The notes under the pieces are model-generated. The model did not search any database and was not told the DNA's origin. It saw only the letters and a program-made list of their open reading frames with translations. DNA of 64,000 nt, from contig CAWJTV010000012.1 in assembly GCA_963845755.1 (NCBI GenBank), positions 32,001-96,000 of the forward strand. Direction: 5' to 3'. Position numbers and translations under genes: made by a program. Positions 1 through 64,000 of the stretch are shown here, piece after piece. Source of the stretch: an uncultured Planctomycetota bacterium. Lineage in GTDB: Bacteria; Planctomycetota; Planctomycetia; Isosphaerales; Isosphaeraceae. Each line of letters starts with the position of its first letter. The stretch's first letter is position 1.

Positions 1-612
1 CGCCGCCAGGGCGATGGGCATCGGGTTACCGGTCGAAGGCAGAGTCACGATTCCGAAAAGGCCAAAGAGCAATGCCAGCGTCCGGCCGATAGTTGCGGCA
101 ATCGTCGTCGCCTGGGAGCGACCGAGCCATCCACCGAGCAGAGCCCTCAAGACACGCCCTCCGTCCATCGGGAAAGCCGGTATTAGATTAAACAAGCCAA
201 GGACCAGGTTCATCTTCAAGAGGAAGCCCAGCGCCGTGTTCCCGGCAAGCTCCACCAGACCAATCGAGCCTAGACCGGTCAGCACTCCGACAATGGCGAA
301 GTTGACCGCCGGCCCGGCCAGTGCAATCAACAGTTCAGCGCCAGGTGCCCGTGGCATGCGTCGCAGCCTCGCCACACCCCCGATAGGATACAGCGTGATA
401 TCTTCCGTCTCGATCCCGAACCGTCTGGCCATCAAGGCATGACCGAACTCATGGAGCAACACACACCCGAAGACCGAAAGTACGAGGAGCACGGACAACA
501 GGCCACCACTAAGGACGCCTGGGAGGAGCAAGACAAACAAAAAAGTCGGGTGCAGGTATACGTCGATTCCCGCAAACCGACCGAGTTTCCAAGAGACTCG
601 CATCCGAATCAT
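1..612 (-). CDS. Site-2 protease family (M50) zinc metalloprotease, 3' end runs off the window
   Basis: Manual minus-strand translation from ATG 612/603: MRVSWKLGRFAGIDVYLHPTF...LLHEFGH (HExxH)...IALAGPAVN...FNLIPAFPMDGGR. Not in the ORF track because no stop lies in the window. Confidence 0.9.
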   Translation of the reverse strand, partial: MIRMRVSWKLGRFAGIDVYLHPTFLFVLLLPGVLSGGLLSVLLVLSVFGCVLLHEFGHALMARRFGIETEDITLYPIGGVARLRRMPRAPGAELLIALAGPAVNFAIVGVLTGLGSIGLVELAGNTALGFLLKMNLVLGLFNLIPAFPMDGGRVLRALLGGWLGRSQATTIAATIGRTLALLFGLFGIVTLPSTGNPMPIALAA

Positions 613-828
613 GATCCTTTCTCCGAAGGCATTGGCCTTCGGTCCCTTCCCTATATTGTACTTCGTTGTCAATTTGAGGAAAGTTCGCTCTCTTTGATCT
701 TCGAGTCCGTGCGGGCTCTGGACGATCTCAGAACCGGCATTCGGGACTCGGCCGATGCCAATGACGGACGATTCCCATCGAGTAGGGGTTGAACGGGATC
801 TGCCGGAGTAATCTGAGGCTGAGGAACT

Positions 829-2100
829 TCAGCGTTCCAGGATGCCCGGCCGTGGAATGATGAATCCCTTAACCGCAACATCGATTTGTGGCCAGTCCTG
901 GCATGCAGTCACGACCTCGTAACCGCGGGTGTCAACGACGATCGTGTCCTCGGTGCGAGCCGCCCCGACGCTGGGACTCCAGGAAAGTGCGGTGTCGCTC
1001 TCCAGGACCAGGCTACTATCGGGCCTGAGGACGGTTTCGCGGGGCGAGTAACCCACGAGGGTCCCCTGGTAGTCGAGGGTCCACTCATGCGGATGGTCGA
1101 ACTTCTCGTAAATACGCTTGGCACGACGGAAAACTTCGGAGACGGGTTCATTGGGACGTGAGAAGAAAATGCAGGTGGCATCGACCATGGTCGCCAGCGA
1201 ATGATGGGCCTTGTGCTCGGCGTCGACGGGCCCGAAAGCGACGGAGCGCGTGACCGAGGCGCAGAGCCCGTGGCGGCGGCCGGTGACGGCGATTGTTGCG
1301 CGCTTGAGGATGGGCGAGGCCTTGAAGATCGGCTGGCGGAACCGGGCCAGGCGATCGTCGCTGGCCACCCGCAGATCGACGGGCATCACGCCTTCGCGGA
1401 TCAGTCGGTGGGCCAAGTGGCCGGCCACGTCGGCCTCGCGTTCGCCCCGATCGAAGTTGCGGCATGTCGCCTCGACGGCCAGGGTCAACGTACGTCCCAA
1501 TTCGCGGAGTCTTTGCCTCTCCAAACCAGTCAGCCGGCGCCGTAGAGCGCGGAGCGCATCGCCCTCGCGACGCACCGGCGAGCAGCCATACCCTCCCATG
1601 TCGGTCGCCACCCGCTTGTTATGACAAAGCTCCGCAACGACCTGGAACGGGTCGTCATACCACGGCCGCTCCTTGAGTTGGAAACCCAGCCCCGCCAGCT
1701 CTTCCTCGAATACGCGGCTGCTCTGCACGTTGTCCGAGATCACCGCGCGGCAATTGCGATTGATGAACAGGAGGACCGCCCCGATGCCCGAGCACAGATC
1801 CCGACTCAGGTCGCCTCCCGAGGTGAACCAGGACACGGAGTCGGCCATCCCCAGCACCACGGCGTCGTGGCCGGTCTCATCCAGGAATCGACGAATCCGC
1901 TCGTGTTTCTCTTCCACGTCTTCGCGACGACGCTTCAATTCCCCGTCGCCATGATCGGCCGCGGGATCCGGGAGTGCCGGCAGGGAATCGTGGTGCGGGC
2001 GGTCCGCCGCGGTGTGAAGCACGCGATCGAATTCCATCGTCAAGTCGAGTGCACCGGGAACCGACGAACTCAAGCCGACGAGATGAAACGCGGTCGCCAT
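829..2100 (-). CDS. M24 family (Xaa-Pro peptidase-like) protein
   Basis: Creatinase-like N-terminus and pita-bread-like C-terminus (HPHEW...QG...GY, SWSPSVGAARTEDT). AAGGAG RBS before ATG 2100. Confidence 0.75.
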   Translation of the reverse strand: MATAFHLVGLSSSVPGALDLTMEFDRVLHTAADRPHHDSLPALPDPAADHGDGELKRRREDVEEKHERIRRFLDETGHDAVVLGMADSVSWFTSGGDLSRDLCSGIGAVLLFINRNCRAVISDNVQSSRVFEEELAGLGFQLKERPWYDDPFQVVAELCHNKRVATDMGGYGCSPVRREGDALRALRRRLTGLERQRLRELGRTLTLAVEATCRNFDRGEREADVAGHLAHRLIREGVMPVDLRVASDDRLARFRQPIFKASPILKRATIAVTGRRHGLCASVTRSVAFGPVDAEHKAHHSLATMVDATCIFFSRPNEPVSEVFRRAKRIYEKFDHPHEWTLDYQGTLVGYSPRETVLRPDSSLVLESDTALSWSPSVGAARTEDTIVVDTRGYEVVTACQDWPQIDVAVKGFIIPRPGILER

Positions 2101-2192
2101 GGATGCATCTCCTTGAGACGAACCCGAACTCCTACCGACCAGAGGTAGTCCTAGCGATATCCATTTCGTGTGCGTGCGAAAACAGGAAGGGT

Positions 2193-3251
2193 TCACTCAT
2201 CGTTCCACGTTCTCCCAAGAAATTCAAGGAGGCGGGGAATTAAATCCGCATAATGCGCGGGGAAATCCAGATCATGGCCGCCTGGAACGAGAATGAGCTC
2301 ATTTGGAACCCCTGCCGCAGTCAATGCAGCGGCCATCGTCGTGGACTGGCTAACAGGTATGAGCGGGTCTCGGGTACCGTGTACCAGCAGCATCGGCGAA
2401 TCGCTGGGCGAAACATGATCGATCGGTGAGGCCGCGGCATAACTCACGGGGATCTGTTGTGGCGATCCCCCGAGGAACTGGTGGGCCGCGAGGCCCGCCC
2501 AGTGACTCTCGGTGGGAAGGACCGACAGATTGGTCGGCGTCGAAAATGCAATGACAGCATTGACTTGAGTCGAGACATTCGAGAGAGGGTCTTGTCCCGG
2601 TTCCGTTCCGAGCAATGCCGCAAGATTCGCGCCGGCCGACTCGCCGATCGCCGCGACCCGATCCGGATCGATCCCCAGCTCGCCTACATGGGTGCGTACC
2701 CAGCCGACCACCGCCTGGACGTCCTCCAGATTGACTGGCCAGCTCGGACGCCCCGGTGCCGAAAGCTCATAATTCGGCGCAATCACAACATATCCCAGGC
2801 GCACGAAGGCGCTGGCGATCCGTTGCCCATAACCATCTTTGTTGAGTTTTCGCCACCCTCCTCCATGGATGGCAATGAGCACCGGCCGGCCGGCCGATGG
2901 GACCGGGCCATCCGGAAGATAGACGTTGAGCTGCTCCGCGGGTCCCGAGGGGGTCGGATAGTTCAGATTCGACTCGACGATCCCACGGAAGCCAATACGT
3001 CCAACACCGGCGCGATGCTCCATCGGATTGACGACGCGCTCAATCAATGCCGGACTTGGCCCTCCCAGATGCAGCGGTACATGGCCTTTCAAACCAGGGG
3101 AGGAAAGCAGAGCACGACACTCCAGTCCTGACGGTCCTTCGGGCAGAAACGCGCGGCTCCGCCGGCGCCCGCCCGTTGGGACGCGATGAACGTATGGAAA
3201 CTGATGTCTTGCGGGTCGAGGAAGAGACGAATCTCGAGCGGGGCTGTTCAT
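2193..3251 (-). CDS. Alpha/beta hydrolase (esterase) with planctomycete LExRxLLS N-terminal motif
   Basis: IHGGGW oxyanion motif, GESAG nucleophile elbow, HGTRDPLIP and GGH; N-terminal RRR...LECRALLS. Start uncertain. Confidence 0.85.
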   Translation of the reverse strand: MNSPARDSSLPRPARHQFPYVHRVPTGGRRRSRAFLPEGPSGLECRALLSSPGLKGHVPLHLGGPSPALIERVVNPMEHRAGVGRIGFRGIVESNLNYPTPSGPAEQLNVYLPDGPVPSAGRPVLIAIHGGGWRKLNKDGYGQRIASAFVRLGYVVIAPNYELSAPGRPSWPVNLEDVQAVVGWVRTHVGELGIDPDRVAAIGESAGANLAALLGTEPGQDPLSNVSTQVNAVIAFSTPTNLSVLPTESHWAGLAAHQFLGGSPQQIPVSYAAASPIDHVSPSDSPMLLVHGTRDPLIPVSQSTTMAAALTAAGVPNELILVPGGHDLDFPAHYADLIPRLLEFLGRTWNDE

Positions 3252-3534
3252 GGGATGGACTTCATGATGTCGGACGCGATGGATGACGGGTTCGTGCGTT
3301 CCCGGTGAACGCCGTTGCCTTTTGCGCGGCGCAAGCCTCGTCGACCTTTGACCTTCCAGAGCCTCAGACTGTGCGCCTGAAATGAGCTTTCCACACAATT
3401 CGCAGGAAGGCAAGGATATCGGAATCCCGATTTCCTTCGTGCAGCCTCTTAAATCAACTTGCGAAATGAGCGAGTCAAGAACGTGGGCGACCGACGCATG
3501 CCTGATCGAACCAGCCCACCAATGCGCGGCTAAT

Positions 3535-4989
3535 TCACGCAAGCAAACCCTTGAGCACGCGACCGCCGACGTCGGTGAGCCGCTCGTCGCGGCCGTTGTG
3601 CAGAAAAGTGAGCCGCCTGTGATCCAGCCCCATCAGGCGCAGGATCGTGGCGTGGATATCGTTGACGTGGGCACGGTCGGCGATGGCGTGGAGGCCGGCC
3701 TCGTCGGTGGCACCGACGATCGTGCCGCCCTTGACGCCGCCGCCGGCCATCCACATGGTGAAGCCGGTGGCGTTGTGATCGCGACCTCGGCCCCCGCCCT
3801 GACGGACGGGCGTGCGCCCGAATTCGCCGCCCCAGACGACCAGGGTCTCGTCGAGCAGGCCCGTCCGCTTGAGATCGGTCAACAAGGCGGCGACTGGTTT
3901 GTCGGTCATACCGCACATCTTCTCGTGGTTGGCGTCGATATCGTCGTGCGCGTCCCACTGCATCGCAACCGGGCCGCCGCCCGAGTAAAGCTGGACGAAC
4001 CGGACCCCGCGCTCGACTAACCGACGGGCCAGAAGGCAGCGCGTCCCGAACTCGACAGTCCGTGGATTATCCAGGCCGTAGAGCGTCCGGATGGATTCCG
4101 GCTCGCTGGCGAGGTTGACCGCCTCGGGAGCCGCGCTCTGCATCCGGAAGGCCAACTCATAGCTGGCGATCCGGGCCGAGAGTTCGGTGTCGGACGGGTC
4201 GAGGTCTTGCTCGTTCATCGCTCGGAGCAAGTCGAGCGTCCCGCGCTGCTCGGAGAGCGAGACCCCCACGGACGGCTTGAGGTTGACGATCGGAACCGGG
4301 CCGCTTCGAAACAGCGTCCCCTGGTGATGTGCGGGCAGGAACCCGGCGCCCGAGCACGGGGCGCCCCCTTCCGGTGTCCCCTCGGGCTGAGTCATCACCA
4401 CGTAGGCCGGGAGGTCCTCACTCTCGGAACCCAGGCCGTACGTCACCCAACTCCCCAGGCTCGGGAATCCCATCATGACCCGGCCGGTCGTCATCTGGTA
4501 CATCGCCGGTGCGTGGATCACGTTATCGGCATAGCAGGAACGGATCAGAGCGATGTCGTCGGCATGGGCGTGCAAGTGGGGGACGAGGTCCGACATGTCC
4601 ATCCCCGACTGCCCGTATTTCCCCCAACTGCGATGACTGCCGAGACAGAGCGGGTCGTTCTCGAGGAACTGGCTGTGGATCTTGCCGAAACTTGGCGGTA
4701 GGTGCTGACCATCGAGCCGGCTGAGGAGCGGCTTGGGGTCGAACAGGTCCATCTGGCTCGGCCCGCCCGTCATGAACAGGAAGATGCAGCGTTTGGCCTT
4801 CGCGGGGATATGGCCGGGCCGGGGGGCCAGCGGGCTTACTGGGGAAGCGGGACGCGCTCCCTGCGCGAGGAGGTCGGCCAGACCGAGCATGCCGAACCCA
4901 CAGCCGGCCACCTTGAGGAACTCGCGCCGGCTGCGCGGTAAGAACGGCTGGGGGCCGGGACAGCGGCGGGGCGTTGAATATTCGGGCAT
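3535..4989 (-). CDS. DUF1501 family protein (Tat-like SRREFLK)
   Basis: [48 protein letters not shown]. Confidence 0.92.
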
Positions 4990-5031
4990 GGGTTCGGTCC
5001 TCGATGATTCGAGGGAGAGACTCTCGATAAA

Positions 5032-5676
5032 TCAGACGTCTTGGTTCAGCACTGAGAACAATTCACTCAGATCGAGGTGGAATCCGGGCAGGACATCGTC
5101 GCCCTCCAGACTCTGCGAGGCTTCAAGTACCGTGAACCCTCCGTCAGGCGTATAGACCGTAATCGTCCGCGGCTTGGGATCGACCTCCCAAATCACCCGC
5201 ACGCCGGACGCGAAGTATTCATCCCGCTTCATCCTCAACTCGATCTTTGTGTTCTGTTGGTGTACCACCTCGGCGACCGAGTCAGGCACAATGGAAGAGA
5301 TGGGTTTTCTCGAGTCGTTGCTGCGTCGGATGCGGTCCCAGGAAGAATAGGCGATGTCGGGAGTCCGTACCAATCCGGGCAGCAATCGAATCCATCCAAC
5401 CGTCGCGTTGACTATTCCAAGGTCGTGGTTGTGCAGAAAGGTTCGAATTGGTTCCGACAGGACCGACACCAGCAGAGATTCAGGGTTACCCGTCGGCTTT
5501 TCCACCAGAACCCGATTTATCAGTTCGTAGAGGCGGTTGTACCTCCGCGTGCAGTCGATCAGGTCTGTCTCGGTGGCGACCCCTGGGCCTGGCGTAGCCA
5601 GCACGCGAGACAAGGGAATCTTCCCAAGCTCTTCGTAGAGATCCTGCAAGGTCCACGGCTTGCTGGGGAGTGACAT
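5032..5676 (-). CDS. Uma2/DUF820 family putative endonuclease
   Basis: ELINRVLVEK, RTPDIAY, PDSVAEV, YFASGVRVIWEVDP, LEGDDVLPGF. Confidence 0.85.
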   Translation of the reverse strand: MSLPSKPWTLQDLYEELGKIPLSRVLATPGPGVATETDLIDCTRRYNRLYELINRVLVEKPTGNPESLLVSVLSEPIRTFLHNHDLGIVNATVGWIRLLPGLVRTPDIAYSSWDRIRRSNDSRKPISSIVPDSVAEVVHQQNTKIELRMKRDEYFASGVRVIWEVDPKPRTITVYTPDGGFTVLEASQSLEGDDVLPGFHLDLSELFSVLNQDV

Positions 5677-5689
5677 CCAGTTGGCCCCC

Positions 5690-8024
5690 TCACGGCACGT
5701 AAAGGAACTCATTACAATTCAGCAATGCGAGGGCAATATCGACCCACGCCGCGGCCTCGGCCGGATCGATCCCATTGGGCTGGCGGACTTCCGTTCGACC
5801 ATCGCGGGACTGATTGCGAATCCGATCGGCCTGGGCCTTCAAGAACGATCTTGCGCGTTCGACCTCATTCGATTTCGGCGCACGGGCCAGCGCGAGTTGA
5901 TAGGCACGTCGAATCCGATCGTCGGTCTGGGCTCCTCCCTCGCGGAGAGCGCGGCCCGCGAGGACTCTGGCTCGACCGCCGGCGAAATCGCTATTGAGCA
6001 GCGTGAGAGCCTGGAGCGCGTGGGTGCTGGTTTCTCGACGAGGGCAGGCGCTCTGTGTGTCGGGCGCATCGAAGGCGTCGAAGAGCGGATAACGCACATT
6101 GCGCTTGCGGAAGAGATACAACGAACGCCTCAGGTGCTGGGACGGGTCCGGATCTTCGGGCCAGAGGTCGACAACCTCCGCCTCGGTGAAGATGAGGTCC
6201 TTGAGCTCCTTCTCGAGCGGGGCAAGGATTCCCGGACCGCCCATCTGGGGATTGAGCTCTCCCGAGACGGCGAGCATGGCATCGCGGATGCCTTCCGCAT
6301 CGAGTCGCCGGCGATTCATGTGGCTGAGCAAAGCGTTCTCGGGATCATCGGCGGCCTGCTTGGAATTCGGCAGGCTCGATTGTCGATAGGTTGCCGAGGT
6401 CACCATGAGCCGATGTAAGGATTTGAGTTTCCAGCCATCGGAGATCAACACATTCGACAGCCAATCGAGCAACTCGGGATGGGACGGAGACTCGCCGCGA
6501 ACGCCGAAGTCGCTCGGCGTGGCGACAATCCCCCGGCCGAAGTGATATTGCCAGAGCCGGTTGACGATGACACGCGCGGTCAAAGGGTTATCGGATCGGG
6601 CCAGCCAGCGAGCCAGCGCCGCGCGACGGCCGGTCTTGTCGTCCTTCGGCACGATCGAGGAATTCGTGAACGCCCCGGTCGGCTGTGTGGCCAGGATCAC
6701 GCCCGGCGGCCGAGGAGCGACCTTGGGGCCACGGTTCTGGTAATCGCCGCGTCGGAGGACGAACGTCTCGGTCTCTCTGGATTTCTGGTCAACCAGGGCC
6801 ATGGCATGTGCGGGTGGGCGCGGCAGGGTTCGTTCGATCTCGTAGATCGCGCGCTTGAGGGTCTCTCGCCGATCGTGGACGGACCGATCGGGATCGGCGG
6901 CGACGGCCGCGGCGACATCCTCCCACGTGACCCGTAGCGACGTCTCGAGTCCCGCGGCGAGCTTCTTCTGCGCAGCCGTTCGTTGCTTTGAGGGCGTGTT
7001 CATCACGACTCGCTCCTCGGGGCTCAGCATGGCGACCTTGCGATCCTTGATCGCCTTTCGATAGGGTGCCTCGAGCTGGGCGAGCTCGCGCCTTGAGTGG
7101 TGCGGATTTGGCGTGGACCGCTTTCTCGGAGACTGCGAACGCGTCGCGCTCGGTCTTCGACGCGATCGACACGTCGTCGAGCTTCGACGTGGCGAAGAAC
7201 GCCTGGAGCCGGTAGTAATCGGTCGTGGGGATCGCGTCGAACTTGTGATCGTGGCAGCGGGCGCACCCGATCGTCAGGCCGAGGAAGACCGAGCCGACGG
7301 TGCCGGTGATCTCCGAGAGTTCCGACTGCCGCTTGACCTCGGGGATCACGTTGCCGCCCACGACCTCGCGTGGGCCGCACCGGCAGAACCCCGTGGCGAT
7401 CAGGGCGTTTCGATCGCCGGCCTTGAGGTCGTCTCCGGCAACCTGCAGCTCGAGGAAGCGATCGTAGGGCAGATCGGCGTTCAAGGACCGGATGACCCAG
7501 TCCCGGTATCGCCAGGCATCCGGGCGTTCGGCGTCGAGCTCGAAACCGTTGGAGTCGGCGTAATGCGCCAGGTCCAACCAGTGTTGTCCCCACTTCTCTC
7601 CATACCTCGGGCTGGCCAGCAAGCGATCGACCAGGCGCTCGTAAGCATCCGGCCTGTGGTCGCCAAGGAACGCGGCTGTGTCCTCGGGCGATGGCGGAAG
7701 CCCGGTCAAGTCGAAAGTGACCCGGCGGATCAAGGCCACGCGCTCGGCATCGGGAGCGGGTGACCAGTCTACCTCCTCCAGCACCGCCAGGATGAACCGG
7801 TCGATCGGATTGCGTACCCATCCGACGGCCTTGACCCTCGGCGGCTCGATGATCTTTAGCGGCTGGTAGGCCCAATGACTCCGCTGTTCGCTGGTGAAAG
7901 ACTCGGGCGGGGCGAACCCGTCGGACTGAGCGGGAGGCTCGCTCGCCATCGTGAGCGGGAGGATCGGGAGGAGTATCGCAAGGGGGATCAGGGCGATTCT
8001 GCGAACAGCCACAGCCATGGACAT
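5690..8024 (-). CDS. DUF1549/DUF1553 (PSCyt2/PSD1) protein, apparent frameshift near 7090
   Basis: NPIDRFI, LIRRVTFDLTGLPP, CARCHDHKFD (CxxCH) in ORF 6789..8069; NPLTARVIVNRLWQYHFGRGIV and HPELLDWL in ORF 5690..7030. Confidence 0.9.
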
Positions 8025-8256
8025 CCCTTCGATGAGGGCCGCGCGCGGGCATCCCTGGCAGGGCCCCACGCCTTCTTGAGCGGCAAGTCATTCGTGGAGA
8101 AGTGCCGCCGGTCGGGACCGGACTTGCCCGTCTTGGTTGATCATTGCCACTTGTGACTCGCCGATGGCACCTACCAATTGTGCAGGAATGGGCCATCGGC
8201 GACAAGGGTCAGGGACACGAAGTGTCTTGGCGCGTTCAGTCGCGACTCCATCATCG

Positions 8257-9588
8257 TCAGACGAGTTCCCGAATCACCCTGCCGTCATAATTGATCTGGA
8301 TCGGCCGTCCGTCCGGAGTCTGATGGGTGGTGTCGAGGGGGATTCCCAAACATTGATAGAGGGTCGCCGCGACATCCTCGGTGTAATAGGGGGCTTCGGT
8401 CGGCTGTTCCGCCAGGGCATTCGTTCGCCCGACGGCGATGCCCGGCCGCAGGCCGCCGCCGGCCATCAGGGCGATGCCCGCCGTTCAACCAGTGATCGCG
8501 CCCAGCCGAGGGGTTGACCTTCGGGGTCCGCCCGAAATCGCTGAGGACGAGGACCAACGTCGAGTCGAGCTGACCGCGGGTCGATAGGTCGCAGAGCAGG
8601 CCGGAGAGGGCCGAGTCCAGGCGCGGAAGAAGGCGACTCTTGAGCGCGCTGAAGTTGTTCTGATGGGTGTCCCAGCCGCCGTCGGTCACCGTGACGAACC
8701 GGACGCCGGCCTCGATGAGGCGACGGGCCAGCAAGCACCCCTGACCGAGCGAGTTCCGCCCGAAACGGTCACGTAGCCGCGGGTCTTCGGAATGGATGTC
8801 GAATGCCTTCTTGGCGTGGGGTGCCGTGACCAGGTTGTATGCTTTTTGGTAGAACGTACCTGCCGCTTGAAGCGGCGTCGGGCTCGAGTCGTCCTCCATC
8901 CGGCGCTGCCAGGTATCCACTGTCTGGAGGGCGTTCATTCGCCGCTGGAACCGGACGCGATCAACGCCACCGGGAAGCACGACATCCCGTACCGTGAAAC
9001 CTGGGCGCGACGCATCTCCGGGCAACACGAACGGGTTGTATTGATCGCCGAGGAACCCGGCCACCCCCCCACCGAATCGCTGATCGATCGAGGCCCCAAC
9101 CTGTACGTAAGGAGGCATCGCGTTGCGGTCTCCCTCCTGCTTCGCGATGACCGCCCCGTACGACGGGTAGACCACCGAAGGATTGAAGGGATGCCCGGAC
9201 ATCATGTAGGCATCCGCCACACCGTGCGACCCATTCTTGGGATTGAGCGAACGGAGAATGGAATACTTCTCCTGGTGCTGGGCGAGCTGGGGCAACGGGT
9301 CGCAGATCTGAATCCCCGGCACCTTGGTCGCGATCGCCCCGAACTCGCCGCGGATCTCCTCGGGGGCCTTCGGCTTCGGATCGAAACTGTCGATGTGGCT
9401 GATGCCACCTTGAAGCCAGATGAGGATGCACGAGACTTCCCGACGGGTTTCTCCCCCCGAAGCCCGCGCCGGAGTTCCAGCAGTGTCGGTAAACACAAAC
9501 CGAGCGCAGCCAGGGAGCCGACCTGAATTACATCCCGTCGCGTCACTCTGTCGCAGGTTCGTTTCGAACCCAGCATCAACTCGAACAT
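8257..9588 (-). CDS. DUF1501 family protein, apparent frameshifts near 9460 and 8480
   Basis: TRRDVIQVG N-terminus; ILIWLQGGISHIDSFDPKP, GWDTHQNNF, DFGRTPKVN, GRDHW; C-terminal MAGGG...EDVAATLY in ORF 8257..8466. Confidence 0.88.
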
Positions 9589-9859
9589 CGGACCCTCCCC
9601 CTTCGATCACGTTCGGGACGGATCTCCGAACTCTCGATCGCCAGGACACCCGACAACCTCGATGATCGTCGAGTATTTGAGGAAAGTTTAACATTCGGTT
9701 TGTCGTCTGGACAAGGTGGTGATGGCGCACGTTCTGCGCTCCGGCTCAATGGCGCCTGTCTGAGATCGTCTCGCGTCTGACCTATCGAAGGCTTACGCTG
9801 GATGATCGAAGTGGAAGGACGATGATCGGATCCCGGACTTCGAAGTGAGAGGAGACTCC

Positions 9860-11016
9860 TTGGCGGAGATCAATTTGAAGCAGCTTTCGAAGGGTTTTGG
9901 AGGAGGAATCCCGGTCCTCGAAGCCATCGATTTGAATATCCGTTCCGGCGAGCTGCTGGTCGTGTTGGGGCCATCCGGGTCGGGGAAAACGACTTTGTTG
10001 CGACTCATCGCCGGTCTGGAGTCACCGAGCTCGGGCCGGGTTTGGATCGACGGTCGTGATGCAACCTCGGTCCGACCGGCTCGTCGAGACGTGGCCATGG
10101 TTTTCCAGCAGCCTGCCCTCTACCCCCATTTGACGGTCTTCGACAACCTCGCGTTCGGTCTGCGCGCGCCGGGGCATTCCCCGGAATCAGATTCGGTCCA
10201 AGGTGAATACGATCGCCGGACTGCTGGGACTGGACTCGCTCCTGGCCCGTCGACCAGGCACACTCTCTGGAGGCGAACGCCAGCGCGTGGCGATCGGCCG
10301 CTCGATCGTGCGACAACCGCGCGTGCTCCTCTTCGACGAGCCGTTCTCGAGCCTCGACCTGCCACTGCGCGTCGGCACTGCGCGAGGAAGTGGTTGAGCT
10401 TCACCGCCAGTTCGGGACGACGTGGATCCTCGTGACGCACGATCAGGCCGAAGCGCTCCTCTTGGGTGATCGAGTCGCCGTCCTCGATCGCGGCCGACTG
10501 CTCCAGTGCGGCCCACCCCGAGCGATCTACCAACAACCAACGAACCGGTTTGTCGCCACTTTCGTCGGTTCACCACCGATGAACATCCTGGCCTGCGAGG
10601 TCGAACGCGACGGCGACCGCCTCCAAATCCACGTCATCGCGGCGAAGCAAGGGTTGAGCTGGCCCATGGCCGGCAGTGGGCCGCCCGCCGTATGGCTGGA
10701 GGGGATCGACCGCATCGAACTCGGACTCCGGCCCGAAGCGATCAGCGTACGGACGTATGGCCCATCCTCGGAAGCCCCACCCTCGTCGCCAACGTTCCCG
10801 GCGCAGGTCCTCCGGCTGGAGTTTAACGGACCCGACCTCCTCGCCACCCTGGCCCTCGGTCCTCATCTCCTGGTGGCCCGTGTGCCCGCCAGCCAGCCCA
10901 TCTCTGAGCGGGAAGTTGTCCAGGTCGTCCTCGACCTCGACCGGGCCGTCTGGTTCGACCCCGCGACGGGCCGAGCATTGAATCTCGGTGGACAGGCGGC
11001 GACTAGTTCAACGTGA
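9860..11016 (+). CDS. ABC transporter ATP-binding protein (MalK/UgpC-like), apparent frameshifts
   Basis: Walker [10 protein letters not shown], signature [13 protein letters not shown], Walker [17 protein letters not shown] and a TOBE-like tail spread over three frames. TTG start after AGGAG. Confidence 0.88.
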
Positions 11017-11505
11017 TCAGTCCGCCGCGGAAGTCCAGCATCAGGATCCGCTCGCGGAGGAAGGCGAGACCGAGAACGCCGTCAATGTTGGCGTCGGAAC
11101 GATTGCGAGAATCAAGAGTGGAGATCCGTCCGGCTCCAACCATGAATGATCGGTGCAGCAAGAGCCCAAGATCACGCGAGACTCGGAGACAAACGCAAGA
11201 GCCGTCCTGCGTCCGGGAGGCATTGGAATCGTCCAGTCCGGGGTATCAGCTCTCGAGTTCCGGCGGGAGTAACCCCCGAATCGCGTGTGGAAAAGACAAC
11301 GTCTGGCGACCTCTTCCTTCCGTTCCTCTGCCGATTCATACGCAATCGCCAATTCATGAGCTAATCTTGGATCGAGAGATCGAGCGGGTCAGGGGTCCGG
11401 ACCGGAAAAACCCCTTGGCCATGGCCAAGGCGAGATCGGACCCGCTCGTCGAGCCGACTTGCAACCCGATGGAATTCTTCGACTACGAGGAGACCTACCG
11501 AAGCG

Positions 11506-11886
11506 ATGAGCCAGCACATCCTCGTCATCGAAGATGATCCAATGAATCTCGATATGATCACTCAACGTCTAGAGTTGAGGGGCTATTGCGTCGCGGGAGC
11601 CGTGGACGGCCCGGAGGGGATCGAGCTGGCCGTCCTGGAGACGCCCGACCTGATCCTGATGGACGTCAGCCTACCGGGAATGGACGGCTGGGAGGTCACG
11701 CGTCGCCTCAAGGCCGAGGCAGCCACCCGGCACATCCCGGTCGTCGCGCTGACGGCGCACGCCATGGCGAGCGATCGGGACAGGGCCGTACAGGCCGGTT
11801 GCGACGAATACGTCACCAAGCCCGTAGATTTCCAGCGGCTGCTTGCGAAGATGGAAACGCTCCTCGGACGAAAGGCGATGGCATGA
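11506..11886 (+). CDS. Single-domain response regulator (DivK/CheY-like)
   Basis: ILVIEDD, PDLILMDVSLPGMDG, ALTAHAM, YVTKP. Confidence 0.93.
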   Translation: MSQHILVIEDDPMNLDMITQRLELRGYCVAGAVDGPEGIELAVLETPDLILMDVSLPGMDGWEVTRRLKAEAATRHIPVVALTAHAMASDRDRAVQAGCDEYVTKPVDFQRLLAKMETLLGRKAMA

Positions 11887-14064
11887 CGACTCGCGCGGCC
11901 TCTCTCCTCGTGGTGGACGACGAAGAGCTCAACCGGGACATGCTCTCTCAGCGTCTGGAGTTGAATGGGTATACGGTGACGGCCGTCGAAAGCGGACGGC
12001 AAGCACTCGCGTTCCTCAATCGACATTCCTTCGATGTCGTCCTTCTGGACGTGATGATGCCCGAGATGAATGGCCTGGACGTCCTGCGGATGGTCCGCCG
12101 AACTCAATCCGCCGCGGAGCTGCCGATCATCATGGTGACGGCCCGTGACCAGAGCGAGGATGTCGTCGAGGCATTCGAGCTGGGGGCCAACGACTATGTG
12201 ACCAAGCCGATCGACCTTCCCGTCGTGCTGGCCCGGATCGCCACTCAGGTCTCCCACAAGCGGGCGCATGCAGCACTGCGCGAGAGCGAGGCACGGTACG
12301 CCCTGGCCGCCCGCGGTACGAACAATGGCCTGTGGGACTGGGACCTCCGAACCGATGAGGTCTTTTTCTCGCCGCGCTGGAAGGCGATGCTCGGGTACGA
12401 GGAAGATGAGCTCGGCACCAGTCCGGACGAGTGGATCCGGCGAATCCATCCGGTAGATACTCCTCGGGTCCGTGCCGCTCTCGACGCCCACCGACAGGGA
12501 TGCACACCTCACTTCGAGAGCGAACACCGGTTGCTGCACAAGGATCAGACCTATCGTTGGATGCTTGCACGCGGGTTGGCGGTCCGGGATTGCGACGGCT
12601 GTGGGCAACGCATGGCCGGCTCGCTGACCGACATCACGGAGGGCAAGGTGGTCGATGCGCTCACGGGCCTACCGAATCGGATCCTTCTCATGGATCGCCT
12701 CGAACGCGCGCTGCGAGCGCTCCTGGCGGAACCCGGACTATCAGTTCGCCGTCCTGTTTCTGGACCTCGATCGATTCAAATTGGTCAACGACAGCCTCGG
12801 CCACCTCATCGGAGACCAACTCCTGACCGCGTTCGCGCGGCGCCTCCAGGGAACTCTCCACGCCCTCAACTCTTCCATCGGATGGTCGGTCGAGCCAACC
12901 ATCGCGCGCCTCGGGGGGGATGAATTCACGATCCTGCTGGAAGACATCAAGGACCCGGCCAACGCGATCCGCGTGGGAGAACGGATCCAGAACGACCTCG
13001 CAACCCCCTTCAACTTGAGCGGACATCAAGTGTTCACCACCGCCAGCGTCGGTATCACCCTGAGTGGTCCCGAGTACGAACGGCCGGAAGATCTGCTGCG
13101 CGACGCGGACACGGCGATGTACGGCGCCAAGGCGACAGGCAAGGCCCGCCATGAGGTGTTCGACGCGAAGATGCGTGCCCGGGCGATGGCTCGGCTGGAG
13201 TTGGAGACCGAGTTGCGCTGGGCCCTCGAGCGCCGCGAGTTCCGGCTTTACTACCAACCGATCGTGACACTGGAGTCCGAGCAACTGATCGGGTTCGAAG
13301 CCCTCGTGCGCTGGCAGCACCCCCGGCGGGGCCTCCTGCTCCCGGAAGAATTCATCCCGGCCGCAGAGGAAAACGGGCTGATTCTATCGATCGGCTGGTG
13401 GGTACTCGACGAAGCCTGCTTCCAACTCTCCCATTGGAAGCACCGCTACTCCAACGAACAGCCCTTGATAATATGCATCAATCTCTCGGGCAAACAGTTT
13501 TCCCAGCCCAACCTCGTCGAACAGATCGAGAGCCGGCTGAATGCGAACGGCGTCGACGCGCGGGCCCTCAAGGTGGAGATCACCGAAAGCGCGATCATGA
13601 GCGATCCGGAATCGGCGGCAGAGATCCTCTCTCGACTCCGCGGCATGGGCGTGCAGATCGGGATCGATGACTTCGGCACCGGCTACTCGTCCTTGAGCTA
13701 TCTACGTCACTTCCCCATCGACACCCTCAAGATCGACCGAGCCTTCATCCAGCGGATGCATGCCGACACCAAGGACTGGGAGATCATCCAGACGATCGTC
13801 CGGCTGGCTCACAATCTGGCCATGGACGTGGTCGCCGAGGGTGTCGAAACGCACGATCAGCGACACCAACTCCAGTCTCTCGGCTGCGAGCATGGCCAGG
13901 GCTTTTATTTCTCACAGGCTGTGGCCGGATCAGACGCCGAGGAACTGCTTTCTCGATACTGGCAAAGGCCCGAAACGGGAAGGGAACCGCGGGCCGACGA
14001 TGCGACCTCGCCCAGCCTGCCCGTCGCCTCGGCGGTCAACGCGGCCTGTTCGATCGGGCAGTAA
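11883..14064 (+). CDS. REC-PAS-GGDEF-EAL diguanylate cyclase/phosphodiesterase, apparent frameshift near 12715
   Basis: ATGA overlap with upstream regulator. REC (LLVVDDE, LLDVMMPEMNG), PAS (GLWDWD...IHP), DLDRFKLVNDSLGH, RLGGDEF, GFEALVRW, DDFGTGYSSL. Confidence 0.92.
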
Positions 14065-14146
14065 CACCTCTCGCCTTAGAGAGCCTTGACTCGACCGCTC
14101 CTCGCCCGTTCGCGAGAAAGAAAGCGGCATTTCCCCTGCCAGTCAC

Positions 14147-14177
14147 TTTACTCCCCAGGCCCCATGTTTTATATAAC
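14147..14177 (+). promoter_or_regulatory. Putative sigma70-type promoter of hhySL
   Basis: TTTACT (14147-14152), 17 bp spacer, then TATATAAC in an AT-rich patch about 110 bp before hhyS. Confidence 0.45.
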
Positions 14178-14288
14178 TAGCTAGGTCAGTCAACTCGAGG
14201 CTGTTGTCGGTGGGCATTCGGAGCAATCGGGTCGGCTGGGCTCCGGACTCACTCCATCCCCTGGCTCCCATTGCAGAAAGGAACCGCC

Positions 14289-15323
14289 ATGGTCGAGCCG
14301 GCGATTCCGTATGGGCGGAGGACCCAGCCGTCTCCAGCCATCGCCGAGATGCACATCCTGTGGATCACCGCCGGACTTGGCTGTGATGGGGATTCGATCG
14401 CGATCACGGCCGCCACGCAACCCAGCCTTGAAGACCTGGTACTGGGTGCGATTCCGGGCCTCCCTACGATCCATTTACACCACCCGGTCCTGGCGTACGA
14501 GAACGGGGACGCGTTCCTGGAGTCGTGGTTCCGCGCAGCGGATGGCCGGCTCGACCCATTCCTGTTGATCCTGGAAGGTTCGATCCCCAACGAGCGGGAT
14601 CAGGAGGAGGGATACTGGGCCGCCGTCGGCGTGGACCGGGCCACCGGCCAACCGATCACCACTTGCGAATGGATCGACCGGCTCGCCCCGAAGGCGTGGG
14701 GCGTGGTCGCGGCCGGGACATGCGCGGCCTATGGCGGCATCCACGCTATCGAAGGGAATCCGACCGGCTGCATGGGCCTGCCGGACTACCTGGGTTGGAA
14801 CTGGCGCTCCACGGCGGGACTGCCGATTGTCTGCGTGCCGGGCTGCCCGGTCCAACCCGACAACTTCATGGAGGTGCTGCTGTATCTTCTCAATCATGCG
14901 GCGGGTCGGGCGCCAGCGATACCCCTTGACGAGGCATTACGGCCCGCCTGGTTGTTCGGGCAAACCCTCCACGAGGGTTGCGATCGAGCCGGGTATTACG
15001 AGCAGGGCGACTTCGCCAAGGATTATGGGACGCGGGAGTGCATTGTGAAGCTGGGATGCTGGGGACCCGTGGTCCAATGCAACGTCGGAAAGCGAGGCTG
15101 GATGGCCGGCATTGGCGGCTGTCCCAATGTCGGTGGCATCTGCGTCGGTTGCACCATGCCCGGTTTCCCCGACAAGTTCATGCCGTTCCTGGATATGCCG
15201 CCGGGTGCCCAGTTGTCCACGACGGCGGTCGCCATGTATGGAAAAGCCATCCGCGCCCTGCGGCAGTTCACCCGCGCGTCGATGAATCGGGAGCCCGAAT
15301 GGCGTGCGCGGGCCGCGAATTGA
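14289..15323 (+). CDS. hhyS: Group 1h-type [NiFe]-hydrogenase small subunit
   Basis: ILWITAGLGCDGDSIAITAATQPS (CxxD proximal cluster typical of group 1h), GTCAAYGGIH, PGCPVQPDN, HEGCDRAGYYEQG, KLGCWGP, GGCPNVGGICVGCTMPGFPDKF. No Tat signal. C-terminus possibly shortened by indels. Confidence 0.93.
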   Translation: MVEPAIPYGRRTQPSPAIAEMHILWITAGLGCDGDSIAITAATQPSLEDLVLGAIPGLPTIHLHHPVLAYENGDAFLESWFRAADGRLDPFLLILEGSIPNERDQEEGYWAAVGVDRATGQPITTCEWIDRLAPKAWGVVAAGTCAAYGGIHAIEGNPTGCMGLPDYLGWNWRSTAGLPIVCVPGCPVQPDNFMEVLLYLLNHAAGRAPAIPLDEALRPAWLFGQTLHEGCDRAGYYEQGDFAKDYGTRECIVKLGCWGPVVQCNVGKRGWMAGIGGCPNVGGICVGCTMPGFPDKFMPFLDMPPGAQLSTTAVAMYGKAIRALRQFTRASMNREPEWRARAAN

Positions 15324-15495
15324 CGAGGTTATCGAAGTCCTTTCCACGAATCACCGGGGAGGACCGTCGGACCGGAGCGACCAGGAAGGAATCAATTTGA
15401 AGATTCCAAATTCAATAATGAACATTTTCTTTAATATTTGAATTTTTGACCTTGTTTATGGATGGACTACTCTGATCCGCCGAGGGGCCCGCGAC

Positions 15496-17295
15496 ATGAC
15501 AGCAGGGGCAAATAATCCATCGTCCGGGCAGTCCGAACCACCTCATCTGGTCGAGATGTCGTGGGACCCGATCACCCGGATCGTCGGCAGCCTCGGCATC
15601 CACACCAAGATCGACTTTGCCAACCGGCGCGTGGCGGAGTGCTTCAGCACCTCGTCGATCTTCCGGGGTTACAGCGTCTTCATGAAGGGGAAGGACCCGC
15701 GCGACGCTCACTTCATCACCAGCCGGATCTGCGGCATCTGCGGCGACAACCACGCCACCTGCGCCTGCTACGCGCAGAACATGGCCTTCGGGATCAGGCC
15801 GCCGGCGCTGGCCGAGTGGATCATCAACCTCGGCGAAGCTGCCGAGTATATGTTCGACCACAACCTCTTCCAGGATAACCTGGTGGGCGTCGATTTCTGC
15901 GAGCAGATGGTCAAGGAGACGAATCCCGGCGTCCTGGAACGCGCCGAGCGGACCGAGTCACCCCACGCCGCCTTGCACGGCTACCGCACGATCGCCGACA
16001 TCATGCGGTCGCTCAACCCTTTCCGCGGTGACTTCTACATCGAGGCGCTCCAGATGAGCCGCCTGACCCGGGAGATGTTCTGCCTGATGGAGGGCCGGCA
16101 TGTCCACCCGTCAACCCTCTATCCGGGCGGCGTCGGGACGGTAGCCAGCGTGCAGCTCTTCAGCGATTATCAGGTGCGATTGTTAAAGTATGTGGAGTTC
16201 ATGAAAAAGGTCGTCCCGCTGCACGATGACCTGTTCGACTTCTTCTACGACGCACTGCCCGGTTATGAGGAGGTCGGGCGGCGCCGGGTGCTCCTGGGTT
16301 GTTTCGGGTCCTTCAACGATCCGGAGTCATGCGACTACTCCTACCAGCGGATGACTCAGTGGGGCCGGGCCATGACGGTCACGCCTGGGATCGTTATTGA
16401 CGGCGAATTGATCAGCACGGACCTGGTCGAGATGAACCTGGGTCTTCGAGTCTTGCTCGGAAGTTCTTATTACGACGACTGGCAGGATGCGGAGAGATTC
16501 GTAAAGGAGGACCCGCTGGGCCATCCGATCGATCAGAGGCACCCCTGGAATCAGACCACGATCGCGAAACGGCAGAAGCGCGACTTTCAGGGGAAGTACA
16601 CGTGGGTCATGTCGCCCCGATGGTATGACCCGCGTACCCAGGAGTATCGGGCGCTGGACACCGGCGGGGGCCCGCTGGCGCGCCTCTGGGTCACGGCCCT
16701 GGCCGGCCTCGTGGACATCGGTTACATCAAGGCCACCGGTCGGAGCGTCAAGATCTACCTTCCCAGGACTGCCTCGTTGCCGGAGGTCGAGTTCGAGTGG
16801 GCGATCCCGCGATGGAGTAACACACTGGAGCGCGACCGGGCGCGGACCTACTTCCAGGCGTATGCCGCCGCGGCGGCCCTGTACTTCGTCGAGCGAGCGC
16901 TCGAGGAGGTGTATGCCGGACGGACACGGACCTGGACCGAATTCAAGGTGCCCTTGGAGGCAATCGGTTGCGGCTTCCATGAGGCCGTGCGCGGTATGCT
17001 CTCGCACCACGTGGTGATTCGCGACGGGAAGATCGGCAATTACCATCCCTATCCGCCCACCTGCTGGAACGCCAGCCCGCGCGACATCTACGGCACGCCG
17101 GGGCCCTACGAGGACGCCGTGCAGAATACTCCGATTTTCGAAGAGAACGGCCCCGACCGCTTCAAAGGAATCGACATCATGCGCACGGTCCGGAGCTTTG
17201 ATCCCTGTCTGCCCTGCGGGGTCCACATGTACCTGGGAGATGGCCGGACGGTCCAGGTGCGCCACGCGCCGATGTTCGGCGTCGCAGAGGGGTGA
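15496..17295 (+). CDS. hhyL: Group 1h-type [NiFe]-hydrogenase large subunit
   Basis: WDPITRIVGSLG; L1 motif TSRICGICGDNH; L2 motif SFDPCLPCGVH followed by a C-terminal extension; 599 aa, intact. Confidence 0.95.
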   Translation: MTAGANNPSSGQSEPPHLVEMSWDPITRIVGSLGIHTKIDFANRRVAECFSTSSIFRGYSVFMKGKDPRDAHFITSRICGICGDNHATCACYAQNMAFGIRPPALAEWIINLGEAAEYMFDHNLFQDNLVGVDFCEQMVKETNPGVLERAERTESPHAALHGYRTIADIMRSLNPFRGDFYIEALQMSRLTREMFCLMEGRHVHPSTLYPGGVGTVASVQLFSDYQVRLLKYVEFMKKVVPLHDDLFDFFYDALPGYEEVGRRRVLLGCFGSFNDPESCDYSYQRMTQWGRAMTVTPGIVIDGELISTDLVEMNLGLRVLLGSSYYDDWQDAERFVKEDPLGHPIDQRHPWNQTTIAKRQKRDFQGKYTWVMSPRWYDPRTQEYRALDTGGGPLARLWVTALAGLVDIGYIKATGRSVKIYLPRTASLPEVEFEWAIPRWSNTLERDRARTYFQAYAAAAALYFVERALEEVYAGRTRTWTEFKVPLEAIGCGFHEAVRGMLSHHVVIRDGKIGNYHPYPPTCWNASPRDIYGTPGPYEDAVQNTPIFEENGPDRFKGIDIMRTVRSFDPCLPCGVHMYLGDGRTVQVRHAPMFGVAEG

Positions 17296-17301
17296 GCGGC
17301 C

Positions 17302-18901
17302 ATGTCGGGAGCTCCGGCCGCCAACGATGAAGAGCTCGAGAACCCGGATTTACGATTACGGACGTTTCGACGCGTGGGCCTGCCCATGATCGCCAATCCA
17401 GAACCTGCTCAACTCGCAACGGCCCCCGAGAGAGGGCTTAGCGATCACTCTGCGGAGGGTGGCCTGACGCTCGAGGAGGCCGAGGAGATCCTCCGGAACC
17501 TGGCTGACTCGGAATCCCGGCCTGAGGCGGCGCAGCTTCGACGGCCCGTTCCGATCGTCCCGAAAGAGGTCGGGAACGCAGTCGGTCCCGAGCCGTTTCA
17601 GCGGGCGGAAGCCCGGTATCGCACTCTGGTCGAGCAGCTTCCGGCAGTCACATTCATGGCGGCCCTCGAAGGGGGAGAAAACGAACTTTACGTCAGCCCT
17701 CAGATCGAGTCGCTTCTGGGCTTCTCCCAGAAGGAATGGCTGGAGGACCCGATCCTCTGGTACCGACAGCTCCACCCGGACGACCGGGTCCGCTGGCACA
17801 ACGAATTCGCGCAGACGTGCGCGATGGGAAAGCATTTTCGCTCAGAGTACCGGTTCCGGGCCCGCAACGGTCGTGTCGTCTGGGTTCACGGCGAGGCAAC
17901 GGTGGTTCGCGATGAGCATGGCAATCCTCTCTTCCTCCAGGGCATCGCTTTCGATATCACGGCACGCAAGCAAGCAGAAGCGACGCTCCGCAGGAACCAC
18001 GAGGAGCTGGAGCGTCGCGTGAGCCAGCGAACGGCCGAGCTCGCCACGGCCAACGACGTCTTGCAAGGGGAGGTCTGCGAGCGGCAGCGAGTCGAGGGAG
18101 AGCTGCGCCGGGTCAATGCCGATCTCGTCGTGGCCCACGAGCGGGCGCTGGAGGCCAGCCAGGTGAAGAGTACGTTCCTGGCCAACATGAGTCACGAGTT
18201 ACGAACACCCCTGAACGCCATCATCGGCTACAGCGAGCTCCTCCAGGAGCTGGCCGCCAAGAACGTCCCGAAGGACCCGACGCCCGGCCTGGAGAAGATC
18301 AACCGAGCCGGCAAGCATCTGCTCACGATTATCAACGATATCCTCGACCTCTCCAAGATCGAGGCAGGCAAGATGCAGCTCTTGCCGGAATGCTTCCTCG
18401 TTTCCGACCTGGTCCGAGAGATGGAGACGACCGTCCAACCGCTCCTGGCCAAGAACGAAAATGCACTGGAAATCCGGTACGATGAGCACCTCGGTACGAT
18501 GTTCACCGACGTGACCCGCGTCCGACAATGCCTCCTCAACCTCCTATCAAACGCGTGCAAGTTCACCCAGAGAGGAACCATCCGCATGGACGTAGCGCGC
18601 GAGACCGAGTCGGATGGCGACTGGGTGCGCTTCCGGATCCAGGACAGTGGCATAGGCATGTCACCCGACCAGGTCGGCCGGCTGTTCGATGCCTTCACCC
18701 AGGCCGATGCCTCGACGACGCGCAAATATGGCGGGACCGGACTGGGTCTGGCGATCACCCGGAAACTCTGCCGAATGTTGGGTGGCGACGTCTCCGTCGA
18801 GAGTGAGCTGGAATCGGGGCTCGGCATTCTTGATCCGGATCCCCGCATCCATCGAGGTAGGTCGGGTCGAGCCTGCCAGTCTGGCGGCGAGAGGCGATTG
18901 A
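17302..18901 (+). CDS. Cytoplasmic PAS-domain sensor histidine kinase, apparent frameshift near 18815
   Basis: PAS/PAC (YVSPQIESLLGFS...LHPDD...GIAFDITARK), coiled coil, H-box FLANMSHELRTPLNAIIG, N-box NLLSNACKFT, DSGIGM, GGTGLGL. Shifted frame ends SAFLIRIPA...GD* at 18901. No TM segment. Alternative start 17386. Confidence 0.92.
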
Positions 18902-19077
18902 CAGGCTCTCACCAAACGGGCGTCGTCGATTCCGGATCCGGATCGTCTCATCCTCCGGAGAGCGGCCGGATTCGGCTTCGATGGTCTCGGCTCCAACCAC
19001 CTCGACCCAGACGGGCTGATGCGATACACTCATCTCTATCACCGAGAGTCCGACCACCGTGACATGGCATCGGAATA

Positions 19078-19240
19078 CCTAACCCGGCCTTCGGCCGCAA
19101 CCCCATCGGGATTCCCGATTCGAGATTCCGGATTCCCGAAGGGGAATGATCCGGGAATCCGGAATCGCGAATCCGGAATCGCGAATTCGGAATCCCCAGA
19201 GGCGCGCACGGCGCAGGGATCGTACCGAGGAAGACTCTAA
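19078..19240. repeat. ~160-bp intergenic palindromic heptamer-repeat element, copy 1
   Basis: Closely matches 57231..57385; GATTCCC/GATTCGA/GATTCCG units followed by inverted GAATCCG/GAATCGC units. Confidence 0.9.
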
Positions 19241-19243
19241 CGT

Positions 19244-20368
19244 ATGCGCGACGTCGTGCGACAAGTCGTCCGGGTGCTGGAAATGGATCGCGAATTGATC
19301 CTCTGCCAGGTCGTGGAGACCCGAGGATCCACGCCTCAGAAGGGGGGCGCGGTGATGGTCGTCGATCCGACCGGCGGGCAGATCGGAACCCTCGGCGGCG
19401 GCTGCGTCGAGAACGAGGTGAAACAGAAGGCGATGCGGCAACTCGGCGGCACCGGCGCGGCCTTGCATTCGTTCCTCCTCGACCATGACTACGGCTGGGC
19501 GGATGGGCTGATCTGCGGTGGCAAAATGGTGATCGTCAGCCAGCCGTTGCGCGGTGCGGAACCGCTGGCCTACTTCCTAGCACTCGAGCGCGTCCTGGAA
19601 GCCGGTGAGGGCTTCACGGAAGCCGTGGTCATCCATCCCGAATCGGACGCCAGTCCGGCCATGGGGAGCCGATTTCTGTTCGATGGAGCGGGACGATTAC
19701 GGGCGAGTTGTCCGTCGCTCTCGGTACCCGAGCGGCTGGCATCGCGGGTCTCGCCAGTCGTTGAGCGGCTAAAACCCCGCGTCGAAGGGGGAGTGGCCTA
19801 CCTTCCGAGCTGGCCGCGGATCCGGCTGGTGATCGTCGGTGCGGGACACGTGGGCCAGGCCGTTGCCGGTCTGGCGGCCCAGGCGGATTTCGACGTCTGG
19901 GTCGTCAACGATCGCCGACAGTACGCCAATGCCGAGAGGTTTCCGTCGGCCCAGCGGATTCTCGTGGGACCGATCGAGGAGGTCCTCGGTTCGTTAGAGG
20001 CGACTCCCCACACATATGCCCTCATCGTCACCCGGGGACATGGACACGACCAGGAGGCGCTCTATCACCTGGCTCCAACGTCTGCATCGTACGTGGGGCT
20101 GATTGGCAGCCGTCGGAAAATCCGCCTGATCTTCGAGGGTCTTCGAGACCAGGGGATTAGTGAGTTGACCCTGAGGCGAGTCGCGGCCCCAGTCGGCCTG
20201 GATATCGGCTCCCAGTCGGTCATGGAGATCGCCATCAGCATCGTGGCTGAGCTGATCGCACGACGCAACCTGGGTCCGAAAGGGCTGTCCTCGCGTCCTC
20301 ACGGCGAGCCTCTCGGGGGCGCGACCGAAGGCGCACATTCGTGTGCCGGCGTCGCGCAGGCATCATGA
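19244..20368 (+). CDS. xdhC: XdhC/CoxI family molybdenum-cofactor insertion chaperone
   Basis: TRGSTPQKGGAVM, GTLGGGCVE, GLICGG, IVGAGHVG, YVGLIGSRRK, APVGLDIGS..EIAISIVAEL. Confidence 0.9.
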   Translation: MRDVVRQVVRVLEMDRELILCQVVETRGSTPQKGGAVMVVDPTGGQIGTLGGGCVENEVKQKAMRQLGGTGAALHSFLLDHDYGWADGLICGGKMVIVSQPLRGAEPLAYFLALERVLEAGEGFTEAVVIHPESDASPAMGSRFLFDGAGRLRASCPSLSVPERLASRVSPVVERLKPRVEGGVAYLPSWPRIRLVIVGAGHVGQAVAGLAAQADFDVWVVNDRRQYANAERFPSAQRILVGPIEEVLGSLEATPHTYALIVTRGHGHDQEALYHLAPTSASYVGLIGSRRKIRLIFEGLRDQGISELTLRRVAAPVGLDIGSQSVMEIAISIVAELIARRNLGPKGLSSRPHGEPLGGATEGAHSCAGVAQAS

Positions 20369-21342
20369 TCGCCGCGATCGTTCCCGCCGCTGGCAAGAGC
20401 ACCCGGATGGGGCGGCCGAAACTGCTGATGTCGCTTGACGGGGCGACGCTGCTCCATCGCGTGGTGACCGCGCTGCGCCAAGGGGGGGTGGAGCGCGTGG
20501 TCGTGGTGGTTCCTCCAGCCGATTCGCCCGAGGGCCCCCTGATCGCCGATGAGGCCCGGCACGCGGGTGCCGATGTCGTGAACCCCGTCACCCGACCCGC
20601 GGACATGCGGATGTCTGTCGAACTGGGACTGGCGCGGCTCAGGTCCGATGTGACCCCAAAGGTCGTGCTGCTGGCGCCCGCCGATGCACCGGGCATCTCG
20701 GCCGATCTCGTCGCTCGCCTGGTCGAGACCGCGCTGGGACGGCCCGGCTCGATCGTCGTCCCTTTCCACGAAGGCCGACGCGGTCATCCACTGGTACTAC
20801 CCTGGAACCTTGCTGAGCAGATCCCGGCTTTACCGGCAGGCGCGGGCGTGAATGCGCTCGTCGCTCGCAGCGCGAACTCGATTGTCGCGTTGAACTCGGC
20901 CAATCCCGACGTCCTCGTGGATCTCGACACACCCGAGGACTGGGATAAATGGAGGTGCCGTTCACTCGATAACGATCCCATGAACCAGGATGCGGGCTCG
21001 AATTCCTTTGACCGGTCTCCACTCCCGACTACCAAGATGCAGGTAAGAGTTCGTCTGTTCGCGATCGCGAAGGAGCGCGCCGGTCGCGCTGAGATCCTGA
21101 TTGAACTGCTCGCTCCGGCAACGATCGCGGACCTTCGAACCGCGCTCTGCGCTCATTTCATCGAGCTCGCCCCGTTGTGGTCGAGCGCGCTCATCGCGAT
21201 TGACGAGGAGTATGCCGACGATGAAGCAACCATCTCACCGGATTCTCAGATCGCCGTGATTCCCCCGGTGAGCGGCGGCGCCAGGACGATCTCGACCGCC
21301 CGCCACGATCACTCGAATGAGAGTTTCACCATCGATGATTGA
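20365..21342 (+). CDS. MocA-like molybdenum cofactor nucleotidyltransferase fused to MoaD/ThiS sulfur carrier
   Basis: IAAIVPAAGKSTRMGRPKLL...GRRGHP...DLDTPED, then VRVRLFAIAKE...IAVIPPVSGG plus a 20-aa tail. Confidence 0.85.
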   Translation: MIAAIVPAAGKSTRMGRPKLLMSLDGATLLHRVVTALRQGGVERVVVVVPPADSPEGPLIADEARHAGADVVNPVTRPADMRMSVELGLARLRSDVTPKVVLLAPADAPGISADLVARLVETALGRPGSIVVPFHEGRRGHPLVLPWNLAEQIPALPAGAGVNALVARSANSIVALNSANPDVLVDLDTPEDWDKWRCRSLDNDPMNQDAGSNSFDRSPLPTTKMQVRVRLFAIAKERAGRAEILIELLAPATIADLRTALCAHFIELAPLWSSALIAIDEEYADDEATISPDSQIAVIPPVSGGARTISTARHDHSNESFTIDD

Positions 21343-21757
21343 GATCACGAAAACGACAATCGACCATGCGGCCGTCACGGAGCAAGTCCGATCGAACCGC
21401 GCCGGCGCGGTCTGCACGTTCCTGGGGACCGTCCGCGAGTTGACGGGTGATCGTCTCACAGTCTCGCTATCCTATGAAGCCTACCCCGAGATGGCCCTGA
21501 AGAAGTTGGCGGAGCTGGAAGCGGAAGCGCGCCGGCGCTGGCCGATCATCGAGGTGGCGATGGTCCACCGGGTCGGACACCTGGACCTGGGCGACGTCAG
21601 CGTGGTCGTTGCGGTGAGCTGTCCGCACCGGCAGGATGCATTCGAGGCGTGTCGATGGCTGATCGATACCCTGAAAGAGGTCGTACCGATCTGGAAAAAA
21701 GAGAACTGGGCCGACGGGACCGAGGAATGGGTCCACCCCGGGTTGGGGACGAGTTGA
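21335..21757 (+). CDS. moaE: Molybdopterin synthase catalytic subunit
   Basis: GAVCTFLGTVRE, YEAYPEMA, HRVGHL, SCPHRQDAF, LKEVVPIWKKE. Confidence 0.93.
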   Translation: MIEITKTTIDHAAVTEQVRSNRAGAVCTFLGTVRELTGDRLTVSLSYEAYPEMALKKLAELEAEARRRWPIIEVAMVHRVGHLDLGDVSVVVAVSCPHRQDAFEACRWLIDTLKEVVPIWKKENWADGTEEWVHPGLGTS

Positions 21758-21849
21758 ACCCCATCGGACCGGCACCGAAATCGCTCCGCTCGTCAATTGT
21801 TCGCATAGAATGACCACGAAGACCTCGCAGGCCCCGAGCGACAGTATCC

Positions 21850-22850
21850 ATGACTGATAGAATCAATCGACTCGTGGACTCATTCGGACGTCCCCACAAC
21901 AACCTGCGGATCAGCGTGACGGACCGGTGCAACATCCGGTGCGTCTACTGCATGCCGGAGCAGGTCGAGTTCCTGCCTCGCACACAACTGCTGACCTTCG
22001 AGGAGATCGAACGATTCGTACGGATCGCCGTGACCCTGGGCATTGACAAGGTTCGGCTGACTGGCGGGGAGCCCCTGGTCCGGCGGCACCTGCCGATCCT
22101 CATCGAAAAGCTGGCCGCGATCCCGGGTATCAAGGACATCGGGCTGACCACCAACGGGATCCTGCTGGCACCGGTCGCCCGGACTTTGTGGGACGCCGGT
22201 CTGAGACGGATCAATGTGAGCCTGGACACGATGAACGCCGACAAATTCCAGGAGTTGACACGACGCACCGGTTTCGAGCAGGTCATTGAGGGGATCCTGG
22301 CGGCCAAGGAGACCGGCTTCGATCCGGTCAAGGTCAACGCCATAGCCATGCGCGGAGTTACCGAGGACGACGTCGTCCCCCTGGCTCAATTCTCGCGCAA
22401 GCAGGGTCTGGAGCTGCGTTTCATCGAATACATGCCCTTGGATGGCGGGCACCTGTGGGAGCGAGAAAAAGTCCTGTTCGCCGCGGAGATCCTCGAGTTA
22501 CTCGAGCGTGGAATCGGCCCGCTTCGACCCGTCGTCGATCAGGATCCCCGCGCACGGCGCTGGATTACGACTGGGTCGATGGGGGAGGACGGATCGGCTT
22601 TATCGCCTCGGTGAGCCGGCCATTCTGCCTGAGCTGCAACCGGATCCGGCTGACCTCCGACGGCAAGCTTCGGAATTGCCTGTTCGCGCTGGATGAGACG
22701 GACATTCGCGGATTGCTCCGCGGCGATGCCAGCGAGGCGGAGATTGTTCAGGCGATTCGCGACAGCGTCGCCGCGAAATGGGAAGGTCACGAGATCAATA
22801 CCGCCCGCTTCATCCAGCCCGAGCGGATCATGCACTCGATCGGCGGATAA
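21850..22850 (+). CDS. moaA: GTP 3',8-cyclase, apparent frameshift near 22555
   Basis: LRISVTDRCNIRCVYCMP radical-SAM motif, LTGGEP, RFIEYMP; FCLSCNRIRLTSDGKLRNCLF and terminal SIGG in the shifted frame. Confidence 0.93.
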
Positions 22851-22859
22851 CGCCCCAAG

Positions 22860-23180
22860 GAGCGTTCGGTTCAATCGAAAGCCTCATCAGACACCGGCTG
22901 GCTCGACGGGAGCCCATGGCGCGCGAGCCAGGCGTCGCGAAGGATCAGGACGCAGACCAGAAACAACCCCGTCCCCGCGCCCATCAGAAGACCGCAGACC
23001 ACGCCCAGCCCGAATCCGAATTCGGTCGGGTTGAACCGGAGCGGCGCGTCCCGGTGAATGGAGCCAGCGTACGAATGAGGGGGCGAAACGGCCGACCGCC
23101 GCGCCGACGATCCCGCCAGCCGCGCCCGAACTCAGAGTACATGTCATCACGGCCACGATGGCCTGCGGCAGTCGAATCAT
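22860..23180 (-). CDS. Small hypothetical membrane protein (probable frameshift, ends approximate)
   Basis: Hydrophobic Gly-rich helices (SSGAAGGIVGAAVG), continuing as FGFGLGVVCGLL in another frame. Confidence 0.4.
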
Positions 23181-23230
23181 CGAGGTCTCCTTCCTGTGAG
23201 ATCATCGCCGTGGGATCGTATCGATTCACG

Positions 23231-24378
23231 TCATCCGACTGTCTTGGCCGTAAACTCCCGCTGACGAACCTGATAACGACGGACTTTCGCAGGGTTGACC
23301 AGGACTCCCAGACCTGGTCGGGTCGGGACGCTGATCATTCCCGGTGCCGCCATGTCGATCATCGGGACAGTGTAATCATCCACGAACCAGCGGGTGCTGG
23401 GCTCGATGTCGCTGGGATACTTGCAGTTGGCCAGCGTGGCCAGGTGGATGCCGTGAGCCTGGCCGATCCCCAGTTCGGGCATGGTGCCGACCCAGCAGGC
23501 GACCTCCTGTTGATGGCAGAGGTTGTGAATCGCCAGCGCTGGGCCCAGTCCACCGACTCGCTGGATCTTCAAGTTGACGATCCGGCAAGCGCCCCGCTCG
23601 ATAGCCAGGGCGGTCCGTGCGAGGCTCTCGGCAGTCTCGTCCAGACAGACAGGCGTATTCACCGCGCGCTGCAACGCGGCCATCCCATCGAGGTCGTCAA
23701 CGCCCATCGGCTGTTCCAGCATCAGCAAGTCGTACTGGTCGAGTTCGCGGAAGATGTCGATATCGTCCGCCGTGTAAGCCGCATTGGCGTCGACCATGAG
23801 CTCGACGTCGCCGAAGTGTTGCCGGACGGCGTGGACCAAGTCCAGGTCCTCGCCCGGACGAATCTTGATCTTGACCCTCCGGTACCCGGCCTCGAGGTGG
23901 GCCTCGATCGTCTTGATCAGCTCGACGATGCTCGGATAGAGTCCGACGGCCAGGCCGGACTCGATTCCGAGGTCGATCCGCAAATCGGGGGCGCCGAGGA
24001 GCTCGGCGATCGTGGCATGGCGGGCCTGACCGAGCAGGTCCCAGAGAGCCGTCTCCGCGCCGGCCACGGCGAATCGGCCCGCATTCCAGGAGTTTGCGAT
24101 CGCATCGATGTCTTCGATGGCCGCGACGGTCTGACCCAGCAGAGCGGCGCGATCCTGGTCGTCAGCGCGTCCCAGCAGGTTTCCGGCGTGTCGCAGGGAT
24201 ATCCGAATGTTGCGGCCATGGGCGAGCTCTCGCCGAGCCCGATCGCCGTCTTGGTCTCGAGCGCGACCAGAATGGCGTCCTTGATGGCCACCTCTCCACC
24301 CGAGATCCGGAACGGTTCCTTGAGCGGGATCTGGATGTGGGTCAGGACGACCCTCTCGATGGGATCCGTGGTCGTCAT
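23231..24378 (-). CDS. menC: o-succinylbenzoate synthase / N-acylamino acid racemase (enolase superfamily), apparent frameshifts
   Basis: IPLKEPFRISGG, GYRRVKIKIRPG, LMVDANAAY, LEQP, CLDET, NLKIQRVGGL, WVGTMPELGIG. GAGGAG RBS. Confidence 0.85.
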
Positions 24379-24603
24379 CGGCAACTCCTCGATCCGGTGA
24401 GTTTCGAACCCATCGCGGCTGCACCGGTCCGGCGGGGTCTCCGCGGATCCGGATGATCGAACGTTCGGCCGCGATGCGGAGTGGAGTACACAAAGCCTGA
24501 CTTGTCAGACGCTTGAAACTCGGGTGCTTGCCTCAGCCGTCTCGGTCCGATAGAGTAAGTGGGCTTCCGGACCCTCCAAGCTGACTGCTCATTCGGGTAC
24601 CCT

Positions 24604-25029
24604 ATGAGTGTAACGAAACCAAAAACACCTTGGTATCGAGACGGCCTGGCTTTTAGTTGCACGCGCTGCGGCGATTGTTGCACCGGAGCCCCGGGCTATG
24701 TTTGGGTCTCGGCCGAAGAGATTCAGCAACTCGCGGAGTTTCGCGGCGAGACGGTCGAGGAGTTCTCCGCGCGCTTCGTCCGACTGGTGAGTGATCGGTT
24801 CAGCCTGATTGAGAAGCCGGGAGGGGATTGCATCTTCTGGGACAAGCAGGCCGGCTGCACGGTGTATCCCGCGCGCCCGTCTCAATGCCGATCCTGGCCG
24901 TTCTGGCCGGAGAACATCGAGACCCCCCAGGACTGGGAGAGCGTGCGAGCGGTCTGTCCGGGGTCGGGCCGAGGCCGCGTGTACTCGTTATCCGAGATCC
25001 AATCCTCCATGGCTGTAATCCGAAAATGA
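24604..25029 (+). CDS. YkgJ family CxxCxxCC cysteine-cluster protein
   Basis: FSCTRCGDCC, CIFWD...CTVYPARPSQCRSWPFWPEN. Confidence 0.88.
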   Translation: MSVTKPKTPWYRDGLAFSCTRCGDCCTGAPGYVWVSAEEIQQLAEFRGETVEEFSARFVRLVSDRFSLIEKPGGDCIFWDKQAGCTVYPARPSQCRSWPFWPENIETPQDWESVRAVCPGSGRGRVYSLSEIQSSMAVIRK

Positions 25030-25526
25030 TTGCCGAAGCAAACTTGTGCGTCGCCGACGATCCCTGCGACGGGTCTGAATTCCTGAGCGAACTTCGAGCC
25101 CTCTACGATCAGCTCGACGCGGAGGTCGCCCGCCTCGGGCCGATCTGTCAACTCAGCGGCCGGTGTTGTCGTTTCGGCGAATACGGACATACCCTCTTCG
25201 TTTCGGCGATTGAGGTCGCATTCCTGCTGGACGGGGCACCACAACCTCGAGGTCCACTCGATCGAGGGGACACGTGCCCCTGGCAGGATTCCCAGGGCCG
25301 TTGCGTGGCGCGGGAAGCTCGCCCGCTGGGTTGCCGCGTGTACTACTGTGATCCGGCCTACTTGCCCGCGGCGTCGGAACTCTCGGAGCGCTTCATCTCT
25401 CGGCTCAAGAGTCTCTCCGATCGCCATGGACTTCCCTGGAACTATGCTCCCCTCCATCGCCATCTTCACGAACAACGCGACGGTGGGCGCCTGGCCATCG
25501 ACCTTGCGATCGCCGGCCCAGTCTGA
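25026..25526 (+). CDS. Second YkgJ-like cysteine-cluster protein
   Basis: CQLSGRCC, CPWQ...CVAREARPLGCRVYYC; ATGA overlap. Confidence 0.8.
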   Translation: MIAEANLCVADDPCDGSEFLSELRALYDQLDAEVARLGPICQLSGRCCRFGEYGHTLFVSAIEVAFLLDGAPQPRGPLDRGDTCPWQDSQGRCVAREARPLGCRVYYCDPAYLPAASELSERFISRLKSLSDRHGLPWNYAPLHRHLHEQRDGGRLAIDLAIAGPV

Positions 25527-25583
25527 TCGGCTGCACGGCGGCCCGACGCGGTCGGTGAAGAACCTATAAAAACCGCAACTATC

Positions 25584-25612
25584 TTGACTCTACTCTAAGC
25601 TACCAATACACT
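25584..25612 (+). promoter_or_regulatory. Putative sigma70 promoter of the HU/IHF gene
   Basis: TTGACT, 17 bp spacer, TACACT. Confidence 0.6.
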
Positions 25613-25665
25613 TGAGCCATTTGCCGCCCAATACGGCTCGACTACGCCCCGCGGAGGTCGCCACC

Positions 25666-26049
25666 GTGACCAAGAAAGAGATTGTGAAGAAGATTTCCGA
25701 GGACATCAATCTCACCCAGCTCAAGACGAAAGACATCGTCCAGCGGACCCTCGACGCGATCATCCAGACGTTGGTCTCGGAGGGCCGGATCGAGCTCCGG
25801 AATTTCGGCGTCTTCGAAGTCAAACAACGTGCCCCGCGCAAGGCGCGCAATCCACGAACGGGGGACAAGGTCTATGTTCCCTCGAAGAACGTCGTGACCT
25901 TCAAGCCGGGCAAAGAAATGGAAGAATTGGTTCGAAAGATGGATCCGACAAAGCTTCCGATGGAGGAAGACGACGCGGATGCCGATGAAGATAACGACGG
26001 GCCCGTCGAGCCGGTTGCGGAACCGCAGACCAGATCGACGGCCGATTGA
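25666..26049 (+). CDS. HU/IHF family DNA-binding protein with acidic tail
   Basis: [10 protein letters not shown]...[23 protein letters not shown]...FKPGKEM; GTG start after GGAGG. Confidence 0.93.
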
Positions 26050-26306
26050 GCCAGGACCAGGAATTCCCTTCGGGTCCAGTGGCGGCTTGGCGCAGGATTG
26101 CTGCCGGGGTCGCAGGTAATGACCTGGGGGATCAGGGATCGCGCCCGGAATCACGTCTCCGGCGGACGGCACGCGCCGAACCACGGCGATCGGAATTCGG
26201 CTCGGGGCCGGGTTGTAGCCCCGGCCACAATTCTCTCGGTCGGGACCGTGCAAGGATGGCACGGAGCGACGGATCGAGGGAGCCAGCAAGACGGGAGGAG
26301 CCCGAA

Positions 26307-26540
26307 ATGCGGAAACTGTGCGCGGCCATGGCGATCACGGTCGCATCCCTCGCTCTGTTCGAGGGATGTGCGCCGGTCCCCTTGCCGCACTACGCGGCGT
26401 ACAAGCCAAGGCGAGTGGAAGAATTGCTCGTAGACTCGGAAAACCTGCGCCAGGCCGGCGACGAATGGGAGCGATTCTGGCTGCTCGATCAGCCCTCGCA
26501 CCTGACACCGTTCCGGACCCACGGCGGCGTGGGGCCCTGA
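26307..26540 (+). CDS. Small putative lipoprotein
   Basis: GGAGGAG RBS; signal peptide ending FEGC; C-terminal SENLRQAGDEWERFWLLDQPSHLTPFRTHGG. Confidence 0.7.
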   Translation: MRKLCAAMAITVASLALFEGCAPVPLPHYAAYKPRRVEELLVDSENLRQAGDEWERFWLLDQPSHLTPFRTHGGVGP

Positions 26541-26763
26541 TCGTCAGATTCCCTGCAATGGGCTGACCGCCAGGGAGTTGGGTCCGCGAATCTCGCCTAT
26601 TCCAGGGGTTGAGATCGCGAATCGAGTCATAGTGACGACGAATGGACAGGCCGGCGGAGCGATCAGCGCTCCGAACCGGCCTTCTTGTCGTCTCGTGCTT
26701 GACCTCGAACTGCGGGTTCTCGTCGAGGACCACTTCGCGTAACGATCGGCGCAAGCCGTCCCC

Positions 26764-27676
26764 TCAGGGGCTGAGATAACTATCGAAGAACGCGCTTACT
26801 GTCTTCACATAGCCTTCGGGATTACTCATGTAGGCCTGGACGTGCTCCACGCCCGGTAAGGTCAGCGTTCGGCACGAACCACCGACCGTATGGGCGAGCT
26901 CATAGGCCTGGCTGACCGGGACCGTCGTGTCGGACTCGCCGTGGATCAGCAGGAGTGGCCGAGCTCCCCAATCCCGGGCGAAACGGATCGGGATCAAGTC
27001 GTCGGTTTCGAACGCCGTAGATCACGCGAGCCGCCAGAAGGATGCCCGGGTTGAACCATCGGGGTAAGCCGCTGTGCTTGCTCAGTTGCGTCTCCAATAG
27101 TTTTGGCAGATCGGCGTAGGGGCTGTCGATGACCGCGACCTGGATTCCCGGATTTCGGGCCGCTTCCATCAGCAGGGTCGAACCCCCCATCGAATACCCG
27201 AGCCATCCGATCCGGTCATCGGAAAAGCCGAACGATTCCGCCCAGTCCATCACGGCTCGAAGATCCGCGCGCTCCCGACGTCCCAGGTAGAGTCGAGACG
27301 GGTCGCTCTCTCCGTGCCCTCTGAGGTCGAATAGCAGCACGTCGAATCCCCGGCGATGCAGATCGCGTCCTAACCCGGCCATCTCCAGCCAGGAACTCCA
27401 CATCCCATGGACCAGTACGATCAAGTGTCGCCTCTCCTCCGTGGGAAGATACCACCCGCGCAACGTGAGGCCGTCCGCGGTCTGAGTCGACCAGGATCGG
27501 ACGTCGTTGCTGATTTCTCGGGGATCGACCATCAATCGATGGTTCGTGGGACGCGTCAGCCGTTCTGCGGTAAACAGCGAAATCCCCACGTACACCATGG
27601 CGAGCAGCACGACTGGAATCCCGATGATCCAGAGGGTCTTGCATCCGATACGTCGCTTTCTTTCGTTCGGCTCCAT
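26764..27676 (-). CDS. Membrane-anchored alpha/beta hydrolase, apparent frameshift near 27010
   Basis: N-terminal TM, LRGWYLP, VLVHG, DLRGHGES, GYSMGG, LLIHGESDTTVP, EH. Confidence 0.85.
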
Positions 27677-28089
27677 CGGCACGACCTCCTTGGCTGAATC
27701 CGGACGGAACCTGGGGGCTCCTGGCCTGGTTTATTGTAACTCAGACGCTCGCCCTCAGGCGGCATCGGAGTGAAAAAAGTTCGTATGTCCCTGCTGAATT
27801 GTGGCTTACACGACCGAATCGGATACAGTCCGGCGGTCTATTCAAAGTGCATCCTGTTCGTGCCGATGATCCGGTCGATTGTCCACCGGCTCCTCGCTGG
27901 TGTCAGAGAGGCGAACTACTAGCTTGCTGCGCACCGGCAACCTGGGCAGAATCTCTGTTCGGCGGGAACGAACGCACTGGCGTCGTTGGCCCAGGTGCGA
28001 AGACCTCTCGGGAATTCCGACAGTTCGGGCGACTGACTTCGGACAGGAAATCCCTTAGAAGAATCTAATATGCATTCCACAAAGGACTT

Positions 28090-29142
28090 ATGAACATGGT
28101 CGGTATCGGGATCGTTGGCATTGGTTTCATGGGCATGATTCACTATTTGGCGTCACGCCGCGTGCCCGGCGCCCAGGTTGTGGCCCTTTGCAGCCGCGAT
28201 CCGAAGAAGCTCGCAGGGGACTGGACGAGCATTCAGGGGAATTTCGGTCCGCGCGGTACCCAGATGGACCTGTCTGGTTTGGCTCTGTACGACGATTATG
28301 CCGATATGCTTGCGGATCCTCAGATCCACCTGGTTCGACCTTTGCGTGCCGAACGACTTGCACGGTCGCCTGGCCGTTCAGGCATTGGACGCGGGGAAGC
28401 CCGTTCTGGTCGAAAAGCCGATCGCTTTGACGACCGAGGAGGCTGACGCCATGGTGAGGGCCGCGACTGATGCTGGAAAACTGCTGATGGTGGGTCACGT
28501 GCTCCCATTCGTTCCTGAGTTCGCTTTCGCCTGGGATGCGGTTCAATCCGGACGCTACGGCGCGCTTGCGCGGCTCATTTCCGTCGTGTGATCTCGAAGC
28601 CCGACTGGTCGAACGAAGTAGCCGATCAGACCAAGAGCGGTGGCCCAGCCATCGAACTTCATATCCACGACACCCATTTCGTCAGCCTGCTTTGTGGGAT
28701 TCCGCACGCCGTTTACTCACGCGGGGTCGTTGATCGAGGCGTCGTCGTGCACCTAACGACCCAATATCTCTATGACACGCCCAATCTGGCCGTCTCCTGC
28801 GTCTCCGGAGCGTTGAGCCAAAATGGCCGCCCCTTCACCCACGGGTTCGAGATCTACCTGGATGAGGCGACCCTCGCCTTCGAGTTTGCCAATCTCGGCG
28901 GCCAAGGGCACGTGGCGACGCCGCTCTCGGTCATCAAGCCGAATGGGACAGTCGATCGGCCCGAATTAGGATCGGGCGATCCGGTTGACGGGTTTGTGCT
29001 AGAGCTGACGGCCGCGACGGAAGCCGTGGCCTTGAATCGGCCGTCGCGTCCGCTCTCGGCAGAACTCGCCCGGCAGGCCCTTCGACTCTGCCTGGCGGAA
29101 ATCGAGAGCGTCGAGACGGGCCGTGCGGTCGAGGTGGCCTGA
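28090..29142 (+). CDS. Gfo/Idh/MocA family oxidoreductase, two apparent frameshifts
   Basis: GIVGIGFMG, VLVEKPIA, LHIHDTH across three frames. Confidence 0.87.
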
Positions 29143-29224
29143 TAGGCCGTTGAAGACTCGACACCACGCAACTAATATATCTTTTTATAATAGATATAAT
29201 TTCTTATAAGTTAGGACTTTGCGT

Positions 29225-29503
29225 TCATTGATCTTTTTCTTGGAGCAGCCGACGAACGCGGTCCATCTCCTGGTCGTTCAACTCGCCCTCCGCATGGGCC
29301 TGCTCGAACGATTCGAGCAAGTCGATCGGGGAATCGGGTTCCTCTTCTTCGTGGATCTCTTGCCAGACACGGTAAGCATGGATTAATAGCATCATCGACA
29401 CGATGCTCAGCAGCAACAGGCCGACATAGTAGGCCGCCCCACCTAAAACGACCGCAGTCAAACCAGCGAGCTCGGTGCAAGCCGTTCGGCTCCAGAAGTC
29501 CAT
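29225..29503 (-). CDS. Small hypothetical membrane protein
   Basis: Two hydrophobic segments, then LLESFEQAHAEGELNDQEMDRVR (SHOCT-like). Confidence 0.6.
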   Translation of the reverse strand: MDFWSRTACTELAGLTAVVLGGAAYYVGLLLLSIVSMMLLIHAYRVWQEIHEEEEPDSPIDLLESFEQAHAEGELNDQEMDRVRRLLQEKDQ

Positions 29504-29973
29504 GGTTAAGTCATCCTGGCCGCTGGGCCATCTCTCGTTGACGATCAAACCGAGTGGTCATTGTGAACGCACGAACAGATCTATCTCAGGTCGAATTCGA
29601 TCCTTCGTTTAGATCCTTCGTCCAAGAGCCGTTTCGATCATCGGGATCGCTGGTCTAACTCTGCCGGGCCTTTGAAGATATCGCGTTTTTCTCGCTTCTG
29701 ACTTGTCGAATGGCTTATCCTGATTATGATTAAGAGTTTAGCCGGAGCGACATGAAGTGGGAATGCCGTTGAGTTTTCTCTTGGGTCGCGAATGCCGGCG
29801 ATCCGAATTCTCGTGAATGTACAGACATCGACGGCGAGGTCAGGCCAGCCGACCCACAAATGACGCCGGTTTCCGGTTCACTCGGCCCAAGGCCGACACT
29901 CGTACGGAGTTTCAGCCGTATCGCCCAGTCACGCGTTCGATCTCGATTCCCAAGTCGGGGAGAGGTGAGTCAC

Positions 29974-30567
29974 ATGCTACGGCACCTCGTTCGATTAGTA
30001 AGTGCGATGTTCGCACTGATGGTTTGTCTGTCGGGTTTCTCCGGCCGGGCCAACGCTCAGGCACTCGGGGCAGGCGGCGCCGACGTGTCAGATCCGTTCG
30101 CATTCTATTACGCGATCTACTTGCCAAATCAGCAGTTGCAGGCAATGCGTCCTCGGCCCTTGGACGCAGTCAACAATGCCATGGTTTCCCGGCAATACTT
30201 CGCACAGACGCAGCGGCGATCGCTCTACAACCCGATCTCCCCGTACGCGGATACATACGATCCCCTCCGTCCTTACTCGCAGCAGGGACAGGAACGCGTA
30301 GCCGCACCGTTCCGGTTCGCCCATGACCCCTCCAATACCAATGGGGAAGGCCCTTCCCTCTACTACAACCGCGTGGCACAATACTTCCCCGACCTCGCGA
30401 CACGACAAGGGCGTCGGCCGAATGCGAATACCGCCAGCACCCGGCGTGGGGCACGAGGGGGTCGAGGGGGCGGAATGGGTGGAATGGGCGGAGGTATGGG
30501 TGGAATGGGCGGAGGTATGGGTGGAATGGGCGGAGGTGGAATGGGTATGGGAATGGGGATGTTTTGA
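29974..30567 (+). CDS. Secreted hypothetical protein with Gly-Met repeat tail
   Basis: Signal peptide (ANA-QA), Tyr/Pro-rich core, C-terminal (GGM)n. Confidence 0.7.
   Translation: MLRHLVRLVSAMFALMVCLSGFSGRANAQALGAGGADVSDPFAFYYAIYLPNQQLQAMRPRPLDAVNNAMVSRQYFAQTQRRSLYNPISPYADTYDPLRPYSQQGQERVAAPFRFAHDPSNTNGEGPSLYYNRVAQYFPDLATRQGRRPNANTASTRRGARGGRGGGMGGMGGGMGGMGGGMGGMGGGGMGMGMGMF
30475..30537 (+). repeat. 3 x 21-bp coding tandem repeat ATGGGTGGAATGGGCGGAGGT
   Basis: Read directly from the sequence; encodes MGGMGGG. Confidence 0.9.
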
Positions 30568-30754
30568 TTCACGACGTCTCGTCCCCACCCATGCGTCCTT
30601 TTCGCCCCGGGGCGATGGTTGGACCGAATCGACCCAATTCCGTCCGACCATCGAGTTGTCCTCCCCGGATTGCGACGTTTCGAGGCTCCTCGGAAGCATG
30701 ACGATCCGTCGAGGAATTGGCCACACGTAGATTGAGTCATGTTAGGGAGCGGCC

Positions 30755-31258
30755 ATGTCCAGGGGTCCTGAGCAGCTGCGGCTGTCACCTGATGAACGGG
30801 CCGATCTCGTCGCGTATGTCGATGGCGAACTTCCGGAAGGCGTCTCTCGCTCTCTCTCGACCAAACTGACCCACAGTGGAACGGGTCGTTTGGAAGTGGA
30901 GATGTTGAAGAAGACCTGGGAATTGCTGGGATACCTCCCCCTTCCCGCGGCCCCACCCGATTTTGCGGACCGGACCGTTACGGAGATCCGGCGACGTGAA
31001 ACCAGATCGCCGGCCTGGGATCCCCGGGTCAAGACCTGGACGGCGCGGACAGGTTATGTCGTGGCGTACCTGGTGCTGGCGGTTCTGGGCCTTGGTCTGG
31101 GGTATGTCGGTACTCGTTGGTTCTGGCCGGATCCGTCGGCACGCCTGAATCGCGACCTCACGTTGGCCGAGCATCTCGACGAGTACCTGGAGGCTGGCTC
31201 GTTCGACTTCTTGAGACAACTCGTCGATTCGCGCGAATTCAGCGCAGATGCTCATTGA
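30755..31258 (+). CDS. Anti-sigma-factor-like membrane protein
   Basis: LVAYVDGEL...LKKTWELL..LP...FADRT N-terminal domain, one TM, DFLRQL tail. Confidence 0.7.
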   Translation: MSRGPEQLRLSPDERADLVAYVDGELPEGVSRSLSTKLTHSGTGRLEVEMLKKTWELLGYLPLPAAPPDFADRTVTEIRRRETRSPAWDPRVKTWTARTGYVVAYLVLAVLGLGLGYVGTRWFWPDPSARLNRDLTLAEHLDEYLEAGSFDFLRQLVDSREFSADAH

Positions 31259-31335
31259 CTCTCGTCCCGGACCCGACCCAATTCGGACTGGTCTCCGTTG
31301 ATGCCCCACGAAATGCCTGTCATTGACTCAACCCG

Positions 31336-32403
31336 ATGATCCTCGACAAGAAGCGTCACTCGATTCAAACCTGGGGGATGGTGAGCGTTTCGGCTCTCGC
31401 CCTGGTCCTGGTGGCGGCGGTATCCAACACCGACGTGAACTGGGCGCGGATTCGAGAGTTGCCGCCGGTACAGCGCGCCCAACTTCTCCAGAATCTGCGC
31501 AAGTTTGATCTGGAGTTGACGCCGGACAAACAGGCGACGATTCGCGAACTGGACCGTCGGATCACGGAACTCCCACCCGCAGAGCAGACTCGATACTTCT
31601 GGGTGCTCCGCCGCTATCACGATTGGCTCAACAGCCTTCCCGAGAATCGGCAAGGGGAATTGCTCGGCCAATCGCCGGACGAACGGATGGTGACGATTCG
31701 AAAGCTGGTCAGTGATCATCCCTTACCATCCTCCGGTACTCCGCGATTCCTGCAGATCGCCGAGGTGGGCGAGTTCTCGCCGTTCGAGTTAGCATCGGCC
31801 TTCAGAATCTGGCAGATGTTGACCGCGGAACAACGTAAGCTTGTCGAGCATAAGCCCCAGGAAAGCGGACGACGCGAGATGTTGTTCGAGTTTGGCAGAG
31901 AGCTGGAGAAGCCGATCCCGCGTGAGACCCGGCCGCCAGACTACGACCAGGAGAAATGGGTCGGCCTCTTGGAGAAACAGGGAATTCTCATCCGGCAGGC
32001 CGTTTTGGCAGAAGAACTCGCCAAGAAGATCCTGGACGAGGAGGCGAAGACGAAGCTTGAGAACCGGCGCAAGGATGTCCATCACCGTCAAGCGATCAAC
32101 TATTATCTCTCCAAGACCCAGGTACGCTCGGTCCAGCCCGAACGGCTCTTTCAATTCGTCGCGGCGCTTCCCCCGTGGATTCAGTCCGGCATGGAGCATT
32201 ATCCCCCGGACGAAGCGCGACGGCGGGTCTCCTTTGCATACCGGCTGGTCTTTCCTTATCCTCAGGAAATTGGAGAAGTCCGACCCTCGTCCGCACAGCC
32301 AACCAAGGGATCAGGTGGTCGTATCCCGACCTCGAAAAAGAGCGGGGTCGCTCCGGGCCAGCGCAAGGGCATGCCGCGACCACGGCCAGATTCCCCCTTC
32401 TGA
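31336..32403 (+). CDS. Hypothetical helical exported protein
   Basis: N-terminal hydrophobic segment; repeated L(P/T)x(E/D)xR helical units; follows the anti-sigma-like gene. Confidence 0.65.
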   Translation: MILDKKRHSIQTWGMVSVSALALVLVAAVSNTDVNWARIRELPPVQRAQLLQNLRKFDLELTPDKQATIRELDRRITELPPAEQTRYFWVLRRYHDWLNSLPENRQGELLGQSPDERMVTIRKLVSDHPLPSSGTPRFLQIAEVGEFSPFELASAFRIWQMLTAEQRKLVEHKPQESGRREMLFEFGRELEKPIPRETRPPDYDQEKWVGLLEKQGILIRQAVLAEELAKKILDEEAKTKLENRRKDVHHRQAINYYLSKTQVRSVQPERLFQFVAALPPWIQSGMEHYPPDEARRRVSFAYRLVFPYPQEIGEVRPSSAQPTKGSGGRIPTSKKSGVAPGQRKGMPRPRPDSPF

Positions 32404-32425
32404 GCAGGCGGAGCGACGGGATCCC

Positions 32426-33565
32426 ATGGGATTCTCCAGCGTGGATGTGGAATGGATGCGGCTCGCCCTGACCGAGGCCGTAAAGGGACTCGGAGCGGTC
32501 GAGCCCAACCCGATGGTCGGGGCGGTCATCGTTCGGGATGGCCGGGTCGTCGGCATCGGACATCACCAGGAGTTCGGGGGCCCCCACGCCGAAGTGATGG
32601 CTCTCAGGCAAGCCGGGGAGGCGGCGCGCGGCGCGACCTTGTACGTCACACTCGAGCCGTGCTGCCATTTCGGCAAGACCCCCCCGTGCACCGATGCGAT
32701 CCTTGCCGCGGGTATCGATCGCGTGGTCGCGGCGGTTCGAGATCCGTTCCCGGCGGTCAACGGCGGTGGCGTCGCGATCCTGGAGCGCAAGGGAGTGGCA
32801 ATTGAGATCGGTTGCGAAGCCGAGCGGGCCCGTGGTCTTAACGAACCGTATTGGAAACGGCTGACGACGGGCTTGCCCTACGTCATCGCCAAATGGGCGA
32901 TGACTCTCGACGGTAAGACCGCCGTGGCCTGCGGAGACAGTCGTTGGATCTCCTCGGAGTCCTCTCGCCGCATCGTTCATGAGCTGAGGGGCCGTGTGGA
33001 TGCAATCATCGTTGGAGTCGGAACTGTCGAGGCCGACGACCCTCACCTGACCGTCCGTCCCCCCGGCCGGCGCCGCCCCGTCCGGATCGTGCTCGACAGC
33101 ACGGCGCGTCTGCCGCTGACGAGCAACCTGGCTCGGACGGCACGTGAGGTCCCTGTGCTGGTAGCTGCCACCGATCGGGCGTCCGCAAATCGCCGCGATT
33201 CGCTGGAGAGGCTCGGCTGCGAAGTCGTCGAATTCGTCGGTTCGGCCTCCGGATTCGTCTCCGTGCCGTGTCTGCTCCAGGAGCTCGGCCGTCGCGGGAT
33301 GACCAACGTCCTGGTCGAGGGGGGAGGCCGGGTCCTGGGCTCGTTCCTCGACGTTGGTCAGATCGACACGGTCGATATCTTCGTCGCGCCGATCCTCGAG
33401 GGCGGAGACCATCCTCGTACGGCCGCACGGGGACTGGGCCGCCCTCTGATGAACGATGCGCCGCGGCTGCGGGACATCGAGGTCTCTCGCGCTGGCGAGG
33501 ACGTGCGCATCCGCGGACGCTTGCCCCAACCCTGGCGCATTCGAGCGGGCTTCATCGAAGAATGA
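32426..33565 (+). CDS. ribD: Riboflavin biosynthesis deaminase/reductase
   Basis: EPNPMVGAVIV, HAE, YVTLEPCCHFGKTPPC, KWAMTLDGK, VLVEGGG. Confidence 0.95.
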   Translation: MGFSSVDVEWMRLALTEAVKGLGAVEPNPMVGAVIVRDGRVVGIGHHQEFGGPHAEVMALRQAGEAARGATLYVTLEPCCHFGKTPPCTDAILAAGIDRVVAAVRDPFPAVNGGGVAILERKGVAIEIGCEAERARGLNEPYWKRLTTGLPYVIAKWAMTLDGKTAVACGDSRWISSESSRRIVHELRGRVDAIIVGVGTVEADDPHLTVRPPGRRRPVRIVLDSTARLPLTSNLARTAREVPVLVAATDRASANRRDSLERLGCEVVEFVGSASGFVSVPCLLQELGRRGMTNVLVEGGGRVLGSFLDVGQIDTVDIFVAPILEGGDHPRTAARGLGRPLMNDAPRLRDIEVSRAGEDVRIRGRLPQPWRIRAGFIEE

Positions 33566-33690
33566 GACCTGCAACTCTTGACCACCTCGACAGGTGAGCG
33601 TTACAGTGGCGATTGGTGATGGCATGGATTTTGCCCTCGATCCACATGCCGTGCTCGATGGGCACCATTCTCCCCCGTGGAGACTCGCTC

Positions 33691-34365
33691 GTGGCCGATC
33701 GACAGCACGAGCCTTCGGGAGAAAGAATCGCCCCAAAGGCGGTTGTCGGGCGAGTCAGTCTGTACTTGAGGCAGCTCGAGACTTATCAACGCCAGGGATG
33801 GAACACAGTCTCCAGCAGTCAACTCGGAGCCCCTCTCTCGATCAAGAATGCCCAAGTCCGCAAAGACCTGGCGTTCTTCGGCCAGTTTGGTCACCCGGGG
33901 ATCGGTTACCGGATCGACGAGTTGATCGCCGCACTCCGACATATCCTCGGCATCGATCATGAATGGCCATTGGCGCTAGTTGGCCTGGGGAATCTGGGGC
34001 GGGCTTTACTGAAATATCGGGGATTCCGCACGCGTGGTTTTCAGGTGACGGCACTCTTCGATAATGATCCGGCGAAGATCGGACAGAGCTACGACGGGCT
34101 GATCGTCGAGCCGATCGACTCGTTACGCAAGGCGGTTGCTCTGAGGAAGATCCACCTCGCCATCTTGTGCGTACCGGCAGACGTCGCCCAGCGTGTCGCC
34201 GACTTGCTGGTCGCCAGCGGGATTCGGGGGATCCTCAATTTTGCCCCGGTTCCGCTCGTGGCGCCGCCTCATGTCAATCTCGTGGCCGTCAACCTGAGCA
34301 TCCAACTCGAGAACCTGGCCTACAAGGTCCAGAAGACCCAGGGTGAGGTTTCCTGGGCCGGCTAG
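33691..34365 (+). CDS. rex: Redox-sensing transcriptional repressor
   Basis: RVSLYLRQL, VSSSQLG, QVRKDLAFFGQFGHPGIGY, VGLGNLGRAL, GILNFAP. Start uncertain. Confidence 0.94.
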   Translation: MADRQHEPSGERIAPKAVVGRVSLYLRQLETYQRQGWNTVSSSQLGAPLSIKNAQVRKDLAFFGQFGHPGIGYRIDELIAALRHILGIDHEWPLALVGLGNLGRALLKYRGFRTRGFQVTALFDNDPAKIGQSYDGLIVEPIDSLRKAVALRKIHLAILCVPADVAQRVADLLVASGIRGILNFAPVPLVAPPHVNLVAVNLSIQLENLAYKVQKTQGEVSWAG

Positions 34366-34407
34366 CCTTCCCCGCCGTCGCTGCAATCGATAAAATGAGT
34401 GAACGAC

Positions 34408-34478
34408 TACCCGGTGGTGAAACGGTATCACAACAGGTTTTGGTCCTGTTTTTCCAGGTTCGAATCCTGGCCGGGTAG
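34408..34478 (+). tRNA. tRNA-Gln (TTG)
   Basis: Acceptor stem TACCCGG/CCGGGTA; anticodon arm ACAGG-TTTTGGT-CCTGT; T-arm CCAGG-TTCGAAT-CCTGG. CCA not encoded. TAAAAT -10 box upstream. Confidence 0.96.
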
Positions 34479-34539
34479 CTGTAAGTCACAATTCTCGGCT
34501 GTGGACTTGATCCACACACGCTCGATTGCCATCACAGAA

Positions 34540-35718
34540 TCACTTGAGGATCGGCAAGACCTCCCTCTGAAGGCCACCGGTCACATGAACGGTCCCGGCG
34601 CCGTCGACGAACACGTTGACCTCGCTCCGAACTCCGAATTCCTCCTGGTAGATCCCCGGCTCGACCGAGAAGCAGGTTCGTCGCAGGACGAGGCGTTCCT
34701 CGTGCGTTTCGAGGTTGTCCATGTGGGCCCCATTGCCGTGGACTTCCTGGCCGATATTGTGTCCGGTGCGGTGGATGAAAAAGCGGCCGTAGCCGGCATC
34801 CTCGATGACTCTTCGACAGGCGGCGTCGACCTCCCAGCCCTGAAGCGGCCGGCCGACGGCATAGGCGTCGCGGACGCAAGTAATGGCCGCGTCGCGCGCT
34901 CGGGCGACGATCGCGAAGATCTCTTGATACCGCTGCGGGACAGTTGTGCCGACAAAGCCAACCCGCGTCAGATCGCTGTAGACTGAACGGGGCCGGTCAA
35001 CCTTGGCCCAGAGATCGATCAGCACAAAATTGTCCGGGCCGATGACGCCATCGTGTCCGGCGACCGGTTCATAATGCGGGTCGCCGCTGTGGGGGCCGAC
35101 GGCGACGATCGGCGGGCTATACGTGGTCAATCCATTGCGGTGGAAGTGGTCCATGATGGCCGACTGGACCTCAGTCTCGCGGATCGTCCGACCGGCGCGG
35201 ACGCGTTCGGCGATCAACCCGAACGCCAGCTCGTACGCCGACTGTGTGAATAGCTCGGCCTCGCGATGCATTCCCCACTGTTCGTCATCCCAGGTCGCCT
35301 CGAATTGCTGGATCAAGTCGCCCGACGAGACCACCTCGATGCCGCATCCACGAACCAGCTCTATCACTCCCGCGTCCACCCGCGACACATAAGGATTGGA
35401 CACGCGGGGGGAATACTCCATCGCGATGCGATTGCATCCGCCGACGAGCGCCGCCACGCCGGCCTCCAGCTCTTGCCAGGGGAGATACACAGTCTTCTCG
35501 CCGGGCAGCTCGTCGAGGGCACCGGCTTCGATGCGATGTACCAGTTTCCGCGGGTCTCCCTCCTTGGGAATGTAATAGAAGAACCGGCGCGTGCCGGGCT
35601 TTTCAACGAGCCCGAGGACTCGTCGGGCCAGGACATTGCTCCCCCTAAAATCGTAGAGCAGCCAACCGTCGAGTCCGAAATCGGCGAGGCACTTCTGGAC
35701 GGCCTTGAGGTCGAACAT
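34540..35718 (-). CDS. Xaa-Pro aminopeptidase (M24B)
   Basis: PHY, LIDLWAK, YSDLTR, FIHRTGHNIG, FSVEPGIY, GVRSE. Confidence 0.9.
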   Translation of the reverse strand: MFDLKAVQKCLADFGLDGWLLYDFRGSNVLARRVLGLVEKPGTRRFFYYIPKEGDPRKLVHRIEAGALDELPGEKTVYLPWQELEAGVAALVGGCNRIAMEYSPRVSNPYVSRVDAGVIELVRGCGIEVVSSGDLIQQFEATWDDEQWGMHREAELFTQSAYELAFGLIAERVRAGRTIRETEVQSAIMDHFHRNGLTTYSPPIVAVGPHSGDPHYEPVAGHDGVIGPDNFVLIDLWAKVDRPRSVYSDLTRVGFVGTTVPQRYQEIFAIVARARDAAITCVRDAYAVGRPLQGWEVDAACRRVIEDAGYGRFFIHRTGHNIGQEVHGNGAHMDNLETHEERLVLRRTCFSVEPGIYQEEFGVRSEVNVFVDGAGTVHVTGGLQREVLPILK

Positions 35719-35989
35719 TGCTGTCGCTCCATGAGCCAATCAGTCCCTGGGGCGGATTCTTTCGTGAGTGCTCGGATTCGAGTCGAAAAACCTGAGAACC
35801 GATCCAACTGGGTGCGTCGCAGGCGGTGCCCAATGATATCATCCGGCTCCGCGATGACATACTCGTCTCCCGACCCGAACCCAAAAGAAAACGCCGCCGA
35901 ATCGTGAGATTGGGCGGCGTTTCCCGGTCAGGGAGCGCCGAAGGTCTGGCTCGACTCGACGGCGTATTGCTGTCGGGTCGGTCCGTGTC

Positions 35990-38240
35990 TTACTGGATCA
36001 CCGCATTCTTCTGGGGGAGGACCGGGAACTGGCTGCTGGCTGGGACCGACGACGGCAGCGACTGGCCCGTCGCCGTGATACTCTGCGGAGACGGATCGAC
36101 GACCGTCGGACAGTGGATCATGACGGGGACTTTCACGCACACCTCGACCGGCACCTGCCGGCAGACCGTCCGCGGCACGCAGACCGGCTTGTTCTCGCAC
36201 ACCTGTCGGCAAACGGTCACCGGGCACTGGATGGTCTGAGTCTCGCAAACCTGCCGGCAAACCTTGACGGGTACCCTGCGGACACACTGAACGGTCTGCA
36301 TCTCACAGACAGTGACGGGCACCTGCTTGACGCAAGGTTCCGACACCATCTCGCAGTAGGTCTGACAGACCCGCTTGACGCAGGGATCCGCGACCATCCG
36401 GCAGGTCGTGACCGGCACCTGCTTGACGCAGGTCTGGGTCACCATCCGGCAAGTCGTGACCGGCACTTGCTTGACGCAGGTCTGGGTCACCATCCGGCAG
36501 GTCGTGACGGGCACACGCTTGACACAGGTCTGCGGTACCATGCGAGTGACCGAGCAGGGCACTTGCTTGTACTGGCACTCCCGGATCGTCCGCGTGACCG
36601 TGTAAGGGACCTGCTTCGAGCACGTCTCCCGGACGTACTGGGTCACGGTATACGGCTCTTGGCGATACTCGGTCTTCGGGCACATCTTGGTGACCGTGAT
36701 CGGAACGCGGCGCATCACGGTGCGAGGCTGCATCGTGCAGAAGGTATACGGCACGGTCTTGGTGCACGTCTCTTGAACGGTCCGACAGACGGTGACGGGC
36801 ACCTGCTTGACGCACTGCTGGGCCACGTACTCGCAAACGGTGACGGGCACCTGCTTGACGCAGGTCTCGTTCACCATGCGGCAGGTCGTCACCGGGATCT
36901 GCTGCACGCATTCCTGGGCGACCATCTGGCAGGTGGTCACCGGAACCTGCTCACAAACGGTGTACGGCACCTGCTTGCAGACCGTATAGGGCACCTGCTT
37001 GCGAATCACTTGCTTCTCATAGACCGTGCAGGCCACATCCTCGACGACCGTCCGGGGACGGCAAACGGGTCGCTCGCACCAGGTCCCGGGACACTCGTAG
37101 AGACAGCCATTGACGCAGACCGACTTGCCCGGGACGAAGTACCGCTCCATCACCGTTTCGTTCACGGTGCGGCAGACCTGCTGCTGAACCGTCCTGGGCA
37201 CGCAGACGGTCTCGCAGACCTCGCGACAGGCCGTCTCGTTCACGGTCTGATAGCATGTCCGGCTCACGGTCTTGAATGAGGTCGTCTGCACGGGACGGCA
37301 GACGGTATACCGGCATTCCTTCATCACCGTCTCGCGGACCGGCCGGCTCACGGTGTATGTGCAGCTTCGCATCTCCGTGCGCGTGTACGGGGACGCGCAC
37401 CGTGTATCGGCACTCTTTCAGGACGGTCTCATTGACCTGACGGCTGACCGTGTACGGGACCTGTTTGTACGCGCACTGACGAACCTGGACCATCTCGGTC
37501 GCCGGCTGGCACTGCATGACGCACTGCTGGACCGGGACCTGAACGGTGTAAGGGACGCATCGCATGCGCGTGCTCTGGACCGGACGGCACACGGTGTAGA
37601 CGCAGGTTTTGTAGCACGTCTGTTGGACGGGGCGGCAGACCGTGTAGGACACCGTCTTCATGACGGTCTCTTGCACGGGTCGGCAGACGGTGTAACAGAC
37701 GTCCTTGTAAGAGACCTCGCGGACCGGCCGGCTGACATTGTAAGTGCAGGTCCGAAGGGTCGTTTCCTGCACCGGCCGGCAGACCGTGTACGTGCGGTTT
37801 TCCAGGTGAGTTTCCTGGACGGGCCGGCAGACCGTGTAGGTCACGTCCTTCCAGACTGTCCGCGTGACCGGCCGCTGAACCGTGTACTGGACGGGCTGGA
37901 GGACCGTGTGATAGACCGGCCTCTGGACCGTGTATGGTTCCTCGCGGATCTGTTCGTCCACCACATTTCGCACATTGGTGACCGTCCTCGGCTGCATGAC
38001 CGTCTCGGACACGGTCCGCATGCTCGGGACAAATTGCGTCTCGTACACCGTCTCCTGCACGTTCTGGAGAACGGTCTGACGCTGGAGTTGATATTGGATG
38101 TGCCCACAACAATCCTGGGGCACGGGGCAAATTCGGTTTGATGCACCACCCGCGTAGCTCGCTCCCTCCGCCGGGTGCGCGACCGCGCCCAGCCCTATGC
38201 CCAGGGCCAACAGCGCGACCGACAGCAGTTTTCTCAACAT
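35990..38240 (-). CDS. Secreted Cys/Val/Thr-rich YTV-repeat protein (~750 aa), apparent frameshift near 37375
   Basis: Signal peptide MLRKLLSVALLALG; 16-aa repeats YTVCRPVQET... and CVKQVPVTTCRMV...; joins ORFs 37017..38450 and 35990..37372. Confidence 0.85.
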
Positions 38241-39346
38241 CGGACGCTCCACTAAACACTCCCGACCTACTTCGGCGCTCATCGGTTCCCGAGACCCCAA
38301 GTCTCCGACTCCGCCTCGGGACCGCCAACTCACTCTCTTACTTCGTCCCATGACCACGTCGTGCTTCAGGAAGTTTCTCCAAATTTCCCAGTGGCCAAAT
38401 TCCCCCAAAACGTAATGTTTGCCCAGATGTTGTGTTGCTCTCGCAGACACTCTGAATTATCAGAAAATCCCGGGAAGGGAACCGAACCGGAATGGTGGGA
38501 GTCACCCGCAGGGTTTCGCTGATCCGTCCGGAAGAACGCGCAGTGTTCGAGGACAGGGCCTCTTCTCGGGTCGATGCCGTTGACCGAGTCTGGGCAACCT
38601 CACCGGTTCCGAGAAACCGGACGATCAAGCCTTATGCTTAGGCATCTTCGCGGCGGCCTGGTGCGCGGGATCGCAGAGACGGACGAACAGGGCCGCTTCT
38701 TCGAGTCCGACCCGGTCGGCGCGGCCAAAGGCGCGACCCGGCTAGGCTCGGATCCTAACGCGGGCATGATTCCCAAGGTCAAAACGAAATGACCTGGACG
38801 TATCTGATGTTCTCGCGTTCAGATGCTCGTGACGAACTTCCTCGCCGAAGGCCTCATGAAATGGCACTCTTTGGCATCTTATTGGAAGGTTGCCTTCCCC
38901 GATCTCTTTGTCCGGAAGGGATTTGTGACAGGTTGTCGGATCGGTCGGAGCAGTCCACTCGTCAGCATTTCGGACCCGTTCTTCGGCGCGTAATTACCAC
39001 ACTGTTTATTAGTATAACACAGCTTTTCAAAAGCGTTAATGCACCTATCGGGGTCCTTGGACGATCAGTTTCCCTAATTCCTGATCTCTGCGGCAGTTAA
39101 GAATATCCGGAAAAATTCCTGCCCGGTTGATTACAACGCCCCCTTTTGGCCTACGTGGTATCGTCAAGAGTCGCCCACGGGACTTGCTGCGAGCCCTTCC
39201 ACCGCTTCCAGGAACCCCGAGCACTCCGAACAATCTCGTTGACGTGGCTTGGGGCGTCGACGAGAATTGTCATCGTGCGACGTCATTCGTAAACTGCTCG
39301 GGAGCCGGAGTCAACGGACTTCCGAGCCCCCACACCTGGTGCTACC

Positions 39347-40210
39347 ATGAACGCGACAACGGTTTTGACGCTCCTGCTTGCGCTGGCAGCGGACGGGCCC
39401 GAGTCCGCACAGGCGCAGCGCGAGCGGCTCTACAACCTCCATCTCGGCGATGCCCTCGAGTACACCCTTTATCGCGACGCGAGCCATCAGGAGAAGCTCG
39501 AGTTCCGGAAAGAGCCGGTTTACGTCTGGACCAATCCGGTCCGCACCACGCAGCAGGACGGTCTGGTCTTCGTCTGGACGGGCCGTGGCCGCCCCGAGGC
39601 GATCGGCACGTTCTTCTCGTCGGCCGCGGGTGGGAGACGCGGCGTGAACCACGAGCTCCATTCGCTGTCGCTTTCGACGCTCGACGTCGTCCGCGAGGGA
39701 ACGCATGAGCACTTATGGAAGCCCAGGGCCGCCGGCATCGAGCTTTCACCCATCGAAGGCGCCCCAGCCCCTGCAGGTTCTCCCGCGCCGCGGCTCGCGC
39801 AGATGCGCGCGATGGCCCGCGAGTTCTCCGCGGCCACCCGCGATGCCCAGGACAAACGCTGGGAACTCCGCCTGCTCTCGAAGCCGCTTTACCGCTATGA
39901 GAGCACCGACCCCGATGTTCTCGACGGTGCGCTGTTCGCGTTCGTGACGTCCGCCGGGACCGACCCCGAGGCGCTCCTGATCATCGAGGCGCGACGGCCT
40001 CCCGGCGGTGGAATGCCGCTCTGGTACCGTGCACTGGCCCGATTCACCGATCTGAACTTATCCGTGCGGTACAAGGGGATGGAGGTCTTCGCGGCCGACT
40101 CGACCCGCGGGGACACCCTGAAGATGTACCCGAACCAGGAATACCGGCTCTTCACCGACCGCATCATCCCCGACGTCCCCGCTCCATTCCGCGAGGGCGA
40201 AAGGCCATGA
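39347..40210 (+). CDS. Hypothetical secreted protein
   Basis: Signal-like N-terminus; WTNPVR, GRPEAI, ELRLLSKPLYRY, DGALFAFV..GTDPE, a pattern I recall from planctomycete proteins. Confidence 0.7.
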   Translation: MNATTVLTLLLALAADGPESAQAQRERLYNLHLGDALEYTLYRDASHQEKLEFRKEPVYVWTNPVRTTQQDGLVFVWTGRGRPEAIGTFFSSAAGGRRGVNHELHSLSLSTLDVVREGTHEHLWKPRAAGIELSPIEGAPAPAGSPAPRLAQMRAMAREFSAATRDAQDKRWELRLLSKPLYRYESTDPDVLDGALFAFVTSAGTDPEALLIIEARRPPGGGMPLWYRALARFTDLNLSVRYKGMEVFAADSTRGDTLKMYPNQEYRLFTDRIIPDVPAPFREGERP

Positions 40211-41564
40211 AGCCGGACGCCCGCGAAGAGACCCTGGCATCCCCTGCGCCCTGGACATGGCGGACGACCGTGTGGGCGCTAATCTGGTCCGCGGGCGTGT
40301 TCGCCGCCTATCTGGCCAACGGCCGCGAGATCTGGTCGGGCGACTCGGTTCCGGCGAAATACCTCACCTGCACGCTCGTCCGTGGCGATGGGTTCTACCT
40401 GGACCGCTACCAGGCGGACGTCCTGAAGTGGTGGCCTAACCCAAGTATGCCGTACTACGTGACCATGGTCGATGGGCATTACATTTCGCGCTATCCGATC
40501 GCCCCGGCATTCGTCGCGCTGCCGTTCACGATGCCGCAAATGCTCTTCCTGGACTGGGCCCGTCCGGGCTGGGAGACGAGCGACCCGAAGTGGTTCGACA
40601 CCATCGCCAAGAATTCGGCCGCCGCCATAACGACCCTGGCGGCCCTCGTGCTCCTGGCCGTTCTGCGGAAGCTGGGCGTGGGCCGCGTGGCGTGGCTGGC
40701 GGCCCTCGCCGCGGCTTTGGGCTCGAACTTATGGTGCACGGCCAGCCAGAGCCTCTGGCAGCATGGGCCCGCCGCGCTCATGCTGACGCTGCTCGTGTGG
40801 CTGCTCTTGCCCGAATCGCCATCGCCGCTGCGGTTCGCCGCGGCCGGAGTGGCGGCGGGGCTTCTGGTCTGCTCGCGCCCATCGATCTCCCGTTCGCGGC
40901 CATGACCGCGCTCTGGGTCACGCTCCGGCATCCGCGGCAACTGGTCTGGTTCCTTCCGCCCGCGATGGTTCTCGGCGCCGCGCTCATCGGCTACAACCGC
41001 GCCTATCTCGGCGCCGCCGGGGGATACTATTCGACGTTCGACGCCGCGACGTTCGGGACCCCCTGGTCCGAAGGGCTGATGGGAACGTTGATGAGCCCCA
41101 GCCGCGGGCTCTTCATCTTCTCCCCCTGGACGCTGATCGCGTTCGCCTATCTGCCGTTCGCGTTCTTCCGGCTTCGCCCCGCAACGCTCCTTCCCTGGCT
41201 GCTGGTGACCTTGGTCGCGCACGCGCTCTTGATCTCGACCTTCTCGTGCTGGTGGGCCGGGCTCTGTTTCGGCCCGAGGTACTGGACCGAGGTCATCCCC
41301 TTGCTCGCGATCGTTCTGGGCCTGGCGCTGGCCTGGGCGAGGGCCCGATGCCGGCCCATCTTCGCCGTCTCCCTCGTCTTGATCGCGGTCTCAATCGGCG
41401 TTCAGTTCCTGGGCGCCGCCATGTATCCCTGCGGATGGGAAGACCACGCCCAGGAGGAGGGCGAGCACTTCAAAGAGCGGCTTTGGGACTGGTCGGACAG
41501 TGAGCTGTCGCGCTGCATCATCGTCAGCCGGCCCTACCGCGCCCTGTTCGGGCCGCCGCCCTAG
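40207..41564 (+). CDS. Polytopic membrane protein, GT-C glycosyltransferase-like, apparent frameshift near 40880
   Basis: Many TM helices; SGDSVPA, SRYPI, SQSLWQH, LMSPSRGLFIFSP, WWAGLCFGPRYW. Confidence 0.65.
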
Positions 41565-41588
41565 CCGATAGTTCTCGCCCCGGACGAA

Positions 41589-42001
41589 TTGGAGTCGAAT
41601 CCGCCGCTGGCGCCCGTCACGCCGAAGGCCCCGGTCCGCTCCCGGTTTGACGCCGCCCTGGCCGAGGGTGGATCAGTCTCGCCCACGGCCGCCGGCAGCC
41701 TCGACCGCGTCGGCTGCGATCGGATAGAAGTTTGGGCCTGGGATCCCCGCGCCCCGAGACGCCGATTGCGCTCGACCTCTACGACGGCGAGACCCGCCTT
41801 GCGACCTTAACGGCCGATCGTTTGCGTCAGGACCTCGCCCGAGAGCAGAAGGGTAACGGGAAGCACGGTTTCGTCTTCGACACCCCCCCTGCTCTCAGGG
41901 ACGCGATGACCCATCAGATCCACGCGAACATTGCAGGGACTGGAATCGAGCTGCACAAGTCACCGCAAGATCTCGCCTGCCCCGAGCTGGAGACACGCTG
42001 A
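41589..42001 (+). CDS. Small beta-rich domain protein (frameshifted), possibly the C-terminus of the upstream gene
   Basis: GSLDRV...WAWDP, then IALDLYDG...ADRLRQDL...GNGKHGFVF in the next frame. Confidence 0.5.
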
Positions 42002-42601
42002 GGCCCGTTTCCATGCGTTCGGGGTGAGTATCAGATCACGTCGGATGGAGGGTCCTCGGACAACTCCAGTCGGGCGCAAGCCGGGCTGGTACACGACGAG
42101 CCGGCGGCGACGCTCGAGTGGGCCGGAAAACCGAATAGCCCCCGGGCCAAACTCCAGGCCTTCGCGCGCTGTCCGATCGAATCGCTGCGTGATTCGATGC
42201 GAAGAAGTCCGATGGGGCGAAGCTCGGCACTTCCGGTGCCCAGGCCAGGCCGGATCATTGATGATGCCCTTTACCCAGCAATGGGACACTTCACGGTCCA
42301 CCGGAAAGGGCTTCGGCTCATGGGGGGAATTCGGTGGGACACCAGACTGGCCAAGGTCAAGCCGCCGGTGTCCGTGGGCGGAACTCCTGATCCTCCAGGG
42401 CCTTCAGGCGCTCGCTCCGCCTGTCGCCCCCTGGCGACAGGACAGGCCACCACCACTTTCCCCACATGAGCCAAACTGGTTTCCCCTCGAATTCGACTCG
42501 GCGACTCGGCCGAGTTCGAATTTCGGCCGCTGGCACGAGACTTTCAGGCAGTAGTCGCTAGACGGAAGTACGCGCACCCTGTCCATACGCGGGCCTAACC
42601 C

Positions 42602-42803
42602 CAATACCATTGAAATAACCATAACCAAAGGTGAGATCAAGAGTTGCGAAAAACTCATTCCCACGCTCCGCGTGGGAATGCCGTCCGGGACGCTCCGCGT
42701 CCCGACGATTTCCCGGTCGCGATGTGGGCAAGACGACGCAGAGCGTGGGAACGAGATCCAAGGCCTTCGTTCTCTTCGGTTTATGGCTAATTCAACGGTA
42801 TTG
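42602..42803. mobile_element. MITE (IS4-like ends) with 10-bp target duplication and internal REP-like hairpins
   Basis: TIRs CAATACCATTGAAATAACCATAA and CAATACCGTTGAATTAGCCATAA; identical GGCCTAACCC at 42592-42601 and 42804-42813. Confidence 0.85.
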
Positions 42804-42950
42804 GGCCTAACCCGCCCCGCTTACGGGTTCAAAGCTCGTAGCTGAATTTGATTGAACATCCATTTGTGTCTTCATGGCGGGATCGCGTGCGAGTTCAGGT
42901 GAGACGGAACGGGACTCGACACCGCGTAGGTCCCGATGAACTGAGGTTCA

Positions 42951-44134
42951 ATGAGCCGTGCTGCAATCCGCGAAGGGGGCGTTTTGGCCGGTCTTCCCGT
43001 CAACCCCCACGAACGAATCGGGATGCTCAAACCCTTGGATACCGCGCCGGATCCGCCCGGTGTCGCCTCGGTCGAGTTGAAGATTCCAGGATACGAGGTT
43101 CTGGGTCGCATTCATGACGGGGTCATGGGCACGGTGTTCAAGGCCCGGCAGATCAGCGTTGATCGGATCGTCGCCATCAAGGTCCTGGGGGCGACCCGGG
43201 CACGCGATGCCGACCTCGTTGAGCGTTTCCGCCGCGAGTCGTTGATCGCCGCACAACTGTTACACCCTAACATCTTCGCCACGATCGACGCCGGGATGGC
43301 GAGCGGCCGGCCCTACCTGGTCATGGAATACGTCCGGGGATTGACGCTCCACGAGCTCCTTAATGTGCGGGAGACCTACGACGAAAGAACAGCGCTGCGG
43401 ATCGTACTGGACGTTGCGGGAGCACTTCGCTTCTTGCACCAGCATGGGCTAATCCACCGAGATATCAAGCCCGCAAACATCATCCTTACGCCGGAGGGCG
43501 TGGTGAAGCTGGTCAACCTGGGTTTGGCTCGACCTCTCGGAGATGAGACGTGGGCGGTGGCGGAGGCAGGGATGGCGGTGGGCACGCCAGAATACATGAG
43601 CCCAGAGCAGACGAGGGGGCAGAGCGACCTGGACATTCGAAGCGATCTTTACAGTCTTGGTGCCACGTTGTTCCACCTCGTCACGGGACGCGTCCCCTAT
43701 GGCGGCAAGACCGTCGCCGAGGCCATGCACCGACACGCGAGCCGCACGGATCCCTCTTCCCGCGCCGGAGTCGCTCAACGACGCGCTCACCAGCGGCCTC
43801 GGCGCCATCGTGCGGAAGTTGATGGCCTGGAGCCGAGAGGACCGCTACCGTAGTCCAGACGACCTCATCTTCGACCTCGCGAGGATGCTCCGAGGCGCTC
43901 GTCCGCTGATCGCCGAGTTCGCGCCGAAGCGCTCGCTCCGCTCGCCGTTGGTGAGGCCGCGGGCGCACGCCCGCCCGACGTGGCCGTGCCTCGGCCGCGC
44001 TGCGGAGCCGACGCCCGTTCCCGACCGGCGACGCCACCGGCGGTCTGCCCGTCTGGGTTTCCCTTCTTTTGTTCTCGGGCATGACCCTCTCGCTCTTGAT
44101 GACCGCCGCCGTCCTGATCGTGGTGTCCGGTTAA
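42951..44134 (+). CDS. Ser/Thr protein kinase (Hanks type), apparent frameshifts, end approximate
   Basis: VAIKVL, HRDIKPANI, GTPEYMSPEQ, SDLYSLG. DFG position reads NLG and the glycine loop is atypical. Confidence 0.85.
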
Positions 44135-44149
44135 TCGGTCCGCCCGCGT

Positions 44150-45206
44150 CTACCGCGACGCACCTTTACGCCACTCCTCGAGCCAGTCTTTCCCCTGTTC
44201 CTTCGTCAACGTCGAGAACAGGGCGTCGATGTCCGAGCACTTCGGCATGCCTCTTTGTTCGCACGCGAGCCCCCGGCGCACCAGGCCCGCGGATTCGCCG
44301 GTCCAGTCCCCCGTGGTCAGCGCGTTCGCCAGCGCGGCGAAATACCAGAGCCGCGCATCATTCGGGTAGTTCTGGACGAGAGTGAGAAAAACCTCGCCGC
44401 ACCGCTGAGTACTTCCCATCACGAAACAGACCGGCGCCGAGGTCCATGGCGAAGTAGGCCGGGCTGACCTGATCGGGCGCAGAGCGCGACACCACCGCTT
44501 CCTTCAGGGCATTCAACGATGCATCGAGCTGCTTTGGTACGGCGGCAACCTCCGTGCGAAGGCCGTTCAGGCCCTTGTCCAGCGCATCGACGCGCTGGCG
44601 GAGCGACTCGAATGTCGCCGGTAGCGGGGAGAGTCTTTGGCTCTCTTTGACGAGGTCGTCGATTCTCGTCCGCAGCGGTGCGAGGTCGGGCGGCGCGGGC
44701 GGCGTGGGCGGCGTGTTGGTCCTGGCGTTCAGACGGTGTTCGAGCCGGGCGAGCTCGCGACCGAGCGTGCCGAGCTCCAACTGCGCTTCGCCGATGCGCG
44801 ACGTCAAAGCGTCCACCGCGCTCTTCGAGGCCTTGGCGTCGATCGCACGCACGACTTCGCTCAGGTGTGAGTCCGTTGCCGCCGTGGCGGGGGGTTCCAT
44901 GCGTGCGGCGCCCTTCCGCGCGGCGGCCCATCCCGCGAGTCCTCCTCCCAGGAAGAACCCGATGTTGCCGGCGATGACCACGAGTACGACCGGCAACAAT
45001 GCTCGCCGCTCGATCACGACGCGAGGCGAAGCAAGGGCTCCGGCGAAGCGCGGGGGTAACGACGCATCGCGAGCCGGAAGCGACTGAGCGCGTCCATCCG
45101 ACACGGGGGATTCGGCGACCTCAAAGAAGTCGGGCGGTAGTCCGCCCGTCGAGGAGAGCGTCTCATCCGTCTCGAGCGGGTTGCGGTTACTCGGGTTTTC
45201 TGCCAT
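44150..45206 (-). CDS. Membrane-anchored coiled-coil protein with C-terminal TPR-like region, frameshift near 44400
   Basis: TM segment (VVLVVIAGNIGFFLGG), heptad region, then YPNDARLWYFAALA in the shifted frame. Confidence 0.6.
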
Positions 45207-45739
45207 TCACCGTCCGCCTTTCGAGAGTTGCCCCGGCATCCGATCGTCGCGAGGAAGACCATTCGCATCGTCAACCGGCCGCGCAACGCGTTCCTCAGCG
45301 CCCGGCCGCCCAATGGCGACTTGGCTGCAAAAGACGTTCCAACCAAAGCGAACCCCGGGTTTCACCCGGGGCTGGGCGCCTGGCGGCCCTTCAGGCCGCC
45401 GGACATCGGCGGTCCTCGTGTGCGCAAGCCAACTGTGGCGCGCTCTAGAGCACATGCGAAACGGCGTCGCGCGCAGGAGGGAACGAACGCGCGCCTCGCC
45501 GCGGCGCGCGCGGGGGGATGAGCTTCTCGCAGCGCGGAACAGTGCTTTCGATTCAATTAGTCATAATGTGAACAATTTACGAGATTGCCTGCGAAAAATC
45601 CACCTGTTATAGGTCCAAAGTCCTTGTCAGAAACTACTTGCGCCTAAGCTAGTGCCATTCGTGTCGTCGGGCCGACGCGGGCGAGTTCGTGGGGCAGTCT
45701 GAGCAGAGCAGAGATTCGCTCTGAGAGTCTGTCCCAGAA

Positions 45740-45818
45740 GGGCAAGCGGGGGGCGTCAGCCCCCTGTCCGGTGAGCGACGGCCTTCCAAGACAGGGGGCT
45801 GACGCCCCCCGCTCGCCC
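45740..45818. repeat. REP-like inverted repeat
   Basis: GCGGGGGGCGTCAGCCCCCTGTC (45746-45768) and its exact reverse complement (45790-45812). Confidence 0.85.
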
Positions 45819-45902
45819 GGAGACGGTCACTGGATCACTCACTCGTCCGTGGAAATCAAGCAGCCACGTTGCGTCTCTCATGTTGCCCGCTACAATCACA
45901 TC

Positions 45903-46637
45903 ATGGACGCGTCCACGCCGAAGCCGGGCTTCCCGACCACACGCTGGAGCCAGATCGCGCAAGCTGTCAACGGCGACGATCCGGTGGCCCGGGCGGCGCT
46001 TGAGGACTTGTGCAAGATCTACTGGTATCCGATCTATGCCTTCATCCGACGCAAGGGTCATGATGCGGAGCAGGCCCGCGACCTGACGCAGGACTATTTC
46101 GCCCGGCTGCTAGAGAAGCGCACCGTCGCGGCCGCCGACCGGAGCAAGGGCCGCTTCCGTAGCTTCCTCCTGCGGGACTGTTCCTTCTTCCTGGCCAACC
46201 GCAGGGATCGCGATCGGGCGGTCAAGCGTGGAGCGGGACGGCCCGTCCTGTCGTTCGACGCCTGCGAGGCCGAGAGCCGCTTTCTCACGGAACCCTGGCA
46301 CGACCTGACCCCCGAGCGCCTCTTCGATCGGGCCTGGGCCCTGACCCTGCTTTCCCGGGCCTTCGACCGACTGACCGCCGACTATGCCACGTCCGACCGC
46401 GGCGCACTGTTCGATCGGCTCCAGGGGGTTCTCACCGCCGGTTCCGATGCTGTCGCTTACGCCGAGATCGCGGCTCAGCTCGGGATGACCGAGCAGGCCG
46501 TCCAGCAAGCCGCCAGCCGATTGCGCAAGCGTTATCGCAAGGCACTCCGCGACGAGATCGCCGCGACCCTCGACGACCCGCAAGAGGCCGACATCACCTC
46601 CGAGATCCGGGATCTCCATGGCGCCCTGACCGGCTGA
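45903..46637 (+). CDS. ECF RNA polymerase sigma factor (kinase-associated type)
   Basis: FPTTRWS, LCKIYWYPIYAFIRRKG, DLTQDYF, GRFRSFL, FDRAWALTLL, YAEIAAQLGM. Confidence 0.9.
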   Translation: MDASTPKPGFPTTRWSQIAQAVNGDDPVARAALEDLCKIYWYPIYAFIRRKGHDAEQARDLTQDYFARLLEKRTVAAADRSKGRFRSFLLRDCSFFLANRRDRDRAVKRGAGRPVLSFDACEAESRFLTEPWHDLTPERLFDRAWALTLLSRAFDRLTADYATSDRGALFDRLQGVLTAGSDAVAYAEIAAQLGMTEQAVQQAASRLRKRYRKALRDEIAATLDDPQEADITSEIRDLHGALTG

Positions 46638-46742
46638 CGGTCTCAAGAAACGCGCGATGGGGCTGTCAGTTATCACGGCGGATTCTTTAGAAGAAGGTGG
46701 GAGGGGAGACAACCCGCTGGGACCTTGCCCGGAGAATCCGCG

Positions 46743-49700
46743 ATGGCTCAACCGCGATCCTGTCCGGTCTGCAATGCCCTGATACCCCAGGGCTCGCCAC
46801 GTAACCTCTGCCCTCAATGCCTCTTGCGCGGCGTGCTGGAGGACGATTCGGGGGACCGCCGGGGGAACGGGGACGACGGCGCATCCGTGACCCGGGCCAG
46901 CGTTCTGGACTCAATCGCCGCCACGATCGGTTCCGTTCCTCGTGTTCTGTTGCGCAACACGGGGCCCGGCGAGCCGCCCAGCCCGATCGTCCGGCCCCAG
47001 GATCCCGAGGACGCCGATGCCACGATCCGCTATCGCATCGACGGCGAGATCGCCCGCGGCGGCATGGGTGCCGTGCTCAAGGGGCGTGACCCCGATCTGG
47101 GTCGCGATGTGGCGTTGAAGGTCTTGCGCGAGGACCACCGCGACAACCCCGACCTGATCCGCCGGTTCATCGAGGAGGCACAGATCGGCGGCCAGCTCCA
47201 GCATCCCGGCGTCGTGCCGATCTACGAGCTGGGCACCTTCTCAGACCGCCGGCCGTTCTTCTCGATGAAGCTGGTCAAGGGCCACACCCTGGCGGAACTG
47301 CTCGAGGACCGAGCCGGTCCGGCCGACGACCTGCCGCGGTTGCTCTCGATCTATGAGGCTATTTGCCAGACGGTCGCCTACGCGCACGCCCGGGGCGTGA
47401 TCCACCGGGATCTGAAGCCCTCGAACGTGATGGTCGGCAGCTTCGGTGAGGTGCAGGTGATGGACTGGGGGCTGGCCAAGGTGCTGCCCCGCGGCGGGGT
47501 GGTGGATGACGCGCGGGCGGGCACGAGCGGGCGTCAGGAGACGGTCATCGCCACGGCGCGGAGCGGCTCGGACGAGCCGGGGCTGTCGCACGCCGGCTCG
47601 GTGATGGGCACGCCGAGCTACATGGCGCCGGAGCAGGCCCGAGGCGAGATCGACCAGGTCGACGAGCGGGCCGACGTCTTCGCGCTGGGCTCGATCCTCT
47701 GCGAAGTCCTCACCGGCGTGCCGGCATTCCGGGGCCGGTCGGTCGGCGAGATCCAGCGCAACGCGGCGGTGGGCGACACGGCCGACGCCCTGGCCCGGCT
47801 GGACCGATGCGGCGTCGATGCCGAACTGATCGCGATCGCCAAGGATTGTCTGGCACGGGAGCGCGAAGACCGGCCGCGTTCGGCCGGCGGCGTTTCCGAA
47901 CGCGTGCGGGCTTACCTCGCCTCGGTTCAGGAGAAGCTGAAGGTGGCGGATCGCGATCGCGCGGTGGCCGAGGCCCGGGTGGTGGAAGAGCGGAAACAGC
48001 GGCGGCTCCAGGTCGGCCTGGCCGCGGCGGTGATGGCCCTGATGGCGCTGGGAGGAGGAGGTTACCTCTGGAATCAAGGGCAGAAGGCCGAGCGGATGGC
48101 GAAGACGGCCCGCGGCGTCAACGACGCCCTGGCCGACGCGTCGCGGCTGCAAGGCGAGGCCCAGGCCGCCCCACCGGGCGATCTCACGAAATGGGACCTG
48201 GCCCTCTCGGCGGCCACGCGCGCCCGCGACCTACTGGCGCAGGGCGAGGCGGACGCGTCCCTCCAGGAGCGGGTGAACGGCTTCCTGGACCAGCTCGAAA
48301 AGGAGCAGTCCGCTGCCGCCGACAAGGCGGCTCGCGTGAAAGCCGATCGTGCCCTGCTCGCCCAGCTCGAATTGATCCGCGGCACCCCCGAGCCAACGGG
48401 TTCAACGGAATCAGATCGGGACAGACCGACGCCGAGTACGCCGCGGCGTTCCAGAAGGCCGGGCTCGACCTCGAGAAGACGGAGCCTGCCCTCGCAGGTC
48501 AGTGGCTGGCGGCGCGAACCGACCCAATCGAGCTGGCCAGCTTCCTCGACGACTGGTCTGACACCCGCAGGGAGACGGGGCGACCGGCGGCCGAATGGCG
48601 TCGGCTCGTGGCGGCCGCCCGGGCCGCCGACCCCGATCCCTGGCGCGATGCCCTCCGCGCGGGTCGGTGACGACGACGCCGTCGCCGTCGCCGAGTTTCG
48701 CCGTCTCGCCGATCAGGAAAAGGCCCTCGATGGTCAGCCGGCGGCGAGCCTGGTGTTGCTCGCCCGCCAGCTCAGATGGGTGGGCAGTGATACGGAGCGA
48801 GCGGCACGTGTTCTGCGGCGGGCCGTTCTCCGCCATCCCGGCGACTACTGGGCGCATAGCGAACTCGGCTCCGTCTTCTACTTCTACCACCAGGTGCGAG
48901 CCCGACCTTCGTCCGAGGACGAGGAGATGCTCCGGCACAGGGCCGCCGCGGTGGCCCTCCGCCCGACCAGTCCGGTGGCTCATCGCAATTTCGGCGAGCT
49001 GCTCCAGCACGTGGGGAGACGGGACCAGGCCATCGCCGAATTCGGCGAGGCCGTCCGACTCAAGCCCGACTGGGCCGAGGCCCGCTGGGTGCTCGGCAGC
49101 GCGCTTGCGGCTCAAGGCGAGGATGACCTCGCCATCGCCGAATTCCGCACCGCCATCCGGTTGGACCCCGACCAGACCATTGGACTTAAAGGCCTCGTCG
49201 GCGTTATTCGGAAGCAAGGGAAGGAAAACGACGCCGTCGTCGAATTCCACGAGGCCGTCCGACTTCGGCCCGATGACGTGAACGCGCATCGCAACCTCGC
49301 CCGCGTCCTGGAGGAACTCGGGAGGCGCGACGAGGCCATCGCTGCTTACCGCGACGCGATCCGGCGGAAGCCGGATAACCCCCAGACCCATAACGAGCTC
49401 GCCGACCTGCTGAGGAAAGCGGGGAAATTCGACGACGCTGTCGCCGAGTTTCGCGAAGCCATCAGGCTCAAGCCAGACTTCCCAGGCTCGTATATCGACC
49501 TCGGCGTTACCCTGAACAGACAGGGAAAAGTCGATGACGCCGTTGCCGCCTACCGCGAGTGCCTCCGGGTTGACCCAAGTAATTGGCTGGCCCGCTTGAA
49601 CCTCGGCGCCATGTTGAGCGAACAAGGGAAGCCGGACCTGGCCGTCCCCCTCTACCGCGAGGCGATCCGTCTCAGTCCTTATAGCCGCACGAATTTCCTC

Positions 49701-50939
49701 ATCCGCCGCAACCTAGGCGGTGCCTTGCGGGCCCAGGGAAAATTGGACGAGGCCGTCGCCGAATACCGCGAAGCGGCCCGATTCCTCGGCTAGCCTTTCA
49801 TAGGGAGGCTGCTCGTCGAGACGATCAGCATTCAAGGAAAGCTGCAACAGTATCTCGCCGAATTGCAGGAGGCGATCCGGCTGAAGCCCGACGACTTTTT
49901 TGCTCATTACAGCCTCGCCCTCGCGCTCCAGCGGGAAAACAAGCTGGAGCGGGCGGTCGCTGAATTCCGCGAGGCGATCCGGCTCGTTCCAGAGTTTGCG
50001 AGCGAGCCCGACCTCCGCATCGCTCTCATGGCTCTGGGCAAACTCGACGACGAGATCACCACGGTACGCAACCAGGTCGAACAGGCGCGCAAAAGCCACG
50101 GGCCGGCCCATGATCTCACGGCCGGTGCCCTCGCGCAGCTCGGCGGATTACTCGTGAGACACGGCAAATGGTCGGAGGCCGAACCCGTCCTCAGGGAGTG
50201 CCTGGCGATCCGCGAGAAGAAGCAGCCCGATGTGTGGACGACGTTCAACGCGCGCAGCATGCTTGGCGGCAGTCTGCTGGGACAAGGAAAGCACGCCGAG
50301 GCCGAACCTCTGATCCTATCGGGCTACGAGGGTTTGAAGGCCCGCGTCGGCAAGGACCCGGCCGGCTCCGAACAGCGCCTCGCCGCAGCCTCCGAGCGGG
50401 TGGTGGAGCTCTACGAATCCTGGGGTAAGAAGGACAAAGCGGCCGAATGGCGGGCCAGGCTTGTCCCGAAGACCTTTGCGGAGCGCATGGGCTTCGCCGA
50501 TCTGTTCTACGAGCGGAAGCAATACGCCGCCGCCGCCCGGCTCTGGGCCGAGGCCCTGGAGGCCGAGCCGAAGCGTGCCGAGAGCCGTCAGTCCCCGGAC
50601 CGGTACAACGCCGTGTGCTGCGCTGCCCTGGCCGCCTCCGGGCAAGGTCAGGACAAACCTCCCCCCGATGACGCCGAGCGGGCGAAGTTCCGGGGCCAGG
50701 CCCTCCAGTGGCTCAAGGCCGAGTTCGCCGCCTGGTCCCGGGTCCTCGACGCCGGCCCAGCCGAGATGAAGGCCAGGGTCGCGCCGACCCTCGCGCACTG
50801 GAAGGACGACGCCGACCTGGCCGGGATTCGCGATCCCGATCCGCTCTCGAAGCTTCCGGAGGCCGAACAGAAGGCGTGGCGGGCGCTCTGGGCCGAGGTC
50901 GAAGCTCTCTTGAAGAGGGCTCAGCGGTCGGCCCCGTAA
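46743..50939 (+). CDS. Ser/Thr protein kinase with TM segment and many TPR repeats, several apparent frameshifts
   Basis: N-terminal CPVC...CPQC, IARGGMGAV, HRDLKPSN, DWGLAK, GTPSYMAPEQ; TPRs of the AEFREAIRLKPD type; continues in ORF 49863..50939. Confidence 0.9.
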
Positions 50940-51146
50940 CCTGGTCTACAAGGTCGGGATCGCCGATAACGACGATATTTACCTCGCCATTGGGGAGGAG
51001 GACCATGAAGCGATCTATGCCGGCCTGGGCCCGTGAGGGTGCGCGAGGTGCCGGATCGCACAGATGGGTACGGGCGAGTCGATAGGGGCAGGTGGAAACC
51101 GGTAGTTAGCCCTGCTGCCGTCGGAGACAAATCGGGCCATTTCTTA

Positions 51147-51334
51147 GAGCGCTTCACAGTTGGGTTGCACACACGCGAATCCGGTTCCCAAAGAACCCCC
51201 CGGAACCCCCCCTTCGCAAGGGGGGGAGAATTGAGGAGGAGTGGCCCATTTCCTGTCCCCCCCTTGCGAAGGGGGGGTTCCGGGGGGTGTATTCGCATCG
51301 CTCTGGGCGTGCGCAACGCAATTGGTAAGCGCTC
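51147..51334. mobile_element. MITE flanked by TA with an internal perfect 33-bp inverted repeat
   Basis: Ends GAGCGCTTCACAGTTGGGTTGCACAC and (reverse complement) GAGCGCTTACCAATTGCGTTGCGCAC. Internal ACCCCCCGGAACCCCCCCTTCGCAAGGGGGGGA at 51195-51227, inverted at 51256-51288. Confidence 0.75.
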
Positions 51335-51380
51335 TAGACCATCGAACTGACTCTCGACTCGAAACAGCGGCCCACATCGA

Positions 51381-51692
51381 TCAGGGGATACGCGTGTTGG
51401 AGAGGCTTATGAAAAACCAGATCATGACCGCGACTGCTAGAGTCAATGAGCCGACAGAGATCACCATCCCGATCTTCCCGGCGGTCGCTCGCCTGGCTGC
51501 GATCCCGAACCCCAGCCCGAGGAGTTCCATGACGATCGCGGCGAGCAATCCCAAGAAAACATACACAATGCCTTCGAAGCCGCCCGTGGGAAGGAACATG
51601 AGTGCAAGAACGATGAAAGTGACAGGCAAGACAATGCCGAGGATCGATATCCAGAGGCTGGCCCTTCCTCGCTGACTTCTTTCATTGTCCAT
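51381..51692 (-). CDS. Small hypothetical membrane protein (3 TM)
   Basis: Three hydrophobic helices. Confidence 0.6.
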   Translation of the reverse strand: MDNERSQRGRASLWISILGIVLPVTFIVLALMFLPTGGFEGIVYVFLGLLAAIVMELLGLGFGIAARRATAGKIGMVISVGSLTLAVAVMIWFFISLSNTRIP

Positions 51693-51766
51693 CGCTTGCG
51701 TCACCAACCAGTCCGGAGAATAACGCGCCTCGGGCCGGAGTTTCCCCCGGCCCTGGCGCTTGAGTT

Positions 51767-52087
51767 TCATGTCGATTGCCACTGGCTCTCGACTTCCTTA
51801 TGGTCCTTGCTGAGGTGAACATGGTCGTGGACTTTCGCCACCCAGGCCAGCGGGATCAGGTGATGCTGGCCGTCGGGGCTGTCGCTCTTCGTGAGCTTGA
51901 TCCGATCGCCTTGGACCCGGTCCACCTTGCCGACGAAATTGCCGCAGGAGGCATAGACCTCCATGTGCTCCCGGATGTCGGAGGGCGAACCGACCGGGCC
52001 TTTGCTCTCCGAGAGCGGAACGTGGGGCTCGTGCCCCATGTGCGTCGCATGGTGGCCGCCCTGGGCGGTATTTGAATTTGAAGACAT
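51767..52087 (-). CDS. DUF2171 family protein
   Basis: IREHMEVYASCG..VGKVDRVQGDRIKLTKSD..DGQHHLIPLAWV. Confidence 0.85.
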   Translation of the reverse strand: MSSNSNTAQGGHHATHMGHEPHVPLSESKGPVGSPSDIREHMEVYASCGNFVGKVDRVQGDRIKLTKSDSPDGQHHLIPLAWVAKVHDHVHLSKDHKEVESQWQST

Positions 52088-52182
52088 GGCAGTTCTCCTC
52101 TGGGATATTCGAATCAAGAACCCGCTGAGTACGATTCGGCAAACTGCATGCCGGTCAGTCACCGCAGAGGAGAACTTCGCGT

Positions 52183-52410
52183 TCATTCGGCCGCGAGACG
52201 GATCGACGTTTGGAGACGCTCGGCGTCGGTCAAGAGCGAAAATCCCAGATCGCCGTAGGCATGGGCGGTGAGGATGGGTTGCCCGTCACGAATCGGACGG
52301 GGTTCCGTCGCATGCCGCTTGATAGCCTGGACCATCGCGGGCCTGGGGATTGCAGCGAGGAAATCGGGAGTCGCAACGATGGCACCGAGACGAAAGCGTG
52401 CGGGTTGCAT
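52183..52410 (-). CDS. Small hypothetical protein
   Basis: RFRLGAIVATP...RH...TDAERLQT resembles a small family I recall from mobile elements. Confidence 0.5.
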   Translation of the reverse strand: MQPARFRLGAIVATPDFLAAIPRPAMVQAIKRHATEPRPIRDGQPILTAHAYGDLGFSLLTDAERLQTSIRLAAE

Positions 52411-52855
52411 GGGCGTTTCTCCGTATGAGCCCGGTTCGACAAAGGAGGAATGAATTCGGCAGGGAATTCGTTCGGCCGGCGGTTTTATTCGGCCGCTTCC
52501 TCGTCAAAGCAAGCGCCGTGCCGACACTCCGGGAAAAACAGGACAGGAAGCGGGCCATTCTTCCCGGCCGGTTCACGGATCGACTCCACCCGACGGTACG
52601 GTTGGCGGAGCGAGCCGAGAAACCCACTCGGCCGCGCGAACGCGTCGGCCGGGAACTCTGGATCTCCCCCTTCGAACTCGGTGACCCTGGAGGTTGTCGA
52701 CAACCCGATTCTCTGAGGTGGTTTCAAAAGGTGGACAGGCACCTCGAAGAGTCGGAGGCAGTCCCCGTTTTGAAACAGCTTGTCTGGGGTATCGTGGCGG
52801 AGTGCTCCGGTCTGATCGACGCGGAAGTGCCCCCAATCGCCTGGAGTGGGCCGCC

Positions 52856-53072
52856 TCAATCGGACTCACCTGTTGCCTGGTGCCGAATCTCGCAGTGTGG
52901 GAGCGCGGCCCGAAGTCGTCGCACACCGTCCACGGTGATCCGGGTTTCTCGGACATCCAGCAACTCCAATTGCGGGAACTCCTCGAGTATCGGAACGACG
53001 TTGTCTCCGATCTCGGTCCGGCGAAACGTCACTCGGCTCACGGAATCCGCGCCTCGGCCGGTCATCGAGTCA
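52856..53072 (-). pseudogene. C-terminal LRR-like fragment separated from its N-terminus by the IS5 element
   Basis: TEIGDNVVPILEEFPQLELLDVRETRITVDGVRRLRAALPHCEIRH; no own start outside the IS. Confidence 0.6.
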
Positions 53073-53075
53073 TTA

Positions 53076-53980
53076 GAGCGCTCGGAAAAAATGAATCCAC
53101 TGGCACGCTGTCTGCTCTTGAGTCCTTCGGAGAGTGATCTCCCGAACCGAAGGAGGACCACCATGAAACCCCTTGTCTCCGATGCGCTGTGGAAGCGCCT
53201 GGAGCCCTTGCTGCCACCCCCGCCTCCGCGCCGCTTCCGCTTCCCGGGACGCAAACCCCTGGACTACCGCAAGATCCTCACCGGCATCTTGTTCGTGCTC
53301 AAGACCGGCATCGCCTGGGACGACTTGCCCGCCGACCTCGGCTGCGGCTGCGGCAAGACCTGCCGGTCCTACCTGCAGGCGTGGCAGCAGGCCGGTGTCT
53401 GGCGCCAGTTGCACGCCGTCTTGCTGGCCGAGCTCAACGGCGCTGACGCGATCGACTGGGAGCGGGCGCTGATCGACGCCTCCTTCGCCAAGGCCCCGGA
53501 AGGGGGCGAGGATACCGGCCCGAATCCGACGGACCGGAGCAAATCCGGCAGCAAGCACCACGTGATGACCGACGCCCAAGGCGTGCCGCTGGCGGCGACG
53601 GTGACCGCCGCCAACGTCCCCGAGATCACCCAGGTCTTCACGACGCTCGACGACATGCCGCCGGTGGGCGGCAAGCCGGGGCCGAAGCGGCAGAAGCCCG
53701 ACCGCTTGCAGGGGGATCGGGGCTACGACTCGGAACCGGTGCGGCAGGGTTTGCGCAGGCCGGGGGACCACGCCGGTGCTGGCGGCCCGCAATACGGAGC
53801 ACGGCAGCGGTTTGGGCAAGTCCCGCTGGTACGTAGAGCGGACCATCGCGTGGCTGCACTCCTTCGGCCGGCTGCGCCGCCGTTTGGATCGGCTCACCGA
53901 GATTCAAGACGCGTTCCTCAAGTTAGCATGTTCCTTGATCTGTTTGAGGCTCCTGGGCCAGTGAACTGATTTTTTCGACA
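53076..53980 (+). mobile_element. IS5-family insertion sequence (ends approximate)
   Basis: Left end (TTA)GAGCGCTCGGAAAAAAT; partial right end ATTTTTTCGACA; contains the transposase. Confidence 0.75.
53163..53964 (+). CDS. IS5-family transposase (DUF4096 + DDE), frameshift near 53760
   Basis: SDALWKRLEPLLP, ILFVLKTGIAWDDLP, IDAS, GSKHH..TDAQGVPL, GDRGYDS, RWYVERTIAWL..FGRL. Confidence 0.92.
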
Positions 53981-54643
53981 AGGAAGGAAACCCCGGTTGA
54001 ACTCGAACCCGAAGACATTCACGCGCTCGGCCGCTCCGGCGGCGAGCCTCCGGTCTCGCAATTGCTCAACCGCCTTCTTGCTCAATGCGCGGCCGTAGAA
54101 TTCGGCGGAGATCCAACCCGATTGATCCACCGCGACGGACAGGCCGGCCAGGCGCCCGACATCCCAGAACAACCAGGTGATCCCGCGTGTGGTCATGGCA
54201 AGGGCGATTACAAGGGCGACCAGGATTATGGTCAGTCGGAGCGATCTGGGACCCTCCGTCAGCCTTGCCTTCTCATCAAGCGGCACCGATCTCAGGGCGC
54301 GGTGGGCCAGCCCTCCCGTGATCACGCCCGAGACCAGTCCGATGAATAGAGAGATGAGCAGGATCTGGAACCGGCGCCGCTCGGTCAGGAACAGGCCGGC
54401 GAATACGGCTGGCCAACCGAACAACGAGACGGCGAGTAGAGTCTGAGTGAGAATCGGTTTCGCGAAATGGCCACCCTGGATCAGAAGGACCTGTGACAAG
54501 GCGAAGGCGATCAACGGTAGGATCACCGCAAGGACGAAGGCGATCACGGGAAGAGCCGCATGCCAGCCGACCCTGGACCCGATCCAACAGGCCAACGCCG
54601 AGGCGACGATGAGACCGATGATGTGCCAGATCCGGAACTGCAT
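53981..54643 (-). pseudogene. N-terminal membrane portion of the IS-interrupted gene
   Basis: MQFRIWHIIGLIV start and several TM helices; reading frame runs into the IS end. Confidence 0.55.
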
Positions 54644-54916
54644 CGCAATCGCCTCGAGTTCGCCGAAGACCGGTACGAGCCTTCGGCCGGGAGGGCATCG
54701 TTCCCATGATACACGGACTCGCGGGTTTCCTCGCGTTTTCCGGCTGTCCTCGCGCGGCGTTCAACCGATGGAGCGAACGCGCTCACGGTCCGCGCGATCT
54801 CGCGGCGATGGCGGCAGCTCTCGCGTCCCCGGGGTCGGCCTCTTCACGTCGGGATCCTGATGAGATAGTCTGGGGTCGTTGTCTGGGGTTGGCTTGCGGG
54901 ATGGAGGACGATCGCG

Positions 54917-55690
54917 ATGGGCAGCGTTTTGGACCGATTCCGGATCGACGGCAAGGTGGCGCTGGTGACCGGGGGCTCACGAGGGTTGGGACGCGTGATC
55001 GGCGAGGCACTGGCCAGCGCGGGGGCTTCCGTCACCGTGTCGGCCCGCCAGGCCGACGGAGCCCGGCAGGCGGCCGACGAGATTGCCAGTAAGACCGGAC
55101 GGAAGACCCTGGGCATTGCGGCGGATGTCTCGAACGCGGATCATGTCGAGGGGATGGTCGCGCGTGTGATCGAAACGTTCGGGCGCATCGATATCCTGGT
55201 CAACAATGCGGGGATCAATATCCGAAACCCGATCGAGCAGCTCAGTGAGGCGGACTGGGATACCGTGATCGACATCAATCTCAAGGGACCATGGCTGTGC
55301 TGCCGCGCAGTGGCCGCCCCGATGAAGCGTCAGAAGTGGGGACGGGTGATCAACGTCTCGAGCATGCTCGGCGAGATCTCGATGCCTGGGCGGTCTCCCT
55401 ACGCATCCAGCAAAGGGGGCCTGACGCTCTTGACCAAGACGCTGGCCCTCGAGTGGGCCCGAGATGGCATCAATGTCAACGCCCTCTGCCCGGGTCCGTT
55501 CGCCACCGAGATCAATACGCCTCTCCTGAATGACCCGGCCGCCCGCGCCCAGATGGAGGCCAACGTGCCATTGGCTCGTTGGGGCGACCCGGCCGAGCTG
55601 GGGCCGGCGGCGGTCTTTCTGGCGTCCGAGGCCTCGAGCTTCATGACCGGCGCAACCCTCTTCATTGATGGCGGTTACACGGCTCGGTGA
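54917..55690 (+). CDS. SDR family oxidoreductase (gluconate 5-dehydrogenase-like)
   Basis: TGGSRGLG, NNAG, YASSK, PGPFAT, IDGG. Confidence 0.92.
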   Translation: MGSVLDRFRIDGKVALVTGGSRGLGRVIGEALASAGASVTVSARQADGARQAADEIASKTGRKTLGIAADVSNADHVEGMVARVIETFGRIDILVNNAGINIRNPIEQLSEADWDTVIDINLKGPWLCCRAVAAPMKRQKWGRVINVSSMLGEISMPGRSPYASSKGGLTLLTKTLALEWARDGINVNALCPGPFATEINTPLLNDPAARAQMEANVPLARWGDPAELGPAAVFLASEASSFMTGATLFIDGGYTAR

Positions 55691-55778
55691 CGATTGTGAA
55701 CCCGTCCGTTCCTCAGGTGTCTAGCCCCTCGGTGGCAGGACTTGACGAGAAAGCGGACCGAAGATGGTATTCGGGCTT

Positions 55779-55841
55779 CGTCGGGTGGGTGAAACCCACC
55801 AGGATCGGGCTCCTTCATTGGTGGGTTTCACCCACCCTACG
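55779..55841. repeat. GTAG-type REP pair
   Basis: CGTCGGGTGGGTGAAACCCACC...GGTGGGTTTCACCCACCCTACG in inverted arrangement. Confidence 0.8.
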
Positions 55842-55907
55842 GGGTTCTCGGATCGTCTCCAGGCCGACCTCAGTCTTCGGGAGACCTTACACGTGCAAGA
55901 CCCTGCA

Positions 55908-57096
55908 ATGTTGGTGATCCCTCGCGGCTTCCGTGCAGCCGGCGTCAAGGCCGGGATCAAGCCGTCGGGCGGCCTCGACCTGGCGATCCTCGCGGCGGAT
56001 CGTCCCTGCGCATCGGCCGGAATGTTCACGACCAATCAAGTTTGTGCCGCTCCGGTGAGGTGGTGCCGGCAGCTCCTGCCCTCCAACGACATCCTCGCCT
56101 TGGTCGTGAATGCCGGGAACGCCAACGCGGCAACCGGCGCCGAGGGCCTTGCCAATGCCGGGCGGACCGCTTCCAAGGCGTCGGCGCTCCTGGGTTGCCG
56201 GCCCGAGCAGGTCCTGGTCGCCTCGACCGGAGTCATCGGCCACCAGCTTCCCATGGACCGGCTGGAAGCCGGCCTGGAACAGGCGACCGCCGGCCTCTCG
56301 ACGGATCCCGAGTCGTTCCGGACCGCAGCCCATTCGATCATAACCACCGACACCCGCCCGAAGATCGTCTGGGAGCGCCGAACGATCGACGGCCGAGAGG
56401 TCCGGCTGCTGGGAATGGCCAAGGGGGCCGCGATGATCGGTCCTCGCATGGCCACCATGCTTGCATTTCTCATGACCGATGCACCGCTCTGGGCCAACAC
56501 GCTTCAAGACATCCTCACCGACGCAGTCGACTCCTCTTTCAATTGTTTGACGGTCGAAGGACACGCCAGCACGAACGACACGGTCCTCTTGATGTCCAGC
56601 ACGGCTGCAGACGAGCCGATCCTTCAGGGCGAGGATGTCCTGGCGTTCACCGAGATGGTCCGCGTGGCCTGCGAATCGCTCGCCCAGCAGATCGCCGATG
56701 ACGGCGAGGGCTCAACCCACTTCATCACCATCGATGTCTCGGGATGTGAGAGCACAGCCGATGCGCCGCGCGATCGCCCGGGCCGTGGCCGAAAGCCCAC
56801 TGGTGAAGACCGCCATTCACGGCGCCGATCCGAACTGGGGCCGGATCGTCTCGGCCGCGGGGTATGCCGGTGTGACGTTTCCGGAGGAAGCTCTCTCGCT
56901 CTGGATCAATGGGGTCGCCGTGTATCAGGCCGGCGTGCCGGTCCCATTCGACGCCGAGGGTCTATCCCGTTCCTTGAAGAGTCGCCGCGCGGTGGACCTC
57001 CGGCTCGCGCTCAGATCGGGGGAGGCATCGGCCCGCTTCTGGACCTGCGACCTGACCGCCGAGTACGTGCGACTGAACGCCGACTACACGACATGA
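55908..57096 (+). CDS. argJ: Glutamate N-acetyltransferase/amino-acid acetyltransferase, frameshift near 56760
   Basis: NAGNANAATG, STGVIG, TTDT, KGAAMIGPRMATML, STNDT, DGEG, SPLVKTA..G.DPNWGR, DLTAEYVRLNADYTT. Confidence 0.95.
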
Positions 57097-57230
57097 TGGC
57101 GGAGATTCTCGCTCGATCCTCACTCCCGCCCCTTTTTGCATTCTGGTCGCGCAATCTCCTGCCGGATCGGATAAAATCGTTTCGCGCGCCCCCCTGATCG
57201 GTCGAAGAGCGGCCGTGGCGGCAGGACTCC

Positions 57231-57385
57231 CCTAACGCGGCCTTCGGCCGCAACCCCATCGGGATTCCCGATTCGAGATTCCGGATTCCCGAAGGGGAAT
57301 GATCCGGAAATCCGGAATCTCGAATCCGGAATTCGGAATCCCCAGATGCGCAGGGCGCAGGGATCGCTACGGAGGACGACTCTAA
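57231..57385. repeat. ~155-bp palindromic heptamer-repeat element, copy 2
   Basis: Closely matches 19078..19240, with one fewer heptamer in the right arm. Confidence 0.9.
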
Positions 57386-57480
57386 TAATTCGATCTCCTT
57401 GAACGAACGATGGTGTAGAGGATGGGGAGAGTGCATTCTCGTTCGACATCCACTTACAGGCGGTCCCGGGAACGAAGGCG

Positions 57481-58420
57481 ATGAACAAGTCGATCAAGAC
57501 CCTGGCGATGCTGGGTAGCGGACTGGTCCTGCTGAGCGTCTCAGTAGTGATCGTGAACCAGACCGTTCAAGTGGTGCAACTGGCCAAGGAAGTCCATCCG
57601 GTCTTCGGGACCGTAACGCTGTGGGGCCTCTTGCTTTCCTACGCGGCACTGGTCGGGGTCCCGATCGTGATGATCGTTCGGATGCCGCGTCCCCTCTCGC
57701 CGCCAGTGAACGAGTCGGGGCCGGAATTCGAGAGCCACATCGCGGAATTGGGCAAGCGCCTGGCTTCGAACCCGCAGGTCCGGCTGGCATCGATCCAGCC
57801 GATCGATCGCCGGGGAGTCGACGACGCACTGCGACTGCTCGACGAGGATGCGACGCGGGTCGTCCAGGCAGATGGCCTCGACGGTCTTCCTCACCACGGC
57901 CGTTTCCCAGAGCGGCCGGCTCGACGTGCTTCTGGTCCTGATGGCTCAGTCGCGCATGATCTGGCGGATCGCCCACCTCTATTACCAGCGTCCGTCGTTG
58001 CGCGAGCTGATGCATCTGTATTCGAATGTGGCCGCGACGGCGTTCGTGGCCGGGGAGCTCGACGACCTGGAATTGCATCAGATGATCCAGCCGGTGGCGG
58101 CGGGATCCTTGGGCGCCGTGACCGGCGCGATCCCCGGTTTCCAGGTCATGACGACGATCATGGTCAACTCGCTCCTGAGCGGCAGCGCGAATGCATTCCT
58201 GACGTTGCGGGTCGGGCTGATCGCCAAGGGTTACTGCGGGTCGCTGGTCGCCCAGCCGCGGGCCAAGCTGCGCCGATCCGCCACGACGGAAGCGGCCCGC
58301 CTCCTCACGGGAATCGTCAAGGAGAGCGGTGCGCGTGTTCGGGACGCGATCTGGAGAGATATCAAGCAAAAGCTCCCGCGTCCCTGGCCGCTGCGCAAGG
58401 GTGAGCCCGAGCCCGTGTGA
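57481..58420 (+). CDS. YcjF/DUF697 family membrane protein, frameshift near 57870
   Basis: Two N-terminal TMs; VFLTTAVSQSGRLD, IAHLYYQRP, GSANAFLTLRVG. Confidence 0.75.
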
Positions 58421-58756
58421 ACGAATCCGCGGCCCTCGTCCCGGACGACGATCGCAGTCCGCGCCGCCGGTTACAAAACACCCGGTCGGCGAATCGGCCT
58501 CGATCGCATCGGTGGGGAATCCGTTGCAATCTTCCGCGGATTTCGCGGAATTCGCTCTAGGAACGAGTCACATGAGCTGATTATACTGGGGGATGGTTGG
58601 AAATCGAACGAGTGCGTGTCGTAGATCCGTGCGGAACCTGATCGCTTGCCTCTCTCGCCTTTCCACCCACCGGGCCGTCACCCCGGCCCTTCGGAAGCGA
58701 CCCAGAGACTGACAGTGATCGCTGGGTCGCGAGGCTTTGGTCTGAGGAGATTGATA

Positions 58757-59128
58757 GTGGGTAAGAAACTGTATGTCGGAAACCTCGCCTATCGGGTGAG
58801 CAGTTCCGACCTGGAGCAGATGTTTTCGCAGTATGGCAGCGTGGAAAGCGCGGAGGTCATCTCCGACCGCGACACGGGCAGGAGCAAAGGCTTCGGATTT
58901 GTCGAGATGAGCTCCGACAACGAAGCACGGGCAGCGATCGACGCCCTTCATGATCAGGAGCAGGATGGTCGTCGCCTGACAGTCAATGAGGCCAGGCCCC
59001 GTGAGCCCCGGCCGGGGCGGCGGGGGAGGCGGTGGTGGTGGCGTGGCGGTGGTGGCGGCGGAGGAGGTGGAGGCGGAGGAGGCGGTCGAGGTGGTCGTAG
59101 CGGCGGGTATGACAGCCGTCGCTATTGA
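58757..59128 (+). CDS. RRM RNA-binding protein with Gly-rich tail
   Basis: KKLYVGNL (RNP2), SKGFGFVEM (RNP1), LTVNEARP; GAGGAG RBS and GTG start. Confidence 0.93.
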   Translation: MGKKLYVGNLAYRVSSSDLEQMFSQYGSVESAEVISDRDTGRSKGFGFVEMSSDNEARAAIDALHDQEQDGRRLTVNEARPREPRPGRRGRRWWWRGGGGGGGGGGGGGGRGGRSGGYDSRRY

Positions 59129-59516
59129 TCGCACACTCTGACCCTCGACTCCCATCAGCATTGGCTTCGCGATTCGTGGTTGCCATCCTGATCCAAACGA
59201 AGACCGCCGTGTGTCACTCGATGCATGGCGGTCCCCTATCCTTCCCACACGTCTCTCCCAATTCTTTCGTTCAGCCCGTACAACCTCATGCGCGCCTTTC
59301 GAAGCCAGACCAGCGCGCGCTACACGCTCGGGTTGCAGACGAGTCGTGTGTTTAGTGCTCTGAGAGCACCGATTCCCGCGCCCGGGGCAATCGGGTGCTC
59401 ACAGATCGTCCAGGGGCTGACGTCCCTGTCTACATGCGGTCGCCCCGCCAGGGCTTTGTTGAACAAATCAGGGAGTTCCGATCCGGAGTCGAAGCCCTCT
59501 CGGAGCTGGGGACGGA

Positions 59517-59976
59517 TCACTCGGTCTTGTTCTTGGCGATGGCCAGGGGACGGAGCACCGCGAGCATGGTGTTGAGATGGGCCAATCGAGGCCCGAACCG
59601 GTTAACGAAGTCGCTGAGCGAGAAATCGCCTTCCATCAGGTTCTCATGGTTGTCTTCCACGTAAATGGCCAGCTCGCCCATCAACGAGGCATGAACCTGT
59701 TCGAGCCGGCCGAGTGTATCTCGGCAGGATTCCAGGACATGCTCGTGGCCCGCCTGCCAGCGCCTCCAACTCCGCTCCCTGGCGGGCACGCTGTTCGCGG
59801 TTGACCTGGAGCAATTCGCGGGAAATCTCGAGCTGCTGACGCTGGAACTCGAGTTGCTGACGTTGAATCTCGAGCGTCTGATTCTGGAGGTTCGCCAGAA
59901 GATGCAGGAGCAGGATCGGATCGTTCGGATTGGCGATGCTTGCGGCGGGATTCTGGCCGGTCGGGGAAACCTCCAT
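59517..59976 (-). CDS. Hypothetical coiled-coil protein, frameshift near 59760
   Basis: QLEFQRQQLE coil joined to RFGPRLAHLNTML C-terminus. Confidence 0.6.
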
Positions 59977-60239
59977 GCGATAAGTCCAGGCTGCCGAGGC
60001 CGATGAGGGGTTTTCGCGCGATGACACTCGAGCCTCCTCCGCTTGTTCCTTGGGATTTCGCGACGGATTCCCCCGGTCAGGTGGAACCAGGAGTCGGCTC
60101 CGGCGCAACATGATTGGGTTATTCTACGCCACAACACCCTGCCCGGATAGGCCAGTGGCCGGTGCTTTGTCGAAGCATCCGCTTCCCGCGGGCGTCGAGA
60201 CCTCGGGAGCGTCTCGACTCTCTGGATTGGACACAAGAA

Positions 60240-61129
60240 TCATGTGACGAGATCCGGATCGGGCATCCAATGCACGAATGCGTCGGGAAGGGCGTCAACG
60301 ATGTCGCCTGCAATCATCCCCACCTCGCCGTGGTGGTCGCGTGCGATGTCTCCGGCCAGCCCGTGAATGAAGACACCCAACTGAGCCGCCTCGAACGCCG
60401 GGAGCTTCTGAGCCACGAGCGCGGCGATGACTCCCGTCAGGACGTCGCCGGTGCCGCCGGTGGCCATTCCGGGGTTCCCCGTGGCGTTGACACCGTATCG
60501 GCGGCCGTCGGTGACGACCGTACCGGCCCCCTTGAGCACAACGACGAGGGGCCCGGAAATCGCCGCCATCGCCGCGGCGTGCTGGACGCGGTCCGACTGC
60601 ACTTCCAAACGTCCTTGCCGCAAAGCCGGGCGAACTCGCCCGGATGGGGTGTCAGGATGACCGGACGCTCCAATCCCTCCAGGAGCTCCAGTTGGCCTGA
60701 CAGGGCATTGAGCCCATCGGCGTCGATCACGAGAGGGCGGTCGGTCTCGGTGATCAGGAATCGAACGAGATGTCGGATTCCGTCCGACTGGCCGAGCCCG
60801 GGTCCAATCGCCACGACGCTGGCCGGCGCAATCAGGCCCTCGAGCATGGGCCGGGCCCGACTCAGGTCGATCAACCCGTCCTCGTCGCAGGGAAGCGGAT
60901 AGGTCATATAGCATGGCTCGAAACTCGCGACGACCGGCTGGACTTCGGCCGACGTGGCGACGCGGACCAGCCCGGCACCCGATCGGAGCGCGGCGGCACC
61001 GCAGAGCGCGGCGGCACCACCCATACCACGGCCGCCGGCCACGACCAGCACCGTGCCGTAGCGTCCCTTGTGGCTGTCTCGCGGTCGGGGCGGCAGGCTC
61101 GGGACCCGATCGACCAATTCCAGCGCCAT
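60240..61129 (-). CDS. nnrD: ADP-dependent NAD(P)H-hydrate dehydratase, frameshift near 60605
   Basis: SHKGRYG, GAGLV, IGPGLG, IDADGLN, LTPHPGEFARL, LKG, GNPGMATGGTGDVLTG. Confidence 0.92.
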
Positions 61130-61291
61130 GATGCACCTCACTCGGACGGGCCATGGGTCCCGGCTATGTCCGGGGTCTTCATCTCGCCATCTTCCGTCAA
61201 CGTTCGTTTGATCGGTTGGACGCCCAACTTGTGGCGGAATACGACCGGCTAAGCCGGGACTCCGACCCGTCGATCCCCGACCCACGCGCCC

Positions 61292-62116
61292 CTACTCCGC
61301 CGGACTCGCCTGATCCGGCTGGACCACGGGATCACCCGCTGTCCCCGTCTCACGCGCCTGACCCATTCGCCTGGCGATCAAACCGGCGATATGACCGCCA
61401 TTGAAGCCGGCGTCGATGTTGACGACCACAACGTTCGATGCACAGCTATTGAGCATTCCGAGCAGGGCGGCAACCCCGTGGAAATGGGCGCCGTAACCGA
61501 TGCTCGTGGGTACGGCGATGACCGGGCAGCCGACCAGACCTCCGACGACGCTCGGGAGCGCCCCTTCCATGCCGGCGACGACCACGAGTGCATCGGCGTT
61601 TTCGAGCTGGGGAAGCTGATGGAGGAGACGGTGCAATCCCGCGACCCCGACATCCGCGATCAGCTTGACCTCGCAGTTCCACGCCTCGGCGGTGACCTGC
61701 GCCTCCTCGGCCACGGGCAGATCGCTGGTCCCCGCCGTCACGATCACCACGCGGCCGAGCTTCTCCGCCTGTTGCTCCGGTCCCACGATCCGGAACGTCC
61801 GGGCCACCGCGTTATGCTCGCCGTCGGGAAAGGCGGTGCGGAGATGCGCGGCCACCTGAGGATCGACCCGCGTGACCAGTCCGCCCTGATCGTGTGCGAA
61901 AAGCGTCCGGAGGATGGACTCGATCTGAGCGGCCGTCTTCCCCTGGCCGAAAATCACCTCGGGGAATCCGCAGCGCAGCCGACGGTGCAGGTCCACCTTG
62001 GCGAAGCCGCCGGCGTCCTGAAAAGGCTGGACGCGAACCCGGTGTGCGGCCTCGTTGACCGTGAGGCGACCCTCTCGCACGGCCTCGAGGAGTTGCCTGA
62101 GCTGGTGAGAATCCAT
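61292..62116 (-). CDS. larB: Nickel-pincer cofactor biosynthesis protein LarB (PurE-like)
   Basis: AKVDLHRRLRCGFPEVIFGQGKT, TAGTSDLPVAEEA, DVGVAGLHRL, AGMEGALPSVV, PTSIGYG, VNIDAGF. Confidence 0.9.
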   Translation of the reverse strand: MDSHQLRQLLEAVREGRLTVNEAAHRVRVQPFQDAGGFAKVDLHRRLRCGFPEVIFGQGKTAAQIESILRTLFAHDQGGLVTRVDPQVAAHLRTAFPDGEHNAVARTFRIVGPEQQAEKLGRVVIVTAGTSDLPVAEEAQVTAEAWNCEVKLIADVGVAGLHRLLHQLPQLENADALVVVAGMEGALPSVVGGLVGCPVIAVPTSIGYGAHFHGVAALLGMLNSCASNVVVVNIDAGFNGGHIAGLIARRMGQARETGTAGDPVVQPDQASPAE

Positions 62117-62479
62117 CGAAGCGACCTCAGGGCCTGGGGACGGGCTGCCTCGCGCTGGGCTGAATGCCTCCGGACCCCACTCCGTTGTAACCGCCGGAAT
62201 CCGGGTTCGCAACCGGCGGCCCCATTCTGGCCCCGGGAACAAAAGGTCCATCCCTCCCGACCGCGACATCCCGGAGACTCGCCGCGCGGCGTGCCCTGAT
62301 CGCGTCACGGCGAAGGCCCGAGCCGGATTGAGCTATCGCATCGGCGATCGCGTATGGTAACCTTGTCGTTCGAGACTCGAGCGGATCGGGCTCCTCTCCG
62401 GACGGATGCAAACTCGGGCGGAACCTCGCGCGTCACCGTGTCGGACGGGCTCACTGCCAGCCAGGATCGAGGATGCCGC

Positions 62480-63445
62480 ATGTCGGCCAGCCCATCAAGA
62501 GTTCGAGCGGTCCGCAATCCCGCCGGCGCGCCCGTACCGATCGCCGGGCCTCCCGACTGCCCTGCCGTCGTGAAGGAACCGACCGCCGAGGAACTCCTCG
62601 GCGCCGTACCTTGGTGGACGCCCGAGTCGATCAAGGGCTGGGCAGGATCGGTATCACTCCACGCCGTCCTCCTGCTGATCCTCTGGTTCTGGGTCTCCGC
62701 GGCGCGGAGCGACGGCCCGATCGCGTTCGATTCGCGCCTCGCGGGGTCGCCTAACGGTGTACCCGACGTCAACTCCCTCACCGGCGGACTCAATACGCCA
62801 CTCCCCATCCCGATGGCTCCCCCCGACCAGAGCGACCTCCCTCTCCTCACGGCCCCATTGACTCAGATGGACTCCATCCCGATCGAGGCCGACCTGAGGT
62901 TCAGTGCGAACAAGACTCCCAGCGCCGGCGGCGGCGACCCGAACGAAAACCCGGGTGCTGGCGACGGTGATGGATTTGGACTCGCCCGATTCGGCGAGGG
63001 CGGCGAGTTGATCCACGGCGTCACGGTCAAGGTCGGCGATCCGCAATTCACCCTGATCTGGAACACCGATGGGGTCGACCTGGATCTTCATGTCATCGAA
63101 CCGGGCGGCAAGGAGATCTTCTGGGAAGATCCCAAGGGTCTTCGAGGCGGTGAGCTGGATGTGGACAATACCAAGGGGTTCGGCCCGGAGAACGTCTACT
63201 GGCTCGTCGAGTCCGACGGTCCCGGCTCCGAGAAGGTCAAGGGACCTGGCCCTCCCGGCGTTTACAAATGGTATGTCGTCTACTGGGGAGGCTTTGGCGG
63301 TGTCGCCAGGCCGACTCACTGGCAAGTCCGCGTCAAGCACGCAGGCCAGGTGAACGTCTACCATGGCAAGTTCAAGTCGCTGGACGAGCATAGCAAGGTC
63401 CACACACTCAAAGTCGACCCACCCGGCACCAAACTCATCCCCTGA
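62480..63445 (+). CDS. Membrane-anchored protein with YfaP/DUF2135-like domain
   Basis: SVSLHAVLLLIL TM; FTLIWN..DLDLHVIEPGG...LDVDNTKGFGPEN. Confidence 0.75.
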   Translation: MSASPSRVRAVRNPAGAPVPIAGPPDCPAVVKEPTAEELLGAVPWWTPESIKGWAGSVSLHAVLLLILWFWVSAARSDGPIAFDSRLAGSPNGVPDVNSLTGGLNTPLPIPMAPPDQSDLPLLTAPLTQMDSIPIEADLRFSANKTPSAGGGDPNENPGAGDGDGFGLARFGEGGELIHGVTVKVGDPQFTLIWNTDGVDLDLHVIEPGGKEIFWEDPKGLRGGELDVDNTKGFGPENVYWLVESDGPGSEKVKGPGPPGVYKWYVVYWGGFGGVARPTHWQVRVKHAGQVNVYHGKFKSLDEHSKVHTLKVDPPGTKLIP

Positions 63446-63772
63446 ACCAGGCATGCGGCATCGCCCCCTCAAGAAGGGTCTCCTCGGCGAGTCCAGACTG
63501 CTCCTGCGAGGCCTCTGCTCTCAAGCCGGAAACCTTTCGAGCATCGGCGCTTCGGCACGACAAGCCACCATCCGCTCGCGGCTTCACGACCGGATACCGC
63601 CCATCGATCCAAGATTGGGAAGCATTCCGAGAATAACAGTCAGACGCCGGGAGTCGAACGCCGGCACTCCCGCGGGCTTGACGTCCGTCATCGCGAATGG
63701 CTGGCGGGGCGGGACTGGATCTTCGGATCCGGGGGAAGAGTCGCCGGCTCGACTCGACCCGACATAGTGAGT

Positions 63773-63790
63773 TTGTTATGATTTTCACAA
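63773..63790. promoter_or_regulatory. Rex/Crp-like operator palindrome
   Basis: TTGTTATGATTTTCACAA versus Rex consensus TTGTGAA-N4-TTCACAA (2 mismatches). Confidence 0.45.
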
Positions 63791-63856
63791 AGGTAACGCC
63801 TGCCGGCGATCAAGCCGGCCCACCCGGCGACGTCCTGTCTATTCGATGAGGTTCTG

Positions 63857-64000
63857 ATGGCGAGCACGCTGCGAGAAGAACTCGCCTCACTGAAGATCGA
63901 ACGTCCCGACCCGTATTTCTCGGCGCGGGAGGATCCCGTAATCCGCACGGTCGTCGAGGAGGCGGAGGTGTACGGATTCTCTCCTGGCTGCTGTGGTTGA
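63857..64000 (+). CDS. 5' part of a probable efflux periplasmic adaptor (HlyD-like), truncated by the window end
   Basis: MASTLREELASLKIERP N-terminus, of a type seen in ABC/RND adaptor subunits; GAGG RBS. Confidence 0.45.
   Translation: MASTLREELASLKIERPDPYFSAREDPVIRTVVEEAEVYGFSPGCCG

Follow-up and report, generated by a model that had tools for sequence, protein, structure and literature searches.

A group 1h [NiFe] hydrogenase paralogue in a putative H2/redox-sensing module linked to c-di-GMP in a soil planctomycete

The locus described here is best explained as a signaling module built on a paralogue of group 1h [NiFe] hydrogenase. Judging from its sequence, the module is probably a group 1h-derived H2 or redox sensor, convergent on groups 2b and 2c, that signals to c-di-GMP. 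The window, by which we mean the whole 64,000-nucleotide stretch analyzed, harbors on its plus strand five genes of the same direction, encoding a receiver (REC), a REC-PAS-GGDEF-EAL protein, HhyS, HhyL, and a PAS-HisKA-HATPase kinase (Table 1). Gene calls and domain annotation confirmed what the initial annotation had stated about this order, the kinase start 6 bp past the hhyL stop, and the lack of a receiver in the kinase. Its claims that the upstream pair contains the only receivers in the window and that maturation genes are missing were also borne out: tblastn of the whole window with the genome's own receivers revealed no other receiver, and the genome's own HypABCDEF, HupD, NifU-like, and DUF5947/DUF6084 queries found no maturation gene.

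Table 1. Positions of the module genes and of two kinase segments in the window
Feature	Position	Strand	Basis
Single-domain receiver, 126 aa, phospho-acceptor D53	11506..11886	+	Pfam Response_reg
REC-PAS-GGDEF-EAL, predicted c-di-GMP synthase/phosphodiesterase	11883..14064	+	D56, GGDEF, and EAL catalytic motifs intact
hhyS, group 1h small subunit, PAS-linked branch	14289..15323	+	HofK identity, ligands, diagnostic sites, trees
hhyL, group 1h large subunit	15496..17295	+	HofG identity, both Ni-Fe motifs
PAS-HisKA-HATPase kinase, soluble, without receiver, H298	17302..18901	+	Domains, hydrophobicity
Amphipathic helix, EAExxLxxLA-like, before PAS	17470..17514	+	Alignment; helix 12-26 of model
Group 1h-linked PAS domain (PAS_3 subfamily)	17602..17979	+	Linkage counts, dN/dS

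The REC-PAS-GGDEF-EAL frame is broken by one extra base near 12713, and the kinase frame contains one extra base near 18812. The initial annotation does not mention these frameshifts. Neither is present at the orthologous locus of a genome of the same genus (G001), whose sequence contains other single-base shifts at different places. Long-read indels are therefore the probable source of both shifts, which would be assembly or sequencing errors. Were they real, with a spare hhySL lying by chance, or as a decaying duplicate, among unrelated signaling genes, the frameshifts in two of the five genes of this assembly would be accounted for. This is very improbable and largely refuted by conservation: besides the absence of the shifts from G001, the dN/dS across the module was 0.035 to 0.16 versus G001 and 0.06 to 0.23 versus a second genome, and the arrangement recurs over genera, families, and phyla.

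Because of gaps of 224 bp between the EAL gene and hhyS and of 172 bp between hhyS and hhyL, a single transcript for the five genes is a candidate only. A promoter and terminator scan of the locus gave counts at chance level (2 versus 1.7; 6 versus 4.9), and the contigs from two soil DNA runs yielded short pieces alone, none of them spanning the whole locus. Molybdenum-cofactor genes lie downstream of the module; among the compared loci they were seen elsewhere only in G001, and they were not counted as belonging to the system.

The assignment of the enzyme to group 1h was corroborated by sequence comparison. HhyL and HhyS of the window are 78% and 72% identical to HofG and HofK of C. necator, far more than to every other solved hydrogenase, and 26% and 34% identical to HoxC and HoxB of group 2b. 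Both Ni-Fe motifs of HhyL, L1 (RICGICG) and L2 (DPCLPCGVH), are intact. Three Fe-S clusters with an Asp at the proximal one are a group 1h feature that the window HhyS shares, since C32/D35/C145/C186 are all present, as are the Cys/His ligands at the distal and medial positions; their allocation to individual clusters is partly our assumption. Asp as an Fe-S cluster ligand in the group 1h small subunit has been described (PMC7174314). HhyL ends 22 residues past its C-terminal motif, and the retained extension means that a maturation protease is needed. Together with dN/dS values of 0.10 and 0.08 for HhyL, these features indicate that the window HhySL has all metal ligands and is under purifying selection. 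Group 1h membership does not, however, imply the high affinity for trace H2 that had been proposed: the C. necator enzyme, the closest solved one, has a Km of 3.6 μM, and affinity in this group seems to depend on membrane association, with soluble enzymes able to be low-affinity (PMC7174314).

As had been suspected, the genome contains a second, hyp-linked hhySL copy. It is located on contig C20 and is canonical, accompanied by the only Hyp/HupD machinery of the genome. The usual group 1h operon partners (hypABCDEF, HupD, NifU-like, DUF5947, and DUF6084 genes), absent from the window, have a copy on C20, where the names DUF5947 and DUF6084 were assigned by gene order. Seven family genomes carry a pair of hhyL loci; in every one of them a single copy is associated with the kinase, and this copy lacks the NifU/DUF5947/DUF6084/HupD genes that come after the canonical copy.

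The window HhyS has no Tat signal and lacks the canonical C-terminal TTGY tail. This tail was missing in 37/37 cassette-type HhyS proteins, was present in 31 of the 32 unlinked ones and in four references, and was kept in 16/29 HhyS proteins from hyp clusters containing the PAS gene. Trees placed the PAS-linked HhyS group apart from canonical HhyS whether or not the C-terminus was removed; support for this branch was low in the enlarged FastTree (42), whereas IQ-TREE gave 85 for the full set of 29 rows, and residues typical of it in the window protein are I37, A38, W137, C182, Q263, G267, and S331. The predicted HhyS model has low confidence in the C-terminal third and was left out of consideration. 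The expectation that the linked enzymes form a clade thus held for the small subunits, which have their own branch, and failed for the large subunits, since PAS-linked HhyL was not monophyletic. Furthermore, in a scan based on HhyS only (124 hhyS genes), the next gene was the PAS gene after 50/51 tail-less hhyS and hhyL after 70/73 tailed ones. In many genomes the tail-less HhyS is encoded by a lone extra gene immediately before that of the PAS protein, with no hhyL adjacent; G147 and G148, for example, have two hhyS and one hhyL, the extra hhyS directly preceding the PAS kinase. Specialization would mainly concern two parts, the small subunit and a dedicated PAS domain.

The linkage between hydrogenase and kinase is not due to chance. 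Among the best 80 PAS loci, the subfamily adjoined hhyS/hhyL or maturation genes in 75 (72/77 after removal of three query rows), and 72 of 74 measured distances were within 2 kb (median, 387 bp). The PAS-linked family is spread over at least seven phyla, and its cultured carriers include S. cellulosum So ce26 and N. exedens DSM 71. In the family sample of 121 genomes, the PAS domain was found in 14, all of them among the 46 hhyL carriers, and in 0/75 genomes without hhyL; three phylum samples showed the same pattern. The recurrence of hhySL with a PAS kinase or c-di-GMP genes, anticipated in the initial annotation, was thereby established, the c-di-GMP pair being present in 8/8 cassette genomes.

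Conservation within the locus is strongest in the PAS domain (dN/dS, 0.035 and 0.061). The kinase has no hydrophobic segment (maximum Kyte-Doolittle 19-mer, 0.86), and its N-terminal amphipathic helix, kept in planctomycete and other family members that have the PAS as first domain, is a candidate docking element. The same PAS is fused to seven outputs (HisKA, hybrid, HisKA_2, HisKA_3, sigma54-AAA, PP2C, and GGDEF-EAL), which points to a constant input domain coupled to interchangeable outputs. When the PAS was searched against the PDB by sequence and by fold, only generic PAS/LOV matches were returned (best, 32% identity), and so no cofactor can be assigned to it. Protein searches with the PAS were dominated by multi-PAS proteins and gave no estimate of family size. 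A predicted complex between HhyS and the kinase N-helix/PAS fragment, based on 66-row alignments (score, 0.00), counts neither for nor against docking. No HhyS-PAS gene fusion occurred among 80 PAS reading frames, and an apparent hhyL-PAS fusion (L064) was a frameshift artifact. HhyS and PAS identities were correlated (Mantel r = 0.76; 66 pairs); this reflects shared ancestry and was not counted as co-evolution.

These data bear on a different explanation, which we consider unlikely, though it deserves weight: the PAS could sense a cue of its own (O2, redox, a metabolite, or carbon status), or the tail-less HhyS could act as an Fe-S redox or O2 probe, in a system that regulates the hydrogenase or shares a trigger such as starvation with it, H2 not being the signal. 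Five genomes with sigma54-fused members (G032, G035, G068, G029, and G694) each encode a single HhyS of the canonical branch, so that the PAS does not always depend on the special subunit. In addition, many members come last in a hyp cluster of the usual kind, some have a second PAS domain upstream, the lone-HhyS form has no adjacent large subunit, and acidobacterial hhySL is induced by carbon limitation (PMC8027828). An autonomous PAS, however, leaves the dedicated HhyS paralogue directly before it in 50/51 cases unexplained, and at the window locus a complete HhyL under purifying selection lies beside the kinase, while the output is a c-di-GMP enzyme and a DNA-binding regulator is absent.

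The two upstream genes are conserved as well. The single-domain receiver kept its D/T/K motifs in the five related modules compared (dN/dS, 0.12 versus G001), and the dN/dS of the REC-PAS-GGDEF-EAL gene was 0.04 to 0.16 versus G001. REC/c-di-GMP genes were located upstream of hhySL-kinase in 8/8 family genomes with an orphan cassette, directly adjacent in six; in G085 and G086 they are 11 to 15 kb from the cassette. G033 has a REC-PAS-GGDEF-EAL orthologue with no hydrogenase nearby. Such separation would fit an alternative in which the enzyme is an additional group 1h isoenzyme, respiratory or dual in purpose, that supplies respiration with electrons; the kinase would then only report on its activity or govern its expression, and the c-di-GMP pair would be a neighbor with other inputs. 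The 78% identity of HhyL to a respiratory-type enzyme is in line with this, as are the tails retained by about half of the cluster-type members. Moreover, So ce26, N. exedens, and G092 (99% complete) encode no [NiFe] hydrogenase besides the linked one; in G092 it sits in the module, and the hyp cluster contains no hhySL. From the retained tails and these sole enzymes it follows that linked enzymes may also respire. As the full account of the module, an isoenzyme is nevertheless quite unlikely, given that in 7/7 genomes with two copies one of them is kinase-tied and stripped of partner genes, and given the uniform lack of the tail in cassette-type HhyS.

Compared with known systems, the window enzyme resembles C. 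necator HofK/HofG (PDB 5AA5) in its Ni-Fe and Fe-S ligands, its large-subunit propeptide, and the lack of a Tat signal; it differs in that the locus has no maturation or accessory genes, HhyS belongs to a separate tail-less branch, and a PAS kinase and c-di-GMP genes are neighbors. HydDB classes group 1h as respiratory (PMC5037454). With group 2b (HoxBC-HoxJ-HoxA or HupUV-HupT-HupR), whose proposed logic is a hydrogenase-kinase complex (PMC10073562, PMC4257681), the module shares genes for a soluble [NiFe] enzyme immediately before a histidine kinase gene. Apart from the low identities to HoxB and HoxC given above, HoxC ends at the motif where HhyL has a propeptide, and the window PAS has no significant similarity to HoxJ, of which the kinase core alone aligns (23%). 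The output of group 2b is the sigma54 activator HoxA/HupR, whereas the module has two receivers and c-di-GMP and no sigma54 regulator. To our knowledge, all proven H2 sensors belong to group 2b. Linkage of hydrogenase genes to a GGDEF/EAL enzyme gene is also seen in group 2c, "diguanylate cyclase-linked (putative)," for which H2-to-c-di-GMP signaling has been proposed and is itself unproven (PMC5037454). Unlike group 2c, the module has a group 1h large subunit and a kinase route, the distinction being drawn by the identity to HofG versus that to HoxC of group 2b.

The initial annotation knew of no description of such a system. This needs qualification, since a further hhyS, located about 3.6 kb ahead of hhySL, has been reported for Acidobacteriaceae bacterium KBS 83, Edaphobacter aggregans, and Pyrinomonas methylaliphatogenes, with no function given in the relevant part of the source (PMC8027828). 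In what our limited literature search covered, neither a group 1h sensor nor a connection between group 1h and c-di-GMP is described. The order hhyS-PAS kinase-(REC)-hhyS-hhyL with the same spacing of about 3.6 kb was present at 43/80 metagenome loci and, within the Acidobacteriota sample, in three of the four genomes with two hhyS genes; in the remaining one these lie on different contigs. In the tree, the tail-less subunits of this arrangement group with the window HhyS. From spacing and gene order we infer that the three named strains belong to the same family, and KBS 83 and E. aggregans probably carry members of it. In the acidobacterial form, the extra HhyS lacks a dedicated large subunit and the kinase belongs to the HisKA_3 type; the window form, by contrast, includes an HhyL for its HhyS, and its output is c-di-GMP.

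For the preferred reading as an H2 or redox sensor, we propose the following sequence of events. HhyL would be matured in trans by the C20 Hyp/HupD proteins and then pair with the tail-less HhyS. Oxidation of H2 would reduce the Fe-S chain of the small subunit, and the N-terminal helix/PAS of the kinase, docked on HhyS, would read this redox state, as HoxJ does with HoxBC. Phosphate would pass from H298 of the kinase to D53 of the single-domain receiver and D56 of REC-PAS-GGDEF-EAL, and the resulting shift in c-di-GMP could alter attachment or dormancy behavior.

A large share of atmospheric H2 uptake by soils is due to group 1h enzymes. According to a 2026 paper, the signals and sensors that govern atmospheric H2 consumption are still to be understood (PMC13098282). 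The chances seem evenly balanced that group 1h gave rise to a third, independent sensory [NiFe] class, in which a special HhyS and a dedicated PAS form a portable H2 input with kinase, phosphatase, sigma54, or c-di-GMP outputs in at least seven soil phyla, the planctomycete form being a self-contained sensor, complete with both HhyS and HhyL, that controls c-di-GMP, perhaps at H2 concentrations as low as those in soil air. If the module reads H2, it would be a candidate sensor for the regulation of atmospheric H2 consumption, would assign a role to the puzzling second hhyS seen in soil Acidobacteria, and would tie trace-gas metabolism to lifestyle control by c-di-GMP. The kinase-linked group 1h branch probably lets soil bacteria sense H2 rather than burn it. 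In that case, some of the hhyL and hhyS genes that soil surveys tally as "respiratory scavengers" may serve regulation instead.

The five genes proposed in the initial annotation were present and co-oriented, in the order receiver, REC-PAS-GGDEF-EAL, hhyS, hhyL and PAS kinase. Furthermore, coordinates and a domain check confirmed that the kinase starts 6 bp past hhyL and has no receiver domain; a membrane segment is likewise absent from it. A search of the whole 64 kb also bore out that maturation genes are absent from the window and that its sole receivers are the two upstream of hhyS. Isosphaeraceae are the closest relatives of this genome, whose assembly (14.3 Mb) is 88% complete; the window covers positions 32001-96000 of its contig C12. 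Since the extra bases in genes 2 and 5 are absent in the same-genus genome G001, which has other single-base shifts, we read them as probable long-read errors. The dN/dS values were 0.035-0.16 against G001 (nine segments) and 0.06-0.23 against the compared locus L056, and the most constrained segment was the PAS of the kinase. That the genes are chance neighbors or decaying is very improbable.

Features of the five-gene locus and its surroundings in the window
Feature	Position	Strand	Remarks
Single-domain receiver	11506-11886	+	phospho-acceptor D53 intact
REC-PAS-GGDEF-EAL	11883-14064	+	D56, GGDEF and EAL motifs intact; one extra base near 12713
hhyS	14289-15323	+	
AT-rich tract	15395-15460		markedly AT-rich, in the hhyS-hhyL gap; surrounding region 63% GC
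hhyL	15496-17295	+	
PAS-HisKA-HATPase kinase	17302-18901	+	H298 intact; one extra base near 18812
Repeat stretch	19105-19200		kinase-xdhC gap; run of short GATTC/GAATC-containing units, two inverted arms
Molybdenum-cofactor genes	19244-22850		xdhC, mobA-like/ThiS, moaE, moaA
YTV-repeat protein gene	35993-38450		long; split across two frames
IS4/5-family transposase	52350-53969		

Between hhyS and hhyL lie 172 bp in the window but no more than about 66 bp in G001. Of the relatives' loci compared, only that of G001 also showed the genes from xdhC to moaA, and their order there is unchanged. The stretch behind the kinase looks like a REP-type repeat, and a similar one lies between accessory genes of the hyp cluster on contig C20 of the same genome (L001, about 7750-7800).

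The assignment to group 1h held: HhyL shares 78% and HhyS 72% identity with Cupriavidus necator HofG and HofK, respectively (PDB 5AA5), against only 26% and 34% with the group 2b sensor subunits HoxC and HoxB, and no Ni-Fe motif or Fe-S ligand is missing. The second, hyp-linked hhySL that had been suggested was found on C20, in the order hypFCD-gmhA-hypE-hhySL-nifU-...-hupD-hypAB; it is the only other copy in the genome (80-82% and 73% identical). Because the window's HhyL keeps its C-terminal extension and the sole HypD and maturation protease found in the genome are those of C20, it is presumably matured in trans.

The linkage of hhySL to a PAS kinase, which the initial annotation had suggested surveying, recurs across genomes. 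In relatives' loci, the PAS is 71-95% identical and occurs in kinases 3' of orphan hhyL (away from hyp genes) and in sigma54 activators 5' of hhyS. Scanning species genomes with a PAS alignment gave 162 relatives, of which the best 80 (including three query rows) were analyzed. Among these 80 loci, hhyS or hhyL (at least 55% identity) lay within 10 kb in 67, maturation or accessory genes were nearby in 54, and neither was found in 5; the latter belong to four genomes, all with hhyS elsewhere. The nearest hydrogenase gene was at most 2 kb from the PAS in 72 of the 74 loci measured. The 80 loci belong to Planctomycetota (38), Myxococcota (22), Verrucomicrobiota (4), Gemmatimonadota (3), Rokubacteria (2), Acidobacteriota (2) and Pseudomonadota (1), with no phylum given for 8.

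Whole-genome controls agreed, in samples that each contain their own centre genome and kin that are not independent. In 121 family genomes, the PAS was present in 14, all among the 46 with hhyL (a frameshifted copy in G029 was missed here but is visible in the locus comparison). The 2 of 301 Planctomycetota with hhyS were the same 2 with the PAS at 198 bits or more, and weaker matches (131-152 bits) occurred in 7 genomes, none with hhyS. In 251 Myxococcota, both were found in the same 2 genomes. Among 201 Acidobacteriota, hhyS (at least 68%) occurred in 10, and in 6 of these a PAS (at least 161 bits) adjoined an hhyS; a further genome had a weaker PAS match (142 bits) and no hhyS.

The outputs joined to the PAS varied across the 18 family proteins examined for domains, being HisKA, hybrid HisKA-REC(-Hpt), HisKA_2, HisKA_3, sigma54-AAA, PP2C or GGDEF-EAL; a fusion of the PAS to a SpoIIE/PP2C phosphatase (L104:9623-11146) closes a myxobacterial hyp cluster. 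Seven loci (L079, L076, L080, L086, L153, L189, L055) carry a one-component PAS-sigma54-AAA-HTH activator between hypE and canonical hhyS, which may directly control transcription of group 1h genes; in the HhyS and HhyL trees, these loci fall into a small clade of their own. Many kinases (L059, L065, L068, L070, L075, L078, L081-L083, L085, L100, L102) have a second PAS domain 5' of the hydrogenase-linked one; its motif presumably recalls FixL-type domains, making an O2 co-input possible. The hydrogenase-linked PAS showed no significant similarity to HoxJ, and PDB sequence and fold searches yielded no assignable cofactor. That the PAS or an Fe-S center senses a cue other than H2 is rather unlikely.

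The small subunit distinguishes the linked enzymes. The C-terminal TTGY tail of canonical HhyS was absent from 22 of 22 HhyS of hhyS-hhyL-PAS cassettes and 15 of 15 of hhyS-PAS cassettes, and present in 31 of 32 unlinked HhyS and four references, although frameshifts may affect some of these ends in long-read assemblies. In an independent test, a metagenome scan by HhyS alone (124 hhyS genes in the best 80 of 631 loci, many of them close kin), a PAS gene followed 50 of 51 tail-less hhyS and hhyL followed 70 of 73 tailed ones; 43 of these loci had the order hhyS-PAS-(REC)-hhyS-hhyL. In L194 and L197, hhyS precedes a PAS-GGDEF(-EAL) protein, and in genomes G147 and G148 a single hhyL is accompanied by two hhyS, the additional copy standing ahead of a PAS kinase. 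For three Acidobacteria, an additional hhyS is reported some 3.6 kb upstream; it was transcribed in one of two strains tested, with no function stated in the accessible text (PMC8027828), and the accessible part of another paper describes the clusters without mentioning it (PMC5900883). RefSeq labels group 1h small subunits at L182-L185 'hydrogenase expression protein HypE', which may hide second hhyS copies from annotation-based surveys.

The idea that the linked enzymes form a clade stood for HhyS, with varying support, but not for HhyL. With unlinked rows drawn mostly from one family, FastTree on 107 HhyS placed all 37 cassette rows and 25 PAS-gene cluster rows, and no unlinked row, in one 62-row branch (SH 98), and the C20 copy among canonical rows. 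IQ-TREE on 53 chosen rows, with the last 22 residues removed, supported the branch at 85 (29 rows; 27 of these at 96), but support was only 42 in an enlarged FastTree. Residues typical of the branch, among them an additional cysteine (C182), occur in the window's HhyS. In the HhyL tree, only the six closest orphan copies grouped (99).

In all seven family genomes with two hhyL, one copy precedes a PAS kinase and the other lies in the hyp cluster (two partial matches in G075 were counted as one split gene). The suspected GGDEF-EAL linkage was found in all eight family genomes with an orphan cassette. Six of them (G001, G015, G082, G089, G092 and the window's own genome, G000) have the receiver gene and the REC-PAS-GGDEF-EAL gene immediately upstream of the cassette, with a contig break in between in G015; in G085 and G086 the two genes are co-oriented with the cassette and 11-15 kb ahead of it. 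The intervening blocks differ (L298, L297) and contain Ser/Thr kinase, TPR, CHAT, ECF sigma and PEP-CTERM genes. The kinase is hybrid in G015 and G089, and a Gemmataceae locus (L058) has the same genes rearranged. Two observations speak against a tight tie between PAS, HhyS and c-di-GMP: G033 has a c-di-GMP ortholog without a hydrogenase nearby, and five genomes with a sigma54-fused PAS have only canonical-branch HhyS.

In G092 (99% complete, 2 contigs), the single [NiFe] large subunit lies inside the c-di-GMP module, and a complete hyp/hupD cluster lacks hhySL, NifU and DUF5947/6084 genes (L271, G092:C1:838000-857999). This arrangement speaks for maturation and use of the enzyme in the module, and a role in respiration would be compatible with it too; we rate the reading as a second respiratory or dual-purpose enzyme as improbable. 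A second, divergent hypD lies elsewhere in G092 (L272).

We consider H2/redox signaling the most likely function, with moderate confidence. HhySL, matured by Hyp proteins, would oxidize H2; the N-terminal helix and PAS of the kinase would bind the tail-less small subunit, the kinase would thereby read the redox state of this subunit, and phosphotransfer to the two receivers would change c-di-GMP. High H2 affinity is not implied, because the C. necator group 1h enzyme has a Km of 3.6 μM and the purified Methylacidiphilum enzyme does not oxidize sub-atmospheric H2 (PMC7174314).

In HydDB, group 1h is classed as respiratory, group 2b is the kinase-linked type and group 2c is putatively linked to diguanylate cyclases (PMC5037454), and the model H2-sensing system is HoxBC-HoxJ-HoxA (PMC10073562, PMC4257681, PMC12319191), from which the window's module differs in its subunits and PAS. 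A literature search, with some earlier group 1h papers outside its reach, did not turn up any account of a group 1h sensor, the PAS subfamily or a c-di-GMP link. In summary, the module is a real, conserved and apparently so far uncharacterized variant: group 1h by sequence, it looks as if it would work like a group 2b or 2c sensor while being a member of neither.
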